Part shown: one piece after another, positions 1 through 38,840 of the stretch
Layout of the letters: every line of letters starts with the position of its first letter
How positions within the stretch are numbered: the stretch's first letter is position 1
Source: Nitrospirota bacterium
Lineage (GTDB): Bacteria > Nitrospirota > Thermodesulfovibrionia > Thermodesulfovibrionales > UBA9159
Reading direction: 5' to 3'
Length of the DNA stretch: 38,840 nt
Assembly (NCBI GenBank): GCA_023475105.1
Contig: JAMCWJ010000096.1
Span: 1-38,840 of the forward strand
The notes under the pieces: generated by a model
What the model was told of the DNA's origin: nothing
What the model saw: the letters and a program-made list of their open reading frames with translations, nothing else
Databases searched by the model: none
Program-made: the position numbers and the translations under genes

Positions 1-281
1 GAGATTGTAAAAAGAGGGGAATACTTTACAAGAGCGGCTTAATGACTCTCACCAATCAAACTCTGAAATGCTTTCTCTTCTCCGAAGCGCTTACCTACTC
101 GTCTCCACCGCGCAGCGGTTTAGTCCTTCTACCAGCATTCCCCAATAATTGCAATGAGTTCAAGGTGAGTAGTATCAGGTGAATGCGAAAGTTTCAGAAG
201 GTGCAGTTGTCATGACAACGCTGGGGAGAGGCGAAAGTCGTTACTCTTTCGCGATGATCTCAAAATTCTCACGCCCCGGTC

Positions 282-899
282 CTAATGTTTGTGCTGTTCT
301 CCAGGGGGGGCCGGCTCGTGAATATGTCCGCTGCCGGCAACCGCATCCATGTGGAGCCGCTCCACGTAATGCGTAAAATCCACATACGCCGCCACAAAGG
401 CACGCCCCGCCTCCACTGTATAATCGGCATGCTTTCTTGCTTCAACAACCCTGGCGAACCGCTCACAGATGCCCTTGGCAGCCGCTTCGTTAACCAATTT
501 CACGAGATCCTCAGAAGAGCCGCTCTCCAGCGCCCTGTCGGCAGCAGCCACAGACGGCTCGACCGTTCCGGCAGGTTTCAGACCTGTATAGGGAGCGCCT
601 TCACCCGCCCGGTGAATGCGCACAAGGGTCTCGAAGAAATACATGTCTGCAAGTTCCTTCGCCTCGGCGCCTTTGCTTCTCACAACGAGGGTCTTTTTGA
701 ACAGTTCGCTGATCTCGCTCTCATTCTCTTTTTTCACCCACTTTAGGAGCGGCGTAACATCGCCCCTTTCCAGCGCCGCCTTCGCCGTGATTACCACGGG
801 ACCATCCAAGGTGTCGCAGTGGGCGGCGGCGAGGCCGGGAAGAATCAGGACCTCTAAACAAACGGTCAACACGGTGAGCAATAGTAGACCTGATTTCAT
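282..899 (-). CDS. secreted hypothetical protein with His-rich C-terminus (possible metal-binding periplasmic protein)
   Basis: N-terminal signal peptide (MKSGLLLLTVLTVCLEVLILPGLAAA). GGAGG RBS 5 nt upstream of the ATG at 899. C-terminal HIHEPAPPGEQHKH tail. No recognisable catalytic motif. Confidence 0.55.
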   Translation of the reverse strand: MKSGLLLLTVLTVCLEVLILPGLAAAHCDTLDGPVVITAKAALERGDVTPLLKWVKKENESEISELFKKTLVVRSKGAEAKELADMYFFETLVRIHRAGEGAPYTGLKPAGTVEPSVAAADRALESGSSEDLVKLVNEAAAKGICERFARVVEARKHADYTVEAGRAFVAAYVDFTHYVERLHMDAVAGSGHIHEPAPPGEQHKH

Positions 900-943
900 G
901 TGTCCTCCTTCTGCAATTGGAGGGGGATTGCTCCCCCCTTTCG

Positions 944-2176
944 TTATTTCTTTGCGAGTGCTTTCTCTGCTCTCAGTTTCCCGGCTTCATCCTTTATCTT
1001 CTGCAATGTCTCTTTCATCGGCGCCCATCCGTACCAGTGCGTATAGTCGGGGTTCATATGGAACGCGCCCTCAAAGGCCCTCATCCTGTACTCGAGGAAC
1101 ATCACGTAGAGGTCCTGCTCTATCGCGCTCTTTGCTTCATAAAACTGGAGCAGATCGGGTGCGATGGTCCAGTCAACCGGTTTTTTGAGAACTCCGTCTT
1201 GATAGAGTCCCTGGACCACCCTTATCGCCTCGGCCATAATCTTGTCCACGTCCCTTATCATCATGTCTCCTGCGTCGAGCTGGCCTTTCGCATAGTCAAC
1301 GCTGTGACATTTCGCGCATGTGGCGATCATCTTGTCCCTTTCCTTCTGGAATTCCTCCTTCGTGAGCCGTGCAACCTTCCCGGCCTTTACGAGGTCGAGC
1401 CTCGCCGTTGGATTGCCTTTTTCATCGAGGACCCCGAGGGCCTGAAGGATCGTCACCCTGTCGTTCATCCAGTCCTTGTCGTCCTCAGGAAGCCGCAACG
1501 CAAGAAATCCCCATGCGGTCATGACTTCATGATTTCCGTTCTGCATGTGGCAGGTCTGGCATGTGGGCGCCCTTTTGGACTTGTTGCCTTCTATCTGCCA
1601 GATAGTGCCGTGTTTCGAGGTGGACCACATCTCCCACTGCGGATGGTCAAATCCCATGTGGCAGGTCTGGCATGCCCTGGGGTCGCGGGCCTCTGATTTC
1701 TTGAAGGAATGTCTCGTGTGGCATGAGTCGCACTGGGCATGGCCGTACCGGGAGAGGGCCTTTTCCGCATCGCTCTTGCCGCCGATCTTATGGCAGCTCG
1801 AACATCCTTTATATCCTTCGCCGGTTATGGCCTTCGGTTGATGCCCCATCATCGGCATGGAGACCGCGGCAATCCATGCCAAGTTGTGTTTTCCCGCCTT
1901 GAACTGCTTCACCTGTTTTTCATGACAGCCCGCGCATGTCTCCGGAGTCGGCAGCTTGGCGAGCTTTGCGTCATCCATCCTCATATGCTCAGAACCGTGA
2001 CAGGTCGAACAATCGACCCCCTTCTTTGACATCTTTCCTTCGAGATACTGTTGGACCACACCCGGTGTCACCTTCTTGTGACAGTTGATACACGCACTTT
2101 TGGGGCTCGCAGCAAAGGACGCACCGCTGAAAAGCAGCACAAATCCGAGCATGAGCGCCGCGCTCAAATACTTCAT
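944..2176 (-). CDS. octaheme c-type cytochrome, hydroxylamine-oxidoreductase (HAO)/octaheme family-like
   Basis: Signal peptide. Eight CXXCH motifs in order (CINCH, CSTCH, CAGCH, CSSCH, CDSCH, CQTCH, CQTCH, CAKCH). Long helical C-terminal region after the last heme, as in HAO-type octaheme proteins. No CXXCK motif, which argues against ONR-type. Confidence 0.75.
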   Translation of the reverse strand: MKYLSAALMLGFVLLFSGASFAASPKSACINCHKKVTPGVVQQYLEGKMSKKGVDCSTCHGSEHMRMDDAKLAKLPTPETCAGCHEKQVKQFKAGKHNLAWIAAVSMPMMGHQPKAITGEGYKGCSSCHKIGGKSDAEKALSRYGHAQCDSCHTRHSFKKSEARDPRACQTCHMGFDHPQWEMWSTSKHGTIWQIEGNKSKRAPTCQTCHMQNGNHEVMTAWGFLALRLPEDDKDWMNDRVTILQALGVLDEKGNPTARLDLVKAGKVARLTKEEFQKERDKMIATCAKCHSVDYAKGQLDAGDMMIRDVDKIMAEAIRVVQGLYQDGVLKKPVDWTIAPDLLQFYEAKSAIEQDLYVMFLEYRMRAFEGAFHMNPDYTHWYGWAPMKETLQKIKDEAGKLRAEKALAKK

Positions 2177-2412
2177 ACCAATCTCCTCCTTTTGATCGCA
2201 TTATGTGTCTTCCCTGATCCTAGTGCTGTTTCAGATACTGAATGTCACACCCTTTCTGCCTCTGATTTTACCTCTCCGATAGTTCCCTGATCTCCCTCTT
2301 GAAATGAAACCGGAATAATTTTAGAGGTTGCGGGGCGTTCCCTCTATGATTTCCATCATAGTATCAAATGGAAAAAAAACAAGAGATTCGAAGAACCCCG
2401 GATTTATGTTCT

Positions 2413-3519
2413 CTAGCTGATCCTCTTCCTGAATCTCAGTGCGCTTATCGCTATCACCACCACGCCCAGAACAAACAATGAACCCATTTGCGGCCAGAGG
2501 ATGTCCAAGCCGTTGCCCTTCAAGAATATGCCCCTGATTATTATGAGAAAATATCTGAGGGGATTTATGTAAGTTCCATACTGAATTATCTCCGGCATAT
2601 TCTCTATCGGGAACATAAAACCCGAAAGCAGAACAGCAGGTATATAAAAAAGAAATGTCGCCATCATCGCCTGCTGCTGGGTTCTTGATATGGTGGATAT
2701 GAAAAGACCTATGCCCAACACTGAAAAGAGATAGATTGCCGTAGCCAAAGGCATCAGCTGTATCGGGCCTTTTATTGGAATATCGAACCAGAATATGCCC
2801 ACCATTGTCACAAGAAATACATCAAAGAAACCTATGATGGCAAAGGGAATTGTCTTGCCGAGCATAAGTTCAATCGGCTTTAATGGTGTGACCATGAGCT
2901 GCTCCATAGTTCCTATCTCCCTTTCGCGCACGACAGCCATTGATGTGAGCAAAAGGCAGGTGAGCATTATAACTATGGCAATAACTCCCGGCACATTGTA
3001 ATTCTTGCTCCTCAAATCCGGGTTATACCATGCCCTTGTGCGCAAATCAATCCTGACGGGCTCAACTCTTTGCCTTTCCATATCCTTTGTATACTTGATA
3101 ATAACCCTATTTGCATAATCCATAGCGACCGTCGCGGTATTAGAGTCCGTCCCGTCAACGAGTATCTGCACCTCCGTCTGCCTGCGATTTTTTAAATCCG
3201 ATGAAAAGCCTCTGTCTATCTGAAGCGCAGTGGCGATCTTGCCTCTGTCAAGCAGTTCCCGTATTTCGTCGGGCGATTGCGCCACGTATCTGATATCGAA
3301 ATATCCGGAGGATTTTAGCCTCCTTACAAGCTCCCGGCTCTCATATGATTTATCGAGGTCGTATATGGCCGTGGAGATATTGTTCACATCCGTCGTAACC
3401 GCATAGCCGAAGGCGAGTAGCTGCATGATAGGGGTTAAGAAGACGATGGCGATCATCCTTCTGTCCCTGAAGACCTGGATGAATTCCTTGATGATCATCT
3501 GTTTTATGCGTTCAAACAT
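2413..3519 (-). CDS. ABC-2 type transporter permease (YbhS/YbhR-like)
   Basis: 368 aa with N-terminal TM, large periplasmic loop, then a 5-TM C-terminal ABC-2 membrane domain. Paralogous to the adjacent permease. The start overlaps the stop of the upstream gene at 3519. Confidence 0.85.
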   Translation of the reverse strand: MFERIKQMIIKEFIQVFRDRRMIAIVFLTPIMQLLAFGYAVTTDVNNISTAIYDLDKSYESRELVRRLKSSGYFDIRYVAQSPDEIRELLDRGKIATALQIDRGFSSDLKNRRQTEVQILVDGTDSNTATVAMDYANRVIIKYTKDMERQRVEPVRIDLRTRAWYNPDLRSKNYNVPGVIAIVIMLTCLLLTSMAVVREREIGTMEQLMVTPLKPIELMLGKTIPFAIIGFFDVFLVTMVGIFWFDIPIKGPIQLMPLATAIYLFSVLGIGLFISTISRTQQQAMMATFLFYIPAVLLSGFMFPIENMPEIIQYGTYINPLRYFLIIIRGIFLKGNGLDILWPQMGSLFVLGVVVIAISALRFRKRIS

Positions 3520-4628
3520 TACACAATCCTCTTTTTGAACTTTTTATTCGCCAGCGCAAGTACCGCCAAACCAAAGACCGTCAGCAACACTGTCTCAAGA
3601 ACGAGAAACTTCAAAGTGATACCCTTCAGAAATATCCCCTTCAGTATCGATACAAAATATCGCGCGGGTATGGCATAAGTAATAATCTGAAGCGGTTTCG
3701 GCATGTTCGCTATGGCATACATGAACCCTGAAAGGAGAAACGCGGGGAGAAATGTTGCGACCATCGAAATCTGGCTTGCCACAAGCTGAGATTTTGCGGC
3801 AATCGATATGAGTATGCCCAGGCTCAGCCCTCCGAAGAGAAAGATCGACGAAAGTGCCGCAAGTAGAACAAGGTTCCCCCTTAAAGGGACATCAAATATG
3901 AAAACGGCCATCATGACCGAGAGTATGACATCAATGAAGCCTATAACGAAGTAGGGGATGAGCTTGCCGAGTATGAGTTCGGGCGTCTTTACCGGTGTGG
4001 ATATCAACTGTTCCATGGTTCCCCTTTCCCACTCACGTGCAATGGTAAGCGAGGTGAGGAGCGCGGCAATGACCGCCATAATGACCGCGATGAGTCCAGG
4101 GATTATGTAGTTCCTCGACTTGAGTTCTGGGTTGTACCAAACCCTTACCCTGGGGTCTATGAGGGGGGTAATACGACTCCCCTTTATTCTTTGGGAGTAG
4201 AGTTCTGTCACTGCGGATATATACCCTATCGCAATGGTTGCCGTGTTTGAGTCGCTTCCGTCAACGATCACTTGGAGTCCGGCATTTTCACCTTTTAGGA
4301 TATTCCTGGAGAAGTCCGCAGGAATTGCTATTGCCACCTGGGCTTTACCCGAATCGAGATACCTGTCGATCTCCCTATGTTCATTCACATTGTCGACAAC
4401 CGTAAAGTACCCTGATTCGCGAAATTCTGTTATAAGCTCTCTGCTCAGGTTGCTCTTGTCGAGATCGTAGACAACGGTTTTCAGATTATTCACATCGAGA
4501 GTTATCGCATACCCGAAGATAAAGAGGAGCATCACCGGCATAAGGAATGCCATAGCCAGACTCAGGGGATCACGCCATATCTGTATCAGCTCCTTCTTTG
4601 CGATGGCCTTGATTCTTAAGACTTTCAT
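3519..4628 (-). CDS. ABC-2 type transporter permease (YbhR/YbhS-like)
   Basis: 369 aa with the same architecture as 2413..3519, about 40% similar by eye. Lies downstream of two ATPase genes in the same orientation. Confidence 0.85.
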   Translation of the reverse strand: MKVLRIKAIAKKELIQIWRDPLSLAMAFLMPVMLLFIFGYAITLDVNNLKTVVYDLDKSNLSRELITEFRESGYFTVVDNVNEHREIDRYLDSGKAQVAIAIPADFSRNILKGENAGLQVIVDGSDSNTATIAIGYISAVTELYSQRIKGSRITPLIDPRVRVWYNPELKSRNYIIPGLIAVIMAVIAALLTSLTIAREWERGTMEQLISTPVKTPELILGKLIPYFVIGFIDVILSVMMAVFIFDVPLRGNLVLLAALSSIFLFGGLSLGILISIAAKSQLVASQISMVATFLPAFLLSGFMYAIANMPKPLQIITYAIPARYFVSILKGIFLKGITLKFLVLETVLLTVFGLAVLALANKKFKKRIV

Positions 4629-4665
4629 CTTTCTTTCCTCGCTGCGCGTAGCGCGTTACGGTTTT

Positions 4666-5592
4666 TCATGCCGCCTCTATCAACGTGACGAAGACATCTT
4701 CCAGGGACGGCATGATCCTTTCGATCCTGAACACGTGTATCTGCGATTCCTCAATGGCCTTCCTAATCGTGGGGATCGCATGCTCGGCGCTGATGACCGT
4801 GGCGTGGATAAGACTGCCGAAGAGCGCTGTCTCTATCCCTTGTCGATGCAGCACCTCCATTGCTTCCACCGGCCTCCCGGCCTCGATTTCGAGCACATCC
4901 CTTGGCATGTGTTTTTGTTTCATCTCGAGAGGTGTGCCTTCGGCAATGACCCTTCCCCGGTAGATTAGGGCGAGCCTATCGCAGTACTCCGCCTCGTCCA
5001 TATAATGAGTTGTTACGAAGATCGTCGTTCCGGACCGCGACATGCCGTAGATGAGATCCCAGAAATTCCGTCGCGATACAGGGTCCACACCTGAAGTAGG
5101 CTCATCGAGAAAGATAATCGGCGGCTCATGGAGAATGGCGCACCCGAGGGCTAGCCTTTGCTTGAAGCCACCTGGGAGCGTTTTTGTGACGGCCCTCCTC
5201 CGGTCTTGAAGGCCCGCCATCTCAAGCACCCATTCCTCCCTTTTTTTCTTCCTGCTGTTTGAGACGCCGTAGATACCGCTGAAGAACTCTATATTTTCCC
5301 CTACCGTGAGATCGTCATACAGAGAAAACTTCTGCGACATGTAGCCTATGGTCTTCTTGATCTCTTCTGATTCTTTCATGATGTCGTATCCGCCGACCGA
5401 ACCCTCCCCGCCCGCGGGCAGAAGGAGGCCGCAGAGCATCTTGATTGTGGTGGACTTACCCGCACCGTTCGGTCCCAGAAACCCGAAGATCTCGCCCTTT
5501 TTCACGCTGAGATCGATCATGTCAACAGCGGTGAAATCGCCAAAGCGCTTCGTCAACCCCCGGACCTTCACCGCGATGGTGCTTCTGTTCAT
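4666..5592 (-). CDS. ABC transporter ATP-binding protein
   Basis: Walker A GPNGAGKSTT, ABC signature LPGGFKQRL, Walker B IIFLDEPTSGVD. Confidence 0.9.
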   Translation of the reverse strand: MNRSTIAVKVRGLTKRFGDFTAVDMIDLSVKKGEIFGFLGPNGAGKSTTIKMLCGLLLPAGGEGSVGGYDIMKESEEIKKTIGYMSQKFSLYDDLTVGENIEFFSGIYGVSNSRKKKREEWVLEMAGLQDRRRAVTKTLPGGFKQRLALGCAILHEPPIIFLDEPTSGVDPVSRRNFWDLIYGMSRSGTTIFVTTHYMDEAEYCDRLALIYRGRVIAEGTPLEMKQKHMPRDVLEIEAGRPVEAMEVLHRQGIETALFGSLIHATVISAEHAIPTIRKAIEESQIHVFRIERIMPSLEDVFVTLIEAA

Positions 5593-6512
5593 CTTCCCTC
5601 CACCTGCGACAGGAAGATATCTTCTATCGATGGCGTGATCTCTCTCAGGCTGCTGATCTTAATGCCAGAATCTCCAAGACGCTCGACAACCCGTCGGGAA
5701 ATGTCCGGGGATTCAAGCGTCGCATGGAGCCTGTCTCCGTAGAGATTCACGCTCCTCACCCCGTCCACGCCCCTCACGGCTTCCAGCGCGGCCCGCGAAT
5801 CTTCGACCCACACCTCGATCATCGGATATCCAAGAGAGTTCTTTACTATCGCAGGGCTGTCCTCAATGAGGATTCTTCCCTTGTGGATAAGTCCGATCCT
5901 TCCGCACCTCTCTGCCTCATCAAGATATGCCGTCGAGACAAATATGGTCACCTCCTCTTTCAGGAGATCATAGAGGATCCTCCAGAAGTCCCTCCTCGAC
6001 ACAGGGTCGACCCCGTTCGTCGGCTCATCGAGGAAAAGCACTTCAGGGGTGTGGATCAGAGCGCAGGCAAGTCCGAGCTTCTGCTTCATACCGCCGGAAA
6101 GCTTTCCTGCGAGCCTGTCTTTGAAAGGTGTCAGGTTGCTGAAGCCAAGGAGCCTTTCGATCCTCTGCGGCCTCTCACTTTGCGGCACCTCATAGAGATC
6201 TGCATAAAAGAAAATGTTTTCCATTACCGTGAGATCCTCGTAAAGGCCGAACCTCTGGGACATGTAACCGATTTTTTCCTTAATCCTCTCCCCCTCTTGT
6301 GCAATAGAATGGCCCGCTACCCAGGCCTTGCCCGATGTCGGCCCCATGACGGCAGTGAGAAGCCTCATAATTGTCGTTTTTCCTGCACCGTCCGGACCGA
6401 CAAGCCCGAACAACTCACCTTTTTCAATCTCAAGGTTCAGGTTGTCAACAGCAATGTTGTCACCGAAAGACTTGGTCAGGTTTAACATCCTTATTGCTAT
6501 CGCTTTATTCAT
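5589..6512 (-). CDS. ABC transporter ATP-binding protein
   Basis: Walker A GPDGAGKTT, signature LSGGMKQKL, Walker B VLFLDEPTNGVD. 4-nt overlaps with both neighbouring genes indicate translational coupling. Confidence 0.9.
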   Translation of the reverse strand: MNKAIAIRMLNLTKSFGDNIAVDNLNLEIEKGELFGLVGPDGAGKTTIMRLLTAVMGPTSGKAWVAGHSIAQEGERIKEKIGYMSQRFGLYEDLTVMENIFFYADLYEVPQSERPQRIERLLGFSNLTPFKDRLAGKLSGGMKQKLGLACALIHTPEVLFLDEPTNGVDPVSRRDFWRILYDLLKEEVTIFVSTAYLDEAERCGRIGLIHKGRILIEDSPAIVKNSLGYPMIEVWVEDSRAALEAVRGVDGVRSVNLYGDRLHATLESPDISRRVVERLGDSGIKISSLREITPSIEDIFLSQVEGR

Positions 6513-7492
6513 CGCAATAGTATCCTCACATCAGCAGGCATGCTCGGTTTCAGTTCGTCATTGACATTCTTCGCGCTCACCTTCACGCCAAAGACGAGTT
6601 TAACCCGCTCCTCCTGTGTCTGGACATTCTTTGGAGTAAACTCTGCTTCCGATGATATAAAGGTAACTGTGCCCTCATATTCTTTCCCCGGATAGGAATC
6701 AGTTTTGATCTCAGCCTTCTGCCCAAGTTTCACAAGACCGAGCTTATCCTCCTTCACATACACCTTTACCCAGGGGTTTTCAAGGTCGCCTATGGTGTAA
6801 ACAGGCATACCCGATGCCACTGTTTCACCAAGTTCGCTATTTTTCCTCAATATTACACCCGGGACCGGCGCATATATCACCGTGTCTTTCAATCTCTCTC
6901 CGGATGTAGTCAACGCTGCCTTTGCCTGCCGGACACGCTGCTCTGCAGCCTTTATCTCCTCTATTCTTGGCCCCTCTTTCACAAGACTCAACTTCTCTAA
7001 GGCGTTCTTCCGCTGTGACGCAGTGGTATCATATGCTTTGCTTGCAGCATCAAACTGGGAAGCCGGGATTGCACCGTTTCTATAAAGCATCTCGGCCCTC
7101 TCGTAATCCTTCTTTGCCTTGTTCAGTTCCGCCTCTGCCTGGCTCACATTCGCCCGTGCCTGCTCAATCTCCTGGGGTCTCGAACCGACCCTGAGTTCTT
7201 CAAGTCTTGCCCTGGTCTCATTCAGATATGCCCTGTTTTGTGCAACAATGCTTTCAAGTTCAGCGCTATCAAGGACGGCAAGCCTGTCGCCCTTTCCAAC
7301 CTTCTGGCCTTCTTCCGCCAAAAGCTCCACCACTCTTCCCGGGAGCTTGAATCCCATATTCACCTCTGTAACTTCCACATTCCCTGAGACGGCAAGGATT
7401 CCAGGCTCCTCCTGATTGCCAAAGCGATGTATCAGAAACGCGGATACAACTATTAAAAAGAGAATTCCAACAAGCAATAATTTCTTCTTCAT
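6509..7492 (-). CDS. HlyD-family membrane fusion (periplasmic adaptor) protein, YbhG-like
   Basis: N-terminal TM anchor, long coiled-coil region, then a beta-barrel/lipoyl-like C-terminus. GGAGG RBS upstream of the ATG at 7492. Sits between the TolC-like and ABC genes. Confidence 0.85.
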   Translation of the reverse strand: MKKKLLLVGILFLIVVSAFLIHRFGNQEEPGILAVSGNVEVTEVNMGFKLPGRVVELLAEEGQKVGKGDRLAVLDSAELESIVAQNRAYLNETRARLEELRVGSRPQEIEQARANVSQAEAELNKAKKDYERAEMLYRNGAIPASQFDAASKAYDTTASQRKNALEKLSLVKEGPRIEEIKAAEQRVRQAKAALTTSGERLKDTVIYAPVPGVILRKNSELGETVASGMPVYTIGDLENPWVKVYVKEDKLGLVKLGQKAEIKTDSYPGKEYEGTVTFISSEAEFTPKNVQTQEERVKLVFGVKVSAKNVNDELKPSMPADVRILLR

Positions 7493-8811
7493 TGAGATAC
7501 CTCCTCTTTGTATATGTCCTCACCAATTGCTCTCCTTAAGGATGCAACAGCGATATGCTTATCGAAATTTGCCTGATAAAAGTCGGCTTCGGCCCTGAGG
7601 AGTGCTGTCTGGGCATCGATTACGTCGGCGCTTGTACCTGCACCTGTTTCGTACTTCAAAAGCTCTATCCGGAGGTTTTCCTTCGCGGTTTCAATCGCTT
7701 TTCCAGAGACGTCAATCCTCTCCCCCGCGTTTTCGATGTTCAGATATGCATCCCTTATTTCCCGAAGTATCTCAAGTCGCAAAGTCCGTTCCTCTTCTTT
7801 AACCTTTTCAGCCTCCTTTCTTGCCCGGTTCACTTCCGCCTTTATGCTTCCCCCGTCAAAGATGGGAAGAGACAATCTCAGTGCAAGATTCCAGTTCTCC
7901 TTCAATGTAACACTCTCTCCAGAGCTCTCAGAGTATCCACCGCTCAGATAAACGTGGGGAAGCCGCTTCCCTTGCACAAGTCTTATCTGCTCCTCAGCCA
8001 ATCTCTGATTCTTCAGGACCGCCTGATAATCGGGCCTCTGAGAAAGGGCCCTTGCGGTACTTTCCTCGGGAGAATACCTGAAGACCAACGGCTCTTCGCC
8101 GACAACGGAGATCTTCCTCGTCTGGTCCTCAATACCCATGAGCGTCTTGAGGACTTCATATGCGCTTTCGAGATTATTCCTGGTAAGCAGGGCATTCTGC
8201 CTTGCATGGGCAAGTTCGGTCTCTGTTTTTAATAGCTCCACCTTCGGTACTGTCCCCGCCTGAAGGAAGAGTTCCACATTCTTCCTGTGCGCCTCCAGCT
8301 GCTTCACGGATGCCTCGTTTGCTTCAAGGAGTCTGTCGAGCTGTCCGATTTTATAGAAGACGCTCGTTACGTTGTAAATGAGTTCCTGCCTGCTCACCTG
8401 AAACGTATCCTCTGCTATGCGTTTCTTAATCTCTGCAATCGCAACACCTCTGTCGAGACGGCCACCCCTGTATAAAGGAAGAAAGAAGGAGACACCCATG
8501 TCATATATGGTGTTGTCGAACTCGGGGAATGCCGCACCTGCAAGAGGATTACCCGAGATAGGAGTAACCGGAGCAGGATAGCGGTATCTTGTTATCCCGC
8601 TGCTGAAATCAACCCTCGGCAGCCTTTCGGCCTTTGCCCTGTCGATTCCATAGGTTTCGATTTCCACATCCTTGCCTGATGCGGCAAGTCTCGGATTGTT
8701 CTTCAAAGCAAAATCAACTGCCTCTGATAAGGCGTAGGGAACCGCATCAGCATCGGCAAGGGCTGCATCGGGCAGCAGAATCAGGCACATGATGACAAGC
8801 AGTTTTTTCAT
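7489..8811 (-). CDS. TolC-family outer-membrane efflux protein
   Basis: Signal peptide (MKKLLVIMCLILLPDAALA). Two repeated helical/beta halves typical of outer-membrane factors. GGAGGAGG RBS upstream of the ATG at 8811. Confidence 0.85.
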   Translation of the reverse strand: MKKLLVIMCLILLPDAALADADAVPYALSEAVDFALKNNPRLAASGKDVEIETYGIDRAKAERLPRVDFSSGITRYRYPAPVTPISGNPLAGAAFPEFDNTIYDMGVSFFLPLYRGGRLDRGVAIAEIKKRIAEDTFQVSRQELIYNVTSVFYKIGQLDRLLEANEASVKQLEAHRKNVELFLQAGTVPKVELLKTETELAHARQNALLTRNNLESAYEVLKTLMGIEDQTRKISVVGEEPLVFRYSPEESTARALSQRPDYQAVLKNQRLAEEQIRLVQGKRLPHVYLSGGYSESSGESVTLKENWNLALRLSLPIFDGGSIKAEVNRARKEAEKVKEEERTLRLEILREIRDAYLNIENAGERIDVSGKAIETAKENLRIELLKYETGAGTSADVIDAQTALLRAEADFYQANFDKHIAVASLRRAIGEDIYKEEVSQ

Positions 8812-8862
8812 AAAATCCTCCTCCTAAGCAAATCTTGACTTACATAGGAAAAACAAAAAAAT

Positions 8863-9474
8863 TTAGGTTGCGACGCATGTTCTAAAATTTTCCCATAATT
8901 TCATCCCCTCATCCACAAGAGGAAATGAAAAACCGCTAAGAGACCACCTCATCGCAGTGACCTGTACCATCCCGATGAGCATCAATGCAGCAGCTTTTGG
9001 ATTGAGGTCTCTTTTGATCACGCCTCCTTTCTGACCTTCACTTACGACGGACTCCAGCCGTGCAGCATAGGCGCCAATGGCGTTGAGCAGTGTTCTCTTG
9101 AGCTCTTCGTTTCCTGCATGAATTTCTTCAGAAAACACGAGCCTCGGGATTCCACCATTTCTCTCTATGTAGTCAAGGTGCAGCATAAAAGCCTTTCTCA
9201 GCTTTACCAGGGGAGAATCGGCAACGCCGGTGTTCGAAACGTTTTCGAGGTTTCTCAGGAGCTCCTCTCCGATTTTTTCTACTGTTGCGGAAAGGATTTC
9301 TTCTTTGCTTCCGAAATGCCTGTAAAGGTTCGCCTCCGAAATTCCGATCTCTCGCGCGAGTGCGGCAGTGGTAAGACCGCTCATCCCTTTAGCGCTGAGG
9401 ATCTTCATTGTGGCCTGAACAATTTGCCCACGCCTCGTATCCCTGCTCATTTTCACAGCTCTGTCCCTGTCCAA
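8863..9474 (-). CDS. TetR/AcrR-family transcriptional regulator
   Basis: N-terminal HTH (TTAALAREIGISEANLYRHFGSKEEIL) typical of TetR. It is the first gene of the minus-strand efflux operon. Confidence 0.85.
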   Translation of the reverse strand: MDRDRAVKMSRDTRRGQIVQATMKILSAKGMSGLTTAALAREIGISEANLYRHFGSKEEILSATVEKIGEELLRNLENVSNTGVADSPLVKLRKAFMLHLDYIERNGGIPRLVFSEEIHAGNEELKRTLLNAIGAYAARLESVVSEGQKGGVIKRDLNPKAAALMLIGMVQVTAMRWSLSGFSFPLVDEGMKLWENFRTCVAT

Positions 9475-9481
9475 CCCCTCC

Positions 9482-9499
9482 TAAGTGAATATTCACTTA
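9482..9499. promoter_or_regulatory. perfect 18-bp palindrome TAAGTGAATATTCACTTA, putative TetR operator
   Basis: The palindrome lies 8 bp upstream of the tetR start codon in the divergent intergenic region. A degenerate related site, TAAGCAAATCTTGACTTA, occurs at 8825..8842 upstream of tolC. Confidence 0.45.
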
Positions 9500-9690
9500 C
9501 ATTATGCCCGGCAGACTGCCCACTTTTTATGACTTAGATCATATAAGGGTATTCTTCTGATAGAGTAAGATTAATACTTCCCCACATGCTCCTGCCTCCC
9601 CTCCCACAAAGGCAGGCAGCATCCCCCTATGATGTATGTCATACCGGCCGCCCTCGTTTTCCGTTATAAATAGTACTAAGGCATGTTTCG

Positions 9691-10701
9691 ATGAGATTCG
9701 ATGAGAGAGGTACCGTTGTGAGGAGAACGTACGCAGAGGAAGCGCTGACCGACACGGGAGCGTTGGTGGTCTCCGCGCGCCTCCTCCCCTATCGGCGGTT
9801 TGCGCAGGCGGCGTTTATCCTGCTCATACTCCTGATGCCCGTGTTGAATATCCTGCGCTATGATTCCGCTTCAAGGGAGCTGATCCTGTTCGGCCAGGTC
9901 TGGAGTCTCGGGCTGAAGCAGGGCTTTTATGCGGACCATACCGTATCCGGCGCGGGGTATATCGCCGTTCATTTTTTCCTCAGGGCGATACTCCCCTGGG
10001 TCCTCGTCCTTTCGGTCTTCCCGCTCCTGGGGTTTCTCACCGGAAGACTCTTCTGTGGCTGGCTCTGCCCCGAAGGGGCCCTGTTCGAGTGGGCTGATTA
10101 CCTCACCCTGAAGCTTCTCGGAAGAAGAAGCCTCTTCAGGAGGAAAGCGAACGACCCCGGCGAAATGAAAGGCAACCCTGTCTTCTACGGGACCCTCGCG
10201 GTTCTCAGTATCGTGCTCATTCCTCTGTGCGGCGGCATAGCCCTCACCGGATATTTCGTTGCACCGGAGACGATCTGGAACCAGCTCATCCATGGAAGCT
10301 TTACCCCAGGAGTAAGAGCGGGAATCATCGGAGTCTCGATCTACATGCTTACAGGTTCGGTCTTCGTGAGACACACGTTCTGCAAATTCGTCTGCGCCGC
10401 AGGACTGATGCAGACGCTTTTCGGCTGGGTCAGCCCGGTCTCGCTGAGGCTGCGCATGGGCTTTGAAAGGATCGGGGAGTGTACGGACTGCAGGGCCTGC
10501 GAGAAGGCATGCTTCATGAATGTCCTTCCAAGGAAGAACAAGCGGGACATCTCCTGCGTGAACTGCGGCGCCTGCATCGACGCCTGCAACAAGGAACTCG
10601 GGGGGAGAGGCCTTTTCCATTATTCGGCTGGTGAATACAGTCGCGGGGCGCCTGCCGAAAAATGCGGGCGCCCCGCGGTGAAGACGCTTTACGGCGGCTA
10701 G
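9691..10701 (+). CDS. polyferredoxin-type 4Fe-4S membrane protein (NapH/MauN/CcoG-like)
   Basis: Several TM helices. CGWLCPEG motif. Two C-terminal ferredoxin motifs, CTDCRACEKAC and CVNCGACIDAC. The start is ambiguous among ATGs at 9691 and 9701 and a nearby GTG. Confidence 0.7.
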   Translation: MRFDERGTVVRRTYAEEALTDTGALVVSARLLPYRRFAQAAFILLILLMPVLNILRYDSASRELILFGQVWSLGLKQGFYADHTVSGAGYIAVHFFLRAILPWVLVLSVFPLLGFLTGRLFCGWLCPEGALFEWADYLTLKLLGRRSLFRRKANDPGEMKGNPVFYGTLAVLSIVLIPLCGGIALTGYFVAPETIWNQLIHGSFTPGVRAGIIGVSIYMLTGSVFVRHTFCKFVCAAGLMQTLFGWVSPVSLRLRMGFERIGECTDCRACEKACFMNVLPRKNKRDISCVNCGACIDACNKELGGRGLFHYSAGEYSRGAPAEKCGRPAVKTLYGG

Positions 10702-11795
10702 ATGGCCTTGATCCTCCTCAGCGCGCCGACGAAGTTATCGACGAGCAGGGGGTTGAAGTCCCTTGCCGTCGCCTCTTTCATGAGCTGCACTACCTTCGGA
10801 CTTTCGAGCGCCCTCCGGTAAGGCCTTTCGGTCCTCAGGGCATCAAAGAAGTCTGCAATAGCCACTATCTGGCTTATGATGTGCTGGTGATTTCTCCGGC
10901 GCTTTGTCTCAGGGTATCCGCTCCCATCAAATTTCATATGGTGCTCGAAAGCCGCGATCAGGGCGAGTTTCGGAACGTCTGAAAGGGTAGCAAGGTACCG
11001 CGCACCGAAGACGGGATGGGTCTTGATGGCGTTCCACTCCTCCAGATCCAGTTTTGTTACCTTCTCCAGGACCTCCTTTGAGACAAACAGCTTCCCCACA
11101 TCATGAAGAAGCCCGGCAAGGCCGACATCATGAAGATTCTCGCCTTTCATGCCCAGGGCTTCTGCCTGAAATATGGCAAGCACCGAGACGTTTGTGGCAT
11201 GGACATAGGTGTATTCACTGTAAGATTTCATCGGGCTGACGACGCGAAGAACATTAGTCTCCTTCTTCAGGGTCGTGATGAAGCCGGTAACCGCATCTTC
11301 CAGGCTCACTATGTCCAGTCTTCTAAATTTGGCAATCCCTTGGCAGAGCCCTTTGACCTTTGCGATATTCTCGTTTATCAAGGCGCTCACATCGGTCCCT
11401 GCCGAGTTGAACCTCACCTCCACCATGCCGACGGACAGGTGAGGGCTGGATACAACCTTTTCGGTGGAAGCAACACCGGCGATAAACTTCTTAAATTCCT
11501 CAATGCCGAGCCCCTTCTTTAGGACGATCTTTTCTATCCCTTTCCTCTTAAGTCTCCTTTTAAGACTGCTTATGTGGGTGCCCTTATCGGTGACGGGGCT
11601 GTTATTGAAGACCAGGCTGTCTCCCAGGAGGGTAAGGGTCAAGGTATCGTCAGAATAGAGTTCTTCCGCCACTCTCAGGGCATTTCCAGAGAACTCGCCT
11701 ACGAGGGGGTGCTGCTCAGAATATAATGAACAGTTCGAAAGGGCAGTCATTAAATGGGAAATAAGTTCAGTTACCTTCCCTTGAGACATTGTCAT
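10698..11795 (-). CDS. HD-GYP domain c-di-GMP phosphodiesterase with ~170-aa uncharacterised N-terminal domain (copy 1)
   Basis: HD motif LLHDVGK and the HHMKFDGSGYP (HD-GYP) signature. Converges on the 4Fe-4S gene with stop codons overlapping by 3 nt. Confidence 0.85.
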   Translation of the reverse strand: MTMSQGKVTELISHLMTALSNCSLYSEQHPLVGEFSGNALRVAEELYSDDTLTLTLLGDSLVFNNSPVTDKGTHISSLKRRLKRKGIEKIVLKKGLGIEEFKKFIAGVASTEKVVSSPHLSVGMVEVRFNSAGTDVSALINENIAKVKGLCQGIAKFRRLDIVSLEDAVTGFITTLKKETNVLRVVSPMKSYSEYTYVHATNVSVLAIFQAEALGMKGENLHDVGLAGLLHDVGKLFVSKEVLEKVTKLDLEEWNAIKTHPVFGARYLATLSDVPKLALIAAFEHHMKFDGSGYPETKRRRNHQHIISQIVAIADFFDALRTERPYRRALESPKVVQLMKEATARDFNPLLVDNFVGALRRIKAI

Positions 11796-13974
11796 TCCCT
11801 TTCTGTTTCAGGTTGAGAAGTCTTTCGCTTATTGCTCTGAATCTCTTCAGTTTCTCGCTTATTGTCCTGATCTCATTGTTCTTCGAGGTCAACCCCTTCT
11901 CAAGCAGGGGCTTCACCGCGGAATGAGGGTAGTTGGCGAGGCTCCTGAAGATCTCGGTCTTGAGTTCTTCCATGTCCGATTTATTAAGCATGGTCTTTGA
12001 CTGATAGAGCCTTGTCAGCGCCTCCGCCGCCCTGGGGTCTCCGATATCTCCCAACGCCTTCACTACGGGGATTTTGTAACGCCACTCCCTGCCGAAGAGA
12101 TCCTTCTTTTCGAGGATTTCGAGGAGATAGGGCACCGCCTCCTTGACCCGATGCGCACCTGCCAGTCTCACCACCTGATCCCGCAATGCCAGGTCCTTTG
12201 ACTGCAGGTAAAGTCTGATATATGAAAAGGTTCCGGGGACGTTGAAATGAAGAAGCGTTTTAACCGCCTCGATACTTATCCCTTTCTCCGCGTGTTTTGC
12301 AAGGGCTTCGATGCGGTCGACATAATTCACGCCGCCGCATTCTCTGATGAGATAGATCATATTCCGCACCACATACCACCGGTCGTCATTGAGCCTCCGC
12401 ACCGCGTCAGGGAGGATATCGTTCCTGAATCCCGCGAGTACCGAAAGAAGAAATTTCCTTATCGAGGGGTCTTTCTCCTCAGCAAGGGCGTCAAAGAGAG
12501 GATCGGTGAGATACCGTTTTAGCAGGCCTGCGAGTTTTGTCACCCCTTCCCTTTCAAACCTTCCCCAGAGCTTAAAGGCATCGACCATTTTTGCTATGGA
12601 GTCTTTCGAATAGAAGTAGGACTCGAGCATGCCGGATGCCTGCTCCCGGTATTTTCCGGCAAGGCTGTGGGAGTAAAGGGTGTTGTAGATGTCCGATATC
12701 TCCTCGAATCTCCCGGTCTCCAGAAAATCGCTGCCGAGTTCGGAGAGTTTTGAGAGCAGTGCAAGATAGTCATCCCTGCCTGTCCTATCCGAGTCGAGCA
12801 GTTCGAGCATAATACCGGATGCAACCCTGTCCACTGTTTCATCCCTGCACTCGATTGCCACCTCTTCAAGGATCGGCGACTTCTTCACTTCGAAGCCCCT
12901 GAGCATTCTTTCGATCTCTGCCTGGTATTTGTCCGTAACGAAGGTCTCGAATTGATCTTCGCTAAAAAGTCCCATAATGTGCTCGTCGATCTCCAGATCG
13001 TCCACAAGCCCCTTCTTGTCGACGATAAGGTCAAAAAAGCCCCGCCCTTTTTTTGCGGTGTTTAGCTTATCGATGAGATTCCGCAGACTGTCGGGGATGA
13101 GGGAAGAATGCTCGGCGAAGACGGTCATCATCTTCTCGATGTCGGCCCGCGTGAGCTCTCCGAACAGCCGCGCAGCCTCTCCGGCATCGATGGAGGGGCC
13201 GCTGAATGCCCTCTTAAGGAACTGCTGCTTGATCGTCGGACTGAGATTCTGAACCATCGAGATGAACCGGGTGAAGAGATCCCTGTTGATTCCTGAATCC
13301 TCTTTTTTTCTGAGGTAGGTAGTAATCACCCTGTCGTACGTCACCTCAGGCGTGTCCTGGGCCATCTGACGGTTGATTAAATCGGCGATATCCTCGGGGG
13401 CCACACTGAGGAGCACTCCCTCCGCATCTCCCTCCGCAAGTCTTCCCTCAAGAAGACCGTACACGTAATCTTCCCAGATTTTGGTCTCATCGCCATCCTG
13501 CCGAAGGGAGTCCTCGACAAAGCCGAACTTCGAAATGTCCAGAGCGGTCAGCACAACGTGTTTGAGGCCTTTTTCCTGCGTAAGCTCCGCGAGGGTCTTG
13601 CCCGTGGGCATGTCCTTCGCCGTAATCAGCTCATGCAGTCCGAGAAGCTCCTCCACCCCTAGCCCCGAATAAAAGGTGATGGCCGCGATTCCCCTGTTGT
13701 GAACACTGAGCGCAAATTCCTTAAATACAGGGTTTTTCCTGTCCAGAGTATATTCATCTACTACAAGGGTATCCTTCGCGATGCCGATGGTGATGCTGCT
13801 TCTGAGTTCAAAGAGTTTCTTGAGGAACTCGAAGGCTTTTTCTATGGATTCTCTGGTTATAGGATGTTCCGGGGGATAAAGGCTGACACTTCTCCTCGAG
13901 ATATTGAGCTCGATGACCGCATCGGAAAGAAGCTTGGCGTCGATCGGGAGCTTCTCACTTCTCTTCTCTTCCAT
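11767..13974 (-). CDS. 735-aa protein with uncharacterised N-terminal region and C-terminal HEAT/PBS-lyase-like repeats (copy 1, intact)
   Basis: Repeats of the AVPYLLEILEKKD...VVKALGDIGDPRAAEAL type in the last ~250 aa. Overlaps the HD-GYP gene start by 29 nt. No GGDEF or EAL motifs. Confidence 0.7.
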   Translation of the reverse strand: MEEKRSEKLPIDAKLLSDAVIELNISRRSVSLYPPEHPITRESIEKAFEFLKKLFELRSSITIGIAKDTLVVDEYTLDRKNPVFKEFALSVHNRGIAAITFYSGLGVEELLGLHELITAKDMPTGKTLAELTQEKGLKHVVLTALDISKFGFVEDSLRQDGDETKIWEDYVYGLLEGRLAEGDAEGVLLSVAPEDIADLINRQMAQDTPEVTYDRVITTYLRKKEDSGINRDLFTRFISMVQNLSPTIKQQFLKRAFSGPSIDAGEAARLFGELTRADIEKMMTVFAEHSSLIPDSLRNLIDKLNTAKKGRGFFDLIVDKKGLVDDLEIDEHIMGLFSEDQFETFVTDKYQAEIERMLRGFEVKKSPILEEVAIECRDETVDRVASGIMLELLDSDRTGRDDYLALLSKLSELGSDFLETGRFEEISDIYNTLYSHSLAGKYREQASGMLESYFYSKDSIAKMVDAFKLWGRFEREGVTKLAGLLKRYLTDPLFDALAEEKDPSIRKFLLSVLAGFRNDILPDAVRRLNDDRWYVVRNMIYLIRECGGVNYVDRIEALAKHAEKGISIEAVKTLLHFNVPGTFSYIRLYLQSKDLALRDQVVRLAGAHRVKEAVPYLLEILEKKDLFGREWRYKIPVVKALGDIGDPRAAEALTRLYQSKTMLNKSDMEELKTEIFRSLANYPHSAVKPLLEKGLTSKNNEIRTISEKLKRFRAISERLLNLKQKGNDNVSREGN

Positions 13975-14184
13975 CTTTGTTCGTCCCCATCAGACTGAGC
14001 AACTGTCCCCGGACTCCTCTATAATACTACTAATAGCGGAATCTTTAAAGAATCTTTTTTGTCGCGTGATAATTCGACCGGAGGCCCAGCAGGAGCCGGG
14101 CTGAGGTTCCGGGGATTCCCGGCAGGGGGTGGAGATGCGACCGGAAGACTTCTATTTCACAGGTGTGAGGATTCTTTACGGCGG

Positions 14185-15309
14185 TTAGATAGCCTTGATC
14201 CTCTTCAGCGCGCCGACGAAGTTATCGACGAGCAGGGGGTTGAAGTCCCTTCCCGCCGCCGCTTTCATAAACTCGACTGTCGGGCCGATGTCGAGGGCCC
14301 TCCGGTAAGACCTCTCTGTCCTCAGTGCGTCGAAAAAGTCGGCTATTGCGACCATCTGGCTCGCGATATGCTGTCTCTTCCCCCGCCTCTTCGTATCGGG
14401 ATACCCGTTTCCGTTGAATTTCATGTGGTGTTCGAAGGCGGCGATGACCGAAAGTTTCGGCGCGTCCGGGAGTGTTGCAAGATATCGTGCTCCAAGTACC
14501 GGATGCCGCTTTATGGCGTCCCATTCGGTCTCGCTGAGCTTTTCCGTCTTTTCAAGCACCCCTTTCGGTACGAACAACTTCCCCACGTCGTGGAGCAGAG
14601 CTGCAAGACCGAGGTCGTGAAGACTTTCTCCCTGTATCCCCAGGGCCTCTGCCTGGAACATGGTGAGCACCGAAACATTCGTGGCATGCACATAGGTATA
14701 CCCGCTGTAAGACTTCACCGGACTGATTATCCGGAGCACGTTCATCTCCCTTTTCAATGTCGAGATGAATCCCGCCACGGCATCCTCGAGGCTCACCACC
14801 TCCAGTCTTCTGAACTTGGCGACCCCCTGGTAGATCTCCCTGACCTTCGTGATATTTTCGTTTACGAGATCGCTGATATCGACTCCCTCGGCCTTGAATT
14901 TCACCTCGACCATACCCACCGAAACATGTGGGGAGGAGAGCACCCTCTCCCCCGAGACGGCGCGGGCTATGAACTGTTTCAGCTCTTCGAGATCCACCCC
15001 TTTCCGTATCACGATTTTCTCTATCCCTTTCTTCCTCATCCTTTTTTTGAAACTGTCGATATGCGTGCCGGTTTCCTTCACCGGGTTGTCATTTGCGACA
15101 AGACTGTCCCCGAGGAGGGTGAGACTTATCAGGTTGTCGCTGTAGAACCCTTCCATCAGCTCGAGGGCCTTTTGAGCAAACGCGTCGACCAGGGGGTGTC
15201 TCTCCGAGTAGAGGGAACAGTTCGAAAGGGAGGTCACGAGGTGAGAGATGAGTTCAGTTGGGTCCTTCGCGGTCATGGCCCTCTCCTTTGTTCCTGAGGA
15301 ATTTTTCAC
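14185..15309 (-). CDS. HD-GYP domain phosphodiesterase (copy 2, paralog of 10698..11795)
   Basis: About 70% aa identity to copy 1 by eye. HHMKFNGNGYP and LLHDVGK motifs are conserved. The last ~65 nt of the 3' end are near-identical to copy 1. Confidence 0.85.
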   Translation of the reverse strand: MKNSSGTKERAMTAKDPTELISHLVTSLSNCSLYSERHPLVDAFAQKALELMEGFYSDNLISLTLLGDSLVANDNPVKETGTHIDSFKKRMRKKGIEKIVIRKGVDLEELKQFIARAVSGERVLSSPHVSVGMVEVKFKAEGVDISDLVNENITKVREIYQGVAKFRRLEVVSLEDAVAGFISTLKREMNVLRIISPVKSYSGYTYVHATNVSVLTMFQAEALGIQGESLHDLGLAALLHDVGKLFVPKGVLEKTEKLSETEWDAIKRHPVLGARYLATLPDAPKLSVIAAFEHHMKFNGNGYPDTKRRGKRQHIASQMVAIADFFDALRTERSYRRALDIGPTVEFMKAAAGRDFNPLLVDNFVGALKRIKAI

Positions 15310-17424
15310 TCATCGTCCGTATCTCTTTGTCCCGTGAAGTGAGCCCGCGTTCAAGAAGGGGCCTCACAGAGGCCGGCGGATACTGGGAGAGGCTCTTCAG
15401 GATCTCGCCCCTTATCTCCTCCATCCTGCTTCGGTAAAGCAGGCTCCTGGCGCGGCATAGCCTCATGAGCGCATCCAGCGCCCTGGGGTCTCCTATCTCT
15501 CCGAGCGCCCTCACCACGGAAAGCTTGTAATGAAGTTCGATGCCGAAAAGGTCCTTCCGTTCGAGTATTTCGAGAAGGTAAGGGACCGCCTCCCTCACCT
15601 TGTACGCACCCGCAAGCCGTATTATTTGGTCCCGTAACTCGAGGTCTTTGGACTGAAGGAAGAACCTGACGTAGGGAAAAGCCCCGGGGATACCGAAGTG
15701 CAGGAGGGTCTTCGTCGCTTCGACGCTTATCCTCTTGTCCGGATGTTTCGCCAGCGGCTTGACACGGCCGACGTGCTGTATGCCTCCGCACTCCCTGATA
15801 AGGTATATCATGTTTCTCACCACATACCACCGGGCATCGTTCAGTCTTCTCGCCGCCTCCGGGACTATGTCGGTCCTGAAGGCGGCCAGCACGGAAAGGA
15901 AGAACTTCCTTGTCGAAGGATCGGCCTCTCCCGCAAGGGCGTCCAGCAGGGGGTCGGTCAGAGAGCGCTTCAGAACCCGTGCGATACGCATTACCCCTTC
16001 CCTGTTAAGTCTTCCCCAGAGCTTGAACGCCTCGACGAGCTTCGCAAGTGAACGCCTCCGAAGTGAAGGAATACTGGATCATCGCTGCAGCCTCTTCCCT
16101 GAACCTCCCGTTGAGGGCCTCCGAGTAAAGGGCGTTGTAAATCTCGGTGATCTCCTCGAATCTACCGGTCACGAGAAATTCCAACGAGACCTGCAAGCTT
16201 CGTGAGGAGCGCAAGGTACCCTTCCCTGTCCGTGGAGTCAGAGCCGATGAGTTCGATCAGCACCTCGGCGGTCACGCGGTCGATCGTCTCATCCCGGCAC
16301 TCGGCCTTCACTTCCTCCGGCACACGCGACCTCCGGCTGTCGAAGCCTCTCAGCATCCGCTCGAGCTCCTCCTGATATCGCTCTGCAACGAAGCTCTTGA
16401 ATCCGTCCTCGGTGAAAAGCCCCAATATCTCCTCGTCGATCTCGAGGTCGTCCACAACGCCTTTCTCTTCCGCGAGCAGATCGAAGAATCCGTTTCCCCT
16501 CTTGGAAGCTGTCAGCTTATCGATGGTGTTCCTCAGGCTCTCGGGAATGAAGGAGGAGTGCTCGGTGAAAATCCTCATCACCTTCTCTATATCGGACTGC
16601 ATCAGCCCGTTGAATAGCTCTTCGGCCTCCTTCGTGTCGATCTGCGGATAACTGAATGACCTCCTCAGAAACTGCTCCTTGAGCTTCGGATTGAGGTCCT
16701 CAACCATCGAGATAAACCGTGTGAAGAGCTCCCGGTTGAAGCCCGAGTTCTCTTTCCTTCTCAGGTAGCCCGTGATCACTCTGTCGTAAGTCTTTTCCGG
16801 AGCGTTTTCGGGTATCTGTTCGTTGAGGAAGGAGGCAATGTTCCCCGGGGGCAAGGCGAGGAGCACCCCCTCGGCCTCCGAATCGGCGAGCTTCCCCTCG
16901 AGCAGTCCGTACACATAATCTTCCCATATCGCGCCTTCGGGGCCGGTCTCTCTCAGGGAATCCTCTACGAAACCGAACTTCGAAATATCGATGGGGATGA
17001 GGCCCAGGTGCGTGAGACCGTCCTTTCCTGCTCGTTCGGCCAGGGCCTTCCCCACAGGGGCCTCCTTCGAGGTGATCAGCTTCTGCAGACCGACGAGTTC
17101 GTCCCTTTCAAGCCCCGTATAAAAAGTGATCGCCGCGATTCCCTTGCGGTGTATGCTGAGGGCGAATTCCCTGTAGACGGGGTTCTTCCTCTCGAGGGTA
17201 TATTCGTCGATCACGAGCGTGTCTTTTGCAACGCCGATCGTGATGCTGCTCCTCAGTTCGAAGAGCTTCCGGAGGAACTGAAAGGCCTTATCGATCGACT
17301 CCCGGGCGATGGGATGTTCCGGGGGATAGAGGCCGACACTCCGCCTCGAAATGTTGAGCTCGATGACCGCATCGGAAAGAAGCTTGGCGTCGATCGGAAG
17401 CTTCCCGCTTCTCTTCTCTTCCAC
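15254..17424 (-). pseudogene. HEAT-repeat protein gene, copy 2, disrupted by two frameshifts (ORF fragments 16162..17424, 16005..16214, 15254..15991)
   Basis: The three ORF fragments are collinear with the copy-1 protein (N-terminal 420 aa, middle 69 aa, C-terminal 245 aa). Frames shift near ~16200 and ~16060-16080. The aligned segment between the conserved CTTCCCCAGAG and GAGTAAAG anchors is 120 nt here (~16008..16127) versus 119 nt in copy 1 (~12559..12677), a net 1-nt indel. Confidence 0.6.
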
Positions 17425-17445
17425 TAATTGTTCGTCCCCCTCAGA

Positions 17446-17476
17446 CTTGAGCAGCTGTCCCCGGACTCCTATATAA
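17446..17476 (+). promoter_or_regulatory. putative sigma70-type promoter for the Clp1-like gene (TTGAGC - 17 nt - TATATAAT)
   Basis: Hexamers read by eye. The sequence is conserved in the duplicated copy at ~14000-14030. Confidence 0.3.
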
Positions 17477-17581
17477 TACTACTAATAGCGAAGTCTTTAA
17501 AGAATCTTTTTTTGTCGTTGGAGTAATTCGACCCGTGGCCCTGCAGGAGCGGCTGACGGTCCCCGGGATTCCCGGCAGGAG

Positions 17582-18472
17582 GTGGAGATGCGACCGGAGG
17601 ACTTCATAACGGACAGGGAGGTCCTCGAAGAATTGGTCGGGCCCCGGAACAGGCTCATAATGGTCCTGGGGGCCTCCGACACGGGGAAAACGGCCCTTGT
17701 TGCAACGCTCGCGGCGTTTCTTTCCGAGCTCGCACCGGCCGCGGTCGTGGATCTGGACATGGGACAGTCCCATATAGGACCTCCGGCAACGATCGCCTGG
17801 GGCAGGATCGACCGGGGGGGCGCGGAGTGGTCGGCTGTCGCTGTCGAAGACTTCTATTTCACGGGAAGCACCACGCCCTTCGGGAATCTTCTGCCGGCTG
17901 TTACCGGCTCAAAGCTCATGACGGACAAGGCCCTTTTCTCGTGCCGGAAGGTTCTGGTCGACACCACGGGGCTCGTTGCGGAACCGGCGGGACGGGCGTT
18001 GAAGCACTTCAAGATCGATCTCCTGGGTCCGGACATCATCCTCGCTCTTGAACATTCAGGCGAGTTGAGCCATATCCTCGACCCCTTCAGGCCGGCGAAA
18101 CACCCTAAGGTATACAGGCTCCTCGCGCCGAAGGGGGCGCGGGCGAAGACATCGGCCGGAAGGAGTCTCTACCGGTTCGAAAAGATGGAGCGTTATTTTG
18201 CGGATTCAGAGGTCCGCGCTGTTCCGATCGATGATGTCGGGATGCGATTCACAAAGGGACCGGCGCCCCCCGGAGCCCTGAAGCACAGGATCGTCTCCTT
18301 CAGGGACGAGGAGAACAGGGACATCGCCCTCGGCCTCGTCGAGGGGGTGAAGGAGGAGGAAGGTCTTCTCCTCATACGCACCCCTTTGGGAGAAGGGAGA
18401 CGCTTCTGCACCCTGGTGGTCGGAAAAACCGAAATGGACAGGGCGAACTCCCTGTTGACCGATGTGCGCTGA
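17582..18472 (+). CDS. Clp1-family P-loop protein (polynucleotide 5'-kinase-like)
   Basis: IMVLGASDTGKTALVATL matches the Clp1 P-loop VMVVGPTDVGKSTLCRLL. VDLDMGQSHIGPPAT matches VELDVGQGSVSIPGT. FYFTGSTTPFGN matches YHFGSTTPGTN. VDTTGLVAEPAGRAL matches NTCGWVKGSGYQAL. The true start may be the second ATG at 17588, which has better AGGAGG spacing. Confidence 0.7.
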   Translation: MEMRPEDFITDREVLEELVGPRNRLIMVLGASDTGKTALVATLAAFLSELAPAAVVDLDMGQSHIGPPATIAWGRIDRGGAEWSAVAVEDFYFTGSTTPFGNLLPAVTGSKLMTDKALFSCRKVLVDTTGLVAEPAGRALKHFKIDLLGPDIILALEHSGELSHILDPFRPAKHPKVYRLLAPKGARAKTSAGRSLYRFEKMERYFADSEVRAVPIDDVGMRFTKGPAPPGALKHRIVSFRDEENRDIALGLVEGVKEEEGLLLIRTPLGEGRRFCTLVVGKTEMDRANSLLTDVR

Positions 18473-18531
18473 GACCGGCCGTGCGCGACGGAGCTTTCTC
18501 CTTTCTTGCCGGGGTCGTCCCTGATGGTATA

Positions 18532-19275
18532 ATGATTTCCGTGAATATCGTTACCGCAAAGGGCCTTACAAAGGATTACGGTCCGCTCAGGGCCGTGGAC
18601 GGCATAGACTTTTCGATCGCGCAGGGGGAATGTTTCGGGTTTCTCGGTCCGAACGGTGCGGGCAAGACGACGGTAATGCGCATCATCTACTGCTTCGTGC
18701 CTCCGTCCTCGGGAGAGGTGCGGGTCTTCGGCATGGAGGTGAAGGAGAGTCCCGGCAGGATAAAGAAGAAAATCGGCGTGATGCCCCAGGAAGACAACCT
18801 CGACCCCGACCTGACCGTCCTCGAAAATCTTGTGGTCTATGCGAGATACTTCGACATCCCGAAGAGCGGATCACTGCGGCTCGCCTCGGAACTGCTCGCA
18901 TTCGTCGAACTCCAGGGCAAGGCAAAGGCGAAGATCGGGGACCTTTCGGGAGGGATGAAACGGAGGCTGATCCTTGCGCGGGCACTGATCAACGAACCGG
19001 AACTGCTCGTCCTCGACGAGCCGACCACCGGCCTCGATCCCCACAGCAGACATTCCGTCTGGGACAAGCTGAATCAGCTGAAGGAAAAGGATACGACCCT
19101 TTTACTCACCACCCATTACATGGAAGAGGCGGAAAAACTCTGCGACAGGGTCGCTATCATGGACGCCGGAAAGATTGTGACGATCGACACCCCCGCATCG
19201 CTTATGCAGCTGCACGGAGGCGACCTTGAAGACGTCTATCTCAAACTGACGGGGAAAGACTTGGTCCTGCCATGA
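18532..19275 (+). CDS. ABC transporter ATP-binding protein (ABC-2/NodI-DrrA-like exporter ATPase)
   Basis: Walker A GPNGAGKTT, signature LSGGMKRRL, Walker B LLVLDEPTTGLD. The ORF tool start at 18481 is probably too early, and the in-frame ATG at 18532 is preferred. Confidence 0.85.
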   Translation: MISVNIVTAKGLTKDYGPLRAVDGIDFSIAQGECFGFLGPNGAGKTTVMRIIYCFVPPSSGEVRVFGMEVKESPGRIKKKIGVMPQEDNLDPDLTVLENLVVYARYFDIPKSGSLRLASELLAFVELQGKAKAKIGDLSGGMKRRLILARALINEPELLVLDEPTTGLDPHSRHSVWDKLNQLKEKDTTLLLTTHYMEEAEKLCDRVAIMDAGKIVTIDTPASLMQLHGGDLEDVYLKLTGKDLVLP

Positions 19276-20036
19276 TGATGTCGCTGAGTGTGAGAAAGGC
19301 ATTCAGGGTCTGGCAGAGGAATTTCACCGTGTACACCAAGCTCTATCTCTCGAGTCTTGCGCTGAATTTTGTCGAGCCTGTTCTGTATCTTGCCGCACTC
19401 GGTCTCGGCCTAGGCGCCTTTGTGAAAGAGATACACGGTGTGCCGTACATAAACTTTATCGCGCCGGGGATCATCGCATCCTCTTCCATGTTTGCCGCGA
19501 TCTATGAATGCACCTACGGCACCTATGTGAGAATGACCTTTCAAAAGACGTTCGACGCCATACTGGCGACTCCTGTGAACATCAACGACCTCGTGGCGGG
19601 CGAATTGCTGTGGGGAGCGACCAAGAGTGTGCTCTACGGCACGATTATCATGGTCGTGATATCCCTGTTCGGGCTCGTAGATTCCGCTGCGATCGTGCTG
19701 GTCATACCGGTGCTCTTTATAAGCGGGCTCATCTTTTCGGAGATATCCCTTGTCGCGGTCGCGACCGTGCCGGGGATAGACACCTTCAACTATTTTTACA
19801 CGCTCCTGATGACCCCGATGTTCCTCTTTTCAGGCATCTTTTTCCCCCTGGACACGCTGCCTCCCGTTGTCATGAAGATCGCCTTTTTCACCCCCCTCTA
19901 TCATCTTGTGAACATCTGCAGGGCCTTTTCTTCGGGGAATATCGGAGACCCCCTTGACCTCGTATGGCTTGTCGCCGTCGTCGCAATCCTGGCGCCCTAT
20001 CCCTTCAGATTGATGAGAAGGCGGATCATAAAATAA
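19272..20036 (+). CDS. ABC-2 type transporter permease (NodJ/DrrB-like)
   Basis: Six predicted TM helices. ATGA overlap with the ATPase gene. Confidence 0.8.
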   Translation: MMMSLSVRKAFRVWQRNFTVYTKLYLSSLALNFVEPVLYLAALGLGLGAFVKEIHGVPYINFIAPGIIASSSMFAAIYECTYGTYVRMTFQKTFDAILATPVNINDLVAGELLWGATKSVLYGTIIMVVISLFGLVDSAAIVLVIPVLFISGLIFSEISLVAVATVPGIDTFNYFYTLLMTPMFLFSGIFFPLDTLPPVVMKIAFFTPLYHLVNICRAFSSGNIGDPLDLVWLVAVVAILAPYPFRLMRRRIIK

Positions 20037-20140
20037 CGGAAAGGCCGGGGCGGCGGCCTCCTCGTCTGAGCCTCTCTTGACAACCGGGCACTTATGAAAT
20101 ACGCTGAGAGTGACAGACCACAGAGAAAAGGGAGGCCGGC

Positions 20141-20332
20141 ATGTTGTGCACAGTGGCGACTCTCGACGGGGAAAAGCTCAGGACGGTACAGTCCCTCGAA
20201 AAGGAATTGGGGAAGACCCTGCTTGCGTTTTCGTGCAGGGACATAGGCGTCACTCCTCTGAACGATGATGAGATCGCGCGAATAAAGCGGATCGAGGAGC
20301 AGCTGGGGGTCGCCCTGGTCGCCGTGAAATGA
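20141..20332 (+). CDS. small hypothetical protein (63 aa)
   Basis: Strong RBS (GGGAGG 7 nt upstream of ATG). Followed by a hairpin plus T-tract terminator. Non-biased composition. Confidence 0.45.
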   Translation: MLCTVATLDGEKLRTVQSLEKELGKTLLAFSCRDIGVTPLNDDEIARIKRIEEQLGVALVAVK

Positions 20333-20336
20333 CGAC

Positions 20337-20380
20337 CTGAGGAGGAAAGGGGGAAGAGCCTCCCTCAGCGCCTTTTTCTT
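20337..20380 (+). terminator. rho-independent terminator (CTGAGGAGG...CCTCCCTCAG stem followed by CGCCTTTTTCTT)
   Basis: GC-rich inverted repeat with a 13-nt loop, followed by a U-tract on the + strand. Confidence 0.45.
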
Positions 20381-20553
20381 AACCGCAGCAATCGTCCGCA
20401 CCACCTGAGGGCGCGTCTCAATCTTCCGATTTCTTTCGTACCGTACAGTGACGGATAGATGGTGATCTTTCCGTCCTTGGATACCTCGCAGCTTATCTTG
20501 TGTTGTTTCGTTTTCATGAATCAGTGCATCGTCCGGAACGCCTGAGACGGGGA

Positions 20554-20967
20554 TCAGCGCGCGGGGAAACTCTTTCCGGGTCCGGCGGCCCCGGAAACGG
20601 CATCCGATGCGACCCGCTTGAGAATCTCCGGGATCCGCCTGTATTCGGTCACCTTGTCGAGAAGGAAATCCGCCCTTTCCCAGATCCTCTTCTCATACCG
20701 GCAATAGATTTCGCTGGTGAGCAGAATCACCTTCGGAACAGGCGTGAATTTCCTCATGCTCTTGACAAGGTCGATGCCGCATCTCCACTGTGTCTTCATG
20801 TCCAGTATGATCGCATCGGGCTTTCTCTTCCCTATAGTATTCAACGCATCAATCGGGTCTTCCGCTTCGCCGACGACCCGGATCCCCGGAACGGCGAGGA
20901 TGAGTTTTCTGAACCATGTGCGAAAAAAGGGCGACTCATCGATGATGAAAATCCGCAACTTTCTCAT
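20554..20967 (-). CDS. stand-alone response-regulator receiver domain protein (CheY-like)
   Basis: Receiver fold residues IIDESP, AIILDM and LLTSE. No output domain and no adjacent kinase. Confidence 0.7.
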   Translation of the reverse strand: MRKLRIFIIDESPFFRTWFRKLILAVPGIRVVGEAEDPIDALNTIGKRKPDAIILDMKTQWRCGIDLVKSMRKFTPVPKVILLTSEIYCRYEKRIWERADFLLDKVTEYRRIPEILKRVASDAVSGAAGPGKSFPAR

Positions 20968-21090
20968 CTCTCCCCCTTTGTGAGCTCATCCTATCAAACG
21001 AACATTAACTCCCGATTAATTTTTGATTAAATTTACAGAAATTATCTCAAAATCGGTTTGCCCTGAAAGAGCGGTCATGCCTGCGAAGCG

Positions 21091-21119
21091 TTGACTTGAA
21101 CGGCGCGGGCCCGTAATAC
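21091..21119 (+). promoter_or_regulatory. putative sigma70 promoter (TTGACT - 17 nt - TAATAC) for the 21142-24383 operon
   Basis: Hexamers read by eye. GGAGG RBS 8 nt before the ATG at 21142. An upstream AT-rich block carries direct repeats GATTAAT-TTTT-GATTAAA. Confidence 0.35.
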
Positions 21120-21141
21120 TTACAGGCGAAGGAGGGTCTTT

Positions 21142-21636
21142 ATGAGCCTTCACGGGAAGCTTGAAAAGCTCGTGCGTATCGTCCCCGGGATAGCGGGATA
21201 TCAGGACAGGGCGGCAGCAGGCGACACAGACAAGGCTGTCAGACTGAAGCTCGCCTCTGAACTCGAGCAGATCAAACGCGACCTCGAAAAGGTGAAAACT
21301 TCCCTCATGGACCGGAACGACCTTTCCCTTTTGCCCGCTCTTGAACGGGTCGCCTCGAAACTGGACAAGACGGGTAATTTGATCAAATATGCGTCAAGGG
21401 GATACAGCGGCGTCTTCGACACGTTCAGGTTCGATCAGCCGAAACTCGAGAGACTTTACTCCTTTGACCTTGAACTTCTTGATGACGTCGCAGTCCTGAA
21501 ATCCCGGACCCGCGAGATGCGCCGCCTGCGGGATGAGATGCCTGCGCTCAAAGGCAGCGCAGAGAAGATCGGGAAAGAGGTCGATGCATTAGAGAAGAAA
21601 TTCCTCGGAAGACAAGCTGTCGTGACTGAAGGATAG
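21142..21636 (+). CDS. hypothetical protein, predicted mostly helical (164 aa), first gene of the SPFH/zinc-ribbon operon
   Basis: Good RBS and charged helical composition. No recognised domain. Not obviously PspA. Confidence 0.5.
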   Translation: MSLHGKLEKLVRIVPGIAGYQDRAAAGDTDKAVRLKLASELEQIKRDLEKVKTSLMDRNDLSLLPALERVASKLDKTGNLIKYASRGYSGVFDTFRFDQPKLERLYSFDLELLDDVAVLKSRTREMRRLRDEMPALKGSAEKIGKEVDALEKKFLGRQAVVTEG

Positions 21637-21645
21637 GAGAGAGAA

Positions 21646-22791
21646 ATGACGCAATTCATGGAAGTCGTCGAGTGGTTCGACAAAACAGGCCAGGAAGTTG
21701 TGCACCGCTATCCCGAAGAGGGCTCCGGAGAGATAAAGTTCGGCGCGCAGGTTGTAGTAAGAGAAAACCAGGCGGCGGTTTTCTTCAGGGACGGAAAGGG
21801 GATGGACGTCCTCGGACCGGGAAGGCATACCCTCTCGACACAGAACCTGCCGATCCTGACCAAGGTCCTCTCGCTGCCCTGGGGGTTCAAGAGCCCGTTC
21901 AGATGCGAGATCTATTTCGTCAATCTGAAGGTCTTTACCAACATGCGATGGGGGACAAAGGACCCCGTCGCCTTCAAAGACGAGCAATTCGGTCTTATCC
22001 GTCTGAGGGCCTTCGGCACCTTCACCATGCAGGTGACGCAGCCCCTCCTCTTTCTCAATACCCTTGTCGGGACTCAGGGAAGCTTCGAGACGGCGAACGT
22101 CGAAGACTATCTGAGGGAGATCATCGTGTCGAGACTGAACGACTTCCTCGGAGAGGCCGTCGACACGCTCGTCAATCTTCCGAAATACTATGACGAGATG
22201 GCGGTGGCGGTGAAGACGCGCCTCATGGAGGACTTCAGAAAATACGGGATGGAGATGAACGATTTTTACATCAACCGGATCACCCCTCCCGAGGAAGTTC
22301 AGAAAATGATAGACGAACGCTCGGGGATGGCGGCTGTCGGTGATCTCGACAGCTTCCTGAAGTATAAGGCGGCAAAGGCGATGGGCGATGCGGCGGTCTC
22401 CGGGGGAGAGGGTACAGGGGGGGGCGCGGCCGCGGGCATGGGCCTCGGCATCGGCGCGGGCATGGGCATGATGATTCCCGGAATGCTCTTTAAGGTCCTC
22501 GGAAACGGTCAGATCACCCCGGAGAAGATCGCGGAAAAGGGGCTTGTGAATTGCCCTGCGTGCCACGGCGACGTGCCGCTCAGCAGCCGGTTCTGTCCCC
22601 ACTGCGGCCACCAGCTTGTCGTGATCGCGAAATGTCCCCGGTGCAGCAAAGACCTCGCGGTTGGAGACAGATTCTGTCCTTCCTGCGGACTTGATCTCAG
22701 CGCCGAACTCCGCTGCGGCAAATGCAGCGCCAAACTCCCGCCGGGCACAAGGTTTTGCTTTAATTGCGGGGAAAAGGCATCGGGAGAATGA
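21646..22791 (+). CDS. SPFH/band-7 family protein of the YdjI-like ('virion core protein-like') type with three C-terminal zinc ribbons
   Basis: N-terminal EVVEWFD...AAVFFRDG...RAFGTFTMQV resembles Bacillus YdjI-type SPFH proteins as recalled. Gly/Met-rich linker. Three CxxC-x(9-12)-CxxC ribbons: CPACHGD..CPHCGH, CPRCSKD..CPSCG, CGKCSAK..CFNCG. Confidence 0.6.
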   Translation: MTQFMEVVEWFDKTGQEVVHRYPEEGSGEIKFGAQVVVRENQAAVFFRDGKGMDVLGPGRHTLSTQNLPILTKVLSLPWGFKSPFRCEIYFVNLKVFTNMRWGTKDPVAFKDEQFGLIRLRAFGTFTMQVTQPLLFLNTLVGTQGSFETANVEDYLREIIVSRLNDFLGEAVDTLVNLPKYYDEMAVAVKTRLMEDFRKYGMEMNDFYINRITPPEEVQKMIDERSGMAAVGDLDSFLKYKAAKAMGDAAVSGGEGTGGGAAAGMGLGIGAGMGMMIPGMLFKVLGNGQITPEKIAEKGLVNCPACHGDVPLSSRFCPHCGHQLVVIAKCPRCSKDLAVGDRFCPSCGLDLSAELRCGKCSAKLPPGTRFCFNCGEKASGE

Positions 22792-22835
22792 CTGCGCACG
22801 GCGCGCCCGGGCCGGCAGTTTAAGGGACCCGCCCC

Positions 22836-24383
22836 GTGAACCGCCTCGTCGTTACAACGGAATGTCCTTCCTGCGGCGCGCCCCTCGATTTTTCCGAGGG
22901 GACAAACGCGCTCACCTGCGGGCACTGCAGATCGAACCTCCTCGTCACCGGGAAGGGACAGCTGCTGAGCTATTACATATCTCCCTCGCTCGGTGAACGT
23001 ATTGCGATCGCCAGGGCCACGATGGCCCAAAGGAACAGGGGCAGGACGGAACTCAGGGGGGTCCGCGCAAATCTGTATTTCATTCCCTACTACCGGATGA
23101 CGGGCCAGGACTTCAACTGGGAGGAGGCCCCGCCGGAGCCGGCGAGGGAGGTGAGCGGGGAAGACCTCGATTACGGGACATACGGAGAAATGACGTGGAG
23201 GCTGGGTCCGGAGGATATTTCTTCGCTCTGGGGCGCAGCCAAGGACTTCTTCGGACTGATTTCCGGCATGGCTGGAGGAAAGGGGAGAGAGAAGGAACAA
23301 GGAAGGGAGACCCCGATGCGCACGCCGCCGGAGGCGGTAGCCCCGGGACGTCCGGGGGATACCGCCCCGCCCAGGCAAAGGGAGGTCGCTCCGGCGAGGT
23401 CTTCCCTTTACGAGAGAAAGAAAGTCCTTCTCAATGACAGGTACATCGAAAAAAACTTTCTCGCCTGTGATCTCCACGGTATCGGAATATACTCGCTCGG
23501 CATAAGGCCTGCCGTGCTCAGGCTCGAACTCCTTCGCAGGGAAAAGGTCGGTTCTCTCGGGCGCATCGTGAAACCGACACTCGGGCCTGAGGCAGGTGAA
23601 GAAGTCGGGGAAATGGCGGCGCCGGATGCGTCCTTTCTCTCGCGACAGATCATCGGAAAGGTGTTTTCCCTCATCTATTTCCCCTTCTGGATCGTAGAGA
23701 TGGAATCAAGGGGGGAGACGCTCATTACGGTGATCGACGCAGTTTCCGGGGCTGTTGTCCGGGCTGACCTCCCTGCTTTTATCTATCGGACGCTCGACCG
23801 GGCCCTTGAAGAGGAGCCGATGACAATCGGGTTTCGCCCCCTCGTCTGTCCCAACTGCGGCTGGGACTTTCCGGTGAGGTCGGAAGACTCGATCTTTCCC
23901 TGCGCCACATGCAGAAAGGCATGGCAGATACGCGGAAACGGGCTGATCGAGATCGGATACCGGGTCGCCGCCGCACCCGGGAACGACAGCCCGGAGCAAC
24001 TCACCTACCTTCCTTTCTGGGTTGTGGATGCCCTTCCGGAGCAGGGGCGCACCTTTCGGTTTTTCATCCCCGCGTTCCGCTACCGCAGACTGAAATTCCT
24101 CCTGGACCTCGCACTCGTCACATCGAGACTCTGCCCTCCCTATGCGCTCGGGAAAGCCTGCGGGGAATTGTCAGGCGTCTACTATGACCTTGAAGACGCC
24201 GCACGCCTCGCACAATTCGTCAGGACTGCGCTGATTGCGGCAACCATACGGGATTTCAGGTTCGGTCCGCAGGGCTTGAGCGTCACGGGCGCAACCCTGA
24301 CGTGGTTCCCTTTCAGAAAAGAAAAGGGATACCTTGTCGCCCCCTTCGGCTACATCTCGATCCCGGCGAACCTGCTCCTCTGA
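22836..24383 (+). CDS. duplicated zinc-ribbon domain protein (YdjG-like?)
   Basis: Two internal repeats, each opening with a zinc ribbon (CPSCGAPLDF..CGHCRSNL and CPNCGWDFPV..CATCRKAW) followed by a conserved YFPFW/YLPFW segment. Co-oriented 45 nt downstream of the SPFH gene. Confidence 0.55.
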   Translation: MNRLVVTTECPSCGAPLDFSEGTNALTCGHCRSNLLVTGKGQLLSYYISPSLGERIAIARATMAQRNRGRTELRGVRANLYFIPYYRMTGQDFNWEEAPPEPAREVSGEDLDYGTYGEMTWRLGPEDISSLWGAAKDFFGLISGMAGGKGREKEQGRETPMRTPPEAVAPGRPGDTAPPRQREVAPARSSLYERKKVLLNDRYIEKNFLACDLHGIGIYSLGIRPAVLRLELLRREKVGSLGRIVKPTLGPEAGEEVGEMAAPDASFLSRQIIGKVFSLIYFPFWIVEMESRGETLITVIDAVSGAVVRADLPAFIYRTLDRALEEEPMTIGFRPLVCPNCGWDFPVRSEDSIFPCATCRKAWQIRGNGLIEIGYRVAAAPGNDSPEQLTYLPFWVVDALPEQGRTFRFFIPAFRYRRLKFLLDLALVTSRLCPPYALGKACGELSGVYYDLEDAARLAQFVRTALIAATIRDFRFGPQGLSVTGATLTWFPFRKEKGYLVAPFGYISIPANLLL

Positions 24384-24568
24384 CCCGGATGCAAGCAACG
24401 CGGGGAAAAACGCTCCCAATTTGCCGCTGAATCCGGAGATCCGGAGCTGCGACGGACCGAGAGTGAGCGGCGGTGCTGTCCTCATGCAAATATCTTCCTG
24501 AGAGCAGGTCGGGACACTCTCTTGTCTTTTCTTTTTCCGGCCGTTTATCCTAGAGACAGGTAGTCTTC

Positions 24569-25630
24569 GTGGATACGAATGTTCTCAGGGAACAGATCAA
24601 ACTGAACTGCACCATATCGGATGCGCGTTTCTGGGGATACTATTCCATATGCGGCCTCCTCATGAGGCTGAGGGAGCTTTACAGAAACGAAAAGTCTCTC
24701 ATGCCCTGGGACGGGATACGGAAAGAAGAGATGTCGGAATGGATCGCCTCCCGGGAATCACAGTGGAAAGCCCTCGAAAACGAAGACCTCCGTCCCCTCG
24801 AGATTCAGGGAAAGGTTTACGACCCGTTCGAAGTCGACGGTCTGAATGCGCTCCTCAGCAGTCACGGCATGGTCTACGGCGGGGGATACGGCAGGTTCAA
24901 CAAGCCGACGTTTTTCCTCGCCCGTCTCGAAGGGAAACGGGAATACTACGATTATCTCATCCACTATACGGGAAGGGAGTTCAGCAGGGACCTTTCGACC
25001 TCTGTGGCGATGCTCCAGGGCAGATGTATATTCATGAGACTCGAACCGCTGAGCGCCCTGCTCTGGGACAAGTTTCAGGAGTTGCGCAGCAGGAAATTCA
25101 GGGGCGCGCTGGGTGACGCGTTTTCGTCGAGGGGGATTGACGGGTCTCTGCCGCCGAAAGAAGTCTACGGCAGGATCGTCGCGCTTTCCCGGCAGGTCTC
25201 GGAACTCTTCGTCCGTCACGAGATCGGCGAGGCCTTTGAAGATGAGGAAGCGGATGCATGGCTCGGGATCCTCTCCCAGAACGCCGACAGGGCGACCGAA
25301 TTCTATCTGAGAGGGATAAAGGACGTGCTTGCGGATAGTTCCGTCATGGGTCCTCTCAGGGATATCATCGAGAGGAGAGAAAGGTCGGAGATGAGTTTCT
25401 ACATGGTCTTTCTCGACGGAATCAGAAAGTCGCTCTTCCCGGAAATCATGACCGCCTTCCAGGTTTTTACAGAGGGGGGGAACTGGTCCGTGCTCGAAGA
25501 AGCGCGGAGTCGCGGATACGCAAGGACACATGCCCTTCGCAAAGAGGTCGTCGGCTTATGGAAGGAAGGGAAGGCGGAGAAGATCGGGCCCCTGATTCAG
25601 GAGCGTGTGAAGTCCTCTCCCGTCCGTTAG
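24569..25630 (+). CDS. conserved hypothetical protein (353 aa), GTG start
   Basis: Long ORF with ordinary amino-acid composition. The antisense ORF 24758..25531 is Arg/Pro-rich and judged spurious. Confidence 0.5.
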   Translation: MDTNVLREQIKLNCTISDARFWGYYSICGLLMRLRELYRNEKSLMPWDGIRKEEMSEWIASRESQWKALENEDLRPLEIQGKVYDPFEVDGLNALLSSHGMVYGGGYGRFNKPTFFLARLEGKREYYDYLIHYTGREFSRDLSTSVAMLQGRCIFMRLEPLSALLWDKFQELRSRKFRGALGDAFSSRGIDGSLPPKEVYGRIVALSRQVSELFVRHEIGEAFEDEEADAWLGILSQNADRATEFYLRGIKDVLADSSVMGPLRDIIERRERSEMSFYMVFLDGIRKSLFPEIMTAFQVFTEGGNWSVLEEARSRGYARTHALRKEVVGLWKEGKAEKIGPLIQERVKSSPVR

Positions 25631-25956
25631 GCATCCGTTGTTTCGGCGGGACAGAGACCCCGGGCTCATTCTCGCTCCGCTCCGAAGAGGTAATCGATAT
25701 TGCAGACGGCGGGCAGCGCGTCCCTCAAATCCTTTTAAGGCAATAGGATCTGCTGAGGGCATGGCGTCGGGTATACAGGACTTCACCGGATAGTATTTTC
25801 CCGCCCTCGTAAGATCTGCGTGGCTTCCGATGCCGTGAGGAATCGCGACCAAAAGGCTTCTCGATCTACTCCGCCCGCCAGGGGCTCCGTCCCGCCTGCT
25901 GCCGATCTCCATGGACGCTTGCATATTGGCCCGCCAAATACTAAAATCATACGACC

Positions 25957-27309
25957 ATGAAAATACTCAAACATCCAAACGAGACGAGGGAATTTCTCTC
26001 CCTTCTGAGGAAAAGGGCTTCGGGCGGGACGCGCGAGGTCGAGGCGGCAGTAAAAAAGATCCTTTCCGATGTCAGGGAAAAAGGCGACGAAGCGGTTCTC
26101 CGGTATACGGAAAAGTTCGACTCCCTGAAGGTGAAGGATATACGCGTACCGCATGCGGAGATAACGAAACATGCGAATAAGGCGGACCGGAAGATCGTCA
26201 GGGCACTTGAGAAGGCCGCAAAGAGAATCCGTTCCTTCCACGAAATGCAGAGGGAAGGGTCCTGGGCGGTTACGGAACCCGGATACGAGGAGTGTGATGC
26301 CGGAAAATTCCGTGAAACGGCAGCGGGCCGGCAGCGGAGACGGACCTCTCTTCATGCGCTTCTCGGCCAGATCGTGCGTCCTTTGGAAAGGGTCGGTGTG
26401 TACGTTCCCGGGGGCAAGGCATCATACCCTTCGACCGCGCTCATGAACGTGATACCCGCGCAGGTGGCGGGGGTTGAAGAGATCGTTCTTTGCGTGCCGA
26501 CGCCGAACAACGAGGTGAACCCTTATGTCATGGCCGCGGTGAAGATGCTCGGTTTGCGGGAGGTATACAGGATCGGCGGTGCCCAGGCAGTCGGGGCGAT
26601 GGCTTACGGCACCCGGTCGCTCAAGAAGGTGGATAAGATCGTCGGCCCGGGAAACATCTACGTTGCGACCGCAAAGAGGCTCGTCTTCGGCGAAGTCGGC
26701 ATAGACATGATCGCAGGGCCGAGCGAAGTCCTGATCATTGCCGACAAGGCCGCCGCCCCGGCCTTTATCGCCGCCGACCTCCTTAGCCAGGCCGAACATG
26801 ACGAGCTCGCCTCTTCCATTCTTATCACCAACTCGCGGACTCTCGCAGAAAAGGTCCTGGCGGAGCTGAAGAGCCGTCTTGCGCAATTGAAGAGAAAAGC
26901 GATAGCGGAACGGTCTCTGCAGAATTACGGCGCGCTCCTGCTCACGCGTGACATACGGGCTGCGGTCCGGCTTGCGAACGAGATTGCGCCCGAGCACCTC
27001 GAACTCATGACGGGAAACCCCTTCGAGCTCCTTCCAGGGATACGGAATGCAGGGGCCATCTTCGTCGGGCCGTGGACACCCGAACCGTTGGGTGATTATG
27101 TCGCAGGGCCGAACCACACCCTCCCCACGGGCGGCACGGCGCGCTTTTCCTCGCCCCTCGGGGTGTATGACTTCGTGAAGCGCTCCAGCCTCCTCAGTTT
27201 TTCGGAAGAGGGCTTCCGGAGGCTCGCGAAAACAGTGATAACCTTGTCAGAGATCGAGGGATTAACTGCACATGGCAATACGATGAGGGTGAGGCTTCAC
27301 AAGCGATAG
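25957..27309 (+). CDS. hisD: histidinol dehydrogenase
   Basis: Conserved HisD blocks RVGVYVPGG, IGGAQAVGAMAYGT, IAGPSEVLIIAD, SQAEHD and PEHLEL. Contains an unusual ~25-aa Arg-rich insertion (see findings). Confidence 0.9.
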   Translation: MKILKHPNETREFLSLLRKRASGGTREVEAAVKKILSDVREKGDEAVLRYTEKFDSLKVKDIRVPHAEITKHANKADRKIVRALEKAAKRIRSFHEMQREGSWAVTEPGYEECDAGKFRETAAGRQRRRTSLHALLGQIVRPLERVGVYVPGGKASYPSTALMNVIPAQVAGVEEIVLCVPTPNNEVNPYVMAAVKMLGLREVYRIGGAQAVGAMAYGTRSLKKVDKIVGPGNIYVATAKRLVFGEVGIDMIAGPSEVLIIADKAAAPAFIAADLLSQAEHDELASSILITNSRTLAEKVLAELKSRLAQLKRKAIAERSLQNYGALLLTRDIRAAVRLANEIAPEHLELMTGNPFELLPGIRNAGAIFVGPWTPEPLGDYVAGPNHTLPTGGTARFSSPLGVYDFVKRSSLLSFSEEGFRRLAKTVITLSEIEGLTAHGNTMRVRLHKR

Positions 27310-27342
27310 CCGAATCATGAACACTGCAGCGCAGGAGAACTG

Positions 27343-28392
27343 ATGAAAAAGGTAGATATCAGGAAGTTGGTGAAGCCCTCCGTGCGCACGCTCCGCGCTT
27401 ACGAGGCAAAAGAGATCCCCTGCCGGGTCAAGCTCGATGCAAATGAAAGCCCCTATGCGTGGGATCCCGCGAAATTTGCGGGTGTTTCCTCGGGAATAAA
27501 GACAAACCGTTATCCCGACCCCGAGGCAAAGCAGCTGAGGAGGATTGTCGGAAAGCGGTTCGATGTTTCCCCTGAGAGCGTCCTCCCCGGCAACGGCTCG
27601 GACGAACTTATCTATTACCTCATCACCGCCTTCGGCGGACCCGTCCTCTACCCCGTCCCTACCTTCTCGATGTACGGCATCATCTCTCAAGCGCTCGGGG
27701 AGCGGGGCATCGCTGTTCCCCTGGACGAGGATTTCGATCTCCCGCTCGAAAAAATGCTGCGTGCGACGAGGAAGGAAAAACCGAAGCTCATCTTCCTGAG
27801 CTCTCCCAACAACCCAACGGGGAATTGTTTTTCCGCCGACAGGATCATGAAGATCATCGAAAAATCGAACGGCATCGTTGTGGTGGATGAGGCATACCAG
27901 CCCTTTTCGAGCGCAAAAGGGTTCCTGCCGTTGCTGGAAGACTACCGGAACCTCGTGATCATGCGGACGCTGAGCAAGATCGGGCTCGCGGCGCTTCGCC
28001 TCGGTTTTCTGGTCGCTTCGCCTGAATTGCTTGCCGAGGTGAACAAGGTCCGGCTTCCGTTCAACGTCAATTCATTCTCCCAGGCGATGGCCGCGACCGT
28101 CCTTGGGGACCCGAAGAGGCTGACCGCCTCGGTACGGGCGGTCGTGTCCGAAAGAGGGCGGCTCCTGGAAGAGATGAAAAAGACAGAGGGTGTCACCCCT
28201 TTCCCGTCAGAGGCAAATTTCATACTCTTTCGGGTGAAGAACGCCGGGGAGCTTTATCAGGCGCTCCTCAAGAAGGGCATTCTCGTGAGGAACATGGAAG
28301 ACGGGATACGGGGATGCCTCAGGGTTACGGTCGGAACGCCCCGGGAAAACAGCGCCTTTCTGAAGGTACTGAGAAGCGCCCTGGAGCGATGA
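27343..28392 (+). CDS. hisC: histidinol-phosphate aminotransferase
   Basis: Class-II aminotransferase. NRYPDP motif. PLP-lysine block RTLSKIGLAALRLGF. Adjacent to hisD. Confidence 0.9.
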   Translation: MKKVDIRKLVKPSVRTLRAYEAKEIPCRVKLDANESPYAWDPAKFAGVSSGIKTNRYPDPEAKQLRRIVGKRFDVSPESVLPGNGSDELIYYLITAFGGPVLYPVPTFSMYGIISQALGERGIAVPLDEDFDLPLEKMLRATRKEKPKLIFLSSPNNPTGNCFSADRIMKIIEKSNGIVVVDEAYQPFSSAKGFLPLLEDYRNLVIMRTLSKIGLAALRLGFLVASPELLAEVNKVRLPFNVNSFSQAMAATVLGDPKRLTASVRAVVSERGRLLEEMKKTEGVTPFPSEANFILFRVKNAGELYQALLKKGILVRNMEDGIRGCLRVTVGTPRENSAFLKVLRSALER

Positions 28393-28401
28393 AGGGCTGC
28401 A

Positions 28402-29826
28402 CTATTTGGGCAGGATAAAATAGAAATTGTTGCCGTATCTCGTCGCCTCGTAGCCGACTGTCCCATCATGTATTTCGACCGCATTTTTGATGAATGCAAG
28501 TCCGTGGCCGGTACCCGGCCTGCCCTGAACGTTGCTTCCCCGGAATTCCTCCTCGAAGACTTTCTCCCTTTCTTCAGGGGGAATATGGGGCCCCGTGTTG
28601 AAGACATTATATTTGATCCCATCCCTGCCCGGCCCGAAGCAGTCCTTGATCACCTCGCGCCCATAGGAAACGTATTTCTTCTTCTCTCCCGATTCGGTGA
28701 CTATTTCCTGGGTATACTTGAGGGCGTTCGAGAAGAGGTTTGCGTACACTTGGGCCATCAGACCGACATCGACGACACTTACGACTTCCTCATCGGGTAT
28801 TCCGCTCAGGCGGTCGTCGACGAATATCCCCATCTCCCTGAACTGCTCGGTGAAACGTTCAAGCTGGGGCTGCACTACGTCTTTCTTCATATTGCACGGC
28901 TTTTTGCGGAGCGTGAGACGCCCCTTGTCGAAATGGCTTCTCCGGAGGAGGGTCTCGAGAAAGAGGCTCATATTCCGGTAGTGCTTTTCTATGTTTTCGA
29001 GGTCTTCGACTAGTCCGTCGTTCACGTCCGCCAATTCCGCCAGGAGGTTCTCGGGCGAGCGGTCCTTCCCGATCTCGCCGGCAAGATACCGGGCGAGAAG
29101 GTATTCGATCTCCCGGTTTTTCATGATCTTTTTTCTCAGTCGCCTCAGGTACAGCTTGTAGACCATATTGGGCGCAATGATGTTATGCTCTATATCTGCC
29201 ACAAGGGTCCGGATAAATCTGAGGTGCTCGATATTCTTTTCGAAAAGAAGACGGTTGTGAATGTTGAAGCCGATGCGGTTTGCAAATTTTTCGAAAAAGA
29301 GTTCGGTATGCGAGCCGAGGTCCCTCGCGGGATACACCTCCAGCAGGCCGAGTACATCGTCCCTGGTCTTGAAGGGGAGTTGGTCGATCAGGAACCGTTT
29401 CCCGCGTATCGTGAGCACGAGGCTGCTCCTGAGGGTGTAGTAAGGACGCTCCTCGGGTCTCACATCATCGGGAGGCGGGGTATGCAACCCCTCCTCGGGG
29501 TCCTCCGTCTTTGCGACGAGCGAGAGGTCGTTGAGTTTGCGGTCTATTACGTACAGCTTCACATCGACGTCGAAAAAGCCCTTCGGAATCGCGACGCAGA
29601 GCAGATAAAAGTCCCCGATACTGTCGAATTCCTGCGCAAGGTCGAAGAAGGTCTTGAAGGCAGCGTCCTCGGCCTGGGTAAAGTCATACTGGGCGTAATC
29701 GGCCCTCTTGCTTCCGATGCGTTTGAGGATGTGGTCAAGCGAAGCCATATCGCAATCAGTGCCTCCCCACTCAGGCCTTTTCCCCTCCATTATAGCAGAT
29801 CTCTTTTGCCGGAAGGGTGCTCGCAT
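28402..29826 (-). CDS. cytoplasmic sensor histidine kinase-like protein with GAF-like N-terminal domain
   Basis: HATPase_c N-box NLFSNALKY, G-boxes FNTGPHIP and GTGHGLAF. Putative phospho-acceptor His in ADIEHNIIAP. No TM segments. Confidence 0.7.
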   Translation of the reverse strand: MRAPFRQKRSAIMEGKRPEWGGTDCDMASLDHILKRIGSKRADYAQYDFTQAEDAAFKTFFDLAQEFDSIGDFYLLCVAIPKGFFDVDVKLYVIDRKLNDLSLVAKTEDPEEGLHTPPPDDVRPEERPYYTLRSSLVLTIRGKRFLIDQLPFKTRDDVLGLLEVYPARDLGSHTELFFEKFANRIGFNIHNRLLFEKNIEHLRFIRTLVADIEHNIIAPNMVYKLYLRRLRKKIMKNREIEYLLARYLAGEIGKDRSPENLLAELADVNDGLVEDLENIEKHYRNMSLFLETLLRRSHFDKGRLTLRKKPCNMKKDVVQPQLERFTEQFREMGIFVDDRLSGIPDEEVVSVVDVGLMAQVYANLFSNALKYTQEIVTESGEKKKYVSYGREVIKDCFGPGRDGIKYNVFNTGPHIPPEEREKVFEEEFRGSNVQGRPGTGHGLAFIKNAVEIHDGTVGYEATRYGNNFYFILPK

Positions 29827-29881
29827 CTCTTTCCCTGACCGCCTGCTCCCCGCACGAGATGAAACCCGCGGGTTGTCCTGG

Positions 29882-30727
29882 TTAGAGGAGTTCTCCGACG
29901 GTCAGTATCAGGGCCTCCGCGACCTGCGCCATAAAGTCCGGAGAAAGCGTTTCTGAAGTATCGTAGGGTGTGTGATAATGGGGGTTGCGGAACATCGCGG
30001 TATCCGTGATCATGACCGCGGGGAAGCCCGCGTCCCAGAACGGCGCGTGATCGCTGAATCTCGTTTCGAGCAGCAGGAAACCCCGCAGTCGGGCCCTGTG
30101 CGTTACGACTTTCAGTTCGGGCACGTGAATGCGGGCTGTTTCGGTGAAGGTATTCATGATGTCCCCGGCCTTTGCGTTTCCGACAACACCGATGAAGTCG
30201 CCCGTGCGGGAGGCCTTCAAAAAGGGGGGCAATTGTTGACTTTCCGGCTGATGACTGACGTATCCGACGGACTCGAGGACAAAGACGGCGCGGTACCTCT
30301 CTCCCATGCTCCTCGACTTTTTCACGAAATGTCTGGAGCCCACAAGGAAACTGAGCGCATCCGCTTGGGGCTCTTCAAGGGTGAACGCGATGCATTTCAG
30401 ACCCTTCCGGGGGCCGAGCGCTTTCGCAGCCTCGAGCATGACCGAGACTCCCGATGCATTGTCGTCGGCGCCGGGACTGTCGATCACTGCATCATAATGG
30501 GCTCCCAGGAGGATCACGTCCTCCCCGTGCCCGCTTCCCGGAAGGGTTGCCAGGATATTCCAGTGCAGTTTCCCGTTGAACCAAAACTCGTCCCGTTCGA
30601 CGGCAAACCCGTACGAGGCGAATTCGCCCTCGATGTATTCAGCCCTTTGTACGAGTTCTTCATAGTGGAAGGCGCCGTCGCGAAGGCCTTCGAGTTTCTT
30701 CACCCTGTCGAGAATGCGCTCTTTCAT
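29882..30727 (-). CDS. M28-family Zn-dependent aminopeptidase
   Basis: LLGAHYDAV and GADDNASGVSVMLEAA metal-binding blocks characteristic of M28 peptidases. Confidence 0.8.
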   Translation of the reverse strand: MKERILDRVKKLEGLRDGAFHYEELVQRAEYIEGEFASYGFAVERDEFWFNGKLHWNILATLPGSGHGEDVILLGAHYDAVIDSPGADDNASGVSVMLEAAKALGPRKGLKCIAFTLEEPQADALSFLVGSRHFVKKSRSMGERYRAVFVLESVGYVSHQPESQQLPPFLKASRTGDFIGVVGNAKAGDIMNTFTETARIHVPELKVVTHRARLRGFLLLETRFSDHAPFWDAGFPAVMITDTAMFRNPHYHTPYDTSETLSPDFMAQVAEALILTVGELL

Positions 30728-31281
30728 CCCCCGGCCCCCTCTCTTTCCATTTCAGGAAGCCCGCGCCCTTTAGGGTCCCTGAATCCTTCCGCCTTCACGA
30801 TGAGCCACTTTGTACGCTCCTTTTCGAGGATTAATCTGAGAGACAGGGGGCTTCTGACATCGCCTATTATATAGCCCGTCTCATTCCCCTGCGTTGCGAT
30901 AACCCTTACCTTCACTTCGGCTTCCGCCCGCAGCGGGGAAGCGGCAGGCCCCTGATCTCCCTTCCCGGATGCATCTTTGAGTATCCGCACCTTCAACTCT
31001 CCGGGCTCGATCTGGATGTCCGTGAGGCTTCCGAACTCCCTCTTCAGCATTTCTCTGAGAGAAAGGTATGTGAGGCCGTAGTCGTCACGGTAGTTATACG
31101 ATATCCGGGACATAACGCCGTCGATGTCCCTGGATTCCGCTGCCTTCGCTCCTTCCTTAAAGAGTTTCCGGATCCTTGCCTCGTCGGAAGGCCAGAGCAG
31201 GAGCAGCCCTGCCGCAAAAACGAGGACCAAAAAAAGAAAGGATTTTTTCAACGTCTTCCCATCCAAGTCACATAGTATCAC
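30724..31281 (-). CDS. membrane-anchored hypothetical protein
   Basis: N-terminal signal-anchor (KKSFLFLVLVFAAGLLLLW). ATGA overlap with the downstream M28 peptidase gene. Confidence 0.5.
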   Translation of the reverse strand: MILCDLDGKTLKKSFLFLVLVFAAGLLLLWPSDEARIRKLFKEGAKAAESRDIDGVMSRISYNYRDDYGLTYLSLREMLKREFGSLTDIQIEPGELKVRILKDASGKGDQGPAASPLRAEAEVKVRVIATQGNETGYIIGDVRSPLSLRLILEKERTKWLIVKAEGFRDPKGRGLPEMEREGAGG

Positions 31282-31340
31282 AGGTGAAGCCCTTTTGTTG
31301 CGGGAAAGGAGTGCTTGGGGTACAATACCCGTTATACGAT

Positions 31341-32129
31341 ATGTACATAGAGGTATTGCGAAAAATCAGGCGGAGGCTCCTGGAACAGGCATCGAATGCG
31401 GGCTTTGCGCCACATGCGCAGAAGGCCCTCGGCATCGGGGCTGGAGGGGACAAGACCTTTCCCGTAGATAAGATCGCGGAGGACCTCATCATCTCCGAAC
31501 TCGAATCCTCCGGTCTCGCCCTGTCGGTTGTGTCCGAGGAGTACGGGCGAAAAGAGATCAACGGCGGAGGTCATACGGTGCTTATCGACCCTGTCGACGG
31601 GAGCAAGAATGCCATCTCGGGTCTCCCCTTCTATTGCACATCGATTGCGATTGCCGAGGGCGCGACCATCGGCAGCGTCGTCTTCGCCTATGTGATCAAC
31701 CTGGTTAACGGCGACGAATTTCGCGCGGGGAAGGGGAAGGGGGCTTTTTTGAACGATGAGAAGATATCGGCGCAGGGAGATGACGAGTTCTCCCTTGTCG
31801 CTTACGAGGCGCAGGCGCCCGGCCGAGACCTGGCAAAGATCATTCCCCTCCTTGGGAAGGCCCATAAAACCCGCTGCTTCGGAGCGACGGCCCTCGACCT
31901 CGCCTATGTCGGATACGGCGCGATAAGCGTCTTCGTGAGCCCTTCTCCTTCGAGAAGTTTTGATTTTGCGGCGGGATGGCTTCTTGTGAAGGAGGCGGGC
32001 GGCGTGTTTACGGACACGAAGGGCGGCTCTGTGGAAGACCTGGGGATGGGGCTCGAACGAATCGCTCCCCTTCTGGCCTCGGGCAACCGGAGACTCCATG
32101 AGAAGGCCCTGCGGCTGCTTCAGACATGA
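31341..32129 (+). CDS. inositol monophosphatase / FBPase-IMPase family protein
   Basis: Li-sensitive phosphatase motifs IDPVDGS and FDFAAGW. The ORF-track start at 31176 overlaps the convergent gene, so the ATG at 31341 is preferred. Confidence 0.8.
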   Translation: MYIEVLRKIRRRLLEQASNAGFAPHAQKALGIGAGGDKTFPVDKIAEDLIISELESSGLALSVVSEEYGRKEINGGGHTVLIDPVDGSKNAISGLPFYCTSIAIAEGATIGSVVFAYVINLVNGDEFRAGKGKGAFLNDEKISAQGDDEFSLVAYEAQAPGRDLAKIIPLLGKAHKTRCFGATALDLAYVGYGAISVFVSPSPSRSFDFAAGWLLVKEAGGVFTDTKGGSVEDLGMGLERIAPLLASGNRRLHEKALRLLQT

Positions 32130-32133
32130 CCTG

Positions 32134-33129
32134 ATGGAAAAGGCGGAACTCATCGCAAATTGCCGACGAACCCCGGATGGCCTGTCCCACCCTTCCATAA
32201 GGAGGGGCAAAAGGGGACTTTTCGATTTCCCGATTGCGGGCGCGGTTCCCCGCCGGGTGCGTCGCGTGAAAGGGACGATTTCTTCCGGGGTATTTCTCCT
32301 CTCCCTTGTCCTGCTCCAGTCCCATGCCTTTTGCGGCGAAATGATCGAGAAGACGATCGAGTACAGGACTGTTCCCGGTGACTACGGGGCGATTATCTCG
32401 GGGAAACTAGGTATGAGCTGGGACCAGATTGCACGGGACAACGGCATCGATCCCGCTGCCGTTATTGAAAGGGGACGGATACTGCGGGTGCGGTTCAGGC
32501 GGATAGTCCCCGAAATGATCGAAAACGGCCTCGTGATCAACATTCCCGACAGGACACTCTATCGCTTCGAAGCGGGAAGGCTGAAGGACGATTACTTCAT
32601 TTCAGCGGGAAGGCCTACATGGCAGACTCCTCTCGGAGACTTCGTGATCACCGCCAAGGCAAAGGACCCTACATGGTTCGTACCCCCCTCAATCCAAAAG
32701 GAGATGGAGGCGGAGGGCAAGGAGGTCGTGGTCGAGGTACCTCCGGGCTCCGACAACCCCCTCGGGAAGTACTGGCTCCAGCTCTCGATCAAAGGGGTCG
32801 GGCTCCATGGTACGAATGCTCCCCAGAGCATCTATAAGTTCAGGAGTCACGGCTGCATGAGGCTCAGACCCGAGATCGCCGAGTTCCTGTACCGGCATCT
32901 GCCCGTCGGAACGCCCGGCAGGATTATCTACAAGCCGGTCAAGATGGCGAAGAAAGACGGCAGGGTATTCCTTGAAGTTTACCGGGATTTCTATAAAATG
33001 GGTATCGACTATGAAGCGGAAGCGGGAAGGCTGGCAAAGGAGCTCAATGCAACGAATGCCATCGATTGGAGCAAGGTCAGGGAAGCGCTTGCGAAAAAGG
33101 ACGGGATAGCAAGGGATGTCAGCAGATAA
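32134..33129 (+). CDS. L,D-transpeptidase (YkuD fold) with LysM-like domain
   Basis: Catalytic motif HGTNAPQSIYKFRSHGCMRL. LysM-like block YRTVPGDYGAIISGKLGMSWDQIARDNGI. Signal peptide begins around VKGTISSGVFLLSLVLL. The start is uncertain and could be the in-frame GTG at 32257. Confidence 0.7.
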   Translation: MEKAELIANCRRTPDGLSHPSIRRGKRGLFDFPIAGAVPRRVRRVKGTISSGVFLLSLVLLQSHAFCGEMIEKTIEYRTVPGDYGAIISGKLGMSWDQIARDNGIDPAAVIERGRILRVRFRRIVPEMIENGLVINIPDRTLYRFEAGRLKDDYFISAGRPTWQTPLGDFVITAKAKDPTWFVPPSIQKEMEAEGKEVVVEVPPGSDNPLGKYWLQLSIKGVGLHGTNAPQSIYKFRSHGCMRLRPEIAEFLYRHLPVGTPGRIIYKPVKMAKKDGRVFLEVYRDFYKMGIDYEAEAGRLAKELNATNAIDWSKVREALAKKDGIARDVSR

Positions 33130-33802
33130 AGGCCTCTGTGAGGCGCTGTGGGGGCCCGGGATAAAGTATGTCCTCCTCGATATGGACGGCACGCTGCTCG
33201 ACAAGTATTTCGACGATTATTTCTGGGAGCACCTGGTGCCCGAAAAGTACGCAGAAAAGCACGGCATCACCTTTGGAAGGGCAAAGGAAGAGCTGATGGA
33301 GAAATACAAGCGCCACGAGGGTACGCTGAACTGGACGGACATCGACTTCTGGTCGCGGGAACTCAGGCTCGATATCCCTGCACTCAAAGAGCAGATACGC
33401 CACCTCATCGAGGTCCATCCCCATGTGGAGGATTTCTTGAGGCTCCTGAAGAAACACAGAAAAAAAATCTTCATCGTGACGAATGCCCATATCAAGGTGC
33501 TCGACCTGAAAATGAGGAAGACGAACATAGGGAGGTACTTCGACGCCTGTATCACCTCCTTTGAGATGGGTTATCCGAAGGAGGATATCCGGTTCTGGGA
33601 GAAGGCCCGGGACAGGATCGGATTCGACAAGGAAAAGACCCTTTTCATCGATGACACCGAAGAGGTACTGAAGACGGCGCGGGGCTTCGGGATCCGGTAT
33701 ATTGTCTTCAAGGCGCATGCCACCCCGAAGAAGCGACCGGAACGGTCGGGGGATTTCCCGACGGTACACGACTTCAACGAACTCTGCCATGAAGGCCTCT
33801 GA
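33116..33802 (+). CDS. HAD-superfamily hydrolase
   Basis: Motif I LLDMDGTLLD, motif III K, motif IV FIDDTEE. Confidence 0.8.
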   Translation: MSADKGLCEALWGPGIKYVLLDMDGTLLDKYFDDYFWEHLVPEKYAEKHGITFGRAKEELMEKYKRHEGTLNWTDIDFWSRELRLDIPALKEQIRHLIEVHPHVEDFLRLLKKHRKKIFIVTNAHIKVLDLKMRKTNIGRYFDACITSFEMGYPKEDIRFWEKARDRIGFDKEKTLFIDDTEEVLKTARGFGIRYIVFKAHATPKKRPERSGDFPTVHDFNELCHEGL

Positions 33803-35408
33803 GCTGATCAAACAGTGCCTTGAGCGGGAAGGGGTCCGCTATATCTTCGGCCTCCCCGGAGAAGAGAACATCGAACTGCTCGAACCGCTCCTTTCCTCGG
33901 AGATCACTTTTGTCCTCACCCGGGACGAACGCGGGGCGTCGTTCATGGCGAATGTCTGGGGAAGGCTTTCGGGGAGCCCCGGCGTCTGCCTGTCGACCCT
34001 CGGTCCCGGGGCGACGAACCTTACCTCGGGAATCGCGAATGCCTATCTCGATTTCGCACCGATGGTCGCACTCACCGCGCAAAAGGCCACACGGTACCTT
34101 CACAAGGAATCCCACCAGTATATCAACACCGTCTCTCTCTTCAGGCCGATAACCAAATGGAATACGCGGCTCGAGGTGCCTGACAGGATCCCGGAAATCG
34201 TGCGAAAGGCCTTCAAGCTCTCCGCAATCGAAAAGCCGGGTCCCGTTCACGTCGAGATTCCCGAGAACATCGCGTCCCTCAGCATCGACGAGGCGCCGAT
34301 GGAGCCCTCGCCGGTCACGTATCCTGCGCCCTCGGCGGAGGCGATATCGCGTGCGGTCAAGGCGATCGGCAAGGCGCGGCAGCCCCTCATCCTGGCGGGC
34401 AACGGGGTGATACGGGGGAAGGCGACGGCCGAGCTCTCCCGGTTCGCCGAAAAATTCAGGATACCCGTCACCACGACTTTCATGGGAATGGGCGCCATCC
34501 CCGCGGATAACGAGCTGTTCATCTCTACCACGGGACTGCAGTCCCGGGACTATGTCTTGTGCGGCTTCGACAAAGCGGACCTCGTGATCACCGTGGGCTA
34601 TGACCCTGTCGAATTCCATCCCGAATACTGGCAGGGCGGCAAGGAGATCATCCATATCCACGTCACTTCAGCCGACGTCGACAAGAATTATGAGGCGATC
34701 GAGGTGATCGGCAACATCGGTGACACCCTGTCGATCCTCACGCATTCCCTCTCGGCCGAGACCGACCCTTCCTATTTCATCAGGTTGAAGGGGTTTGCGG
34801 AGGAGGTCGTCCAATGTCCCCAGGAGGGATTTCCCGTCAAGCCGCTGAGGATCGTGAAAGAGCTCCGGAGGGCCCTCGGCAGGGAAGATATCCTGATCAG
34901 CGATGTGGGCGCGCACAAGATCTGGATCGCCCGCTTCTATCCCGCCTATGCAGGGAACACGGCCATCATTTCGAACGGTCTCGCGTCTATGGGGTTCGCC
35001 CTCCCCGCAGCGGTGGCGGCAAAATTGTTGTTCCCCGGCAAGAAGATCATTGCCGCAGTCGGCGACGGCGGCTTCCTGATGTCCGTTGCGGAGCTCGAGA
35101 CCGCGGTGAGACTCGGAGTCGCCTTCGTCTGTCTTATCTTCAATGACAACGGTCTCGGCCTGATCGAATGGAAAGAAAGGCTGAGATACGGGAAGGATTT
35201 TTTCGTAAAATTCGGGAACCCGGACTTTGTCACACTCGCCGAATCCTTCGGGGCAAAGGGCTACCGGGTCTCCTCGGAGGGTGAACTGGCTCCGGTGCTG
35301 AAGGAGGCTTTCTCCCAAGACGTACCCGCGATTATCGACTGTCCCGTCGATTATTCTGAAAACATCCGCCTTTCGGAGAGGCTCGGGAAGCTCATCTGTC
35401 CCGCGTAA
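33789..35408 (+). CDS. thiamine-pyrophosphate-dependent enzyme, acetolactate synthase large-subunit family
   Basis: N-terminal YIFGLPGEENIELLEPL. TSGPGATNL-like block LGPGATNLTSGIANAYLD. TPP-binding GDGGF...NDNGLG motif. Start taken as the ATG at 33789 (MKASELIKQ). No adjacent ilvN. Confidence 0.85.
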   Translation: MKASELIKQCLEREGVRYIFGLPGEENIELLEPLLSSEITFVLTRDERGASFMANVWGRLSGSPGVCLSTLGPGATNLTSGIANAYLDFAPMVALTAQKATRYLHKESHQYINTVSLFRPITKWNTRLEVPDRIPEIVRKAFKLSAIEKPGPVHVEIPENIASLSIDEAPMEPSPVTYPAPSAEAISRAVKAIGKARQPLILAGNGVIRGKATAELSRFAEKFRIPVTTTFMGMGAIPADNELFISTTGLQSRDYVLCGFDKADLVITVGYDPVEFHPEYWQGGKEIIHIHVTSADVDKNYEAIEVIGNIGDTLSILTHSLSAETDPSYFIRLKGFAEEVVQCPQEGFPVKPLRIVKELRRALGREDILISDVGAHKIWIARFYPAYAGNTAIISNGLASMGFALPAAVAAKLLFPGKKIIAAVGDGGFLMSVAELETAVRLGVAFVCLIFNDNGLGLIEWKERLRYGKDFFVKFGNPDFVTLAESFGAKGYRVSSEGELAPVLKEAFSQDVPAIIDCPVDYSENIRLSERLGKLICPA

Positions 35409-35610
35409 ATAGTCCTTCGGGAACCGGCGCGGCCGCTTTGGCCCGTTCCGTGCAGGGTGTCTCAGGCCGGGCTTCGGGTATCGATATGTCGGAGACCATG
35501 AAGAAAGAGCATCACTCGCCAACTGTTACTTCGGTTACGGTCATGTTAAATTTGCGGTACGGCGCTTTTCTCTGTTGCATCCCGGCAGAGCGAAATGGTA
35601 TACGTATTCC

Positions 35611-36309
35611 ATGGACACAAAGAAGATTCTGGTAGTCGACGACGAACCGGACATTGTCGAACTCGCTTCCTATAACCTCAGGAAGGAAGGGTTTGATGTC
35701 TCCTCCGCATCGGACGGGGAGGAGGCGCTCAGGAAGATACGGGCAGGCAGTTACGATCTGGTCATCCTTGACATTATGCTCCCGGGGATACAGGGCACGG
35801 AAATCTGCCGTATTCTGAGAAGCGATCCGAAGACGCAGAAATTGCCTGTCATCATGCTCACGGCAAAGGGAGAGGAGATCGACAAAATAGTCGGCCTCGA
35901 AATCGGCGCCGACGATTATATGACGAAGCCGTTCAGCCCGAGAGAACTTGCCGCGCGCATCAGGGCGGTGCTGAGAAGAGGCGCCGAAGAACCTCGCAAA
36001 GAACCTATCATCCGCGTCAAGGACCTCGTCATCAACCTCGATACCTATACCGTCTCGAAAGAAGGGGCCCCGCTTGACCTCAGCGCAACCGAGTTCAGGC
36101 TCCTTCTGTATCTTGTCGAAAGGAGGGGAAAGGTCTTCAGCCGCGAGCAGCTCCTTGATGCCGTATGGAAAGACGAAGGGTTCGTCGAGCCGAGGACGGT
36201 GGATGTGCATATCAGGAGGCTGCGGGCCCGGATCGAAGAGGATGCGGCAAATCCCGTGTATATAAAGACAAAGAGAGGGATCGGCTATTACGTGGATGCG
36301 GGTATATGA
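35611..36309 (+). CDS. OmpR/PhoB-family response regulator
   Basis: Receiver motifs VVDDEPD, LVILDIMLPG and LTAKGE. Winged-helix C-terminus (RTVDVHIRRLRARIE, YIKTKRGIGY). Start taken as the ATG at 35611. Confidence 0.9.
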   Translation: MDTKKILVVDDEPDIVELASYNLRKEGFDVSSASDGEEALRKIRAGSYDLVILDIMLPGIQGTEICRILRSDPKTQKLPVIMLTAKGEEIDKIVGLEIGADDYMTKPFSPRELAARIRAVLRRGAEEPRKEPIIRVKDLVINLDTYTVSKEGAPLDLSATEFRLLLYLVERRGKVFSREQLLDAVWKDEGFVEPRTVDVHIRRLRARIEEDAANPVYIKTKRGIGYYVDAGI

Positions 36310-38057
36310 AGAGGAGCATATTCAGAAGGATCTTCTGGCTTTACGCCCTCGTGATGCTCCTGGCCGGCGCCGTCATAGAACTCTCTATCGCCACGTCGGT
36401 CAGGCAGGGGTATATCGATACCCTCACAAGGGACCTTTCCGCGCAGATAAGGCTTATCTCGAACGCCGTCTCTTTCACCCAGTCCGGTCTGGACGGCCTT
36501 TGCAGGATGCTGAAGGACGAGACAGGGGAAAGAGTAACGATAATCGCGCCTGACGGCAGGGTCCTCGGAGACTCGGATACGGCTTCGTCTCTCATGGAAA
36601 ACCATGCCCAAAGGCCCGAAATACAGCAGGCCCTTCTTTTCGGGACAGGCATGTCCACACGGTACAGCAATACCCTGAAATACGATTTTCTCTATGTGGC
36701 CCTGAAGATCGCGAAGAGCGGCGAGACGGCGGGATTTATCAGACTCGCGGTGCCGCTCAAGGAAGTGGACGCCGCGGTCGATCACCTGAGGATAAAACTC
36801 ATCTTTGTCGTCGGTATGGTCCTGCTGGCTACCTGGGTCTTTTCCGTTTTGCAGACTGATCATTTGCGCAGGCTGCTGAGACAGGTGACGGATTTTTCGA
36901 GGTCCCTGGCCCGCGGCAAGATCGACAGGAAACTCTATCTGCAGGGCAGCTCGGAATTCAACGAAATAGCGGACAACCTCAATACGATGTCGTTGGAGCT
37001 GCGGGAGTCGATCGCGGAAAGCGAGGAGGAAAAGAGACGTCTGAACGAGATCCTCAAGAGCATCCCCGATGCCCTCCTGATCATAGATTCCAAAGGCATA
37101 ATCCGGCTCTCGAGCTCAGCCTCAAAGGAATTCTTCGGCGATGTTCCTCTCACCGGAAGGCATTTTATCGAGGTCGTGAGGAACAATGACTTTTCCGACC
37201 TCGTAGACACGGTGAGAAAAAACTTTTCATCGGGAATAACCGAATTCAGGCTTGACTACCCCGATGAGCGGTACCTGGTCGTACGGGTCTCCCCTCTGTT
37301 GCACGGGGAGCGGAAGCTCTCGGGCTTTGTCGCAGTCTTCCACGACATCACGCAGCTCAGGAAGCTCGAACAGGTGAGAAAGGACTTCATCGCGAATGTC
37401 TCACACGAAATCAAGACCCCGATCACTGCGATCAGAGGATTTGCGGATACCCTTCTCGAAGGCGCGCTTGAGGACAGAGAGAACGCGACAAGGTTCCTTC
37501 AGACCATCAAGGCGAACAGCGAACGGATAAACAGCCTTGTGGACGATCTCATGATTATTTCGAAAATAGAGCTGGGGGTGATCAGGGTCGAGCAAGCAAA
37601 GGTCGATGTCGAAGAGGTCGCCGGCAACGTCGTCTCCCTGCTGACGGACAAGGCCGCGGAAAAGGATCTCTTTTTGAGGGTCTCCGTCGATCCGGATTGC
37701 AGGGAGATCTTCGCAGATAAAGACAGGCTGACACAGATCCTGACGAACCTCGTGGACAATGCGATAAAGTTTACCGAAAAAGGCAGCGTGACCTTCGGCA
37801 TTGCGCGCGAGGGAGGGAAGACCTTTCTTTTTGTCGAAGACACCGGCATCGGTGTCCCCGCGAAATACGTGCCGAGACTGGGAGAGCGGTTCTTCAGGGT
37901 CGATCCGGCCCGTTCACGGAAAATGGGCGGCACCGGACTGGGCCTTGCGATCGTGAAACACCTGGTGAAAGCCCACGGATGGGAGATGCAGATAGAAAGC
38001 GCCTTCGGGAAGGGGACGAAGGTGAAGATCTATACGACGCCGCCGGAAGCAAGATAA
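36306..38057 (+). CDS. PhoR-like sensor histidine kinase (TM, PAS, HisKA, HATPase)
   Basis: Two TM helices flank a ~150-aa extracytoplasmic domain. PAS region. H-box ANVSHEIKTPITAIRGFADTL. N-box LVDNAIKFT. G-boxes DTGIGV and GGTGLGLAIVK. ATGA overlap with the regulator gene. Confidence 0.85.
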   Translation: MKRSIFRRIFWLYALVMLLAGAVIELSIATSVRQGYIDTLTRDLSAQIRLISNAVSFTQSGLDGLCRMLKDETGERVTIIAPDGRVLGDSDTASSLMENHAQRPEIQQALLFGTGMSTRYSNTLKYDFLYVALKIAKSGETAGFIRLAVPLKEVDAAVDHLRIKLIFVVGMVLLATWVFSVLQTDHLRRLLRQVTDFSRSLARGKIDRKLYLQGSSEFNEIADNLNTMSLELRESIAESEEEKRRLNEILKSIPDALLIIDSKGIIRLSSSASKEFFGDVPLTGRHFIEVVRNNDFSDLVDTVRKNFSSGITEFRLDYPDERYLVVRVSPLLHGERKLSGFVAVFHDITQLRKLEQVRKDFIANVSHEIKTPITAIRGFADTLLEGALEDRENATRFLQTIKANSERINSLVDDLMIISKIELGVIRVEQAKVDVEEVAGNVVSLLTDKAAEKDLFLRVSVDPDCREIFADKDRLTQILTNLVDNAIKFTEKGSVTFGIAREGGKTFLFVEDTGIGVPAKYVPRLGERFFRVDPARSRKMGGTGLGLAIVKHLVKAHGWEMQIESAFGKGTKVKIYTTPPEAR

Positions 38058-38061
38058 ATCG

Positions 38062-38715
38062 ATGAAATCATTTCCCGAGGATTTTCTCTGGGGGGTTGCC
38101 ACATCTGCCTTTCAGCTTGAAGGGTCTCCGTATGCCGATTGGACATCCTGGGACTCGATCCTGAGCGAAAAACCCGAAGTGACCAATTACTATAACCTCT
38201 ACAAGGAGGACCTGGCACTTCTCAACGAACTGTGGGTGAACGCGTACCGGTTCTCCCTGGAGTGGAGCAGGATACAACCGAGGGAAAACGTCTGGGACGA
38301 GAGAGCGCTATCCCACTACCAGGAGATCATCAATATACTCGTCAATAATAATATCGAACCCATGGTCACCCTCCACCATTTCACGCATCCGCTATGGTTC
38401 ATAAAAAAGTATCCATGGCACGAAGACGCATCGGTCGAATACTTTTCTCGATATGTCGAAAAAGTGCTTACAGAGCTGAAAGGCGTGCGATATTGGATCA
38501 CGTTCAATGAACCCTGCGTCCTGTTGCTCGGCGGCTATCTTGAAGGGTGCATGCCGCCGGGGAAGAGGGATGCTTCTCTTGCGGTAGAAGCAGTGAGGAA
38601 TATCCTTGCCTGTCATGGAAGAGCGTATGAGATGATTCATGGCAAGGCGTCTGATGCCATGGTCAGTGTGGCTGTTGTTTTTCAAATTAACGCAGCCCAA
38701 ACTTTCAATGTGTAA
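38062..38715 (+). pseudogene. glycoside hydrolase family 1 (beta-glucosidase-like) gene, 3'-truncated (only the N-terminal ~215 aa present)
   Basis: GH1 blocks FLWGVATSAFQLEG, YRFSLEWSRI, TLHHFTHPLW and WITFNEP. Full-length GH1 enzymes are ~450 aa. Homology ends near 38685 and a stop follows at 38713-38715. Confidence 0.55.
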
Positions 38716-38720
38716 ATGGG

Positions 38721-38839
38721 GTCAGGTCTTGTTCCGTGCATCTTCTGCTCTATTGATGCTCCTGCTTACAGTAGAATAATGGATATGCAGATAGTCGGCG
38801 ACCTCCCTCAGACTATACCCGTGCTCCACAACGGCCTTC
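38721..38839 (-). CDS. C-terminal fragment (39 aa) of an HTH-containing protein continuing beyond the window edge (sigma-70 region-4/LuxR/resolvase-like HTH)
   Basis: The open frame translates to ...KAVVEHGYSLREVADYLHIHYSTVSRSINRAEDARNKT*, with a helix-turn-helix pattern G.S..E.A..L.I...TV. It converges on the truncated GH1 gene. Confidence 0.3.
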
Positions 38840-38840
38840 T

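Follow-up and report, generated by a model that had tools for sequence, protein, structure and literature searches.

How can two adjacent copies of the same small operon share a junction whose origin is still legible, and differ from each other at some 30% of their nucleotides? A sequence-only reading of the window (the whole stretch of DNA analysed here, a 38.8-kb contig from an uncultured Nitrospirota) had explained the locus by a single duplication that then diverged in place. The two-unit tandem repeat it described is real: BLASTN of the window against itself aligns 10678-14152 with 14165-17605 at 70.3% identity over 3,497 columns. This is the sole internal repeat of the window, and a third copy is absent from the contig. 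By open reading frames and Pfam, each unit carries a minus-strand HD-GYP gene and a HEAT-repeat gene, arranged as follows.

9691 to 10701, plus strand: 4Fe-4S (CcoG/NapH-like) gene, the left flank (Pfam Fer4_5 and Fer4_18; NCBIfam CcoG/NapH-like)
10664 to 10687, minus strand: terminator-like GC hairpin and T-run 3' of HD_A, putative in function (consensus scan only)
10678 to 14164: unit A, the left copy (BLASTN against unit B)
10698 to 11795, minus strand: HD_A, predicted HD-GYP phosphodiesterase-type gene, intact (Pfam HD_5, 3.5e-19)
11767 to 13974, minus strand: HEAT_A, 735 aa with C-terminal HEAT/PBS-lyase repeats, intact (Pfam HEAT_2, 3.8e-17)
14021 to 14049, minus strand: promoter-like TTTAAA-N17-TATTAT upstream of HEAT_A (consensus scan; same site in unit B)
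14129 to 14188, plus strand: junction scar of Clp1 5' end, internal Clp1 and 4Fe-4S tail, with the relic ORF (V/M)EMRPEDFYFTGVRILYGG and its stop
14165 to 17865: unit B, the right copy, extending into the intact Clp1 gene as far as the original right boundary
14185 to 15309, minus strand: HD_B, predicted HD-GYP gene, intact and of native composition (Pfam HD_5, 7.8e-21)
15254 to 17424, minus strand: HEAT_B, probable pseudogene with two +1 frameshifts (extra G at 16182, extra A at 16049)
17473 to 17501, minus strand: promoter-like TTTAAA-N17-TATTAT upstream of HEAT_B (consensus scan)
17582 to 18472, plus strand: Clp1-like P-loop gene, the right flank (Pfam CLP1_P, 1.7e-24)

The duplicated unit takes in the final 24 nt of the 4Fe-4S gene (10678-10701). 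Its left boundary at 10678 severs the terminator-like hairpin, which is why HD_B lacks a copy of that hairpin. The promoter-like sites and the terminator-like site at the boundary are matches to consensus and only suggestive; an Rfam search of the window returned zero families. The regions upstream of the two HEAT genes had been called nearly identical, a description too strong for their intergenic part, where identity is 85.5% and the alignment has 7 gap positions.

Related genomes hold the single-copy ancestral state that had been predicted. In the loci that we label L001, L003, L004, L059 and L060 a single copy sits in the same context, with the 4Fe-4S gene (Fer4) and the HD-GYP gene convergent and HEAT divergent from Clp1; L002 has a single copy in an otherwise identical context without Clp1, and every locus from L001 to L024 carries one HEAT-HD pair. 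The copies in the window align over their full length, a novel junction links right end to left end, and the single-copy relatives have the same flanks: the locus is a tandem segmental duplication.

Both HD proteins match Pfam HD_5/HD and keep the HDVGK and HHMKF(D/N)G(S/N)GYP motifs. By domain and motifs they are HD-GYP phosphodiesterases, with hydrolysis of c-di-GMP or a related cyclic dinucleotide as the predicted activity. The HD_5/HD domain aligns to residues 176-354 of PDB 4mcw (E=1.4e-25), an entry deposited as a 'metal dependent phosphohydrolase' that we take to be the HD-GYP protein PmGH of Persephonella marina. The likeness lies in this domain and its motifs. The HD-GYP proteins in the window differ in their N-terminal ~180 residues, which belong to no known domain and have a related counterpart at the N-terminus of the HEAT partner. 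In the HEAT protein itself, searches of Pfam, NCBIfam and PDB sequences recognised only the C-terminal HEAT repeats. HD_A and HEAT_A are close to their counterparts in L001 and L059 (82-83% and 80-84% amino acid identity, respectively). For HD_B, which likely starts at the ATG at 15276 to give 363 aa, as in NCBI protein P0001, the best non-self homologue among 5.8 billion proteins reaches 71%.

The second HEAT gene is in a different state. Both units do carry an HD-GYP and a HEAT gene, as the sequence-only reading held, but its intact HEAT protein of ~735 aa in unit B does not exist as such: HEAT_B is split over three frames, with ORFs at 16162-17424 and 15254-15991. The three-frame reading is due to insertions of one base each at 16182 and 16049; without them the gene reads through 722 codons, colinear with HEAT_A. 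With its frame disrupted relative to intact orthologues, HEAT_B is classed as a pseudogene, as read from one assembled contig in which sequencing error is possible.

The junction between the units keeps a readable trace of the duplication. Positions 14129-14152 of the scar match the 5' end of Clp1 (17582-17605) at 23/24 nucleotides, 14144-14163 match an internal Clp1 segment (17846-17865) at 19/20, and 14165-14188 match the 4Fe-4S tail (10678-10701) at 20/24. The first two pieces overlap in a retained 9-nt repeat (14144-14152), leaving 14153-14163 as the internal piece proper; base 14164 is assigned to none of the three sources. This make-up had been proposed from the sequence, as had a duplicated span running from the 4Fe-4S tail to nucleotide ~285 of Clp1 (~284 by our alignment), and both hold. 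The motif GARGACTTC occurs 6 times in the window, but the 11-mer TATTTCACAGG, allowing at most 1 mismatch, is found there only in the scar and immediately 3' of GAAGACTTC at 17846; by our arithmetic the chance of this placement is ~3e-5. In the intact Clp1 gene the 9-nt direct repeats are GAGGACTTC at 17597-17605 and GAAGACTTC at 17846-17854, of which one is kept in the scar, and everything from 17606 to 17854 (249 nt, 83 codons, P-loop included) is absent from it. A loss bounded by short direct repeats with one of them retained is a direct-repeat, or microhomology, deletion; the in-frame internal deletion between GA(A/G)GACTTC repeats had thus been read correctly, whether it came later or in the same event as the duplication. 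Other details needed correction. The relic ORF does have 19 codons, but it begins with GTG GAG ATG at 14129, not with ATGGAG at 14134, and ends at 14188. The 4Fe-4S piece is 24 nt long instead of ~15, and 'TGTGAGGATT' is mostly diverged GTGAAGACG of the 4Fe-4S gene, not filler. Judged by these matches to the present flanks, the scar is native on both sides.

Divergence between the units is distributed unevenly along unit A, which falls into three blocks.

10678 to 10783: left end block, 4Fe-4S tail and HD C-terminal codons, near unit B 14165-14270
10784 to 13879: interior, of apparent foreign ancestry (L059/L060/L001-like), each breakpoint uncertain by ~30 nt
13880 to 14152: right end block, HEAT N-terminal codons, intergenic control region and Clp1 5' fragment, near 17330-17605

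Divergence between A and B is bimodal: unit ends and scar are 85-96% identical (~10% divergence), the interior 68.0% (~32%). In the left block the 4Fe-4S tail (10678-10697) is 85% and the HD C-terminal coding part (10698-10783) 91.9% identical to B; the right block is 88.5% identical overall. Synonymous differences follow the same division. Between A and B, pS is 0.10 and 0.32 in the two coding ends and 0.71-0.78, saturated, in the interior; in the left block it is 0.10-0.14 against B and 0.80 against L059, and pS to L059 at the ends of unit A spans 0.78-0.80. The trees conflict accordingly, with A and B grouped at 99.8% bootstrap on the end blocks, whose coding parts are short (183 sites), and A grouped with L001 and L002 at 100% on 3,024 interior sites. 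A maximum chi-square scan for two breakpoints gives 83, a value that never exceeds 36 in 100 permutations, and places them at 10762-10769 and 13854-13867. Among informative interior sites, those that put A with L001 outnumber those that put it with B by 3-4 to 1. The intergenic region of the right block has no BLASTN match in 62 related loci and matches only its twin in unit B. A and B are therefore not mutual closest relatives along the whole unit, and their neutral divergence is not uniform.

This pattern bears directly on the original proposal in its literal form, one duplication that diverged uniformly in place; functional constraint would then have to account for the similar ends. The N-terminus of HEAT is indeed conserved across all lineages (~80% DNA identity), but constraint leaves synonymous divergence unlowered, and pS is 0.10-0.32 at the ends against 0.7 inside; conservation between species does not extend to the intergenic region; and the interior of A is far nearer to other genomes than to B. 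A single duplication diverging in place is barely credible on these data. An explanation of the similar ends by constraint was rejected, since the likeness extends to synonymous sites and to an intergenic region that varies between species.

Which copy, then, is the foreign one? The interior of A is 85.4% identical in DNA to L059, the nearest sampled donor-like lineage (dS ~0.54), and its pN to L001 (0.09-0.10) is comparable to that between L001 and L002 (0.085). The neighbouring Fer4 gene behaves differently, with pN 0.19 and pS 0.71 between window and L001, against 0.067 and 0.40 between L001 and L002. The flanking Clp1, ABC and ABC2 genes agree with Fer4 that the window is not close to the L001 clade (the ABC gene of L003 was left out of the dN/dS comparison), and gene order past Fer4 is like that of L003 and unlike that of the A-type genomes; the species position of the window is thus based on four flanking genes and synteny. 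GC3 is 63.5-65.3 in A, 71-75 in B and the flanks (HD_B 71.3, HEAT_B 74.0) and 63-68 in the genes of relatives. The composition argument is weakened by the fact that in relatives, too, GC3 of HD and HEAT lies a few points under that of their own flanks; B still shows the native upward shift. HD_B branches outside a clade of A and about 17 orthologues, and no closer B-type relative above 71% identity was found. The phylogeny of the A interior conflicts with that of the flanks and its GC3 is shifted toward the donor clade; by these sequence criteria it behaves as a xenologous allele.

Two other readings of B were rejected. It is not the imported copy, because in GC3 and phylogenetic depth it agrees with the flanks and A does not. 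Nor is it a fast-evolving recent copy of A: dN/dS is ~0.1, B does not branch with A, and distances from B to L001, L003 and L004 are no larger than those among these three.

The position of B outside the A clade would also follow from an ancient tandem duplication that predated the split from L059, L001 and L002, with A as the orthologue of their single copy, B an old paralogue lost everywhere else and the ends later homogenised by gene conversion. Conversion would make the ends of A B-like, and conversion tracts between tandem paralogues are common. Such a history nevertheless predicts L001-like flanks, which the window does not have, and shared GC3 in copies resident together over dS ~2, whereas GC3 differs; it also requires several independent losses of B. 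The end pattern is compatible with conversion, but the scar is no less well preserved in its pieces past the 249-nt gap, and conversion does not account for the survival, in neutral scar DNA beyond that heterology, of the 11-nt internal Clp1 piece at 10/11 and of the 4Fe-4S tail at 20/24; we estimate the chance of a 10/11 match at the divergence of the interior at ~0.2%. An ancient duplication is accordingly unlikely. The locus does resemble gene conversion and concerted evolution in having high-identity patches within diverged tandem copies, but here such a patch has non-homologous scar pieces beyond the reach of conversion, and the diverged part of one copy appears foreign.

A mosaic of this kind might also be made by an assembler, if in a young native duplication one interior had been swapped for a co-occurring L059-like orthologue. 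The contig is metagenome-assembled, and searches for independent assemblies found no match to the junction 28-mer and P-region pattern in metagenome_contigs and zero contigs in an exact-protein look-up of HD_B. Against a chimera, two joins at orthologous positions are required between sequences ~70-80% identical, where exact A/B matches near the right breakpoint are under 20 nt as we read the alignment; the scar joins sequences sharing at most 9 nt, a join that no k-mer assembler would make. We regard a chimera as quite improbable.

Our preferred reading is a moderately young native tandem duplication, followed by homeologous recombination that put a foreign allele in place of the left copy's interior, to which we give a probability of roughly 60%; it is based on one MAG contig throughout. 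The ancestor would have had the single-copy arrangement of the relatives. In a first step, nucleotide ~284 of Clp1 (17865) would have been joined illegitimately, across no more than 1-3 nt of homology, to position 10678 of the 4Fe-4S gene, beside the GC hairpin. The product would have been a tandem duplication of ~3.7 kb, native DNA throughout; the junction is there to read, the mechanism is our proposal. The leftover Clp1 fragment would then have lost the 249 nt visible as missing today, by slippage, by microhomology-mediated deletion or in the same template-switching event, leaving an in-frame relic of 17-19 codons. In a third step, the interior of A would have been replaced by an allele related to L059, L060 and L001. 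While the mosaic itself is evident, the exchange probably took place by homeologous recombination, the crossovers falling in the best-conserved coding segments, those for the HD C-terminus and the HEAT N-terminus. RecA-type recombination is inefficient between sequences only 70-80% identical, which counts against this step. As a side effect, ~3 kb of repeat homology would have gone and the duplication would have been stabilised. Last, HEAT_B, the native HEAT gene, would have gained the two frameshifts now seen in it. We can only infer the order of duplication and replacement, since the closest donor candidate stands at 85% and no native-lineage sister is among the sampled genomes.

The same mosaic could have arisen by another route. 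A foreign allele may have replaced the native one in part of the population, with chromosomes of the two types then recombining into a tandem by unequal illegitimate exchange, or the left copy may have undergone ectopic conversion by a second HEAT-HD locus that the same genome had acquired horizontally at another site. Both options predict the end and interior pattern of the preferred model, and some related MAGs do have two unlinked HEAT-HD loci (L013/L018, L040/L041, L046/L050). The first, however, requires illegitimate exchange between the DNA of two cells, and for the second the donor locus is not seen, the contig being without a third copy. Either route is rather unlikely in our view.

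The four-step history would explain how foreign and native versions of one operon came to lie side by side. It also suggests, tentatively and at slightly less than even odds, that the duplication served as a landing pad: the foreign operon would be installed by homeologous recombination while native function is kept, the divergence of the insert would stabilise the duplication, and the native copy would decay gene by gene. The present state of that copy is one gene frameshifted (HEAT_B) and one intact (HD_B).

No new molecular system is involved: the locus is ordinary, if instructive, bacterial genome evolution. Illegitimate tandem duplication at short homologies and slippage deletion between short direct repeats are established in bacteria. 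The locus shares with them the low-homology end join and the loss of one 9-nt repeat with the intervening sequence, and nothing is unusual except that the scar is still legible. Closer to the whole is xenologous gene displacement in situ, with its mosaic operons (Omelchenko et al., 2003, as cited in PMC1779527), in which a foreign homologue takes over the position of a gene or operon while the neighbours keep their native phylogeny. Here, in contrast, the native version remains beside the foreign one, the scar is visible and one native gene is decaying, an intermediate stage: the locus looks like xenologous gene displacement caught midway. Transformation-associated merodiploidy in Streptococcus pneumoniae likewise keeps an intact native copy beside a donor-modified one through tandem duplication (Johnston et al., 2013, PMC3784515). 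Those duplications, however, span 100-900 kb, arise by homologous pairing of IS-type repeats and carry the donor DNA at the bridging repeat. The unit in the window measures 3.7 kb; its junction is an illegitimate one formed from native DNA, and donor DNA sits within one of the two copies.

The 30% divergence between A and B is no guide to when the duplication occurred; scar and unit ends put it at roughly 10-15% neutral divergence. Tandem paralogues therefore call for caution, as protein phylogeny alone would label B an 'ancient paralogue'. For this uncultured Nitrospirota, one 7-kb stretch would keep a base-pair-level record of three ordinary processes, namely the illegitimate joining of two ends, a deletion between direct repeats and the replacement of an allele by homeologous recombination, and it suggests that an operon may be displaced in place by a foreign homologue without passing through a loss-of-function stage.

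Comparing the window with itself by BLASTN returned a single internal repeat: over 3,497 columns, 10678-14152 and 14165-17605 are 70.3% identical. This bears out the sequence-only reading that a module of an HD-GYP and a HEAT-repeat gene is duplicated in tandem. Both units, A on the left (10678-14164) and B on the right (14165-17865), are encoded on the minus strand, with a gene for C-terminal HEAT_2/HEAT_PBS repeats upstream of the HD gene in each. The HDVGK and HHMKF(D/N)G(S/N)GYP motifs are retained in HD_A and HD_B, and the HD proteins match the solved chain 4mcw (E=1.4e-25), which we take to be an HD-GYP enzyme.

Genes and signals of the two units and their flanks.
9691-10701, plus strand, CcoG/NapH-like 4Fe-4S gene (Fer4), left flank (Pfam/NCBIfam)
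10664-10687, minus strand, terminator-like GC hairpin of the HD operon, inside the 3' end of the convergent 4Fe-4S gene (consensus scan)
10698-11795, minus strand, HD_A, C-terminal HD_5/HD domain (Pfam)
11767-13974, minus strand, HEAT_A, C-terminal HEAT_2/HEAT_PBS repeats
14185-15309, minus strand, HD_B, C-terminal HD_5/HD domain (Pfam)
17582-18472, plus strand, Clp1-type P-loop gene, right flank (Pfam), followed by an ABC transporter pair

A promoter-like TTTAAA-N17-TATTAT is kept on the minus strand of both units (consensus scan). The left duplication boundary lies at the edge of the terminator-like hairpin, which is lost from HD_B, so transcription could, speculatively, read through from HD_B into operon A. 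The stop codons of HD_A and the 4Fe-4S gene overlap (CTAG at 10698-10701). HEAT_A (residues 29-110) and HD_A (residues 21-101) are homologous over an N-terminal segment (BLASTP, E=2e-7, 26% identity) to which no Pfam model corresponds, and residues 1 to ~420 of the HEAT protein had zero matches in Pfam, NCBIfam and PDB sequences. A 412-codon ORF antisense to HD_B (14059-15297, plus strand), not in frame with the relic ORF of the junction and with no counterpart opposite HD_A, probably results from high GC3.

Contrary to what had been supposed, the HEAT gene is not intact in both units: HEAT_B is broken by two single-base insertions and spread over three frames (ORFs 16162-17424 and 15254-15991), and dropping G at 16182 and A at 16049 restores 722 codons colinear with HEAT_A. 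Since both sites lie outside long homopolymers, we read the frameshifts as real, subject to read support.

The duplication junction (14129-14188) reads GTGGAGATGCGACCGGAAGACTTC TATTTCACAGG T GTGAGGATTCTTTACGGCGGTTAG. Its initial 24 nt agree with the start of Clp1 (17582-17605) at 23/24 positions, 14144-14163 match internal Clp1 sequence (17846-17865) at 19/20, and the last 24 nt match the 4Fe-4S gene end (10678-10701) at 20/24. The proposed assembly from Clp1 and 4Fe-4S fragments thus holds as a reconstruction, with three details amended: the relic ORF starts GTG GAG ATG at 14129, the part from the 4Fe-4S gene spans 24 nt and not ~15, and 'TGTGAGGATT' is mostly diverged 4Fe-4S sequence. The scar lacks Clp1 17606-17854 (249 nt, or 83 codons, the P-loop among them) and, because Clp1 orthologues align across this segment, the difference is a deletion in the scar, between direct repeats, and not an insertion in the Clp1 gene. 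The window holds six copies of the repeat GA(A/G)GACTTC; the 11-mer next after the scar copy has one other site (<=1 mismatch, both strands of the window), right after the repeat at 17846, a placement with a chance of about 4 x 34/4^11 = 3e-5 by our own arithmetic.

Along the units, the likeness between A and B is a two-breakpoint mosaic.

Identity between units A and B by segment.
10698-10783, HD C-terminal coding, 91.9%
10784-13879, interior, 68.0%
13880-13974, HEAT N-terminal coding, 90.5%
intergenic region, 85.5%
scar pieces, 85-96%

The synonymous difference is 0.10 in the final 29 HD codons, 0.32 in the initial 32 HEAT codons and 0.71-0.78, saturated, in the interiors; dN/dS is ~0.1. Constraint was considered as a cause of the similar ends and rejected, because the intergenic region is unalignable between species (BLASTN matches in 0/62 related loci). 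Informative sites pair A with B against L001, a related locus, at both unit ends, and across the whole interior they favour A with L001, 3-4 to 1, over A with B; the two-breakpoint maximum chi-square is 83 (<=36 in 100 permutations), with breakpoints near 10762-10800 and 13854-13884. NJ trees with bootstrap are in open conflict: the 183 coding end sites group (A,B) at 99.8%, and the 3,024 interior sites group (A,L001,L002) at 100%. Plain divergence in place after one duplication, as the sequence-only reading had it, is contradicted by this contrast in synonymous difference, by the trees and by the closeness of the A interior to locus L059, and we regard it as very improbable. A chimeric assembly of the A interior is improbable: it requires two joins at orthologous positions in sequences just 70-80% identical, and the scar itself cannot come from an assembler.

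Scanning one genome per species gave 58 loci (L001-L058) encoding the HEAT protein, in Nitrospirota, Acidobacteriota (Thermoanaerobaculia, Vicinamibacteria), Rokubacteria and others. Among L001-L024, an HD-GYP gene follows the HEAT gene wherever the locus reaches far enough, and none holds a tandem HEAT-HD pair; the HEAT/HD-GYP operon is widespread. The nearest loci are Nitrospirota/Thermodesulfovibrionia MAGs. The predicted single-copy ancestral state is found in L001, L003, L004 and, fetched after the scan, L059 and L060, all with the same flanks (4Fe-4S > < HD < HEAT | Clp1 > ABC > ABC2), and in L002, without Clp1. The Clp1-like gene between HEAT and ABC is patchy in relatives (L002, L059, L011 versus L001, L003, L004, L060). 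Two genes match in more than one reading frame, the L002 4Fe-4S gene (13242-14238) and the L021 HEAT gene (202-2213); they may be additional copies in decay, or errors of assembly.

Which part is foreign can be judged against these relatives. At the DNA level the A interior shares 85.4% identity with L059, about 82% with L060 and 80.5% with L001; its dS to L059 (~0.54), with 0.40-0.44 between L059 and L060, places it inside the spread of this clade, and the A end blocks are saturated against L059 (pS, the synonymous difference, 0.78-0.80). Unit B is ~70% identical to each relative, its best match among 5.8 billion proteins is 71%, and it branches outside the clade of A and about 17 orthologues. 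In Fer4, the nonsynonymous difference (pN) and pS are 0.19 and 0.71 for window-L001, 0.067 and 0.40 for L001-L002, and 0.144 and 0.71 for L001-L003; in Clp1, ABC and ABC2 the window is as far from L001/L002/L059 as L003 and L004 are, or farther. Gene order past Fer4 (TetR-OEP-efflux) is common to the window and L003; genomes whose locus resembles the A interior, L059 and L060 among them, have cbb3-oxidase genes there. GC3 is 71-75% in the flanks, 71.3% in HD_B and 74.0% in HEAT_B, and 63.5% in HD_A, 65.3% in HEAT_A and 63-68% in relatives. From phylogeny, gene order and GC3 we conclude that unit B is native, as are the unit ends, the scar and the flanks, the junction joining native to native sequence, and that the A interior probably came from an L059/L060/L001-like lineage; alternatively, the donor may have been another, unseen locus of the same genome. 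An ancient duplication with later gene conversion at the unit ends accounts for the B-like ends of A, and is unlikely all the same: the flank phylogeny conflicts with it, GC3 of A and B has not converged, several independent losses of B would be required, and scar pieces beyond the reach of conversion are preserved without explanation.

The TetR-OEP-efflux operon (2413-9474) has a GC3 of 53-69%, versus about 70-75% elsewhere on the contig, and five of its genes are 75-85% identical in amino acids to L003; it may be another transferred block. In L059 (11061-15363) and L060 (11061-15799), cbb3-type oxidase genes (CopD/Cyt-b5, COX1, FixO) follow the CcoG-like 4Fe-4S gene, which hints that the module adjoins a respiratory oxidase cluster in these relatives.

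Replacement of a native interior would have begun with a moderately young, illegitimate tandem duplication, its neutral divergence being ~10-15% (dS ~0.1-0.4); homeologous recombination would then, probably in this order, have replaced the interior of the left copy, with crossovers presumably in the best-conserved stretches, namely the segments coding for the HD C-terminus and the HEAT N-terminus, the latter ~80% identical across all lineages. The combination corresponds to xenologous gene displacement in situ (Omelchenko et al. 2003, cited in PMC1779527), although both versions are still present at this locus, unlike in a finished displacement. Transformation-associated merodiploids (PMC3784515) likewise hold donor-type and native copies side by side, but differ in scale and junction type. 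Each single process is textbook, and the locus adds a new, well-resolved instance to known kinds of event without being a new system: on this single MAG contig, it is a candidate displacement intermediate, useful as a cautionary and didactic case.

Follow-up and report, generated by a model that had tools for sequence, protein, structure and literature searches.

A conserved two-gene unit encoding a predicted HD-GYP phosphodiesterase and a HEAT-repeat protein with a common N-terminal domain in Nitrospirota and Desulfobacterota

The window, the whole 38,840-nucleotide stretch of Nitrospirota DNA analysed here, contains what its sequence identifies as a tandemly duplicated two-gene operon, comprising a gene for a large HEAT-repeat protein, here called BIG, followed by a gene for an HD-GYP protein (Table 1). 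Both proteins carry homologous N-terminal domains of a type that appears previously undescribed in current domain databases. The pair, kept across two phyla, is apparently unreported, and the unit is probably a two-subunit signalling enzyme not previously studied. In the reading preferred here, to which a probability of roughly 45% is given, BIG would serve as a scaffold or regulatory subunit with no catalytic role of its own and bind its phosphodiesterase partner by way of the shared domain, forming a heteromeric enzyme in which BIG would regulate cyclic-dinucleotide hydrolysis. The observed basis comprises the gene structure, the domains, the homology of the N-terminal domains, the strict co-occurrence, the gene overlap and the catalytic metal ligands.

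Table 1. Features of the duplicated operon and its surroundings (window coordinates)
Feature	Position	Strand	Remarks
NapH-like Fe-S gene	9691..10701	+	Pfam Fer4_5, Fer4_18
HD-GYP copy 1, 363 aa	10698..11789	-	Predicted phosphodiesterase, operon 1 gene 2
HD-GYP1 N-terminal domain, aa 1-121	11427..11789	-	Motif C-x-L-Y-S-x-x-H-P; AF2 model
BIG copy 1	11767..13974	-	Intact 735-aa HEAT-repeat partner protein, operon 1 gene 1; Pfam HEAT_2 3.8e-17
BIG1 HEAT/ARM-type alpha-solenoid, aa 370-728	11791..12867	-	
BIG1 middle region, aa 146-369	12868..13539	-	Helical, low AF2 confidence
BIG1 N-terminal domain, aa 10-145	13540..13947	-	Homologue of the HD-GYP N-terminal domain
Operon 1 upstream region	13975..14152	-	Promoter-like site and relic of Clp1-like gene
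HD-GYP copy 2, intact, 363 aa	14185..15276	-	Paralog of copy 1
BIG copy 2, two frameshifts	15254..17424	-	ORFs and DNA alignment with copy 1
Operon 2 upstream region	17425..17605	-	Promoter-like site like that of operon 1

The HD-GYP reading frames as called span 10698-11795 and 14185-15309, both on the minus strand, and comparison with orthologs places the likely starts at 11789 and 15276, giving 363 residues each. With these starts, the BIG stop and the HD-GYP start overlap by 23 nt in both copies; an earlier sequence-only reading of this DNA had described the frames as overlapping, which is borne out. The two HD-GYP paralogs it recognised display 69% identity, and copy-to-copy DNA comparison shows both genes to have been duplicated in one piece with their promoter. 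BIG copy 1 is identical to the NCBI entry 'HEAT repeat domain-containing protein [Nitrospirae bacterium]', and HD-GYP copy 2 is annotated at NCBI as a 363-aa HD domain protein of the same contig (P0139).

Aligned with copy 1 at the DNA level (69% identity, three gaps), BIG copy 2 has lost 2 nt near 16181 and gained 1 nt near 16048, and comprises (i) a 420-aa N-terminal ORF (16162-17424), (ii) a middle piece of 44 codons in a third frame, and (iii) a 245-aa C-terminal ORF (15254-15991; HEAT_2, 3.3e-20), which would give 723 aa if repaired. The frameshifts reflect either decay to a pseudogene or faulty assembly. The sequence-only reading placed a 735-aa protein beside each HD-GYP gene and held that the pair had been retained after duplication; the first claim is right for copy 1 but not for copy 2, and retention is imperfect in the window because BIG2 carries two frameshifts, which had gone unnoticed, both HD-GYP copies and BIG1 being intact. 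Since HD-GYP2 is intact beside the broken BIG2, the HD-GYP protein may manage without its cognate BIG or use BIG1.

Over its first ~120 residues BIG shows homology to the domain with which the partner HD-GYP protein begins (hhalign probability 95.8%, E 8.3e-9, 111 columns; BLASTP E 1e-5). The two domains align end to end, with invariant L-Y-x-x-x-H, G, G and E, and the order of secondary structure elements is identical in the AF2 models of both proteins (alpha-alpha-beta-beta-alpha-beta-alpha-beta as predicted in the HD-GYP model). Among the HD-GYP versions L22, Y23, H27 and P28 are invariant and a Cys is near-invariant, whereas the BIG version displays an invariant L-Y-P-x-x-H-P loop adjoined by an invariant arginine pair, R27 and R28, absent from the HD-GYP version. 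Searches of Pfam, NCBIfam and PDB return no match to the domain, structure searches with the HD-GYP protein align the catalytic part alone to known structures, and within ~0.9 Mb of related loci the domain is confined to BIG and HD-GYP proteins. The observation that both HD-GYP paralogs start with the same region of no known family therefore stands, Pfam and NCBIfam being blank. The occurrence of this domain in BIG as well, the most informative feature of the locus, had been overlooked.

BIG proteins (720-790 aa) are soluble and non-catalytic; a novel alpha/beta domain at the N-terminus is followed by a helical, flexible stretch and then by the HEAT solenoid. The N-terminal domain is the best-conserved part, with 33 of the 79 invariant columns located within the first 104 residues. 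The middle region of BIG1, ~220 aa long with AF2 pLDDT values mostly of 40-65, contains short conserved motifs (WEDYxYGLLEG, TYDRVIT.YL, IPESLRN and VDDxExDE) and shows neither a Pfam match nor significant similarity to the HD-GYP catalytic domain. The solenoid, confidently modelled by AF2 from about residue 370, is formed by tandem HEAT repeats, as in HEAT_2 and HEAT_PBS proteins, and matches only scaffold and adaptor proteins; conserved-column analysis of this region reveals no conserved His/Glu/Cys clusters. The Pfam scan of BIG detects no GGDEF, EAL, kinase or DNA-binding domain, in agreement with the sequence-only reading, and no known c-di-GMP-binding domain (PilZ, degenerate GGDEF/EAL, MshEN). 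The C-terminal HEAT repeats reported earlier are found by Pfam HEAT_2 in both BIG1 and the BIG2 fragment. The N-terminus of the ~480-aa uncharacterised region said to precede them indeed matches no characterised family (Pfam, NCBIfam, PDB), but the region resolves into the ~135-aa shared domain, the ~220-aa helical middle region and part of the solenoid, which already begins near residue 370.

The HD-GYP proteins are predicted HD-GYP domain phosphodiesterases of the class II c-di-GMP phosphodiesterase family. Both copies score above the Pfam thresholds for HD_5 and HD and preserve the signature HD..H..HHxxxDGxGYP..D; in copy 1, linker helices (aa 134-176) follow the N-terminal domain. The seven core metal ligands align to H189, H221/D222, H250, H276/H277 and D305 of PmGH, with the third-metal Glu (PmGH E185) offset by one position in the alignment, and H197, H229, D230, H258, H283, H284, D313, G291, Y292 and P293 are invariant in 46 orthologs. 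Family membership suggests c-di-GMP as the substrate, which is that of most characterised HD-GYP enzymes (preprint 10.1101/2021.11.05.467447). According to the same preprint, the KPG and RxxK motifs of PmGH contact Gua2 and Gua1, respectively, and changes at these positions can move specificity towards cGAMP. Unlike in PmGH, both are altered in the window clade, where the K of KPG is kept and P-G is replaced by V-T or T-E, and RxxK reads RxxR with both Arg conserved, rendering the substrate uncertain; distant family members retain the canonical KPG.

Among species-level genomes, all 68 informative loci (68 of 68) have an HD-GYP ortholog directly downstream of BIG in the same orientation, which is far beyond chance; the other 5 of the 73 loci in total sit at contig ends or hold a deletion relic and were set aside from this count. 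The pair recurs in four additional, distant loci (Geobacteraceae, Syntrophobacteraceae and two other lineages), so that the pairing spans two phyla, Nitrospirota and Desulfobacterota, and is kept down to ~31% BIG identity. Measured from the BIG stop, the HD-GYP start lies at a median of -8 nt and at most 53 nt away, with overlap in 42 of 63 loci. In one locus (L073) both genes have been lost together, leaving a 46-aa BIG relic, and in the Geobacteraceae loci the pair is followed by a gene for a GGDEF cyclase. Sequence clusters at 50% identity that match the N-terminal and middle regions specific to BIG number at least 272 (E ≤ 1e-30). Pairwise identities of BIG and HD-GYP correlate across 61 loci (r = 0.97), a value that any two neighbouring genes under vertical inheritance should show. 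The core proposal of the sequence-only reading, an uncharacterised, functionally coupled module of HD-GYP and HEAT-repeat proteins, holds: every informative relative and each distant locus keeps the two genes paired, and the N-terminus of BIG matches no characterised family.

ORF clustering over all loci discloses no conserved neighbour besides the pair itself. The NapH-like Fe-S gene does converge on copy 1 with ends overlapping by 4 nt, as described previously, but it adjoins the pair in only 4 close relatives and a homolog occurs anywhere in only 5 of 73 loci; it thus reflects local synteny only, and the suggested redox-linked input is unsupported.

Comparison with known HD-GYP proteins highlights a common layout, in which PmGH (PDB 4MCW), Bd1817 (PDB 3TM8) and DvhD (PDB 9RC0) likewise display an N-terminal accessory domain, a helical linker and the HD-GYP domain; the length is also similar (363 aa versus 369 aa in PmGH). 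The accessory domain, however, is not GAF, DUF3391, REC or PAS according to Pfam, unlike those of PmGH, Bd1817, RpfG and DvhD. Assignment to the PmGH (GAF-HD-GYP) or RpfG (REC-HD-GYP) families was discarded given that neither the full proteins nor the isolated N-termini give a GAF or Response_reg hit and the sequence match to 4mcw begins only at residue 180, and assignment to the Bd1817 family (DUF3391-HD-GYP) given that the four beta-strands followed by two long helices of PF11871 differ from the predicted order of the window domain (10.1101/2021.11.05.467447). No dedicated HEAT-repeat partner sharing the N-terminal domain is known for PmGH, Bd1817 or DvhD. A passage of PMC12943098 (ref. 99) describes the output of RpfG from Xanthomonas as dependent on interactions with GGDEF and PilZ proteins, and as described there RpfG offers a precedent for HD-GYP proteins acting in complexes. 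Its partners are nevertheless signalling-domain proteins encoded elsewhere and devoid of a shared N-terminal domain, whereas BIG is a co-translated HEAT-repeat protein; moreover, control of RpfG works through a phosphorylated REC domain, which the window HD-GYP proteins lack. BIG itself matches E. coli YibA, cyanobacterial CpcE/F, NblB and the PP2A A subunit in sequence at the repeat level only, its N-terminal 370 residues having no counterpart in any of them. A phycobilin lyase or NblB-type identity is rejected (NblB model, 15.1 bits versus a cut-off of 300, E 0.012), and no bilin- or phycobiliprotein-related gene is present among the Pfam-scanned genes of the window, which derives from a Nitrospirota MAG. 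The proposed assembly of BIG and HD-GYP would resemble PP2A architecturally, in which a catalytic subunit is held by a HEAT-repeat scaffold.

In the preferred, subunit reading, BIG and HD-GYP would be produced together by translational coupling and assemble into a heteromeric enzyme; the N-terminal domain of BIG would pair with its HD-GYP homologue as a pseudo-homodimer, and the solenoid and flexible middle region would form a scaffold or regulatory arm that may gate, localise or direct to a target the hydrolysis of c-di-GMP or a related cyclic dinucleotide. The physical interaction, the interface between N-terminal domains, the direction of regulation and the substrate are all what we infer. 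The weak spots of this reading are the broken BIG2 beside an intact HD-GYP2 and the poorly modelled middle region; as a counterpoint, the N-terminal domain could be a sensor used independently by both proteins. A stronger version, possible though doubtful, envisages an obligate heteromeric cyclic-dinucleotide phosphodiesterase of Nitrospirota and Desulfobacterota, a bacterial counterpart of PP2A in which the HEAT scaffold docks via the L-Y-x-x-x-H-P domain, this domain serving as both interface and sensor that sets second-messenger turnover. It is unlikely, although the same operon evidence of pairing and overlap fits, that BIG is instead a cyclic-dinucleotide receptor or effector forming no stable complex, with HD-GYP setting the local ligand pool and the shared domain sensing a common input. 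Arginine pairs are typical of c-di-GMP binding sites, and R27 and R28 beside the loop of BIG, together with the cyclase gene of the Geobacteraceae loci, are consistent with such a receptor. The N-terminal domain is also placed like the sensor domains of other HD-GYP proteins (10.1101/2021.11.05.467447). BIG, however, displays no evident output domain and none of the ligand-binding domains named above, and the gene overlap suggests stoichiometric co-production, more typical of subunits.

A further possibility concerns the substrate only and is compatible with either the subunit or the receptor reading: another nucleotide signal, such as 3'3'-cGAMP or pGpG, would place the module in a different second-messenger circuit. 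The family is present in Geobacteraceae, known to use cGAMP, and the second-best PDB sequence match of the HD-GYP protein is the cGAMP-specific HD-GYP enzyme V-cGAP3 (5z7c, 7e-25). Together with the altered contact motifs these observations lend the idea some weight, but the K of KPG and both Arg are conserved, distant members keep KPG and c-di-GMP is the usual substrate of the class, and the idea is unlikely. That BIG is a maturation or stability factor, loading or protecting the Fe/Mn centre rather than regulating signalling, appears improbable: HD-GYP enzymes require a di- or tri-nuclear Fe/Mn centre but are active elsewhere without such a helper (10.1101/2021.11.05.467447), and strict co-occurrence and co-translation would suit a dedicated helper, and the conserved Tyr/His loop of both N-terminal domains and the near-invariant Cys of HD-GYP could bind metal, yet the HEAT region lacks conserved His/Glu/Cys clusters and 735 aa is large for a metallochaperone. 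That the two genes are neighbours through inherited synteny alone, unconnected in function, is very unlikely; most loci belong to a single phylum, within which gene order can be passed on unchanged, but the pair survives to low BIG identity and in a second phylum while other neighbours change, and the genes overlap, share a private domain, and have been lost together and duplicated together.

Of the c-di-GMP phosphodiesterase classes, HD-GYP proteins are the less well understood, most of them lacking a known mode of regulation. The present analysis defines a large family in which the enzyme always has one dedicated, co-translated HEAT-repeat partner, with a shared domain absent from domain databases; at minimum, the N-terminal domain common to both proteins and the middle region of BIG could each be defined as a new domain family. 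If the complex exists, it would represent a new control of second-messenger degradation, by a non-catalytic paralogous domain on a scaffold, and a handle on c-di-GMP signalling in poorly studied, environmentally important anaerobes (Thermodesulfovibrionia, Geobacteraceae, Syntrophobacteraceae).

A known anti-phage defence system was also considered and rejected, PADLOC returning nothing beyond weak HEAT and HD matches of a generic kind (E 8e-6 to 4e-3); the locus shows synteny and vertical inheritance. Control by a c-di-GMP riboswitch is likewise rejected, with no Rfam match, GEMM-I/II included, at gathering score in the window, none in 13900-14250 even at E up to 1, and no unusual fold of the leader (z-score -0.54). 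The upstream regions of the two operons are ~88% identical and carry the same sigma-70-like site, TTTAAA-17-TATTAT, at 14049..14021 in operon 1 and at 17501..17473 in operon 2. The operon 2 region overlaps the start of a divergent Clp1-like gene (17582, plus strand), of which the operon 1 region holds a 24-nt relic of the 5' end.

The two tandem units on the minus strand of the window (10698-17605) each comprise a gene for a large HEAT-repeat partner protein, hereafter BIG (copies BIG1 and BIG2), followed by a gene for a predicted HD-GYP phosphodiesterase (HD-GYP1 and HD-GYP2), with the BIG1 and HD-GYP1 genes overlapping by 23 nt. Scanning a single genome from each species disclosed 73 loci with BIG relatives of 31-80 % identity, nearly all labelled Nitrospirota or Thermodesulfovibrionia, and an HD-GYP ortholog lies directly downstream of BIG, on the same strand, in 68 of them; among the remaining five, four stop at a contig edge and one is a deletion relic. 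The pairing, for which the sequence-only reading had proposed a gene-neighbourhood check, is conserved essentially without exception. The relic, from a Thermodesulfovibrionales metagenome-assembled genome (MAG; L073, 5964-6141), lacks the pair between an Obg gene and a zinc-ribbon gene and preserves only 46 codons of the BIG N-terminus, 52 % identical to the query; both genes were therefore lost together. Between the BIG stop and the HD-GYP start, the median distance is -8 nt and the maximum 53 nt; the two genes overlap in 42 of the 63 loci measured, and clustering of all ORFs in these loci reveals no further conserved neighbour.

Coordinates of the features discussed (window positions, or residues of BIG)
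Feature	Position	Strand	Description
BIG1	11767-13974	minus	735-aa ORF, unit 1, followed by the HD-GYP gene
HD-GYP1	ORF 10698-11795	minus	likely start ATG at 11789, because orthologs are nearly all 363 aa
HD-GYP2	14185-15276	minus	intact, 363 aa, 69 % identical to HD-GYP1
BIG2 frameshift sites	16040-16190	minus	2-nt deletion near 16181 and 1-nt insertion near 16048
Upstream regions of BIG1/BIG2	13975-14152, 17425-17605	minus	about 180 nt, 88-90 % identical
NapH-like gene	9691-10701	plus	polyferredoxin membrane protein (Fer4_5, Fer4_18)
Efflux operon	2413-9474	minus	complete; unrelated to the BIG/HD-GYP finding
515-aa ORF	22836-24383	plus	without Pfam match; adjoins the DUF6866 protein gene
DUF6866 protein gene	24569-25630	plus	adjoins the 515-aa ORF
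BIG N-terminal alpha/beta domain	residues 10-145		AF2, moderate confidence
BIG helical middle region	residues 147-365		AF2, low confidence
BIG alpha-solenoid	residues 370-728		AF2, very confident

The family extends further: a HMMER profile of BIG residues 1-370 retrieves 760 cluster representatives at E ≤ 1e-10, of which 272 reach E ≤ 1e-30, the best 150 of 2019 matches being nearly all 700-790 aa long or fragments, and the low-scoring members including proteins labelled Geobacteraceae and Syntrophobacteraceae. In four of these distant loci, an HD/HD_5 gene directly follows BIG and its product carries the same N-terminal domain. In two Geobacteraceae loci (L074, 3517-4374; L075, 3739-4596), a 285-aa membrane-anchored GGDEF cyclase is encoded about 60 nt downstream of the pair, making a three-gene unit of scaffold, phosphodiesterase and cyclase possible in Geobacteraceae; the cyclase N-terminus is membrane-anchored and does not contain the domain common to the pair. 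A single long-read MAG (CAVTHB01) harbours two BIG/HD-GYP pairs, each on a contig of its own (L060 and L063), a second case of the pair present in two copies as a unit; the ORFs there are broken up by the frameshifts that long-read assemblies typically contain.

The sequence-only reading had described the N-terminal regions of both proteins as uncharacterised, which stands, and missed that, by sequence comparison, BIG and its HD-GYP partner have homologous N-terminal domains. BLASTP aligns the two across 95 residues (E 1e-5) and profile-profile comparison across 111 columns (95.8 % probability, E 8e-9); the domains of both families can be aligned end to end, sharing an invariant L-Y-x-x-x-H motif, two Gly and one Glu, and both AF2 models display the same order of two helices, a beta-hairpin, and helix-strand-helix-strand. 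Judged by eye from the models, the topology gives a STAS-like impression, with a beta-beta-alpha-beta-alpha-beta core behind two helices. The domain matches zero models in Pfam and NCBIfam, even at E up to 10, which dismisses DUF3391, GAF, REC and PAS as candidates, the first three being those that precede HD-GYP in described families according to the catalogue of Galperin and Chou (10.1101/2021.11.05.467447). A profile search of PDB sequences returns only a designed beta/alpha protein and no natural sequence, and whole-chain fold searches give alignments confined to the catalytic or HEAT parts, none to this domain. Within about 0.9 Mb of related loci the domain is confined to BIG and HD-GYP proteins, and no part of BIG is more strongly conserved: 33 of its 79 invariant columns fall within the first 104 residues.

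In its AF2 model (overall pLDDT 75), BIG comprises three parts, and its only Pfam matches are HEAT_2 at the C-terminus and HEAT_PBS at a borderline score. By its fold it belongs to the HEAT-repeat proteins, without being an equivalog of either the bilin lyases or NblB. The possibility that its middle region is a decayed HD-GYP domain, making BIG a pseudo-enzyme paralog of its partner, is not supported: hhalign of BIG 147-372 against HD-GYP 122-363 scores 16.0 with a probability of 0.3 %, the reversed profile scores 15.6, and six of 30 column shuffles reach at least 16.

The partner is, by its predicted fold, ligands and motif, a member of the HD-GYP family. Both HD-GYP1 and HD-GYP2 lie far above the Pfam thresholds for HD_5 and HD and align to the solved GAF-HD-GYP enzyme PmGH (4mcw) at E 1.4e-25, with every core metal ligand and the HHxxxDGxGYP signature present; these residues are invariant in 46 orthologs, and the enzyme is very probably active. 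It falls outside the RpfG, PmGH and Bd1817 architectural families because the N-terminal domains that define them, each of which was searched for, are absent. The public annotation of HD-GYP1 (P0121) is 324 aa long and starts about 40 codons too late, thereby truncating the conserved N-terminal domain; the orthologs and HD-GYP2 are 363 aa long.

The second unit is damaged. The BIG1 and BIG2 genes are 69 % identical in a DNA alignment that places both indels in copy 2, where the reading is broken into a 420-aa N-terminal ORF, 44 codons in the third frame and a 245-aa C-terminal ORF; once repaired, BIG2 would have 723 aa, the usual ortholog length. The deletion and the insertion do not compensate each other and neither site carries a homopolymer run. 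Since the amino-acid sequence is kept across all three frames, the damage either arose recently, which would make BIG2 a very recent pseudogene, or reflects an error of assembly. The earlier claim of a 735-aa partner for each HD-GYP gene is thus limited to copy 1, BIG2 being interrupted.

The closest relative (84 % BIG identity) has only one pair, flanked by an ABC transporter and the NapH-like gene, and other close relatives display the order Clp1-like gene, BIG, HD-GYP, NapH-like gene. The window keeps the flanks of its relatives with two pairs between them, which indicates a tandem duplication in place, specific to its lineage. The nearest orthologs of copy 1 share 83-84 % identity with it, whereas copy 2 is about 67-71 % identical to everything, copy 1 included, and would have either evolved faster or be older.

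Taken together, the evidence points to BIG and the HD-GYP protein forming a dedicated two-protein unit, because (i) they strictly co-occur while all other neighbours change, (ii) their genes overlap and are translationally coupled, (iii) they are lost jointly and duplicated jointly, (iv) they have in common a domain found only there among the related loci, and (v) BIG has no catalytic domain and possesses a large protein-binding solenoid. Mere synteny is barely credible as an explanation of the adjacency. The pairwise identities of BIG and HD-GYP correlate at r = 0.97 (61 loci), which fits inheritance as a unit, yet is expected for any adjacent genes. With the gene-level facts established, we infer that the two proteins would assemble as a heteromeric phosphodiesterase, and give this reading, covering interaction, interface and effect, a probability of roughly 0.45. 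In this arrangement, the homologous N-terminal domains of BIG and of the HD-GYP subunit would pair with each other, replacing or accompanying the homodimer contacts that HD-GYP enzymes usually make. Gating, localisation or targeting of the enzyme would fall to the HEAT solenoid together with the flexible middle region.

The intact HD-GYP2 beside a frameshifted BIG2 counts against an obligate partnership, although BIG1 serving both enzymes, or frameshifts that are errors, may account for it. Alternatively, BIG could serve as a nucleotide receptor or effector that the co-expressed enzyme tunes, a real if unlikely contender, or as a maturation factor for the metal centre, which seems quite improbable. 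Independently of these alternatives, the substrate of the putative heteromeric phosphodiesterase would be c-di-GMP, or for example cGAMP, a substrate other than c-di-GMP being rather unlikely; of the nucleotide-contact motifs described for PmGH, KPG and RxxK (preprint 10.1101/2021.11.05.467447), the first reads K-V-T or K-T-E and the second RxxR in the window clade, and KPG is retained in more distant family members.

Existing names for these proteins are only 'HEAT repeat domain-containing protein', 'hypothetical protein' and 'HD domain-containing protein', and full-text literature searches returned no paper that connects HD-GYP enzymes to a HEAT-repeat partner and none treating HD-GYP proteins of Nitrospirota. 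In the pair, an enzyme of known class would thus occur in a two-subunit arrangement that is widely conserved and undescribed, the shared domain also being undescribed. The finding is solid and testable, the function is what we infer, and the hosts are mostly uncultured.

The upstream regions of BIG1 and BIG2 are far more similar to each other (88-90 %) than the coding DNA of the two units (69 %) and contain the same TTTAAA-17-TATTAT promoter-like site, that of unit 1 also bearing 24 nt left over from the 5' end of the Clp1-like gene; neither is conserved in any related locus compared. A riboswitch or structured leader is rejected by the absence of an Rfam match, an ordinary fold (z -0.54) and the lack of conservation of the region in related loci; a recent gene-conversion event, or selection acting on a promoter or operator specific to this genome, is more plausible. 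The Clp1-like gene itself (17582-18472, plus strand) encodes a 296-aa bacterial protein matching the eukaryotic/archaeal CLP1 P-loop (polynucleotide kinase-type) domain PF16575 at 1.7e-24, and adjoins the pair divergently in the window and in six close relatives (L001, L002, L003, L005, L008, L035).

The redox-linked input hinted at from the convergent NapH-like gene finds no support. The gene is real and does converge on HD-GYP1, ending 4 nt inside the end of the latter, but its homologs adjoin the pair in only four of the 73 scan loci and in L079, all close relatives (L001, L002, L005, L072, L079), and are absent from the conserved core of the neighbourhood, which reduces the arrangement to local synteny and excludes the gene from the module. 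In L079 it adjoins genes matching the CopD/Cyt-b5, COX1 and FixO/cytochrome c families, because of which it probably belongs to a respiratory oxidase cluster.

The remaining contig genes encode an efflux system, cytochromes, histidine biosynthesis, histidine kinases and other unrelated functions, with no GGDEF, EAL or PilZ domain among the window ORFs scanned; an anti-phage defence system was rejected, PADLOC returning no specific match. The efflux operon comprises a TetR regulator, an outer-membrane factor, a HlyD-type adaptor, two ABC ATPases and two ABC-2 permeases. In addition, the 515-aa ORF and the DUF6866 gene lie downstream of a gene for an SPFH/double-zinc-ribbon protein (21646-22791), and the homologous block in L079 adjoins a protein matching Pfam NspV.

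What the first reader, a model, noticed from the sequence alone, without database searches (positions are those of the whole stretch)
17582..20036. Clp1-family polynucleotide-kinase-like P-loop protein in a bacterium, upstream of a NodIJ/DrrAB-like ABC exporter
The 296-aa product aligns block-by-block with eukaryotic/archaeal Clp1 (P-loop G.SD/TDxGKT/S, DLD.GQ, FGSTTP, the switch-like TTG/TCGW region and the following hydrophobic block). Clp1/Grc3/Nol9 are RNA 5'-kinases of tRNA splicing and mRNA 3' processing. Bacterial homologues are rare and poorly characterised. The N-terminal ~25 aa before the P-loop is much shorter than the eukaryotic N-domain, so this is a minimal Clp1 core. Its promoter region is part of the duplicated segment, and a 5' fragment of the gene was copied into the duplication junction. 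A co-oriented ABC exporter starts 60 nt downstream.
Basis: partly seen in the sequence, partly recalled or inferred. Interest (0 to 1): 0.7.

Follow-up and report, generated by a model that had tools for sequence, protein, structure and literature searches.

The report
Bacterial Clp1-type polynucleotide kinase gene
This gene in an uncultured Nitrospirae bacterium encodes a compact relative of the Clp1 RNA 5'-kinase of eukaryotes and archaea; the bacterial branch of the family is already catalogued and has one characterised member, so the only fresh point is that the gene is repeatedly found joined to an ABC exporter.

Summary
MobB and similar P-loop families score at noise level.

The protein lacks only the eukaryotic N-domain. 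It keeps the Clp1 C-terminal domain.

The duplication junction and the ABC pair 59 nt downstream are also confirmed.

The kind is not new. Saito et al. 2019 catalogued bacterial Clp1 proteins, Nitrospirae included, and showed RNA 5'-kinase activity for the Thermus enzyme. PGAP and IMG already name its relatives (this ORF itself is still 'hypothetical protein').

What I add is context:
- In the window's clade, Clp1 and the ABC-2 exporter form a tight operon (12-13 nt gaps). A distant clade has the same layout.
- In Planctomycetota the kinase sits directly upstream of RtcA and near PolX.

Best reading: an ATP-dependent polynucleotide 5'-OH kinase for RNA (possibly DNA) end healing. The link to the exporter is unexplained.

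The parts
17472..17477 (+). TATAAT box in the divergent intergenic region upstream of the Clp1-like gene (candidate -10 element)
   Evidence: Read directly from the sequence. The box is shared with the closest relatives L001, L063 and L065, while the rest of the intergenic region is not conserved. It is also present in duplicate copy 1. Promoter function is inferred, not shown.
17577..17582 (+). AGGAGG ribosome-binding site, 5 nt upstream of ATG 17588
   Evidence: Sequence. It overlaps the GTG at 17582 that the ORF finder used, which argues for ATG 17588 as the start. NCBI's model is 294 aa.
17588..18472 (+). Clp1-family polynucleotide 5'-hydroxyl-kinase-like CDS (294 aa plus stop)
17669..17692 (+). 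Walker A / P-loop G28-A-S-D31-T-G33-K34-T35
   Evidence: G28, D31, G33 and K34 are invariant and T35 nearly invariant in 77 relatives. Aligns with GPTDVGKT of C. elegans Clp1 and GPTDVGKS of human Clp1.
17747..17773 (+). Walker B block V54-D55-L-D57-M-G59-Q60-S61-H62
   Evidence: D55, D57, G59, Q60 and S61 are invariant. Aligns with VELDVGQ of Clp1.
17960..17974 (+). Clasp motif D125-T126-T127-G128-L129 (Clp1 has T-x-G-W)
   Evidence: D125, T126 and G128 are invariant. Aligns with NTCGW of C. elegans and human Clp1. The Trp is replaced by Leu; across 270 relatives this position is L, M, F, Y or W.
18161..18175 (+). Lid motif R192-S-L-Y-R196
   Evidence: R192 and R196 are invariant in 77 relatives. 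Aligns with RSKMR of C. elegans Clp1.
18209..18469 (+). C-terminal all-beta domain (residues 208-294), structurally equivalent to the Clp1/Grc3 C-terminal domain
18473..18531 (+). 59-nt gap between the Clp1-like stop and the ABC ATPase start; holds a promoter-like site (TTGCCG-16-TGgTATAAT, 18506-18533) and no terminator-like hairpin
   Evidence: promoter and terminator scan; the gap is 12-13 nt in most orthologous loci, and the stop and start overlap as TAATG in L083.
18532..19275 (+). ABC transporter ATP-binding subunit (247 aa), DrrA/NodI-like
   Evidence: PF00005 115.7 bits. TIGR01188 drrA 272.7 bits and NodI models 250-270 bits, all below their equivalog or subfamily cut-offs. Start fixed by orthologue alignment.
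19272..20036 (+). ABC-2 type permease (254 aa), NodJ/DrrB-like; its start overlaps the ATPase stop by 4 nt
   Evidence: PF01061 62.9 bits. TIGR01291 nodJ 184.7 bits, below the cut-off of 206.65. Coordinates.
14105..14152 (+). Copy of the Clp1 promoter-proximal region plus the first 6 codons (MRPEDF) at the duplication junction; the remnant ORF 14135-14188 reads into unrelated sequence
   Evidence: Repeat D7, 92% identical to 17558-17605. Sequence.
14165..17605 (.). Copy 2 of the ~3.45-kb tandem duplication (HD_5 gene, frameshifted HEAT-repeat gene, divergent promoter region, first 18 nt of the Clp1 CDS); copy 1 is 10678-14152
   Evidence: 70.3% identity over 3497 columns. Pfam HD_5 and HEAT_2 in both copies.

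Best explanation
The gene encodes a bacterial member of the Clp1/Grc3/Nol9 family of polynucleotide 5'-hydroxyl kinases. It has two domains, a SIMIBI-type P-loop kinase domain (about residues 20-207) and a Clp1-type C-terminal beta domain (208-292). It lacks the eukaryotic N-terminal domain.

Proposed mechanism, inferred by homology:
- The P-loop (K34/T35) and Mg2+ bind ATP or another NTP.
- The Walker B aspartate (D57, in VDLDMGQ) activates the 5'-OH of a single-stranded RNA end. DNA is expected to be a poorer substrate.
- The clasp (T126-T127-G128-L129) and the lid arginines (R192, R196) hold the terminal nucleotides and stabilise the transition state.
- The product is a 5'-monophosphate end.

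The likely cellular role is healing of 5'-OH ends left by metal-independent ribonucleases, ribotoxins or chemical cleavage. A healed end can then be ligated, or it can enter 5'-monophosphate-dependent decay.

In this lineage the gene is the first cistron of a conserved unit with a DrrAB/NodIJ-like ABC-2 exporter. I treat co-transcription as likely and biochemical coupling to the exporter as unproven.

Shown here: family membership by sequence and by predicted fold, intact catalytic motifs, and conserved gene order. Inferred: kinase activity, substrate and physiological role.
For: - Sequence family: CLP1_P 87.1 bits (cut-off 26.6), full-length profile match. The profile of 77 relatives hits C. 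elegans Clp1 at E = 9.7e-10 and human Clp1 at 4.7e-8, with Walker A, Walker B, clasp and lid in register.
- Catalytic residues: G28, D31, G33, K34, D55, D57, G59, Q60, S61, D125, T126, G128, R192 and R196 are invariant in 77 relatives that are 46-61% identical to the query, which indicates purifying selection on the active site.
- Biochemical precedent: Thermus scotoductus Clp1 phosphorylates ssRNA and dsRNA with an ATP Km of 2.5 uM, and ssDNA only at higher enzyme concentrations. The same paper reports similar properties for archaeal Pyrococcus horikoshii Clp1 (PMC6777427).
- Context in other clades points to nucleic-acid end chemistry. RtcA (PF01137, E = 1.6e-73) lies directly downstream in 12 of 58 non-redundant lineages, together with PolX+PHP upstream. 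RtcA is divergent directly upstream in two near-clade loci, L079 and L090.
- Operon with ABC-2: the ATPase lies directly downstream in 8 of 58 non-redundant lineages, with gaps of 12-13 nt or overlapping stop and start codons. No terminator-like site lies in the window's 59-nt gap.
Against: - No activity was measured. Yeast Clp1 keeps an ATP site but is reported to lack kinase activity (my own knowledge of the literature), so intact motifs do not guarantee catalysis.
- The clasp Trp that contacts the RNA in C. elegans Clp1 is Leu here.
- This window holds no RNA ligase, RtcA/RtcB, Hen1 or nuclease partner. The RNA-repair role therefore rests on neighbours seen in other clades.
- The conserved partner in this clade is a membrane exporter, which no RNA-repair model predicts.
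- The window's gap carries a promoter-like site.
- In L002 the orthologous ABC pair sits 6 kb away, behind opposite-strand genes. Co-transcription is therefore not obligatory.
- I could not compare the protein directly with Ts-Clp1, because the sequence in the supplement is corrupted by OCR.
Confidence: 0.72

Rival explanations
1. The protein works with the ABC-2 exporter rather than on RNA ends. It could be a P-loop accessory or regulatory NTPase, or a kinase that phosphorylates the exporter's substrate or the transporter itself. In that case the Clp1 fold has been recruited to a membrane-transport function.
For: - Clp1 and the ABC ATPase/permease are adjacent and co-oriented, with 12-13 nt gaps or overlapping stop and start codons, in the window's clade (L064-L073, L076, L083, L085).
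- The same layout occurs in a distant clade with ArgC-ArgJ upstream (L020-L022, L105, L112, L114-L117), where Clp1 identity to the query is only 37-43%.
- 19 of 30 ABC ATPase-like genes in all loci lie directly downstream of Clp1, against a background of 1.2% per gene.
- The clasp Trp is lost.
Against: - Every residue that defines RNA-kinase chemistry in Clp1 is invariant, including both lid arginines.
- Most lineages of the same family (50 of 58) have no ABC gene directly downstream, and 12 have RtcA there instead.
- The two ABC-linked clades amount to about two independent contexts, and their transporters differ. The ATPases are 245 and about 330 aa, and the permeases are only 23-26% identical. 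Chance adjacency in one of them cannot be excluded; I estimate P of roughly 0.05-0.1.
- In L002 the pair is split by 6 kb.
Confidence: 0.12
2. It is mainly a DNA 5'-OH kinase for repair of DNA strand breaks, the bacterial counterpart of the kinase half of mammalian PNKP, rather than an RNA enzyme.
For: - In Planctomycetota the gene lies in one string with a PolX polymerase carrying a PHP 3'-phosphoesterase domain.
Against: - Ts-Clp1 prefers RNA strongly.
- RtcA, the most frequent direct neighbour, is an RNA 3'-phosphate cyclase.
- No DNA-repair gene lies near the gene in this window or its clade.
Confidence: 0.08
3. It is a catalytically silent nucleotide-binding scaffold, like yeast Clp1 in CF IA, or a decaying gene caught at the edge of a duplication.
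For: - Yeast Clp1 binds ATP without kinase activity (my own knowledge).
- The protein evolves faster than its neighbours. It is 59% identical to L001 while the HEAT and HD genes are 80-82% identical. It is 55-57% identical to L064-L073 while the ABC genes are 77-85% identical.
- The gene abuts a duplicated segment whose HEAT gene is frameshifted.
Against: - The ORF is intact and full length, with a good ribosome-binding site.
- The catalytic motifs are invariant.
- The fast rate is a property of the whole clade. Its identity matrix is star-like at 50-60%, and this copy is not an outlier.
- The duplication breakpoint lies 18 nt inside the CDS of the copied fragment, not in the functional copy.
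Confidence: 0.06
4. It belongs to another P-loop family (a MobB, ArgK/MeaB or GPN-type GTPase) and was mistaken for Clp1 because of the shared Walker A motif. Older database entries did call relatives 'GTPase'.
For: - Weak P-loop-only hits: MobB TIGR00176 at E = 0.013, CbiA at 0.05, AAA_16 at 0.03.
- Relatives were once annotated as GTP-binding proteins (PMC6777427).
Against: - These hits cover only residues 14-66 and fall far below the cut-offs (15.5 against 76.2 bits for MobB).
- CLP1_P covers residues 30-207 at 87 bits.
Confidence: 0.01

Closest known systems
Bacterial Clp1 family proteins (Saito et al. 2019, PMC6777427), with Thermus scotoductus Ts-Clp1 (E8PQM6) as the characterised member and Geobacter uraniireducens A5G778 as the catalogued reference
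   Same: - Same Pfam domain (CLP1_P).
- Short N-terminus before the P-loop and a length class of about 280-295 aa (A5G778 is listed at 281/295 aa).
- Same Walker A, Walker B, clasp and lid set.
- Legible fragments of the Ts-Clp1 gene read GPTDTGKS, LDLDPGQ and DTDGY.
- Nitrospirae are already listed among phyla with such proteins.
   Different: - Ts-Clp1 is shorter (240 aa) and starts at the P-loop. Its lid has Lys where human Clp1 has Arg299, whereas this protein keeps both arginines.
- The paper states that bacterial Clp1 lack the conserved archaeal C-terminal domain. Here the model shows a Clp1-type C-terminal domain.
- The paper does not mention ABC transporters (0 occurrences) or RtcA (0 occurrences).
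- Identity to Ts-Clp1 could not be computed.
Eukaryotic Clp1 (human CLP1, C. elegans Clp1; PDB 8hmy, 4ohv-4oi2)
   Same: - The catalytic motifs align in register.
   Different: - About 20% sequence identity.
- No N-terminal beta-sandwich domain: 294 aa against 425-445 aa.
- The clasp Trp is Leu.
- No TSEN or cleavage-factor partners exist in bacteria.
Grc3/Nol9 (pre-rRNA ITS2 processing kinase bound to the Las1 nuclease; PDB 8puw, 7y18, 9dun)
   Different: No N-terminal domain. No Las1-like HEPN nuclease among the neighbours in the window or in any locus cluster I annotated.
Archaeal Clp1 (Pyrococcus horikoshii PH0197, O57936)
   Same: A prokaryotic stand-alone Clp1 kinase whose properties the paper calls quite similar to those of Ts-Clp1 (PMC6777427).
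   Different: It is 361 aa, with a longer N-terminus and an archaeal-type C-domain by sequence. I did not compare it directly here.
Bacterial Pnkp/Hen1 and T4 Pnk-type kinases; the RtcAB RNA repair system
   Same: The proposed role is the same, healing of 5'-OH RNA ends. RtcA is a direct neighbour of this family in Planctomycetota and in two Nitrospirota loci.
DrrAB / NodIJ ABC-2 exporters
   Same: The downstream pair has the DrrA/NodI-type ATPase and the NodJ/DrrB-type six-helix permease architecture, with overlapping genes.
   Different: Every equivalog or subfamily cut-off is missed: drrA 272.7 against 312.45, NodI 250-270 against 424-549, nodJ 184.7 against 206.65. The ATPase lacks the DrrA C-terminal domain. 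The substrate is unknown.

Membership tests
Clp1/Grc3/Nol9 polynucleotide 5'-kinase family (Pfam CLP1_P, PF16575) | Significant full-length match to the CLP1_P profile above the gathering score | tested here: met
   87.1 bits against 26.6, E = 1.7e-24, residues 30-207 matching profile positions 1-187 of 188.
Clp1/Grc3/Nol9 polynucleotide 5'-kinase family (Pfam CLP1_P, PF16575) | Walker A P-loop GxxxxGK[ST] | tested here: met
   G28-ASDTG-K34-T35. Invariant in 77 relatives and aligned to GPTDVGKT/S of Clp1.
Clp1/Grc3/Nol9 polynucleotide 5'-kinase family (Pfam CLP1_P, PF16575) | Walker B D-x-G-Q with the catalytic aspartate | tested here: met
   V54-D-L-D57-M-G-Q60, invariant, aligned to VELDVGQ.
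Clp1/Grc3/Nol9 polynucleotide 5'-kinase family (Pfam CLP1_P, PF16575) | Clasp motif T-x-G-W | tested here: inconclusive
   T126-T-G128 is conserved and in register with TCGW, but the Trp is Leu129. Across relatives this position is L, M, F, Y or rarely W. Fragments of the active Ts-Clp1 read DTDGY, so a non-Trp residue seems compatible with activity.
Clp1/Grc3/Nol9 polynucleotide 5'-kinase family (Pfam CLP1_P, PF16575) | Lid motif with two arginines (R-x-x-x-R) | tested here: met
   R192 and R196 are invariant and aligned to RSKMR of C. elegans Clp1.
Clp1/Grc3/Nol9 polynucleotide 5'-kinase family (Pfam CLP1_P, PF16575) | Clp1 fold: SIMIBI-type kinase domain plus the Clp1 C-terminal domain | tested here: met
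   [not shown]
Clp1/Grc3/Nol9 polynucleotide 5'-kinase family (Pfam CLP1_P, PF16575) | NTP-dependent phosphorylation of 5'-OH polynucleotide ends | not testable with these tools
   Needs an enzyme assay. The precedent is Ts-Clp1 (PMC6777427).
Eukaryotic Clp1 proper (tRNA splicing / mRNA 3'-end factor) | N-terminal beta-sandwich domain (Clp1_eN) and partners such as TSEN or Pcf11 | tested here: not met
   Only about 22 residues precede the first core strand, and there is no Pfam match for an N-domain. The protein is therefore a family member but not an orthologue of eukaryotic Clp1.
Grc3/Nol9-Las1 module | Partner HEPN nuclease Las1 | tested here: not met
   No Las1 or HEPN match among the window's neighbours or the recurrent neighbour clusters I annotated.
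   [not shown]
NodIJ / DrrAB ABC-2 exporters (downstream genes) | Equivalog or subfamily HMM cut-offs for NodI, NodJ, DrrA and DrrB | tested here: not met
   drrA 272.7 against 312.45, nodI 250.2 against 424, NF010059/NF010060 about 269 against 549/521, nodJ 184.7 against 206.65, drrB 64.1 against 223. The generic ABC_tran and ABC2_membrane Pfam models are met. The pair is an ABC-2 exporter of unknown substrate that resembles these systems.
Known anti-phage defence systems (PADLOC) | Match to a defence-system protein model | tested here: not met
   The Clp1-like protein hits only mad8 at E = 0.007 over the P-loop. The ABC ATPase hits are generic NBD similarity. The permease hits nothing.

The most novel reading that the evidence does not exclude
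The Clp1-type kinase and the ABC-2 exporter form a true functional module, conserved in Thermodesulfovibrionales-type Nitrospirota and in a distant candidate-phylum clade. One version is a response unit against RNA-damaging or ribosome-targeting compounds, in which the pump expels the agent while the kinase heals or marks the 5'-OH RNA ends that are produced. Another version is a kinase whose phosphorylated product is the pump's substrate. Either would give the Clp1 family a physiological context in bacteria that has not been described, alongside a second undescribed context, the PolX-THEP1-DUF429-nitroreductase-Clp1-RtcA string of Planctomycetota.
Probability: 0.12. Interest if true: 0.6.

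Novelty: new member of a known kind. Interest (0 to 1): 0.3.

Why it matters
The physiological role of Clp1-type kinases in bacteria is unknown. Bacteria have no tRNA-splicing endonuclease, no CF IA and no Las1, so it is unclear what produces the 5'-OH ends these enzymes would act on.

This locus does not answer that, and the protein itself is an ordinary member of a catalogued family. The comparative data collected here do give testable leads:
- a recurrent operon with an ABC-2 exporter;
- direct linkage to RtcA and PolX in Planctomycetota;
- a predicted Clp1-type C-terminal domain, which a sequence-based study reported as missing in bacterial members.

If the exporter link proved functional, it would connect RNA end-healing with efflux. 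If not, this is a correctly recognised but routine annotation.

Tried and rejected
- MobB, ArgK or another P-loop family: rejected.
- Known anti-phage defence system: no specific PADLOC match.
- Structured RNA or riboswitch in the unusually well-conserved duplicated intergenic region. Rfam finds nothing in the whole window at gathering thresholds, and nothing at E <= 1 in 17380-17640. The region is not conserved in relatives beyond a TATAAT box. Rejected in favour of local homogenisation or promoter constraint.
- The window's Clp1 as a long-branch or decaying copy: rejected, because the identity matrix is star-like for the whole clade.
- GTG 17582 as start codon: rejected in favour of ATG 17588.
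- GTG 18481 as the ABC ATPase start: rejected in favour of ATG 18532.
- Metagenome scan with the single protein found no relative. It worked when repeated with alignment A2.
- A literature search for 'COG1341' returned nothing. Searches for Clp1 together with RtcA, operon or RNA repair systems returned no paper describing these bacterial neighbourhoods. One search failed on term length. A geosmin preprint that matched 'CLP1' uses the term for a cargo-loading peptide and is irrelevant.
- Direct comparison with Ts-Clp1 failed. The gene sequence in the supplement is corrupted by OCR, and no Thermus-type member was among the 270 fetched proteins.


Full report
**What is in the sequence**

The ORF finder lists a 296-aa ORF at 17582..18472 (+). 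It is followed by ORFs at 18481..19275 and 19272..20036 on the same strand.

The start given in the finding is slightly off:
- An AGGAGG box at 17577-17582 overlaps the GTG at 17582 and sits 5 nt upstream of the ATG at 17588.
- NCBI's model for this contig is 294 aa. The contig is a 38,840-nt Nitrospirae MAG contig, and the model is P0001, named 'hypothetical protein M1497_13590'.
- Relatives start at the equivalent Met.

The ABC ATPase starts at the ATG at 18532, not at the GTG at 18481. Fourteen orthologues begin MPINIVTA or MPIDIVTA, aligned with MISVNIVTA. The ATPase stop and the permease start overlap by 4 nt.

**Family assignment**

Sequence evidence:
- Pfam CLP1_P matches residues 30-207 against profile positions 1-187 of 188, at 87.1 bits (gathering score 26.6, E = 1.7e-24). 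All other P-loop families are at noise level and cover only the Walker A region.
- NCBIfam has no significant model. MobB scores 15.5 bits against a cut-off of 76.2.
- A single-sequence search of PDB sequences finds human CLP1 (E = 0.0027) and C. elegans Clp1.
- A profile of 77 relatives finds C. elegans Clp1 at 9.7e-10 and human CLP1 at 4.7e-8, with all four kinase motifs in register.

Structural evidence:
- An AlphaFold2 model built on the 77-sequence alignment is very confident (mean pLDDT 94.5, pTM 0.92).
- The first 23 Foldseek hits against the PDB are all Clp1, Grc3 or NOL9, with E down to 9e-19 and TM 0.70-0.78 normalised to the query. Then comes a drop to SRP GTPases at E of about 1e-3 and TM 0.35.

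The kinase domain ends near residue 207. More than 270 aligned residues therefore means that the all-beta C-terminal domain (strands between 208 and 292) is the Clp1/Grc3 C-terminal domain. The protein is 'Clp1 minus the N-domain', not a bare kinase core.

**Catalytic apparatus**

In 77 relatives that are 46-61% identical to the query, these positions are invariant:

| Motif | Invariant residues |
|---|---|
| Walker A | G28, D31, G33, K34 |
| Walker B (VDLDxGQS) | D55, D57, G59, Q60, S61 |
| Clasp | D125, T126, G128 |
| Lid | R192, R196 |

The only departure from the eukaryotic pattern is the residue after the clasp glycine. It is Trp in Clp1 and Leu here, and across 270 relatives it is L, M, F, Y or rarely W. 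The legible fragments of the active Thermus enzyme read DTDGY at this place. A non-Trp hydrophobic residue is therefore probably tolerated.

**What is already known**

Saito et al. 2019 (PMC6777427) surveyed Clp1 family proteins in all three domains:
- They found them in 14 of 1,543 bacterial species with complete genomes, and collected 149 bacterial sequences from UniProt.
- They noted the short N-termini.
- They listed Nitrospirae among the phyla (6 species, 7 proteins).
- They used Geobacter uraniireducens A5G778, formerly annotated as a 'GTPase', as the bacterial query.
- They showed that Thermus scotoductus Clp1 phosphorylates ssRNA and dsRNA (ATP Km 2.5 uM), and ssDNA only at higher enzyme concentrations.

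In the protein database the window's protein has 336 relatives at E <= 1e-3. Many are already named 'Clp1/GlmU family protein' (PGAP) or 'polynucleotide 5'-hydroxyl-kinase GRC3/NOL9' (IMG). An exhaustive profile search finds 2,551 clusters at 50% identity with E <= 1e-3, of which 891 have E <= 1e-30.

The protein is a new member of a known kind. 'Rare and poorly characterised' overstates the case.

**Gene neighbourhood**

I fetched 62 loci from reference genomes and MAGs and 70 from metagenomes. I clustered all flanking ORFs de novo and annotated the recurrent clusters with Pfam. I then collapsed the Clp1 sequences at 70% identity and kept lineages with at least 700 nt of 3' sequence, which left 58 informative lineages:

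| Arrangement | Lineages out of 58 |
|---|---|
| ABC ATPase directly downstream | 8 |
| RtcA directly downstream | 12 |
| RtcA divergent, directly upstream | 2 |

Three patterns stand out.

1. The window's own clade (49-59% identity). The layout is HD_5 gene (-), HEAT-repeat gene (-), Clp1 (+), ABC ATPase (+), ABC-2 permease (+). It recurs in L063, L069, L071, L073, L076 and L085. Other upstream genes are seen in L064, L066, L067, L072 and L083. The Clp1-ABC gap is 12-13 nt in most loci, and the stop and start overlap as TAATG in L083. The ABC proteins are 66-85% identical to the window's.
2. A distant clade (37-43% identity; Aerophobetes and 'Clostridia' MAGs). The layout is ArgC, ArgJ, Clp1, ABC ATPase, ABC-2 permease, MarC, with gaps of -8 to 50 nt.
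3. Planctomycetota. The string PolX+PHP, THEP1-type NTPase, DUF429, nitroreductase, Clp1, RtcA and an AMP-dependent ligase is conserved in many loci. Two near-clade Nitrospirota loci (L079, L090) have RtcA divergently adjacent.

ABC ATPase-like genes make up 1.2% of the other genes in these loci, yet 19 of the 30 found lie directly after Clp1. The two ABC-linked clades represent only about two independent contexts, however. Their transporters also differ: the ATPases are 245 and about 330 aa, and the permeases are 23-26% identical. In L002 the orthologous ABC pair (82% identity) lies 6 kb away, behind opposite-strand genes.

I conclude that co-transcription is likely in this clade and that a functional link is possible but unproven. 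In the window itself the gap has grown to 59 nt. It contains a promoter-like site (TTGCCG, 16 nt, TGgTATAAT at 18506-18533) and no terminator-like hairpin.

**The duplication**

Segments 10678-14152 and 14165-17605 are a diverged tandem duplication, 70.3% identical over 3497 aligned columns. Each copy carries an HD_5 gene and a HEAT-repeat gene on the minus strand, together with the divergent promoter region.

The right edge of the duplicated unit lies 18 nt inside the Clp1 CDS. Copy 1 therefore ends with the promoter region and the codons MRPEDF (14135-14152), then reads into unrelated sequence.

Further details:
- In copy 2, the copy next to Clp1, the HEAT gene is broken by two frameshifts into 420-aa and 245-aa ORFs.
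- Copy 1 is 80-82% identical in protein to the single-copy orthologues in L001, while copy 2 is 69-70% identical.
- The intergenic part is about 90% identical between the copies. Relatives share only the TATAAT box at 17472-17477, and the region has no Rfam match.

**Mechanism and role**

The best-supported explanation is an NTP-dependent polynucleotide 5'-OH kinase that acts preferentially on RNA ends. The chemistry follows from homology to C. elegans, human, archaeal and Thermus enzymes. The invariance of the catalytic residues supports it.

The RtcA and PolX+PHP neighbours in other clades fit a role in healing broken nucleic-acid ends. Nothing in this window supplies a ligase, cyclase or nuclease partner. 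The surrounding genes are ordinary chromosomal genes:
- a multihaem cytochrome;
- a TetR-OEP-HlyD-ABC efflux cluster;
- a response regulator;
- an SPFH protein with zinc ribbons;
- a DUF6866 protein;
- HisD and HisC;
- sensor kinases.

The exporter link has no precedent that I could find. It is either operon convenience or a new functional pairing.

Rivals, in decreasing order of weight:
- an accessory or kinase function tied to the exporter;
- a DNA-end kinase;
- a silent scaffold;
- a misassigned P-loop family, which is refuted.

**Verdict**

The protein is a routine member of the catalogued bacterial Clp1 family, so interest is modest.

The parts I could not find in the literature are:
- the conserved Clp1-ABC-2 operon;
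- the RtcA and PolX linkage in Planctomycetota;
- the predicted retention of the Clp1 C-terminal domain.

These deserve a note rather than a claim.

Noticed in passing
L027, L029, L030, L032, L039, L043, L045, L047, L048, L053, L055, L058, L061 (Planctomycetota loci), around the match at about 8001-8800: A conserved co-oriented gene string: PolX+PHP polymerase, THEP1-type NTPase (PF03266), DUF429, nitroreductase, Clp1-like kinase, RtcA (PF01137), often followed by an AMP-dependent ligase. The gaps are often between -14 and +8 nt. It looks like a nucleic-acid end-healing operon, and I found no description of it in the paper library.
   Followed up: partly
L079 (RtcA on the minus strand directly upstream of the match at 1919-2791) and L090: In two loci of the window's own Nitrospirota clade, RtcA lies divergently adjacent to the Clp1-like gene. 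This is a second Clp1-RtcA association, in a different arrangement from the Planctomycetota one.
   Followed up: partly
window 15991-16162 (minus strand), within duplicate copy 2: The HEAT-repeat gene is 735 aa in copy 1 (11767-13974) and 718-723 aa in relatives. In copy 2 it is split by two frameshifts into 420-aa and 245-aa ORFs. This is either a decaying pseudogene or a MAG assembly error.
   Followed up: partly
window 13975-14152 and 17425-17605: The duplicated intergenic/promoter stretch is about 90% identical between the two copies (repeat families at 92-94%), while the flanking coding DNA is about 70% identical. It is not conserved in relatives and has no Rfam match. Gene conversion or promoter constraint is suspected but was not resolved.
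   Followed up: partly
window 17588-18472 compared with L001, L064-L073: The Clp1-like protein evolves much faster than its syntenic neighbours. It is 59% identical to L001 while the HEAT and HD genes are 80-82% identical. It is 55-57% identical to L064-L073 while the ABC ATPase and permease are 77-85% identical. The clade's identity matrix is star-like at about 50-60%.
   Followed up: partly
window 18506-18533: A promoter-like site (TTGCCG, 16 nt, extended -10 TGgTATAAT; 10 of 12 matches) lies inside the 59-nt Clp1-ABC gap and overlaps the ABC start codon. Relatives with 12-13 nt gaps have no room for it, so this organism may have partly uncoupled the two genes.
   Followed up: no
window 24569-25630; L083 and L091: A DUF6866 protein (PF21739 and PF21740) lies 4.5 kb downstream in the window. 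It follows the ABC pair in L083, and follows Clp1 itself after a 218-nt gap in L091. It is a recurrent neighbour of unknown function.
   Followed up: no
L010, L011, L012 around the match: In another Thermodesulfovibrionales subclade the context is ThiG-, ThiE- and ThiC-like genes (read by eye, no Pfam run), the Clp1-like gene, an HD-domain protein (minus strand) and a Macro-domain protein. Macro domains process ADP-ribose phosphate by-products of tRNA splicing in yeast (my own knowledge), so this is a weak thematic link.
   Followed up: no
window 2413-9474 (minus strand): A complete efflux cluster: TetR regulator, outer-membrane factor (OEP), HlyD-type adaptor, two paralogous ABC ATPases and two ABC-2 permeases. 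The paralogous ATPases account for direct repeat D5. This is a second ABC-2 system close to the Clp1 locus, and its HlyD and ferredoxin-like neighbours are syntenic with Clp1 in L066, L067 and L072.
   Followed up: no
window 21646-24383: An SPFH/Band-7 protein with three C-terminal zinc ribbons (381 aa) is followed by a 515-aa protein with no Pfam match that also carries CxxC pairs.
   Followed up: no
PMC6777427 compared with model m164eb1e6a7e2: The published survey says bacterial Clp1 lack the conserved archaeal C-terminal domain. For this about 290-aa bacterial subfamily, the predicted structure superposes on the Clp1/Grc3 C-terminal domain (272-283 residues aligned). The domain is probably retained but unrecognisable by sequence.
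   Followed up: yes

Follow-up and report, generated by a model that had tools for sequence, protein, structure and literature searches.

The locus described here raises the question of whether three adjacent genes, referred to as A, B and C, constitute a relative of the PspA-associated ydjG/ydjH/ydjI (samG/samH/samI) module of Bacillus, and of what such a relative might do without PspA. The host of the cassette is an uncultured Nitrospirota bacterium.

Organization of the locus

The window, which is the whole stretch of DNA analysed (38,840 nt), contains three co-directional open reading frames of 164, 381 and 515 aa, separated by gaps of 9 and 44 nt, and all three were found exactly where the original prediction had placed them. 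Each is preceded by a purine-rich stretch resembling a ribosome-binding site (RBS), and all three are real genes, each with numerous conserved homologs.

21091..21120, + strand: sigma-70-like promoter candidate TTGACT-18-AATACT, from a consensus scan, in the 174-nt divergent intergenic region upstream of A
21142..21636, + strand: gene A, 164 aa, all-helical bundle protein
21646..22791, + strand: gene B, 381 aa, YdjI/SamI-type SPFH protein
22836..24383, + strand: gene C, 515 aa, predicted soluble protein with two YdjG-like modules, GTG start and no Pfam family

The promoter proposed at 21091 is present as a sequence, but the consensus scan found such sites no more often than in shuffled sequence (2 vs. 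1.8 expected), and it is regarded only as a candidate. The terminator scan showed no convincing terminator after gene C, and an Rfam search of positions 20000–26000 identified no RNA family.

B is a full-length homolog of YdjI

The Pfam profile search suggested with the original prediction matched B to PF13421 (Band_7_1) with an E value of 2.2e-67 and a score of 227.2 bits, far above the cutoff of 24, compared with 66 bits for the general Band_7 model. The YdjI protein of Bacillus itself scored 147 bits on PF13421 and also carries a ribbon. In addition, BLASTP aligned residues 2–325 of B with residues 6–323 of B. subtilis YdjI (E 1e-29, 26% identity; YdjI sequence taken from the Bacillus locus L088), and this alignment starts at residue 2 of B and takes in the Gly/Met region and the terminal ribbon. 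By its sequence, B is clearly a full-length YdjI/SamI homolog within the Band_7_1 branch of the SPFH proteins, as originally proposed. A PDB sequence search with B returned nothing significant.

21700..22332, + strand: SPFH/Band_7_1 domain, B residues 19–229 (Pfam envelope; profile positions 1–210 of 211)
22402..22500, + strand: Gly/Met-rich hydrophobic segment GMGLGxGAGMGMMIPGML, B residues 253–285, candidate membrane-inserting element
22549..22779, + strand: three tandem CxxC...CxxC zinc ribbons, B residues 302–378

The triple zinc-ribbon tail was borne out by six CxxC motifs, which correspond to three ribbons and are also six in number in 58 of the 63 B homologs; the Pfam ribbon models DZR, Zn_Ribbon_1 and Zn_ribbon_3 matched B as well. 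The Gly/Met-rich stretch GGEGTGGGAAAGMGLGIGAGMGMMIPGM was also confirmed, although its description as a low-complexity linker did not hold. The segment is conserved in essentially all 62 B homologs, its maximum Kyte–Doolittle value over 19 residues ranges from 1.15 to 1.8 among them, and the value in B (1.54) compares with 1.56 for the transmembrane anchor of YdjG and 0.41 for the Gly/Met region of YdjI. The stretch is therefore better read as a strongly conserved hydrophobic motif, which is glycine-rich and only borderline for a predicted transmembrane helix. No N-terminal transmembrane segment was found in B. The combination of SPFH domain, Gly/Met segment and C-terminal ribbon had been considered an unusual elaboration, but the same layout, with one ribbon, is present in Bacillus YdjI and was already described by Ravi et al. 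2024 (PMC11237479).

C is a duplicated zinc-ribbon protein distantly related to YdjG

The predicted structure of C is confident (pLDDT 85) and displays two zinc ribbons; after each come cystatin/PepSY/YpeB-like alpha/beta domains that carry the Y-x-P-F-W strands.

22863..22928, + strand: zinc ribbon 1 (CPSC...CGHC), C residues 10–31, cysteines invariant or at least 90% conserved
23133..23405, + strand: variable low-confidence insert, C residues 100–190 (pLDDT 42–61; gaps and variability in the alignment)
23670..23696, + strand: strand LIYFPFWIV, C residues 279–287, with invariant Y281, F282 and P283
23847..23912, + strand: zinc ribbon 2 (CPNCGWD...CATC), C residues 338–359, with invariant C338, C341, C356 and C359
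24003..24023, + strand: strand TYLPFWV of the second module, C residues 390–396, with invariant L392 and P393

The insert contains a semi-conserved amphipathic helix at about residues 125–146 and is missing from some homologs. C matched no Pfam family, with no PepSY or NTF2 match by sequence; a PDB sequence search with the C profile returned nothing significant, and Foldseek of the C model against the PDB gave no match below E 0.1 for the whole chain. The C family comprises 166–739 clusters at 50% identity. Neither a transmembrane segment nor a signal peptide was found in C, and its highest 19-residue Kyte–Doolittle window (1.35) lies within modelled beta strands.

The aromatic motifs YFIPYY, YFPFW, YLPFW and TWFPF occur along the chain. 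When parts of C were compared with each other by HHalign, the two ribbons matched with a probability of 88% over 31 columns and the YFPFW and YLPFW hairpins with 94% over 15 columns, whereas BLASTP of one half against the other reached only E 7e-4 and 1e-3. These comparisons indicate that the internal duplication previously proposed for C is real, but remote and uneven.

Both modules of C independently aligned to the YdjG profile with HHalign probabilities of 91–93%, values obtained with a broader C profile of 208 sequences and a permissive alignment setting (mact 0.05–0.1), and ribbon 2 of C matched ribbon 1 of YdjG with 91%. Default HHalign, with either a single sequence or a 24-sequence profile, aligned the ribbon only, and plain hmmsearch between the two families likewise recovered only the ribbons. 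The domain-level relation was first obtained from sliced alignments and became convincing with the 208-sequence profile. Moreover, LIYFPFWIV of C aligns with MYIPFWMFD of YdjG, a motif common to both proteins. Of the YdjG/SamG traits, the CPNCG...C..C-type ribbons and the post-ribbon YpeB-related/NTF2-like domain are present in C, while the C-terminal transmembrane anchor is missing (Kyte–Doolittle maximum 1.35 vs. 1.56 in YdjG). Remote homology and fold match support C as a distant YdjG-like protein, in agreement with the original prediction of a YdjG-like protein with a duplicated ribbon-plus-domain unit.

A is a helical accessory protein

A is predicted to form a helical bundle (pLDDT 91) and contains two conserved loop motifs, PG.AGYQDRE..RDTDK..R (nt 21181–21243) and RGYSG.FD (nt 21394–21420). 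Its fold gave no functional clue, and a PDB sequence search with the A profile returned nothing significant. A as a replacement of PspA or YdjH was considered and dropped, with HHalign probabilities of 0.2% to each; A had no PspA_IM30 match and resembled the helical hairpin architecture of PspA/Vipp1/ESCRT-III neither in sequence nor in fold. Residues 28–161 of A aligned with positions 39–173 of 175 of the NCBIfam profile NF047596 (LIMLP_15305, hypothetical proteins of Leptospira) with E 3.3e-10, but membership was rejected on a score far below the cutoff (40.1 vs. 210 bits). A literature search on LIMLP_15305 returned nothing useful on function. Divergent relatives of A also lie directly upstream of genes encoding Band_7_1 plus zinc-ribbon (ZnR) proteins. 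A is a lineage-restricted accessory, always directly upstream of B where present.

The B–C pair is the conserved core of the cassette

Among the 69 loci with room for the neighbour, 61 have B immediately before C on the same strand, with a median gap of 18 nt. C lacks an adjacent B in the other 8, and therefore C can work without one. Of 57 loci, 24 have A directly ahead of B (median gap 9 nt). Thus the B–C pair is the conserved core of the cassette and A is optional; the proposed three-gene operon holds for the co-conservation of B and C, but not for all three genes as a universal unit. An 809-aa open reading frame in the related locus L033 was considered as a B–C fusion and rejected, having no Pfam match.

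Carriers were found in Nitrospirota, Methylomirabilota, Binatia, Desulfobacterota, Ignavibacteria, Zixibacteria and other groups, and every one of them is a metagenome-assembled genome. Flanking genes vary among genomes, and any other neighbour family recurs in at most 7 of 80 loci; in the window and six annotated contexts, they are housekeeping or signalling genes. Consistent with the reported lack of an obvious PspA, none is encoded in the operon or among the Pfam-annotated genes within 6–9 kb in six related contexts, and A is unrelated to PspA. No TPM_phosphatase domain, which characterizes YdjH, was detected in the scanned window genes or the related contexts, while the Bacillus control scored 78 bits. 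The different gene order was also verified: here the SPFH gene precedes the YdjG-like gene, whereas ydjG comes first in Bacillus.

Proposed role of the cassette and alternative explanations

The module had been called functionally uncharacterised, but its Bacillus counterpart is partly characterised. In Bacillus, YdjG and YdjH anchor YdjI and recruit this otherwise cytosolic protein into membrane foci, and YdjI in turn recruits PspA (PMC8581546), while the SamGHI phenotypes are PspA-independent (bioRxiv 10.64898/2026.02.06.704340). A literature search on Band_7_1/PF13421/COG4260 yielded nothing useful. The Bacillus mechanism cannot be transferred directly, because C lacks the transmembrane anchor that defines the role of YdjG and the cassette has neither YdjH/TPM nor PspA.

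Most likely, the cassette represents a PspA-independent form of the known YdjI–YdjG (SamI–SamG) membrane-stress module, and its SPFH protein probably assembles close to the membrane. C would bind B and nucleate or regulate B oligomers beneath the cytoplasmic membrane, by analogy with the recruitment of YdjI by YdjG/YdjH in Bacillus. Since C has no transmembrane segment and YdjH is missing, membrane attachment is probably supplied by the Gly/Met segment of B itself. A is probably an adaptor or regulator of B, and the output may be membrane-stress sensing or membrane organisation, independent of an operon-encoded PspA. As a whole, this account of a B–C core, C-nucleated B assemblies at the membrane and A as an add-on is the best explanation, and we consider it somewhat probable.

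An alternative is a soluble assembly with a regulatory rather than a membrane role: B would form a cytoplasmic ring or cage, and its three ribbons and the two of C, five in all, would tether nucleic acid or partners associated with ribosomes. The lack of a clear transmembrane helix or signal peptide in A, B and C would fit this explanation, as would the annotation of such ribbons as TFIIB, RpoP or eL43-like and the cytosolic state of YdjI without its anchors (PMC8581546). However, it hardly explains the strongly conserved hydrophobic Gly/Met segment, the homologous Bacillus system works at the membrane, and no nucleic-acid-binding domain was found beyond generic ribbons; we therefore regard it as rather unlikely. 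Protease regulation, in the manner of HflK/C–FtsH or stomatin–NfeD, is less probable still. The B assembly would enclose or control a protease whose gene lies elsewhere, with the cystatin/PepSY-like domains of C acting as inhibitory or adaptor elements. Cystatin/PepSY-like folds are typical of peptidase inhibitors and propeptides, but the cystatin/NTF2/PepSY fold is so widespread that it is undiagnostic of inhibition, no protease gene is conserved beside the cassette, and YdjI, to which B is closest, has no reported protease link.

The original prediction also raised anti-phage defence, or abortive infection, in which an SPFH/zinc-ribbon complex senses infection and disrupts the membrane. Membrane-acting effectors are common among defence systems, and immediately downstream in one related locus, L086, lie genes for an IS91 transposase, an integrase and a ParE toxin. 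Nevertheless, no PADLOC model matched A or the SPFH domain of B, and that search gave one ribbon-type match for B (E 0.075) and only sub-threshold ribbon matches for C (best E 0.0023); PHROGs gave nothing meaningful and no phage family, and tblastn detected C in none of 72,556 plasmids. Furthermore, the flanking genes in the window and the six annotated contexts are not defence genes and no neighbour recurs, the cassette carries no enzymatic effector domain, and a literature search tied no SPFH module to defence. The suggestion is thus unsupported by the searches and by gene context, and we judge a defence role highly improbable.

Returning to the membrane-stress module, Band_7_1 SPFH proteins occur widely, yet Bacillus is the only setting in which they have been studied, and there they are bound up with PspA and two membrane anchors. 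Here many phyla retain an SPFH protein next to a YdjG-like partner without PspA, without YdjH and without a transmembrane partner, which points to the pair as the functional core. The cassette also offers a minimal two-protein system for studying the route of an SPFH protein to the membrane and the signal sensed by a YdjG-type module, and A and C, as two unnamed families, could enter domain databases. A more tentative and bolder proposal, which is possible rather than probable, is that the YdjI-like/YdjG-like pair, and not PspA or YdjH, would be the ancient core of this class of SPFH systems. In this widespread non-Firmicute branch, the SPFH protein would have become self-anchored by membrane insertion of its conserved Gly/Met segment and its partner a soluble tandem-module sensor or adaptor, with A and C representing two new families. 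If true, uncultured members of Nitrospirota, Methylomirabilota, Binatia, Desulfobacterota and related groups would possess a machine for membrane surveillance that does not depend on PspA. The hosts have not been cultured or are difficult to manipulate, and we infer the biology of the cassette here, including the physical interaction of B with C, the membrane location and the physiological role, by analogy.

Comparison with known systems

The closest known system is the pspA-ydjGHI (pspA-samGHI) operon of B. subtilis. Common to B and YdjI/SamI are the Band_7_1 SPFH domain, the Gly/Met stretch and the C-terminal ribbon; C resembles YdjG/SamG in its ribbons, its post-ribbon cystatin/PepSY/YpeB-like domain and its Y-x-P-F-W strand motif; and in both cases the YdjG-like gene adjoins the SPFH gene. 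In contrast, PspA and the TPM-domain protein YdjH are missing from the Nitrospirota cassette, and the Bacillus operon has no counterpart of the helical protein A. YdjG is a 341-aa protein with a C-terminal transmembrane segment, whereas C is a 515-aa tandem double module without such an anchor, and B differs from the single-ribbon YdjI in its three ribbons and its much more hydrophobic, conserved Gly/Met segment. In addition, the carriers of the B–C cassette are non-Firmicute, whereas the Bacillus operon belongs to Firmicutes.

With the classical SPFH systems (HflK/C–FtsH, stomatin/QmcA–NfeD and the flotillins FloA/FloT), the cassette shares an SPFH domain for which oligomerisation at the membrane is expected and a dedicated partner gene within the operon. 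B differs from these systems in lacking an N-terminal transmembrane segment or hairpin, a long coiled-coil tail and an NfeD or protease partner, and is paired instead with a zinc-ribbon/PepSY-like protein. Moreover, classical PepSY domains are extracytoplasmic, whereas those of C come without a signal peptide or transmembrane segment and are fused to ribbons of cytoplasmic type.

Organization and conservation of the cassette

The contig (38,840 bp) derives from a Nitrospirae (Nitrospirota) MAG and contains exact database matches tagged M1497_13620 and M1497_13630. An ORF check of the window confirmed the original prediction of three co-directional genes, here called A, B, and C, with exact coordinates.

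Features of the cassette and its borders
21091–21120, + strand: candidate sigma-70-like site (consensus scan)
21142–21636, + strand: A, ORF of 164 aa
21646–22791, + strand: B, ORF of 381 aa
22836–24383, + strand: C, ORF of 515 aa, GTG start
24569–25630, + strand: DUF6866 (N and C domains)/NCBIfam Sfum_1244-family gene, 353 aa, 185 nt after C

The A–B and B–C gaps are 9 and 44 nt, respectively, and a purine-rich RBS-like stretch precedes each start. A sigma-70-like site is present where a promoter had been proposed (21091), but it is kept as a candidate because such sites were no more common than in shuffled sequence. The Rfam search and the terminator scan of the locus returned no RNA family and no clear terminator. 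A divergent response regulator gene lies upstream of A, and the flanks comprise ABC transporter, response regulator, DUF6866, hisD, aminotransferase, and histidine kinase genes. Further upstream, a 296-aa protein with a CLP1_P P-loop domain (87 bits; 17582–18472, +), of the type of the mRNA cleavage/polyadenylation factor Clp1 and here on a bacterial contig, is encoded directly before an ABC-2 transporter pair. A 420-aa ORF without a Pfam match (16162–17424, −) lies near an HD_5/HD-domain protein (14185–15309, −), possibly an HD-GYP-type signalling gene; both are unrelated to the cassette.

Relatives of C were detected in 182 of the 185,579 species genomes scanned, and 80 loci were kept. All C-carrying genomes found were MAGs, from Nitrospirota, Methylomirabilota, Binatia, Desulfobacterota, Chloroflexota, Dormibacterota, Thermoanaerobaculia, Ignavibacteria, and Zixibacteria. 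A B homolog was located directly upstream of C on the same strand in 61 of the 69 loci offering ≥1.4 kb of upstream sequence, whereas A preceded B in 24/57 loci with room, a few loci in both counts duplicating one genome (e.g. L001/L020). The median gap was 18 nt between B and C (≤100 nt in 49/55) and 9 nt between A and B (≤100 nt in 20/21). The flanks varied by genome and included housekeeping genes such as MoaC/E, MazG, RF-1, GlnE, and purM; the DUF6866/Sfum_1244-family gene was not kept beside the cassette in other genomes, and no other neighbour family recurred in more than 7 of the 80 loci. Given these linkage counts and varying flanks, the conserved unit is the B–C pair, and A is an accessory gene strictly linked to B. 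Of the predicted three-gene operon, B and C are conserved together, and A is not a constant member.

The eight loci without B form a divergent C subclade, mostly Desulfobacterales-type, and C is directly preceded by a PRAI-like gene in most of these loci, which suggests that C-type proteins are able to pair with a partner other than an SPFH protein. This upstream gene (L067, L073, L074, L075, L080, L081, and L084) encodes a 260–350-aa protein with a weak PRAI (TIM-barrel) match. Among the contexts viewed, a single locus was mobile-element-like: in a Nitrospirae MAG (L086, 10959–13538), the B–C pair is closely followed by genes for an IS91-type transposase, a phage-type integrase, and a ParE toxin.

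B is a YdjI/SamI-type SPFH protein

The SPFH assignment of B was confirmed by Pfam, with residues 19–229 matching Band_7_1 (PF13421; 2.2e-67, 227 bits vs. a cutoff of 24) and residues 299–378 matching several zinc-ribbon models. Six CxxC motifs, hence three ribbons, were found in the tail, as predicted, and six occur in 58/63 B-type proteins. BLASTP aligned B with Bacillus YdjI (E 1e-29, 26% identity), starting at residue 2, crossing the Gly/Met region, and reaching the terminal ribbon; on this alignment, B is classed as a YdjI/SamI-type protein with two ribbons more than YdjI. The Gly/Met-rich stretch described originally was confirmed, but not as a variable low-complexity linker: the motif GMGLGxGAGMGMMIPGML is kept in essentially all 62 B homologs from other genomes. 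Its Kyte–Doolittle 19-residue maximum is 1.54, compared with 0.41 in YdjI, and equals that of the accepted YdjG TM anchor (1.56). A Met/Gly/Asn/Gln-rich stretch also precedes the single ribbon of Bacillus YdjI (L088, 2297–3268), so a Gly/Met-rich spacer is ancestral in this SPFH branch, polar in YdjI and hydrophobic in the branch of B. In a Nitrospira MAG (L036, 3792–6348) the B homolog occupies two separate ORFs, with a shortened C, and in L014 (3760–4635) the B homolog (292 aa) stops ahead of the ribbons; these may be gene decay or assembly errors.

C resembles a tandem of YdjG-like modules

C matched no Pfam, NCBIfam, or PADLOC family, the ribbon matches being sub-threshold, and neither a TM segment nor a signal peptide was detected in it. 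It belongs to a well-conserved full-length family, with more than 333 matches in a word-indexed search and, in an exhaustive profile search, 1351 cluster representatives at E ≤ 1e-3, 739 at E ≤ 1e-10, and 166 at E ≤ 1e-30. Conservation is complete or almost complete at eight ribbon cysteines and in the motifs YFIPYYR, YFPFW, YLPFW, and TWFPF. The internal duplication noted originally is real, though old and uneven (HHalign probability for ZnR1 vs. ZnR2, 88%, and for the two hairpins, 94%; halves by BLASTP, E about 1e-3).

YdjG was described as carrying a pair of ZnRs, then a YpeB-related NTF2-like domain, and finally a TM segment (Ravi et al., 2024; PMC11237479), and C falls in the same fold class. 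Default profile comparisons with YdjG aligned the ribbon alone (91%), and ribbon-free slices gave 58–74%. With a broader C profile (208 sequences, Neff 5.4), C 332–508 matched YdjG 1–304 (93.4%) and C 4–340 matched YdjG 50–334 (91.2%); ribbon-free C 236–311 matched YdjG 89–165 (92.2%, E 5.7e-7), with IYFPFW opposite MYVPFW. The best description of C is therefore two YdjG-like modules in tandem.

Residues 100–190 of C (23133–23405) form a variable low-confidence insert, which some homologs lack entirely (e.g. P0055, P0085, and P0107). Its semi-conserved amphipathic helix (about residues 125–146, SSLWGAAKDFFGLISGMAG) could act either as an in-plane membrane element or in binding a partner.

Protein A

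The sole family signal of A was far sub-threshold (NCBIfam LIMLP_15305, 40 bits vs. a cutoff of 210), and a literature search on that family gave no functional information. Of the A relatives examined, the two most divergent each lie directly upstream of a Band_7_1+ZnR gene. A has two polar loops that are conserved, and these would probably sit together at one end of its helical bundle. PspA and YdjH were ruled out as identities for A (0.2% probability against each Bacillus protein).

Proposed mechanism and alternatives

From the observed homology, architecture, and gene linkage, we infer the whole of the following mechanism. By homology, C would bind B and nucleate or regulate an oligomeric SPFH assembly. 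TM helices are lacking throughout the cassette, so the strongly conserved hydrophobic Gly/Met segment of B would be the best candidate for membrane attachment; A may act as an adaptor or regulator of B. By analogy, we favour this picture as a whole, if only somewhat.

The ribbons might instead mediate a soluble regulatory assembly, which we consider unlikely, and a protease-regulating SPFH complex exploiting the inhibitor-like folds of C seems quite improbable. The anti-phage role raised originally found no backing: the cassette matched no PADLOC defence-system model, the phage-family search (PHROGs) gave no family, the plasmid search found no copy, and the literature search found no such SPFH module tied to phage defence. 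This role is very improbable.

Comparison with the Bacillus pspA-ydjGHI operon

In B. subtilis, cytosolic YdjI is drawn into foci by the membrane proteins YdjG and YdjH and in its turn recruits PspA (PMC8581546). Under the newer name SamGHI, SamI is reported to restrain a SamG–SamH stress-sensor complex, with PspA-independent phenotypes (bioRxiv 10.64898/2026.02.06.704340). A degenerate pattern search of metagenome contigs, based on the ydjG 5' end from cloning primers (PMC8581546), recovered two authentic pspA-ydjG-ydjH-ydjI loci (L088 and L090). In these controls, YdjI showed Band_7_1 plus a ribbon, YdjH showed TPM, and YdjG showed Zn_Ribbon_TF only. In agreement with the original reading, the genes scanned in the window and in six related contexts annotated with Pfam included no PspA, nor was a TPM/YdjH gene among them.

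This kind of system is already known, because an SPFH protein with a C-terminal ribbon and a ribbon plus NTF2-like partner have both been described for the Firmicute ydjFGHI operon, and no surprising biology is demonstrated for the cassette. What is new is the accessory family A, the phyletic range, and the absence of PspA and YdjH from the contexts scanned. The cassette offers a minimal system, in uncultured hosts, for asking what the YdjI–YdjG core does. The partner and the SPFH protein are new as well: C, of an unnamed family, is a TM-less tandem-module protein whereas YdjG is TM-anchored, and B is triple-ribbon with a self-hydrophobic Gly/Met segment whereas YdjI is single-ribbon.
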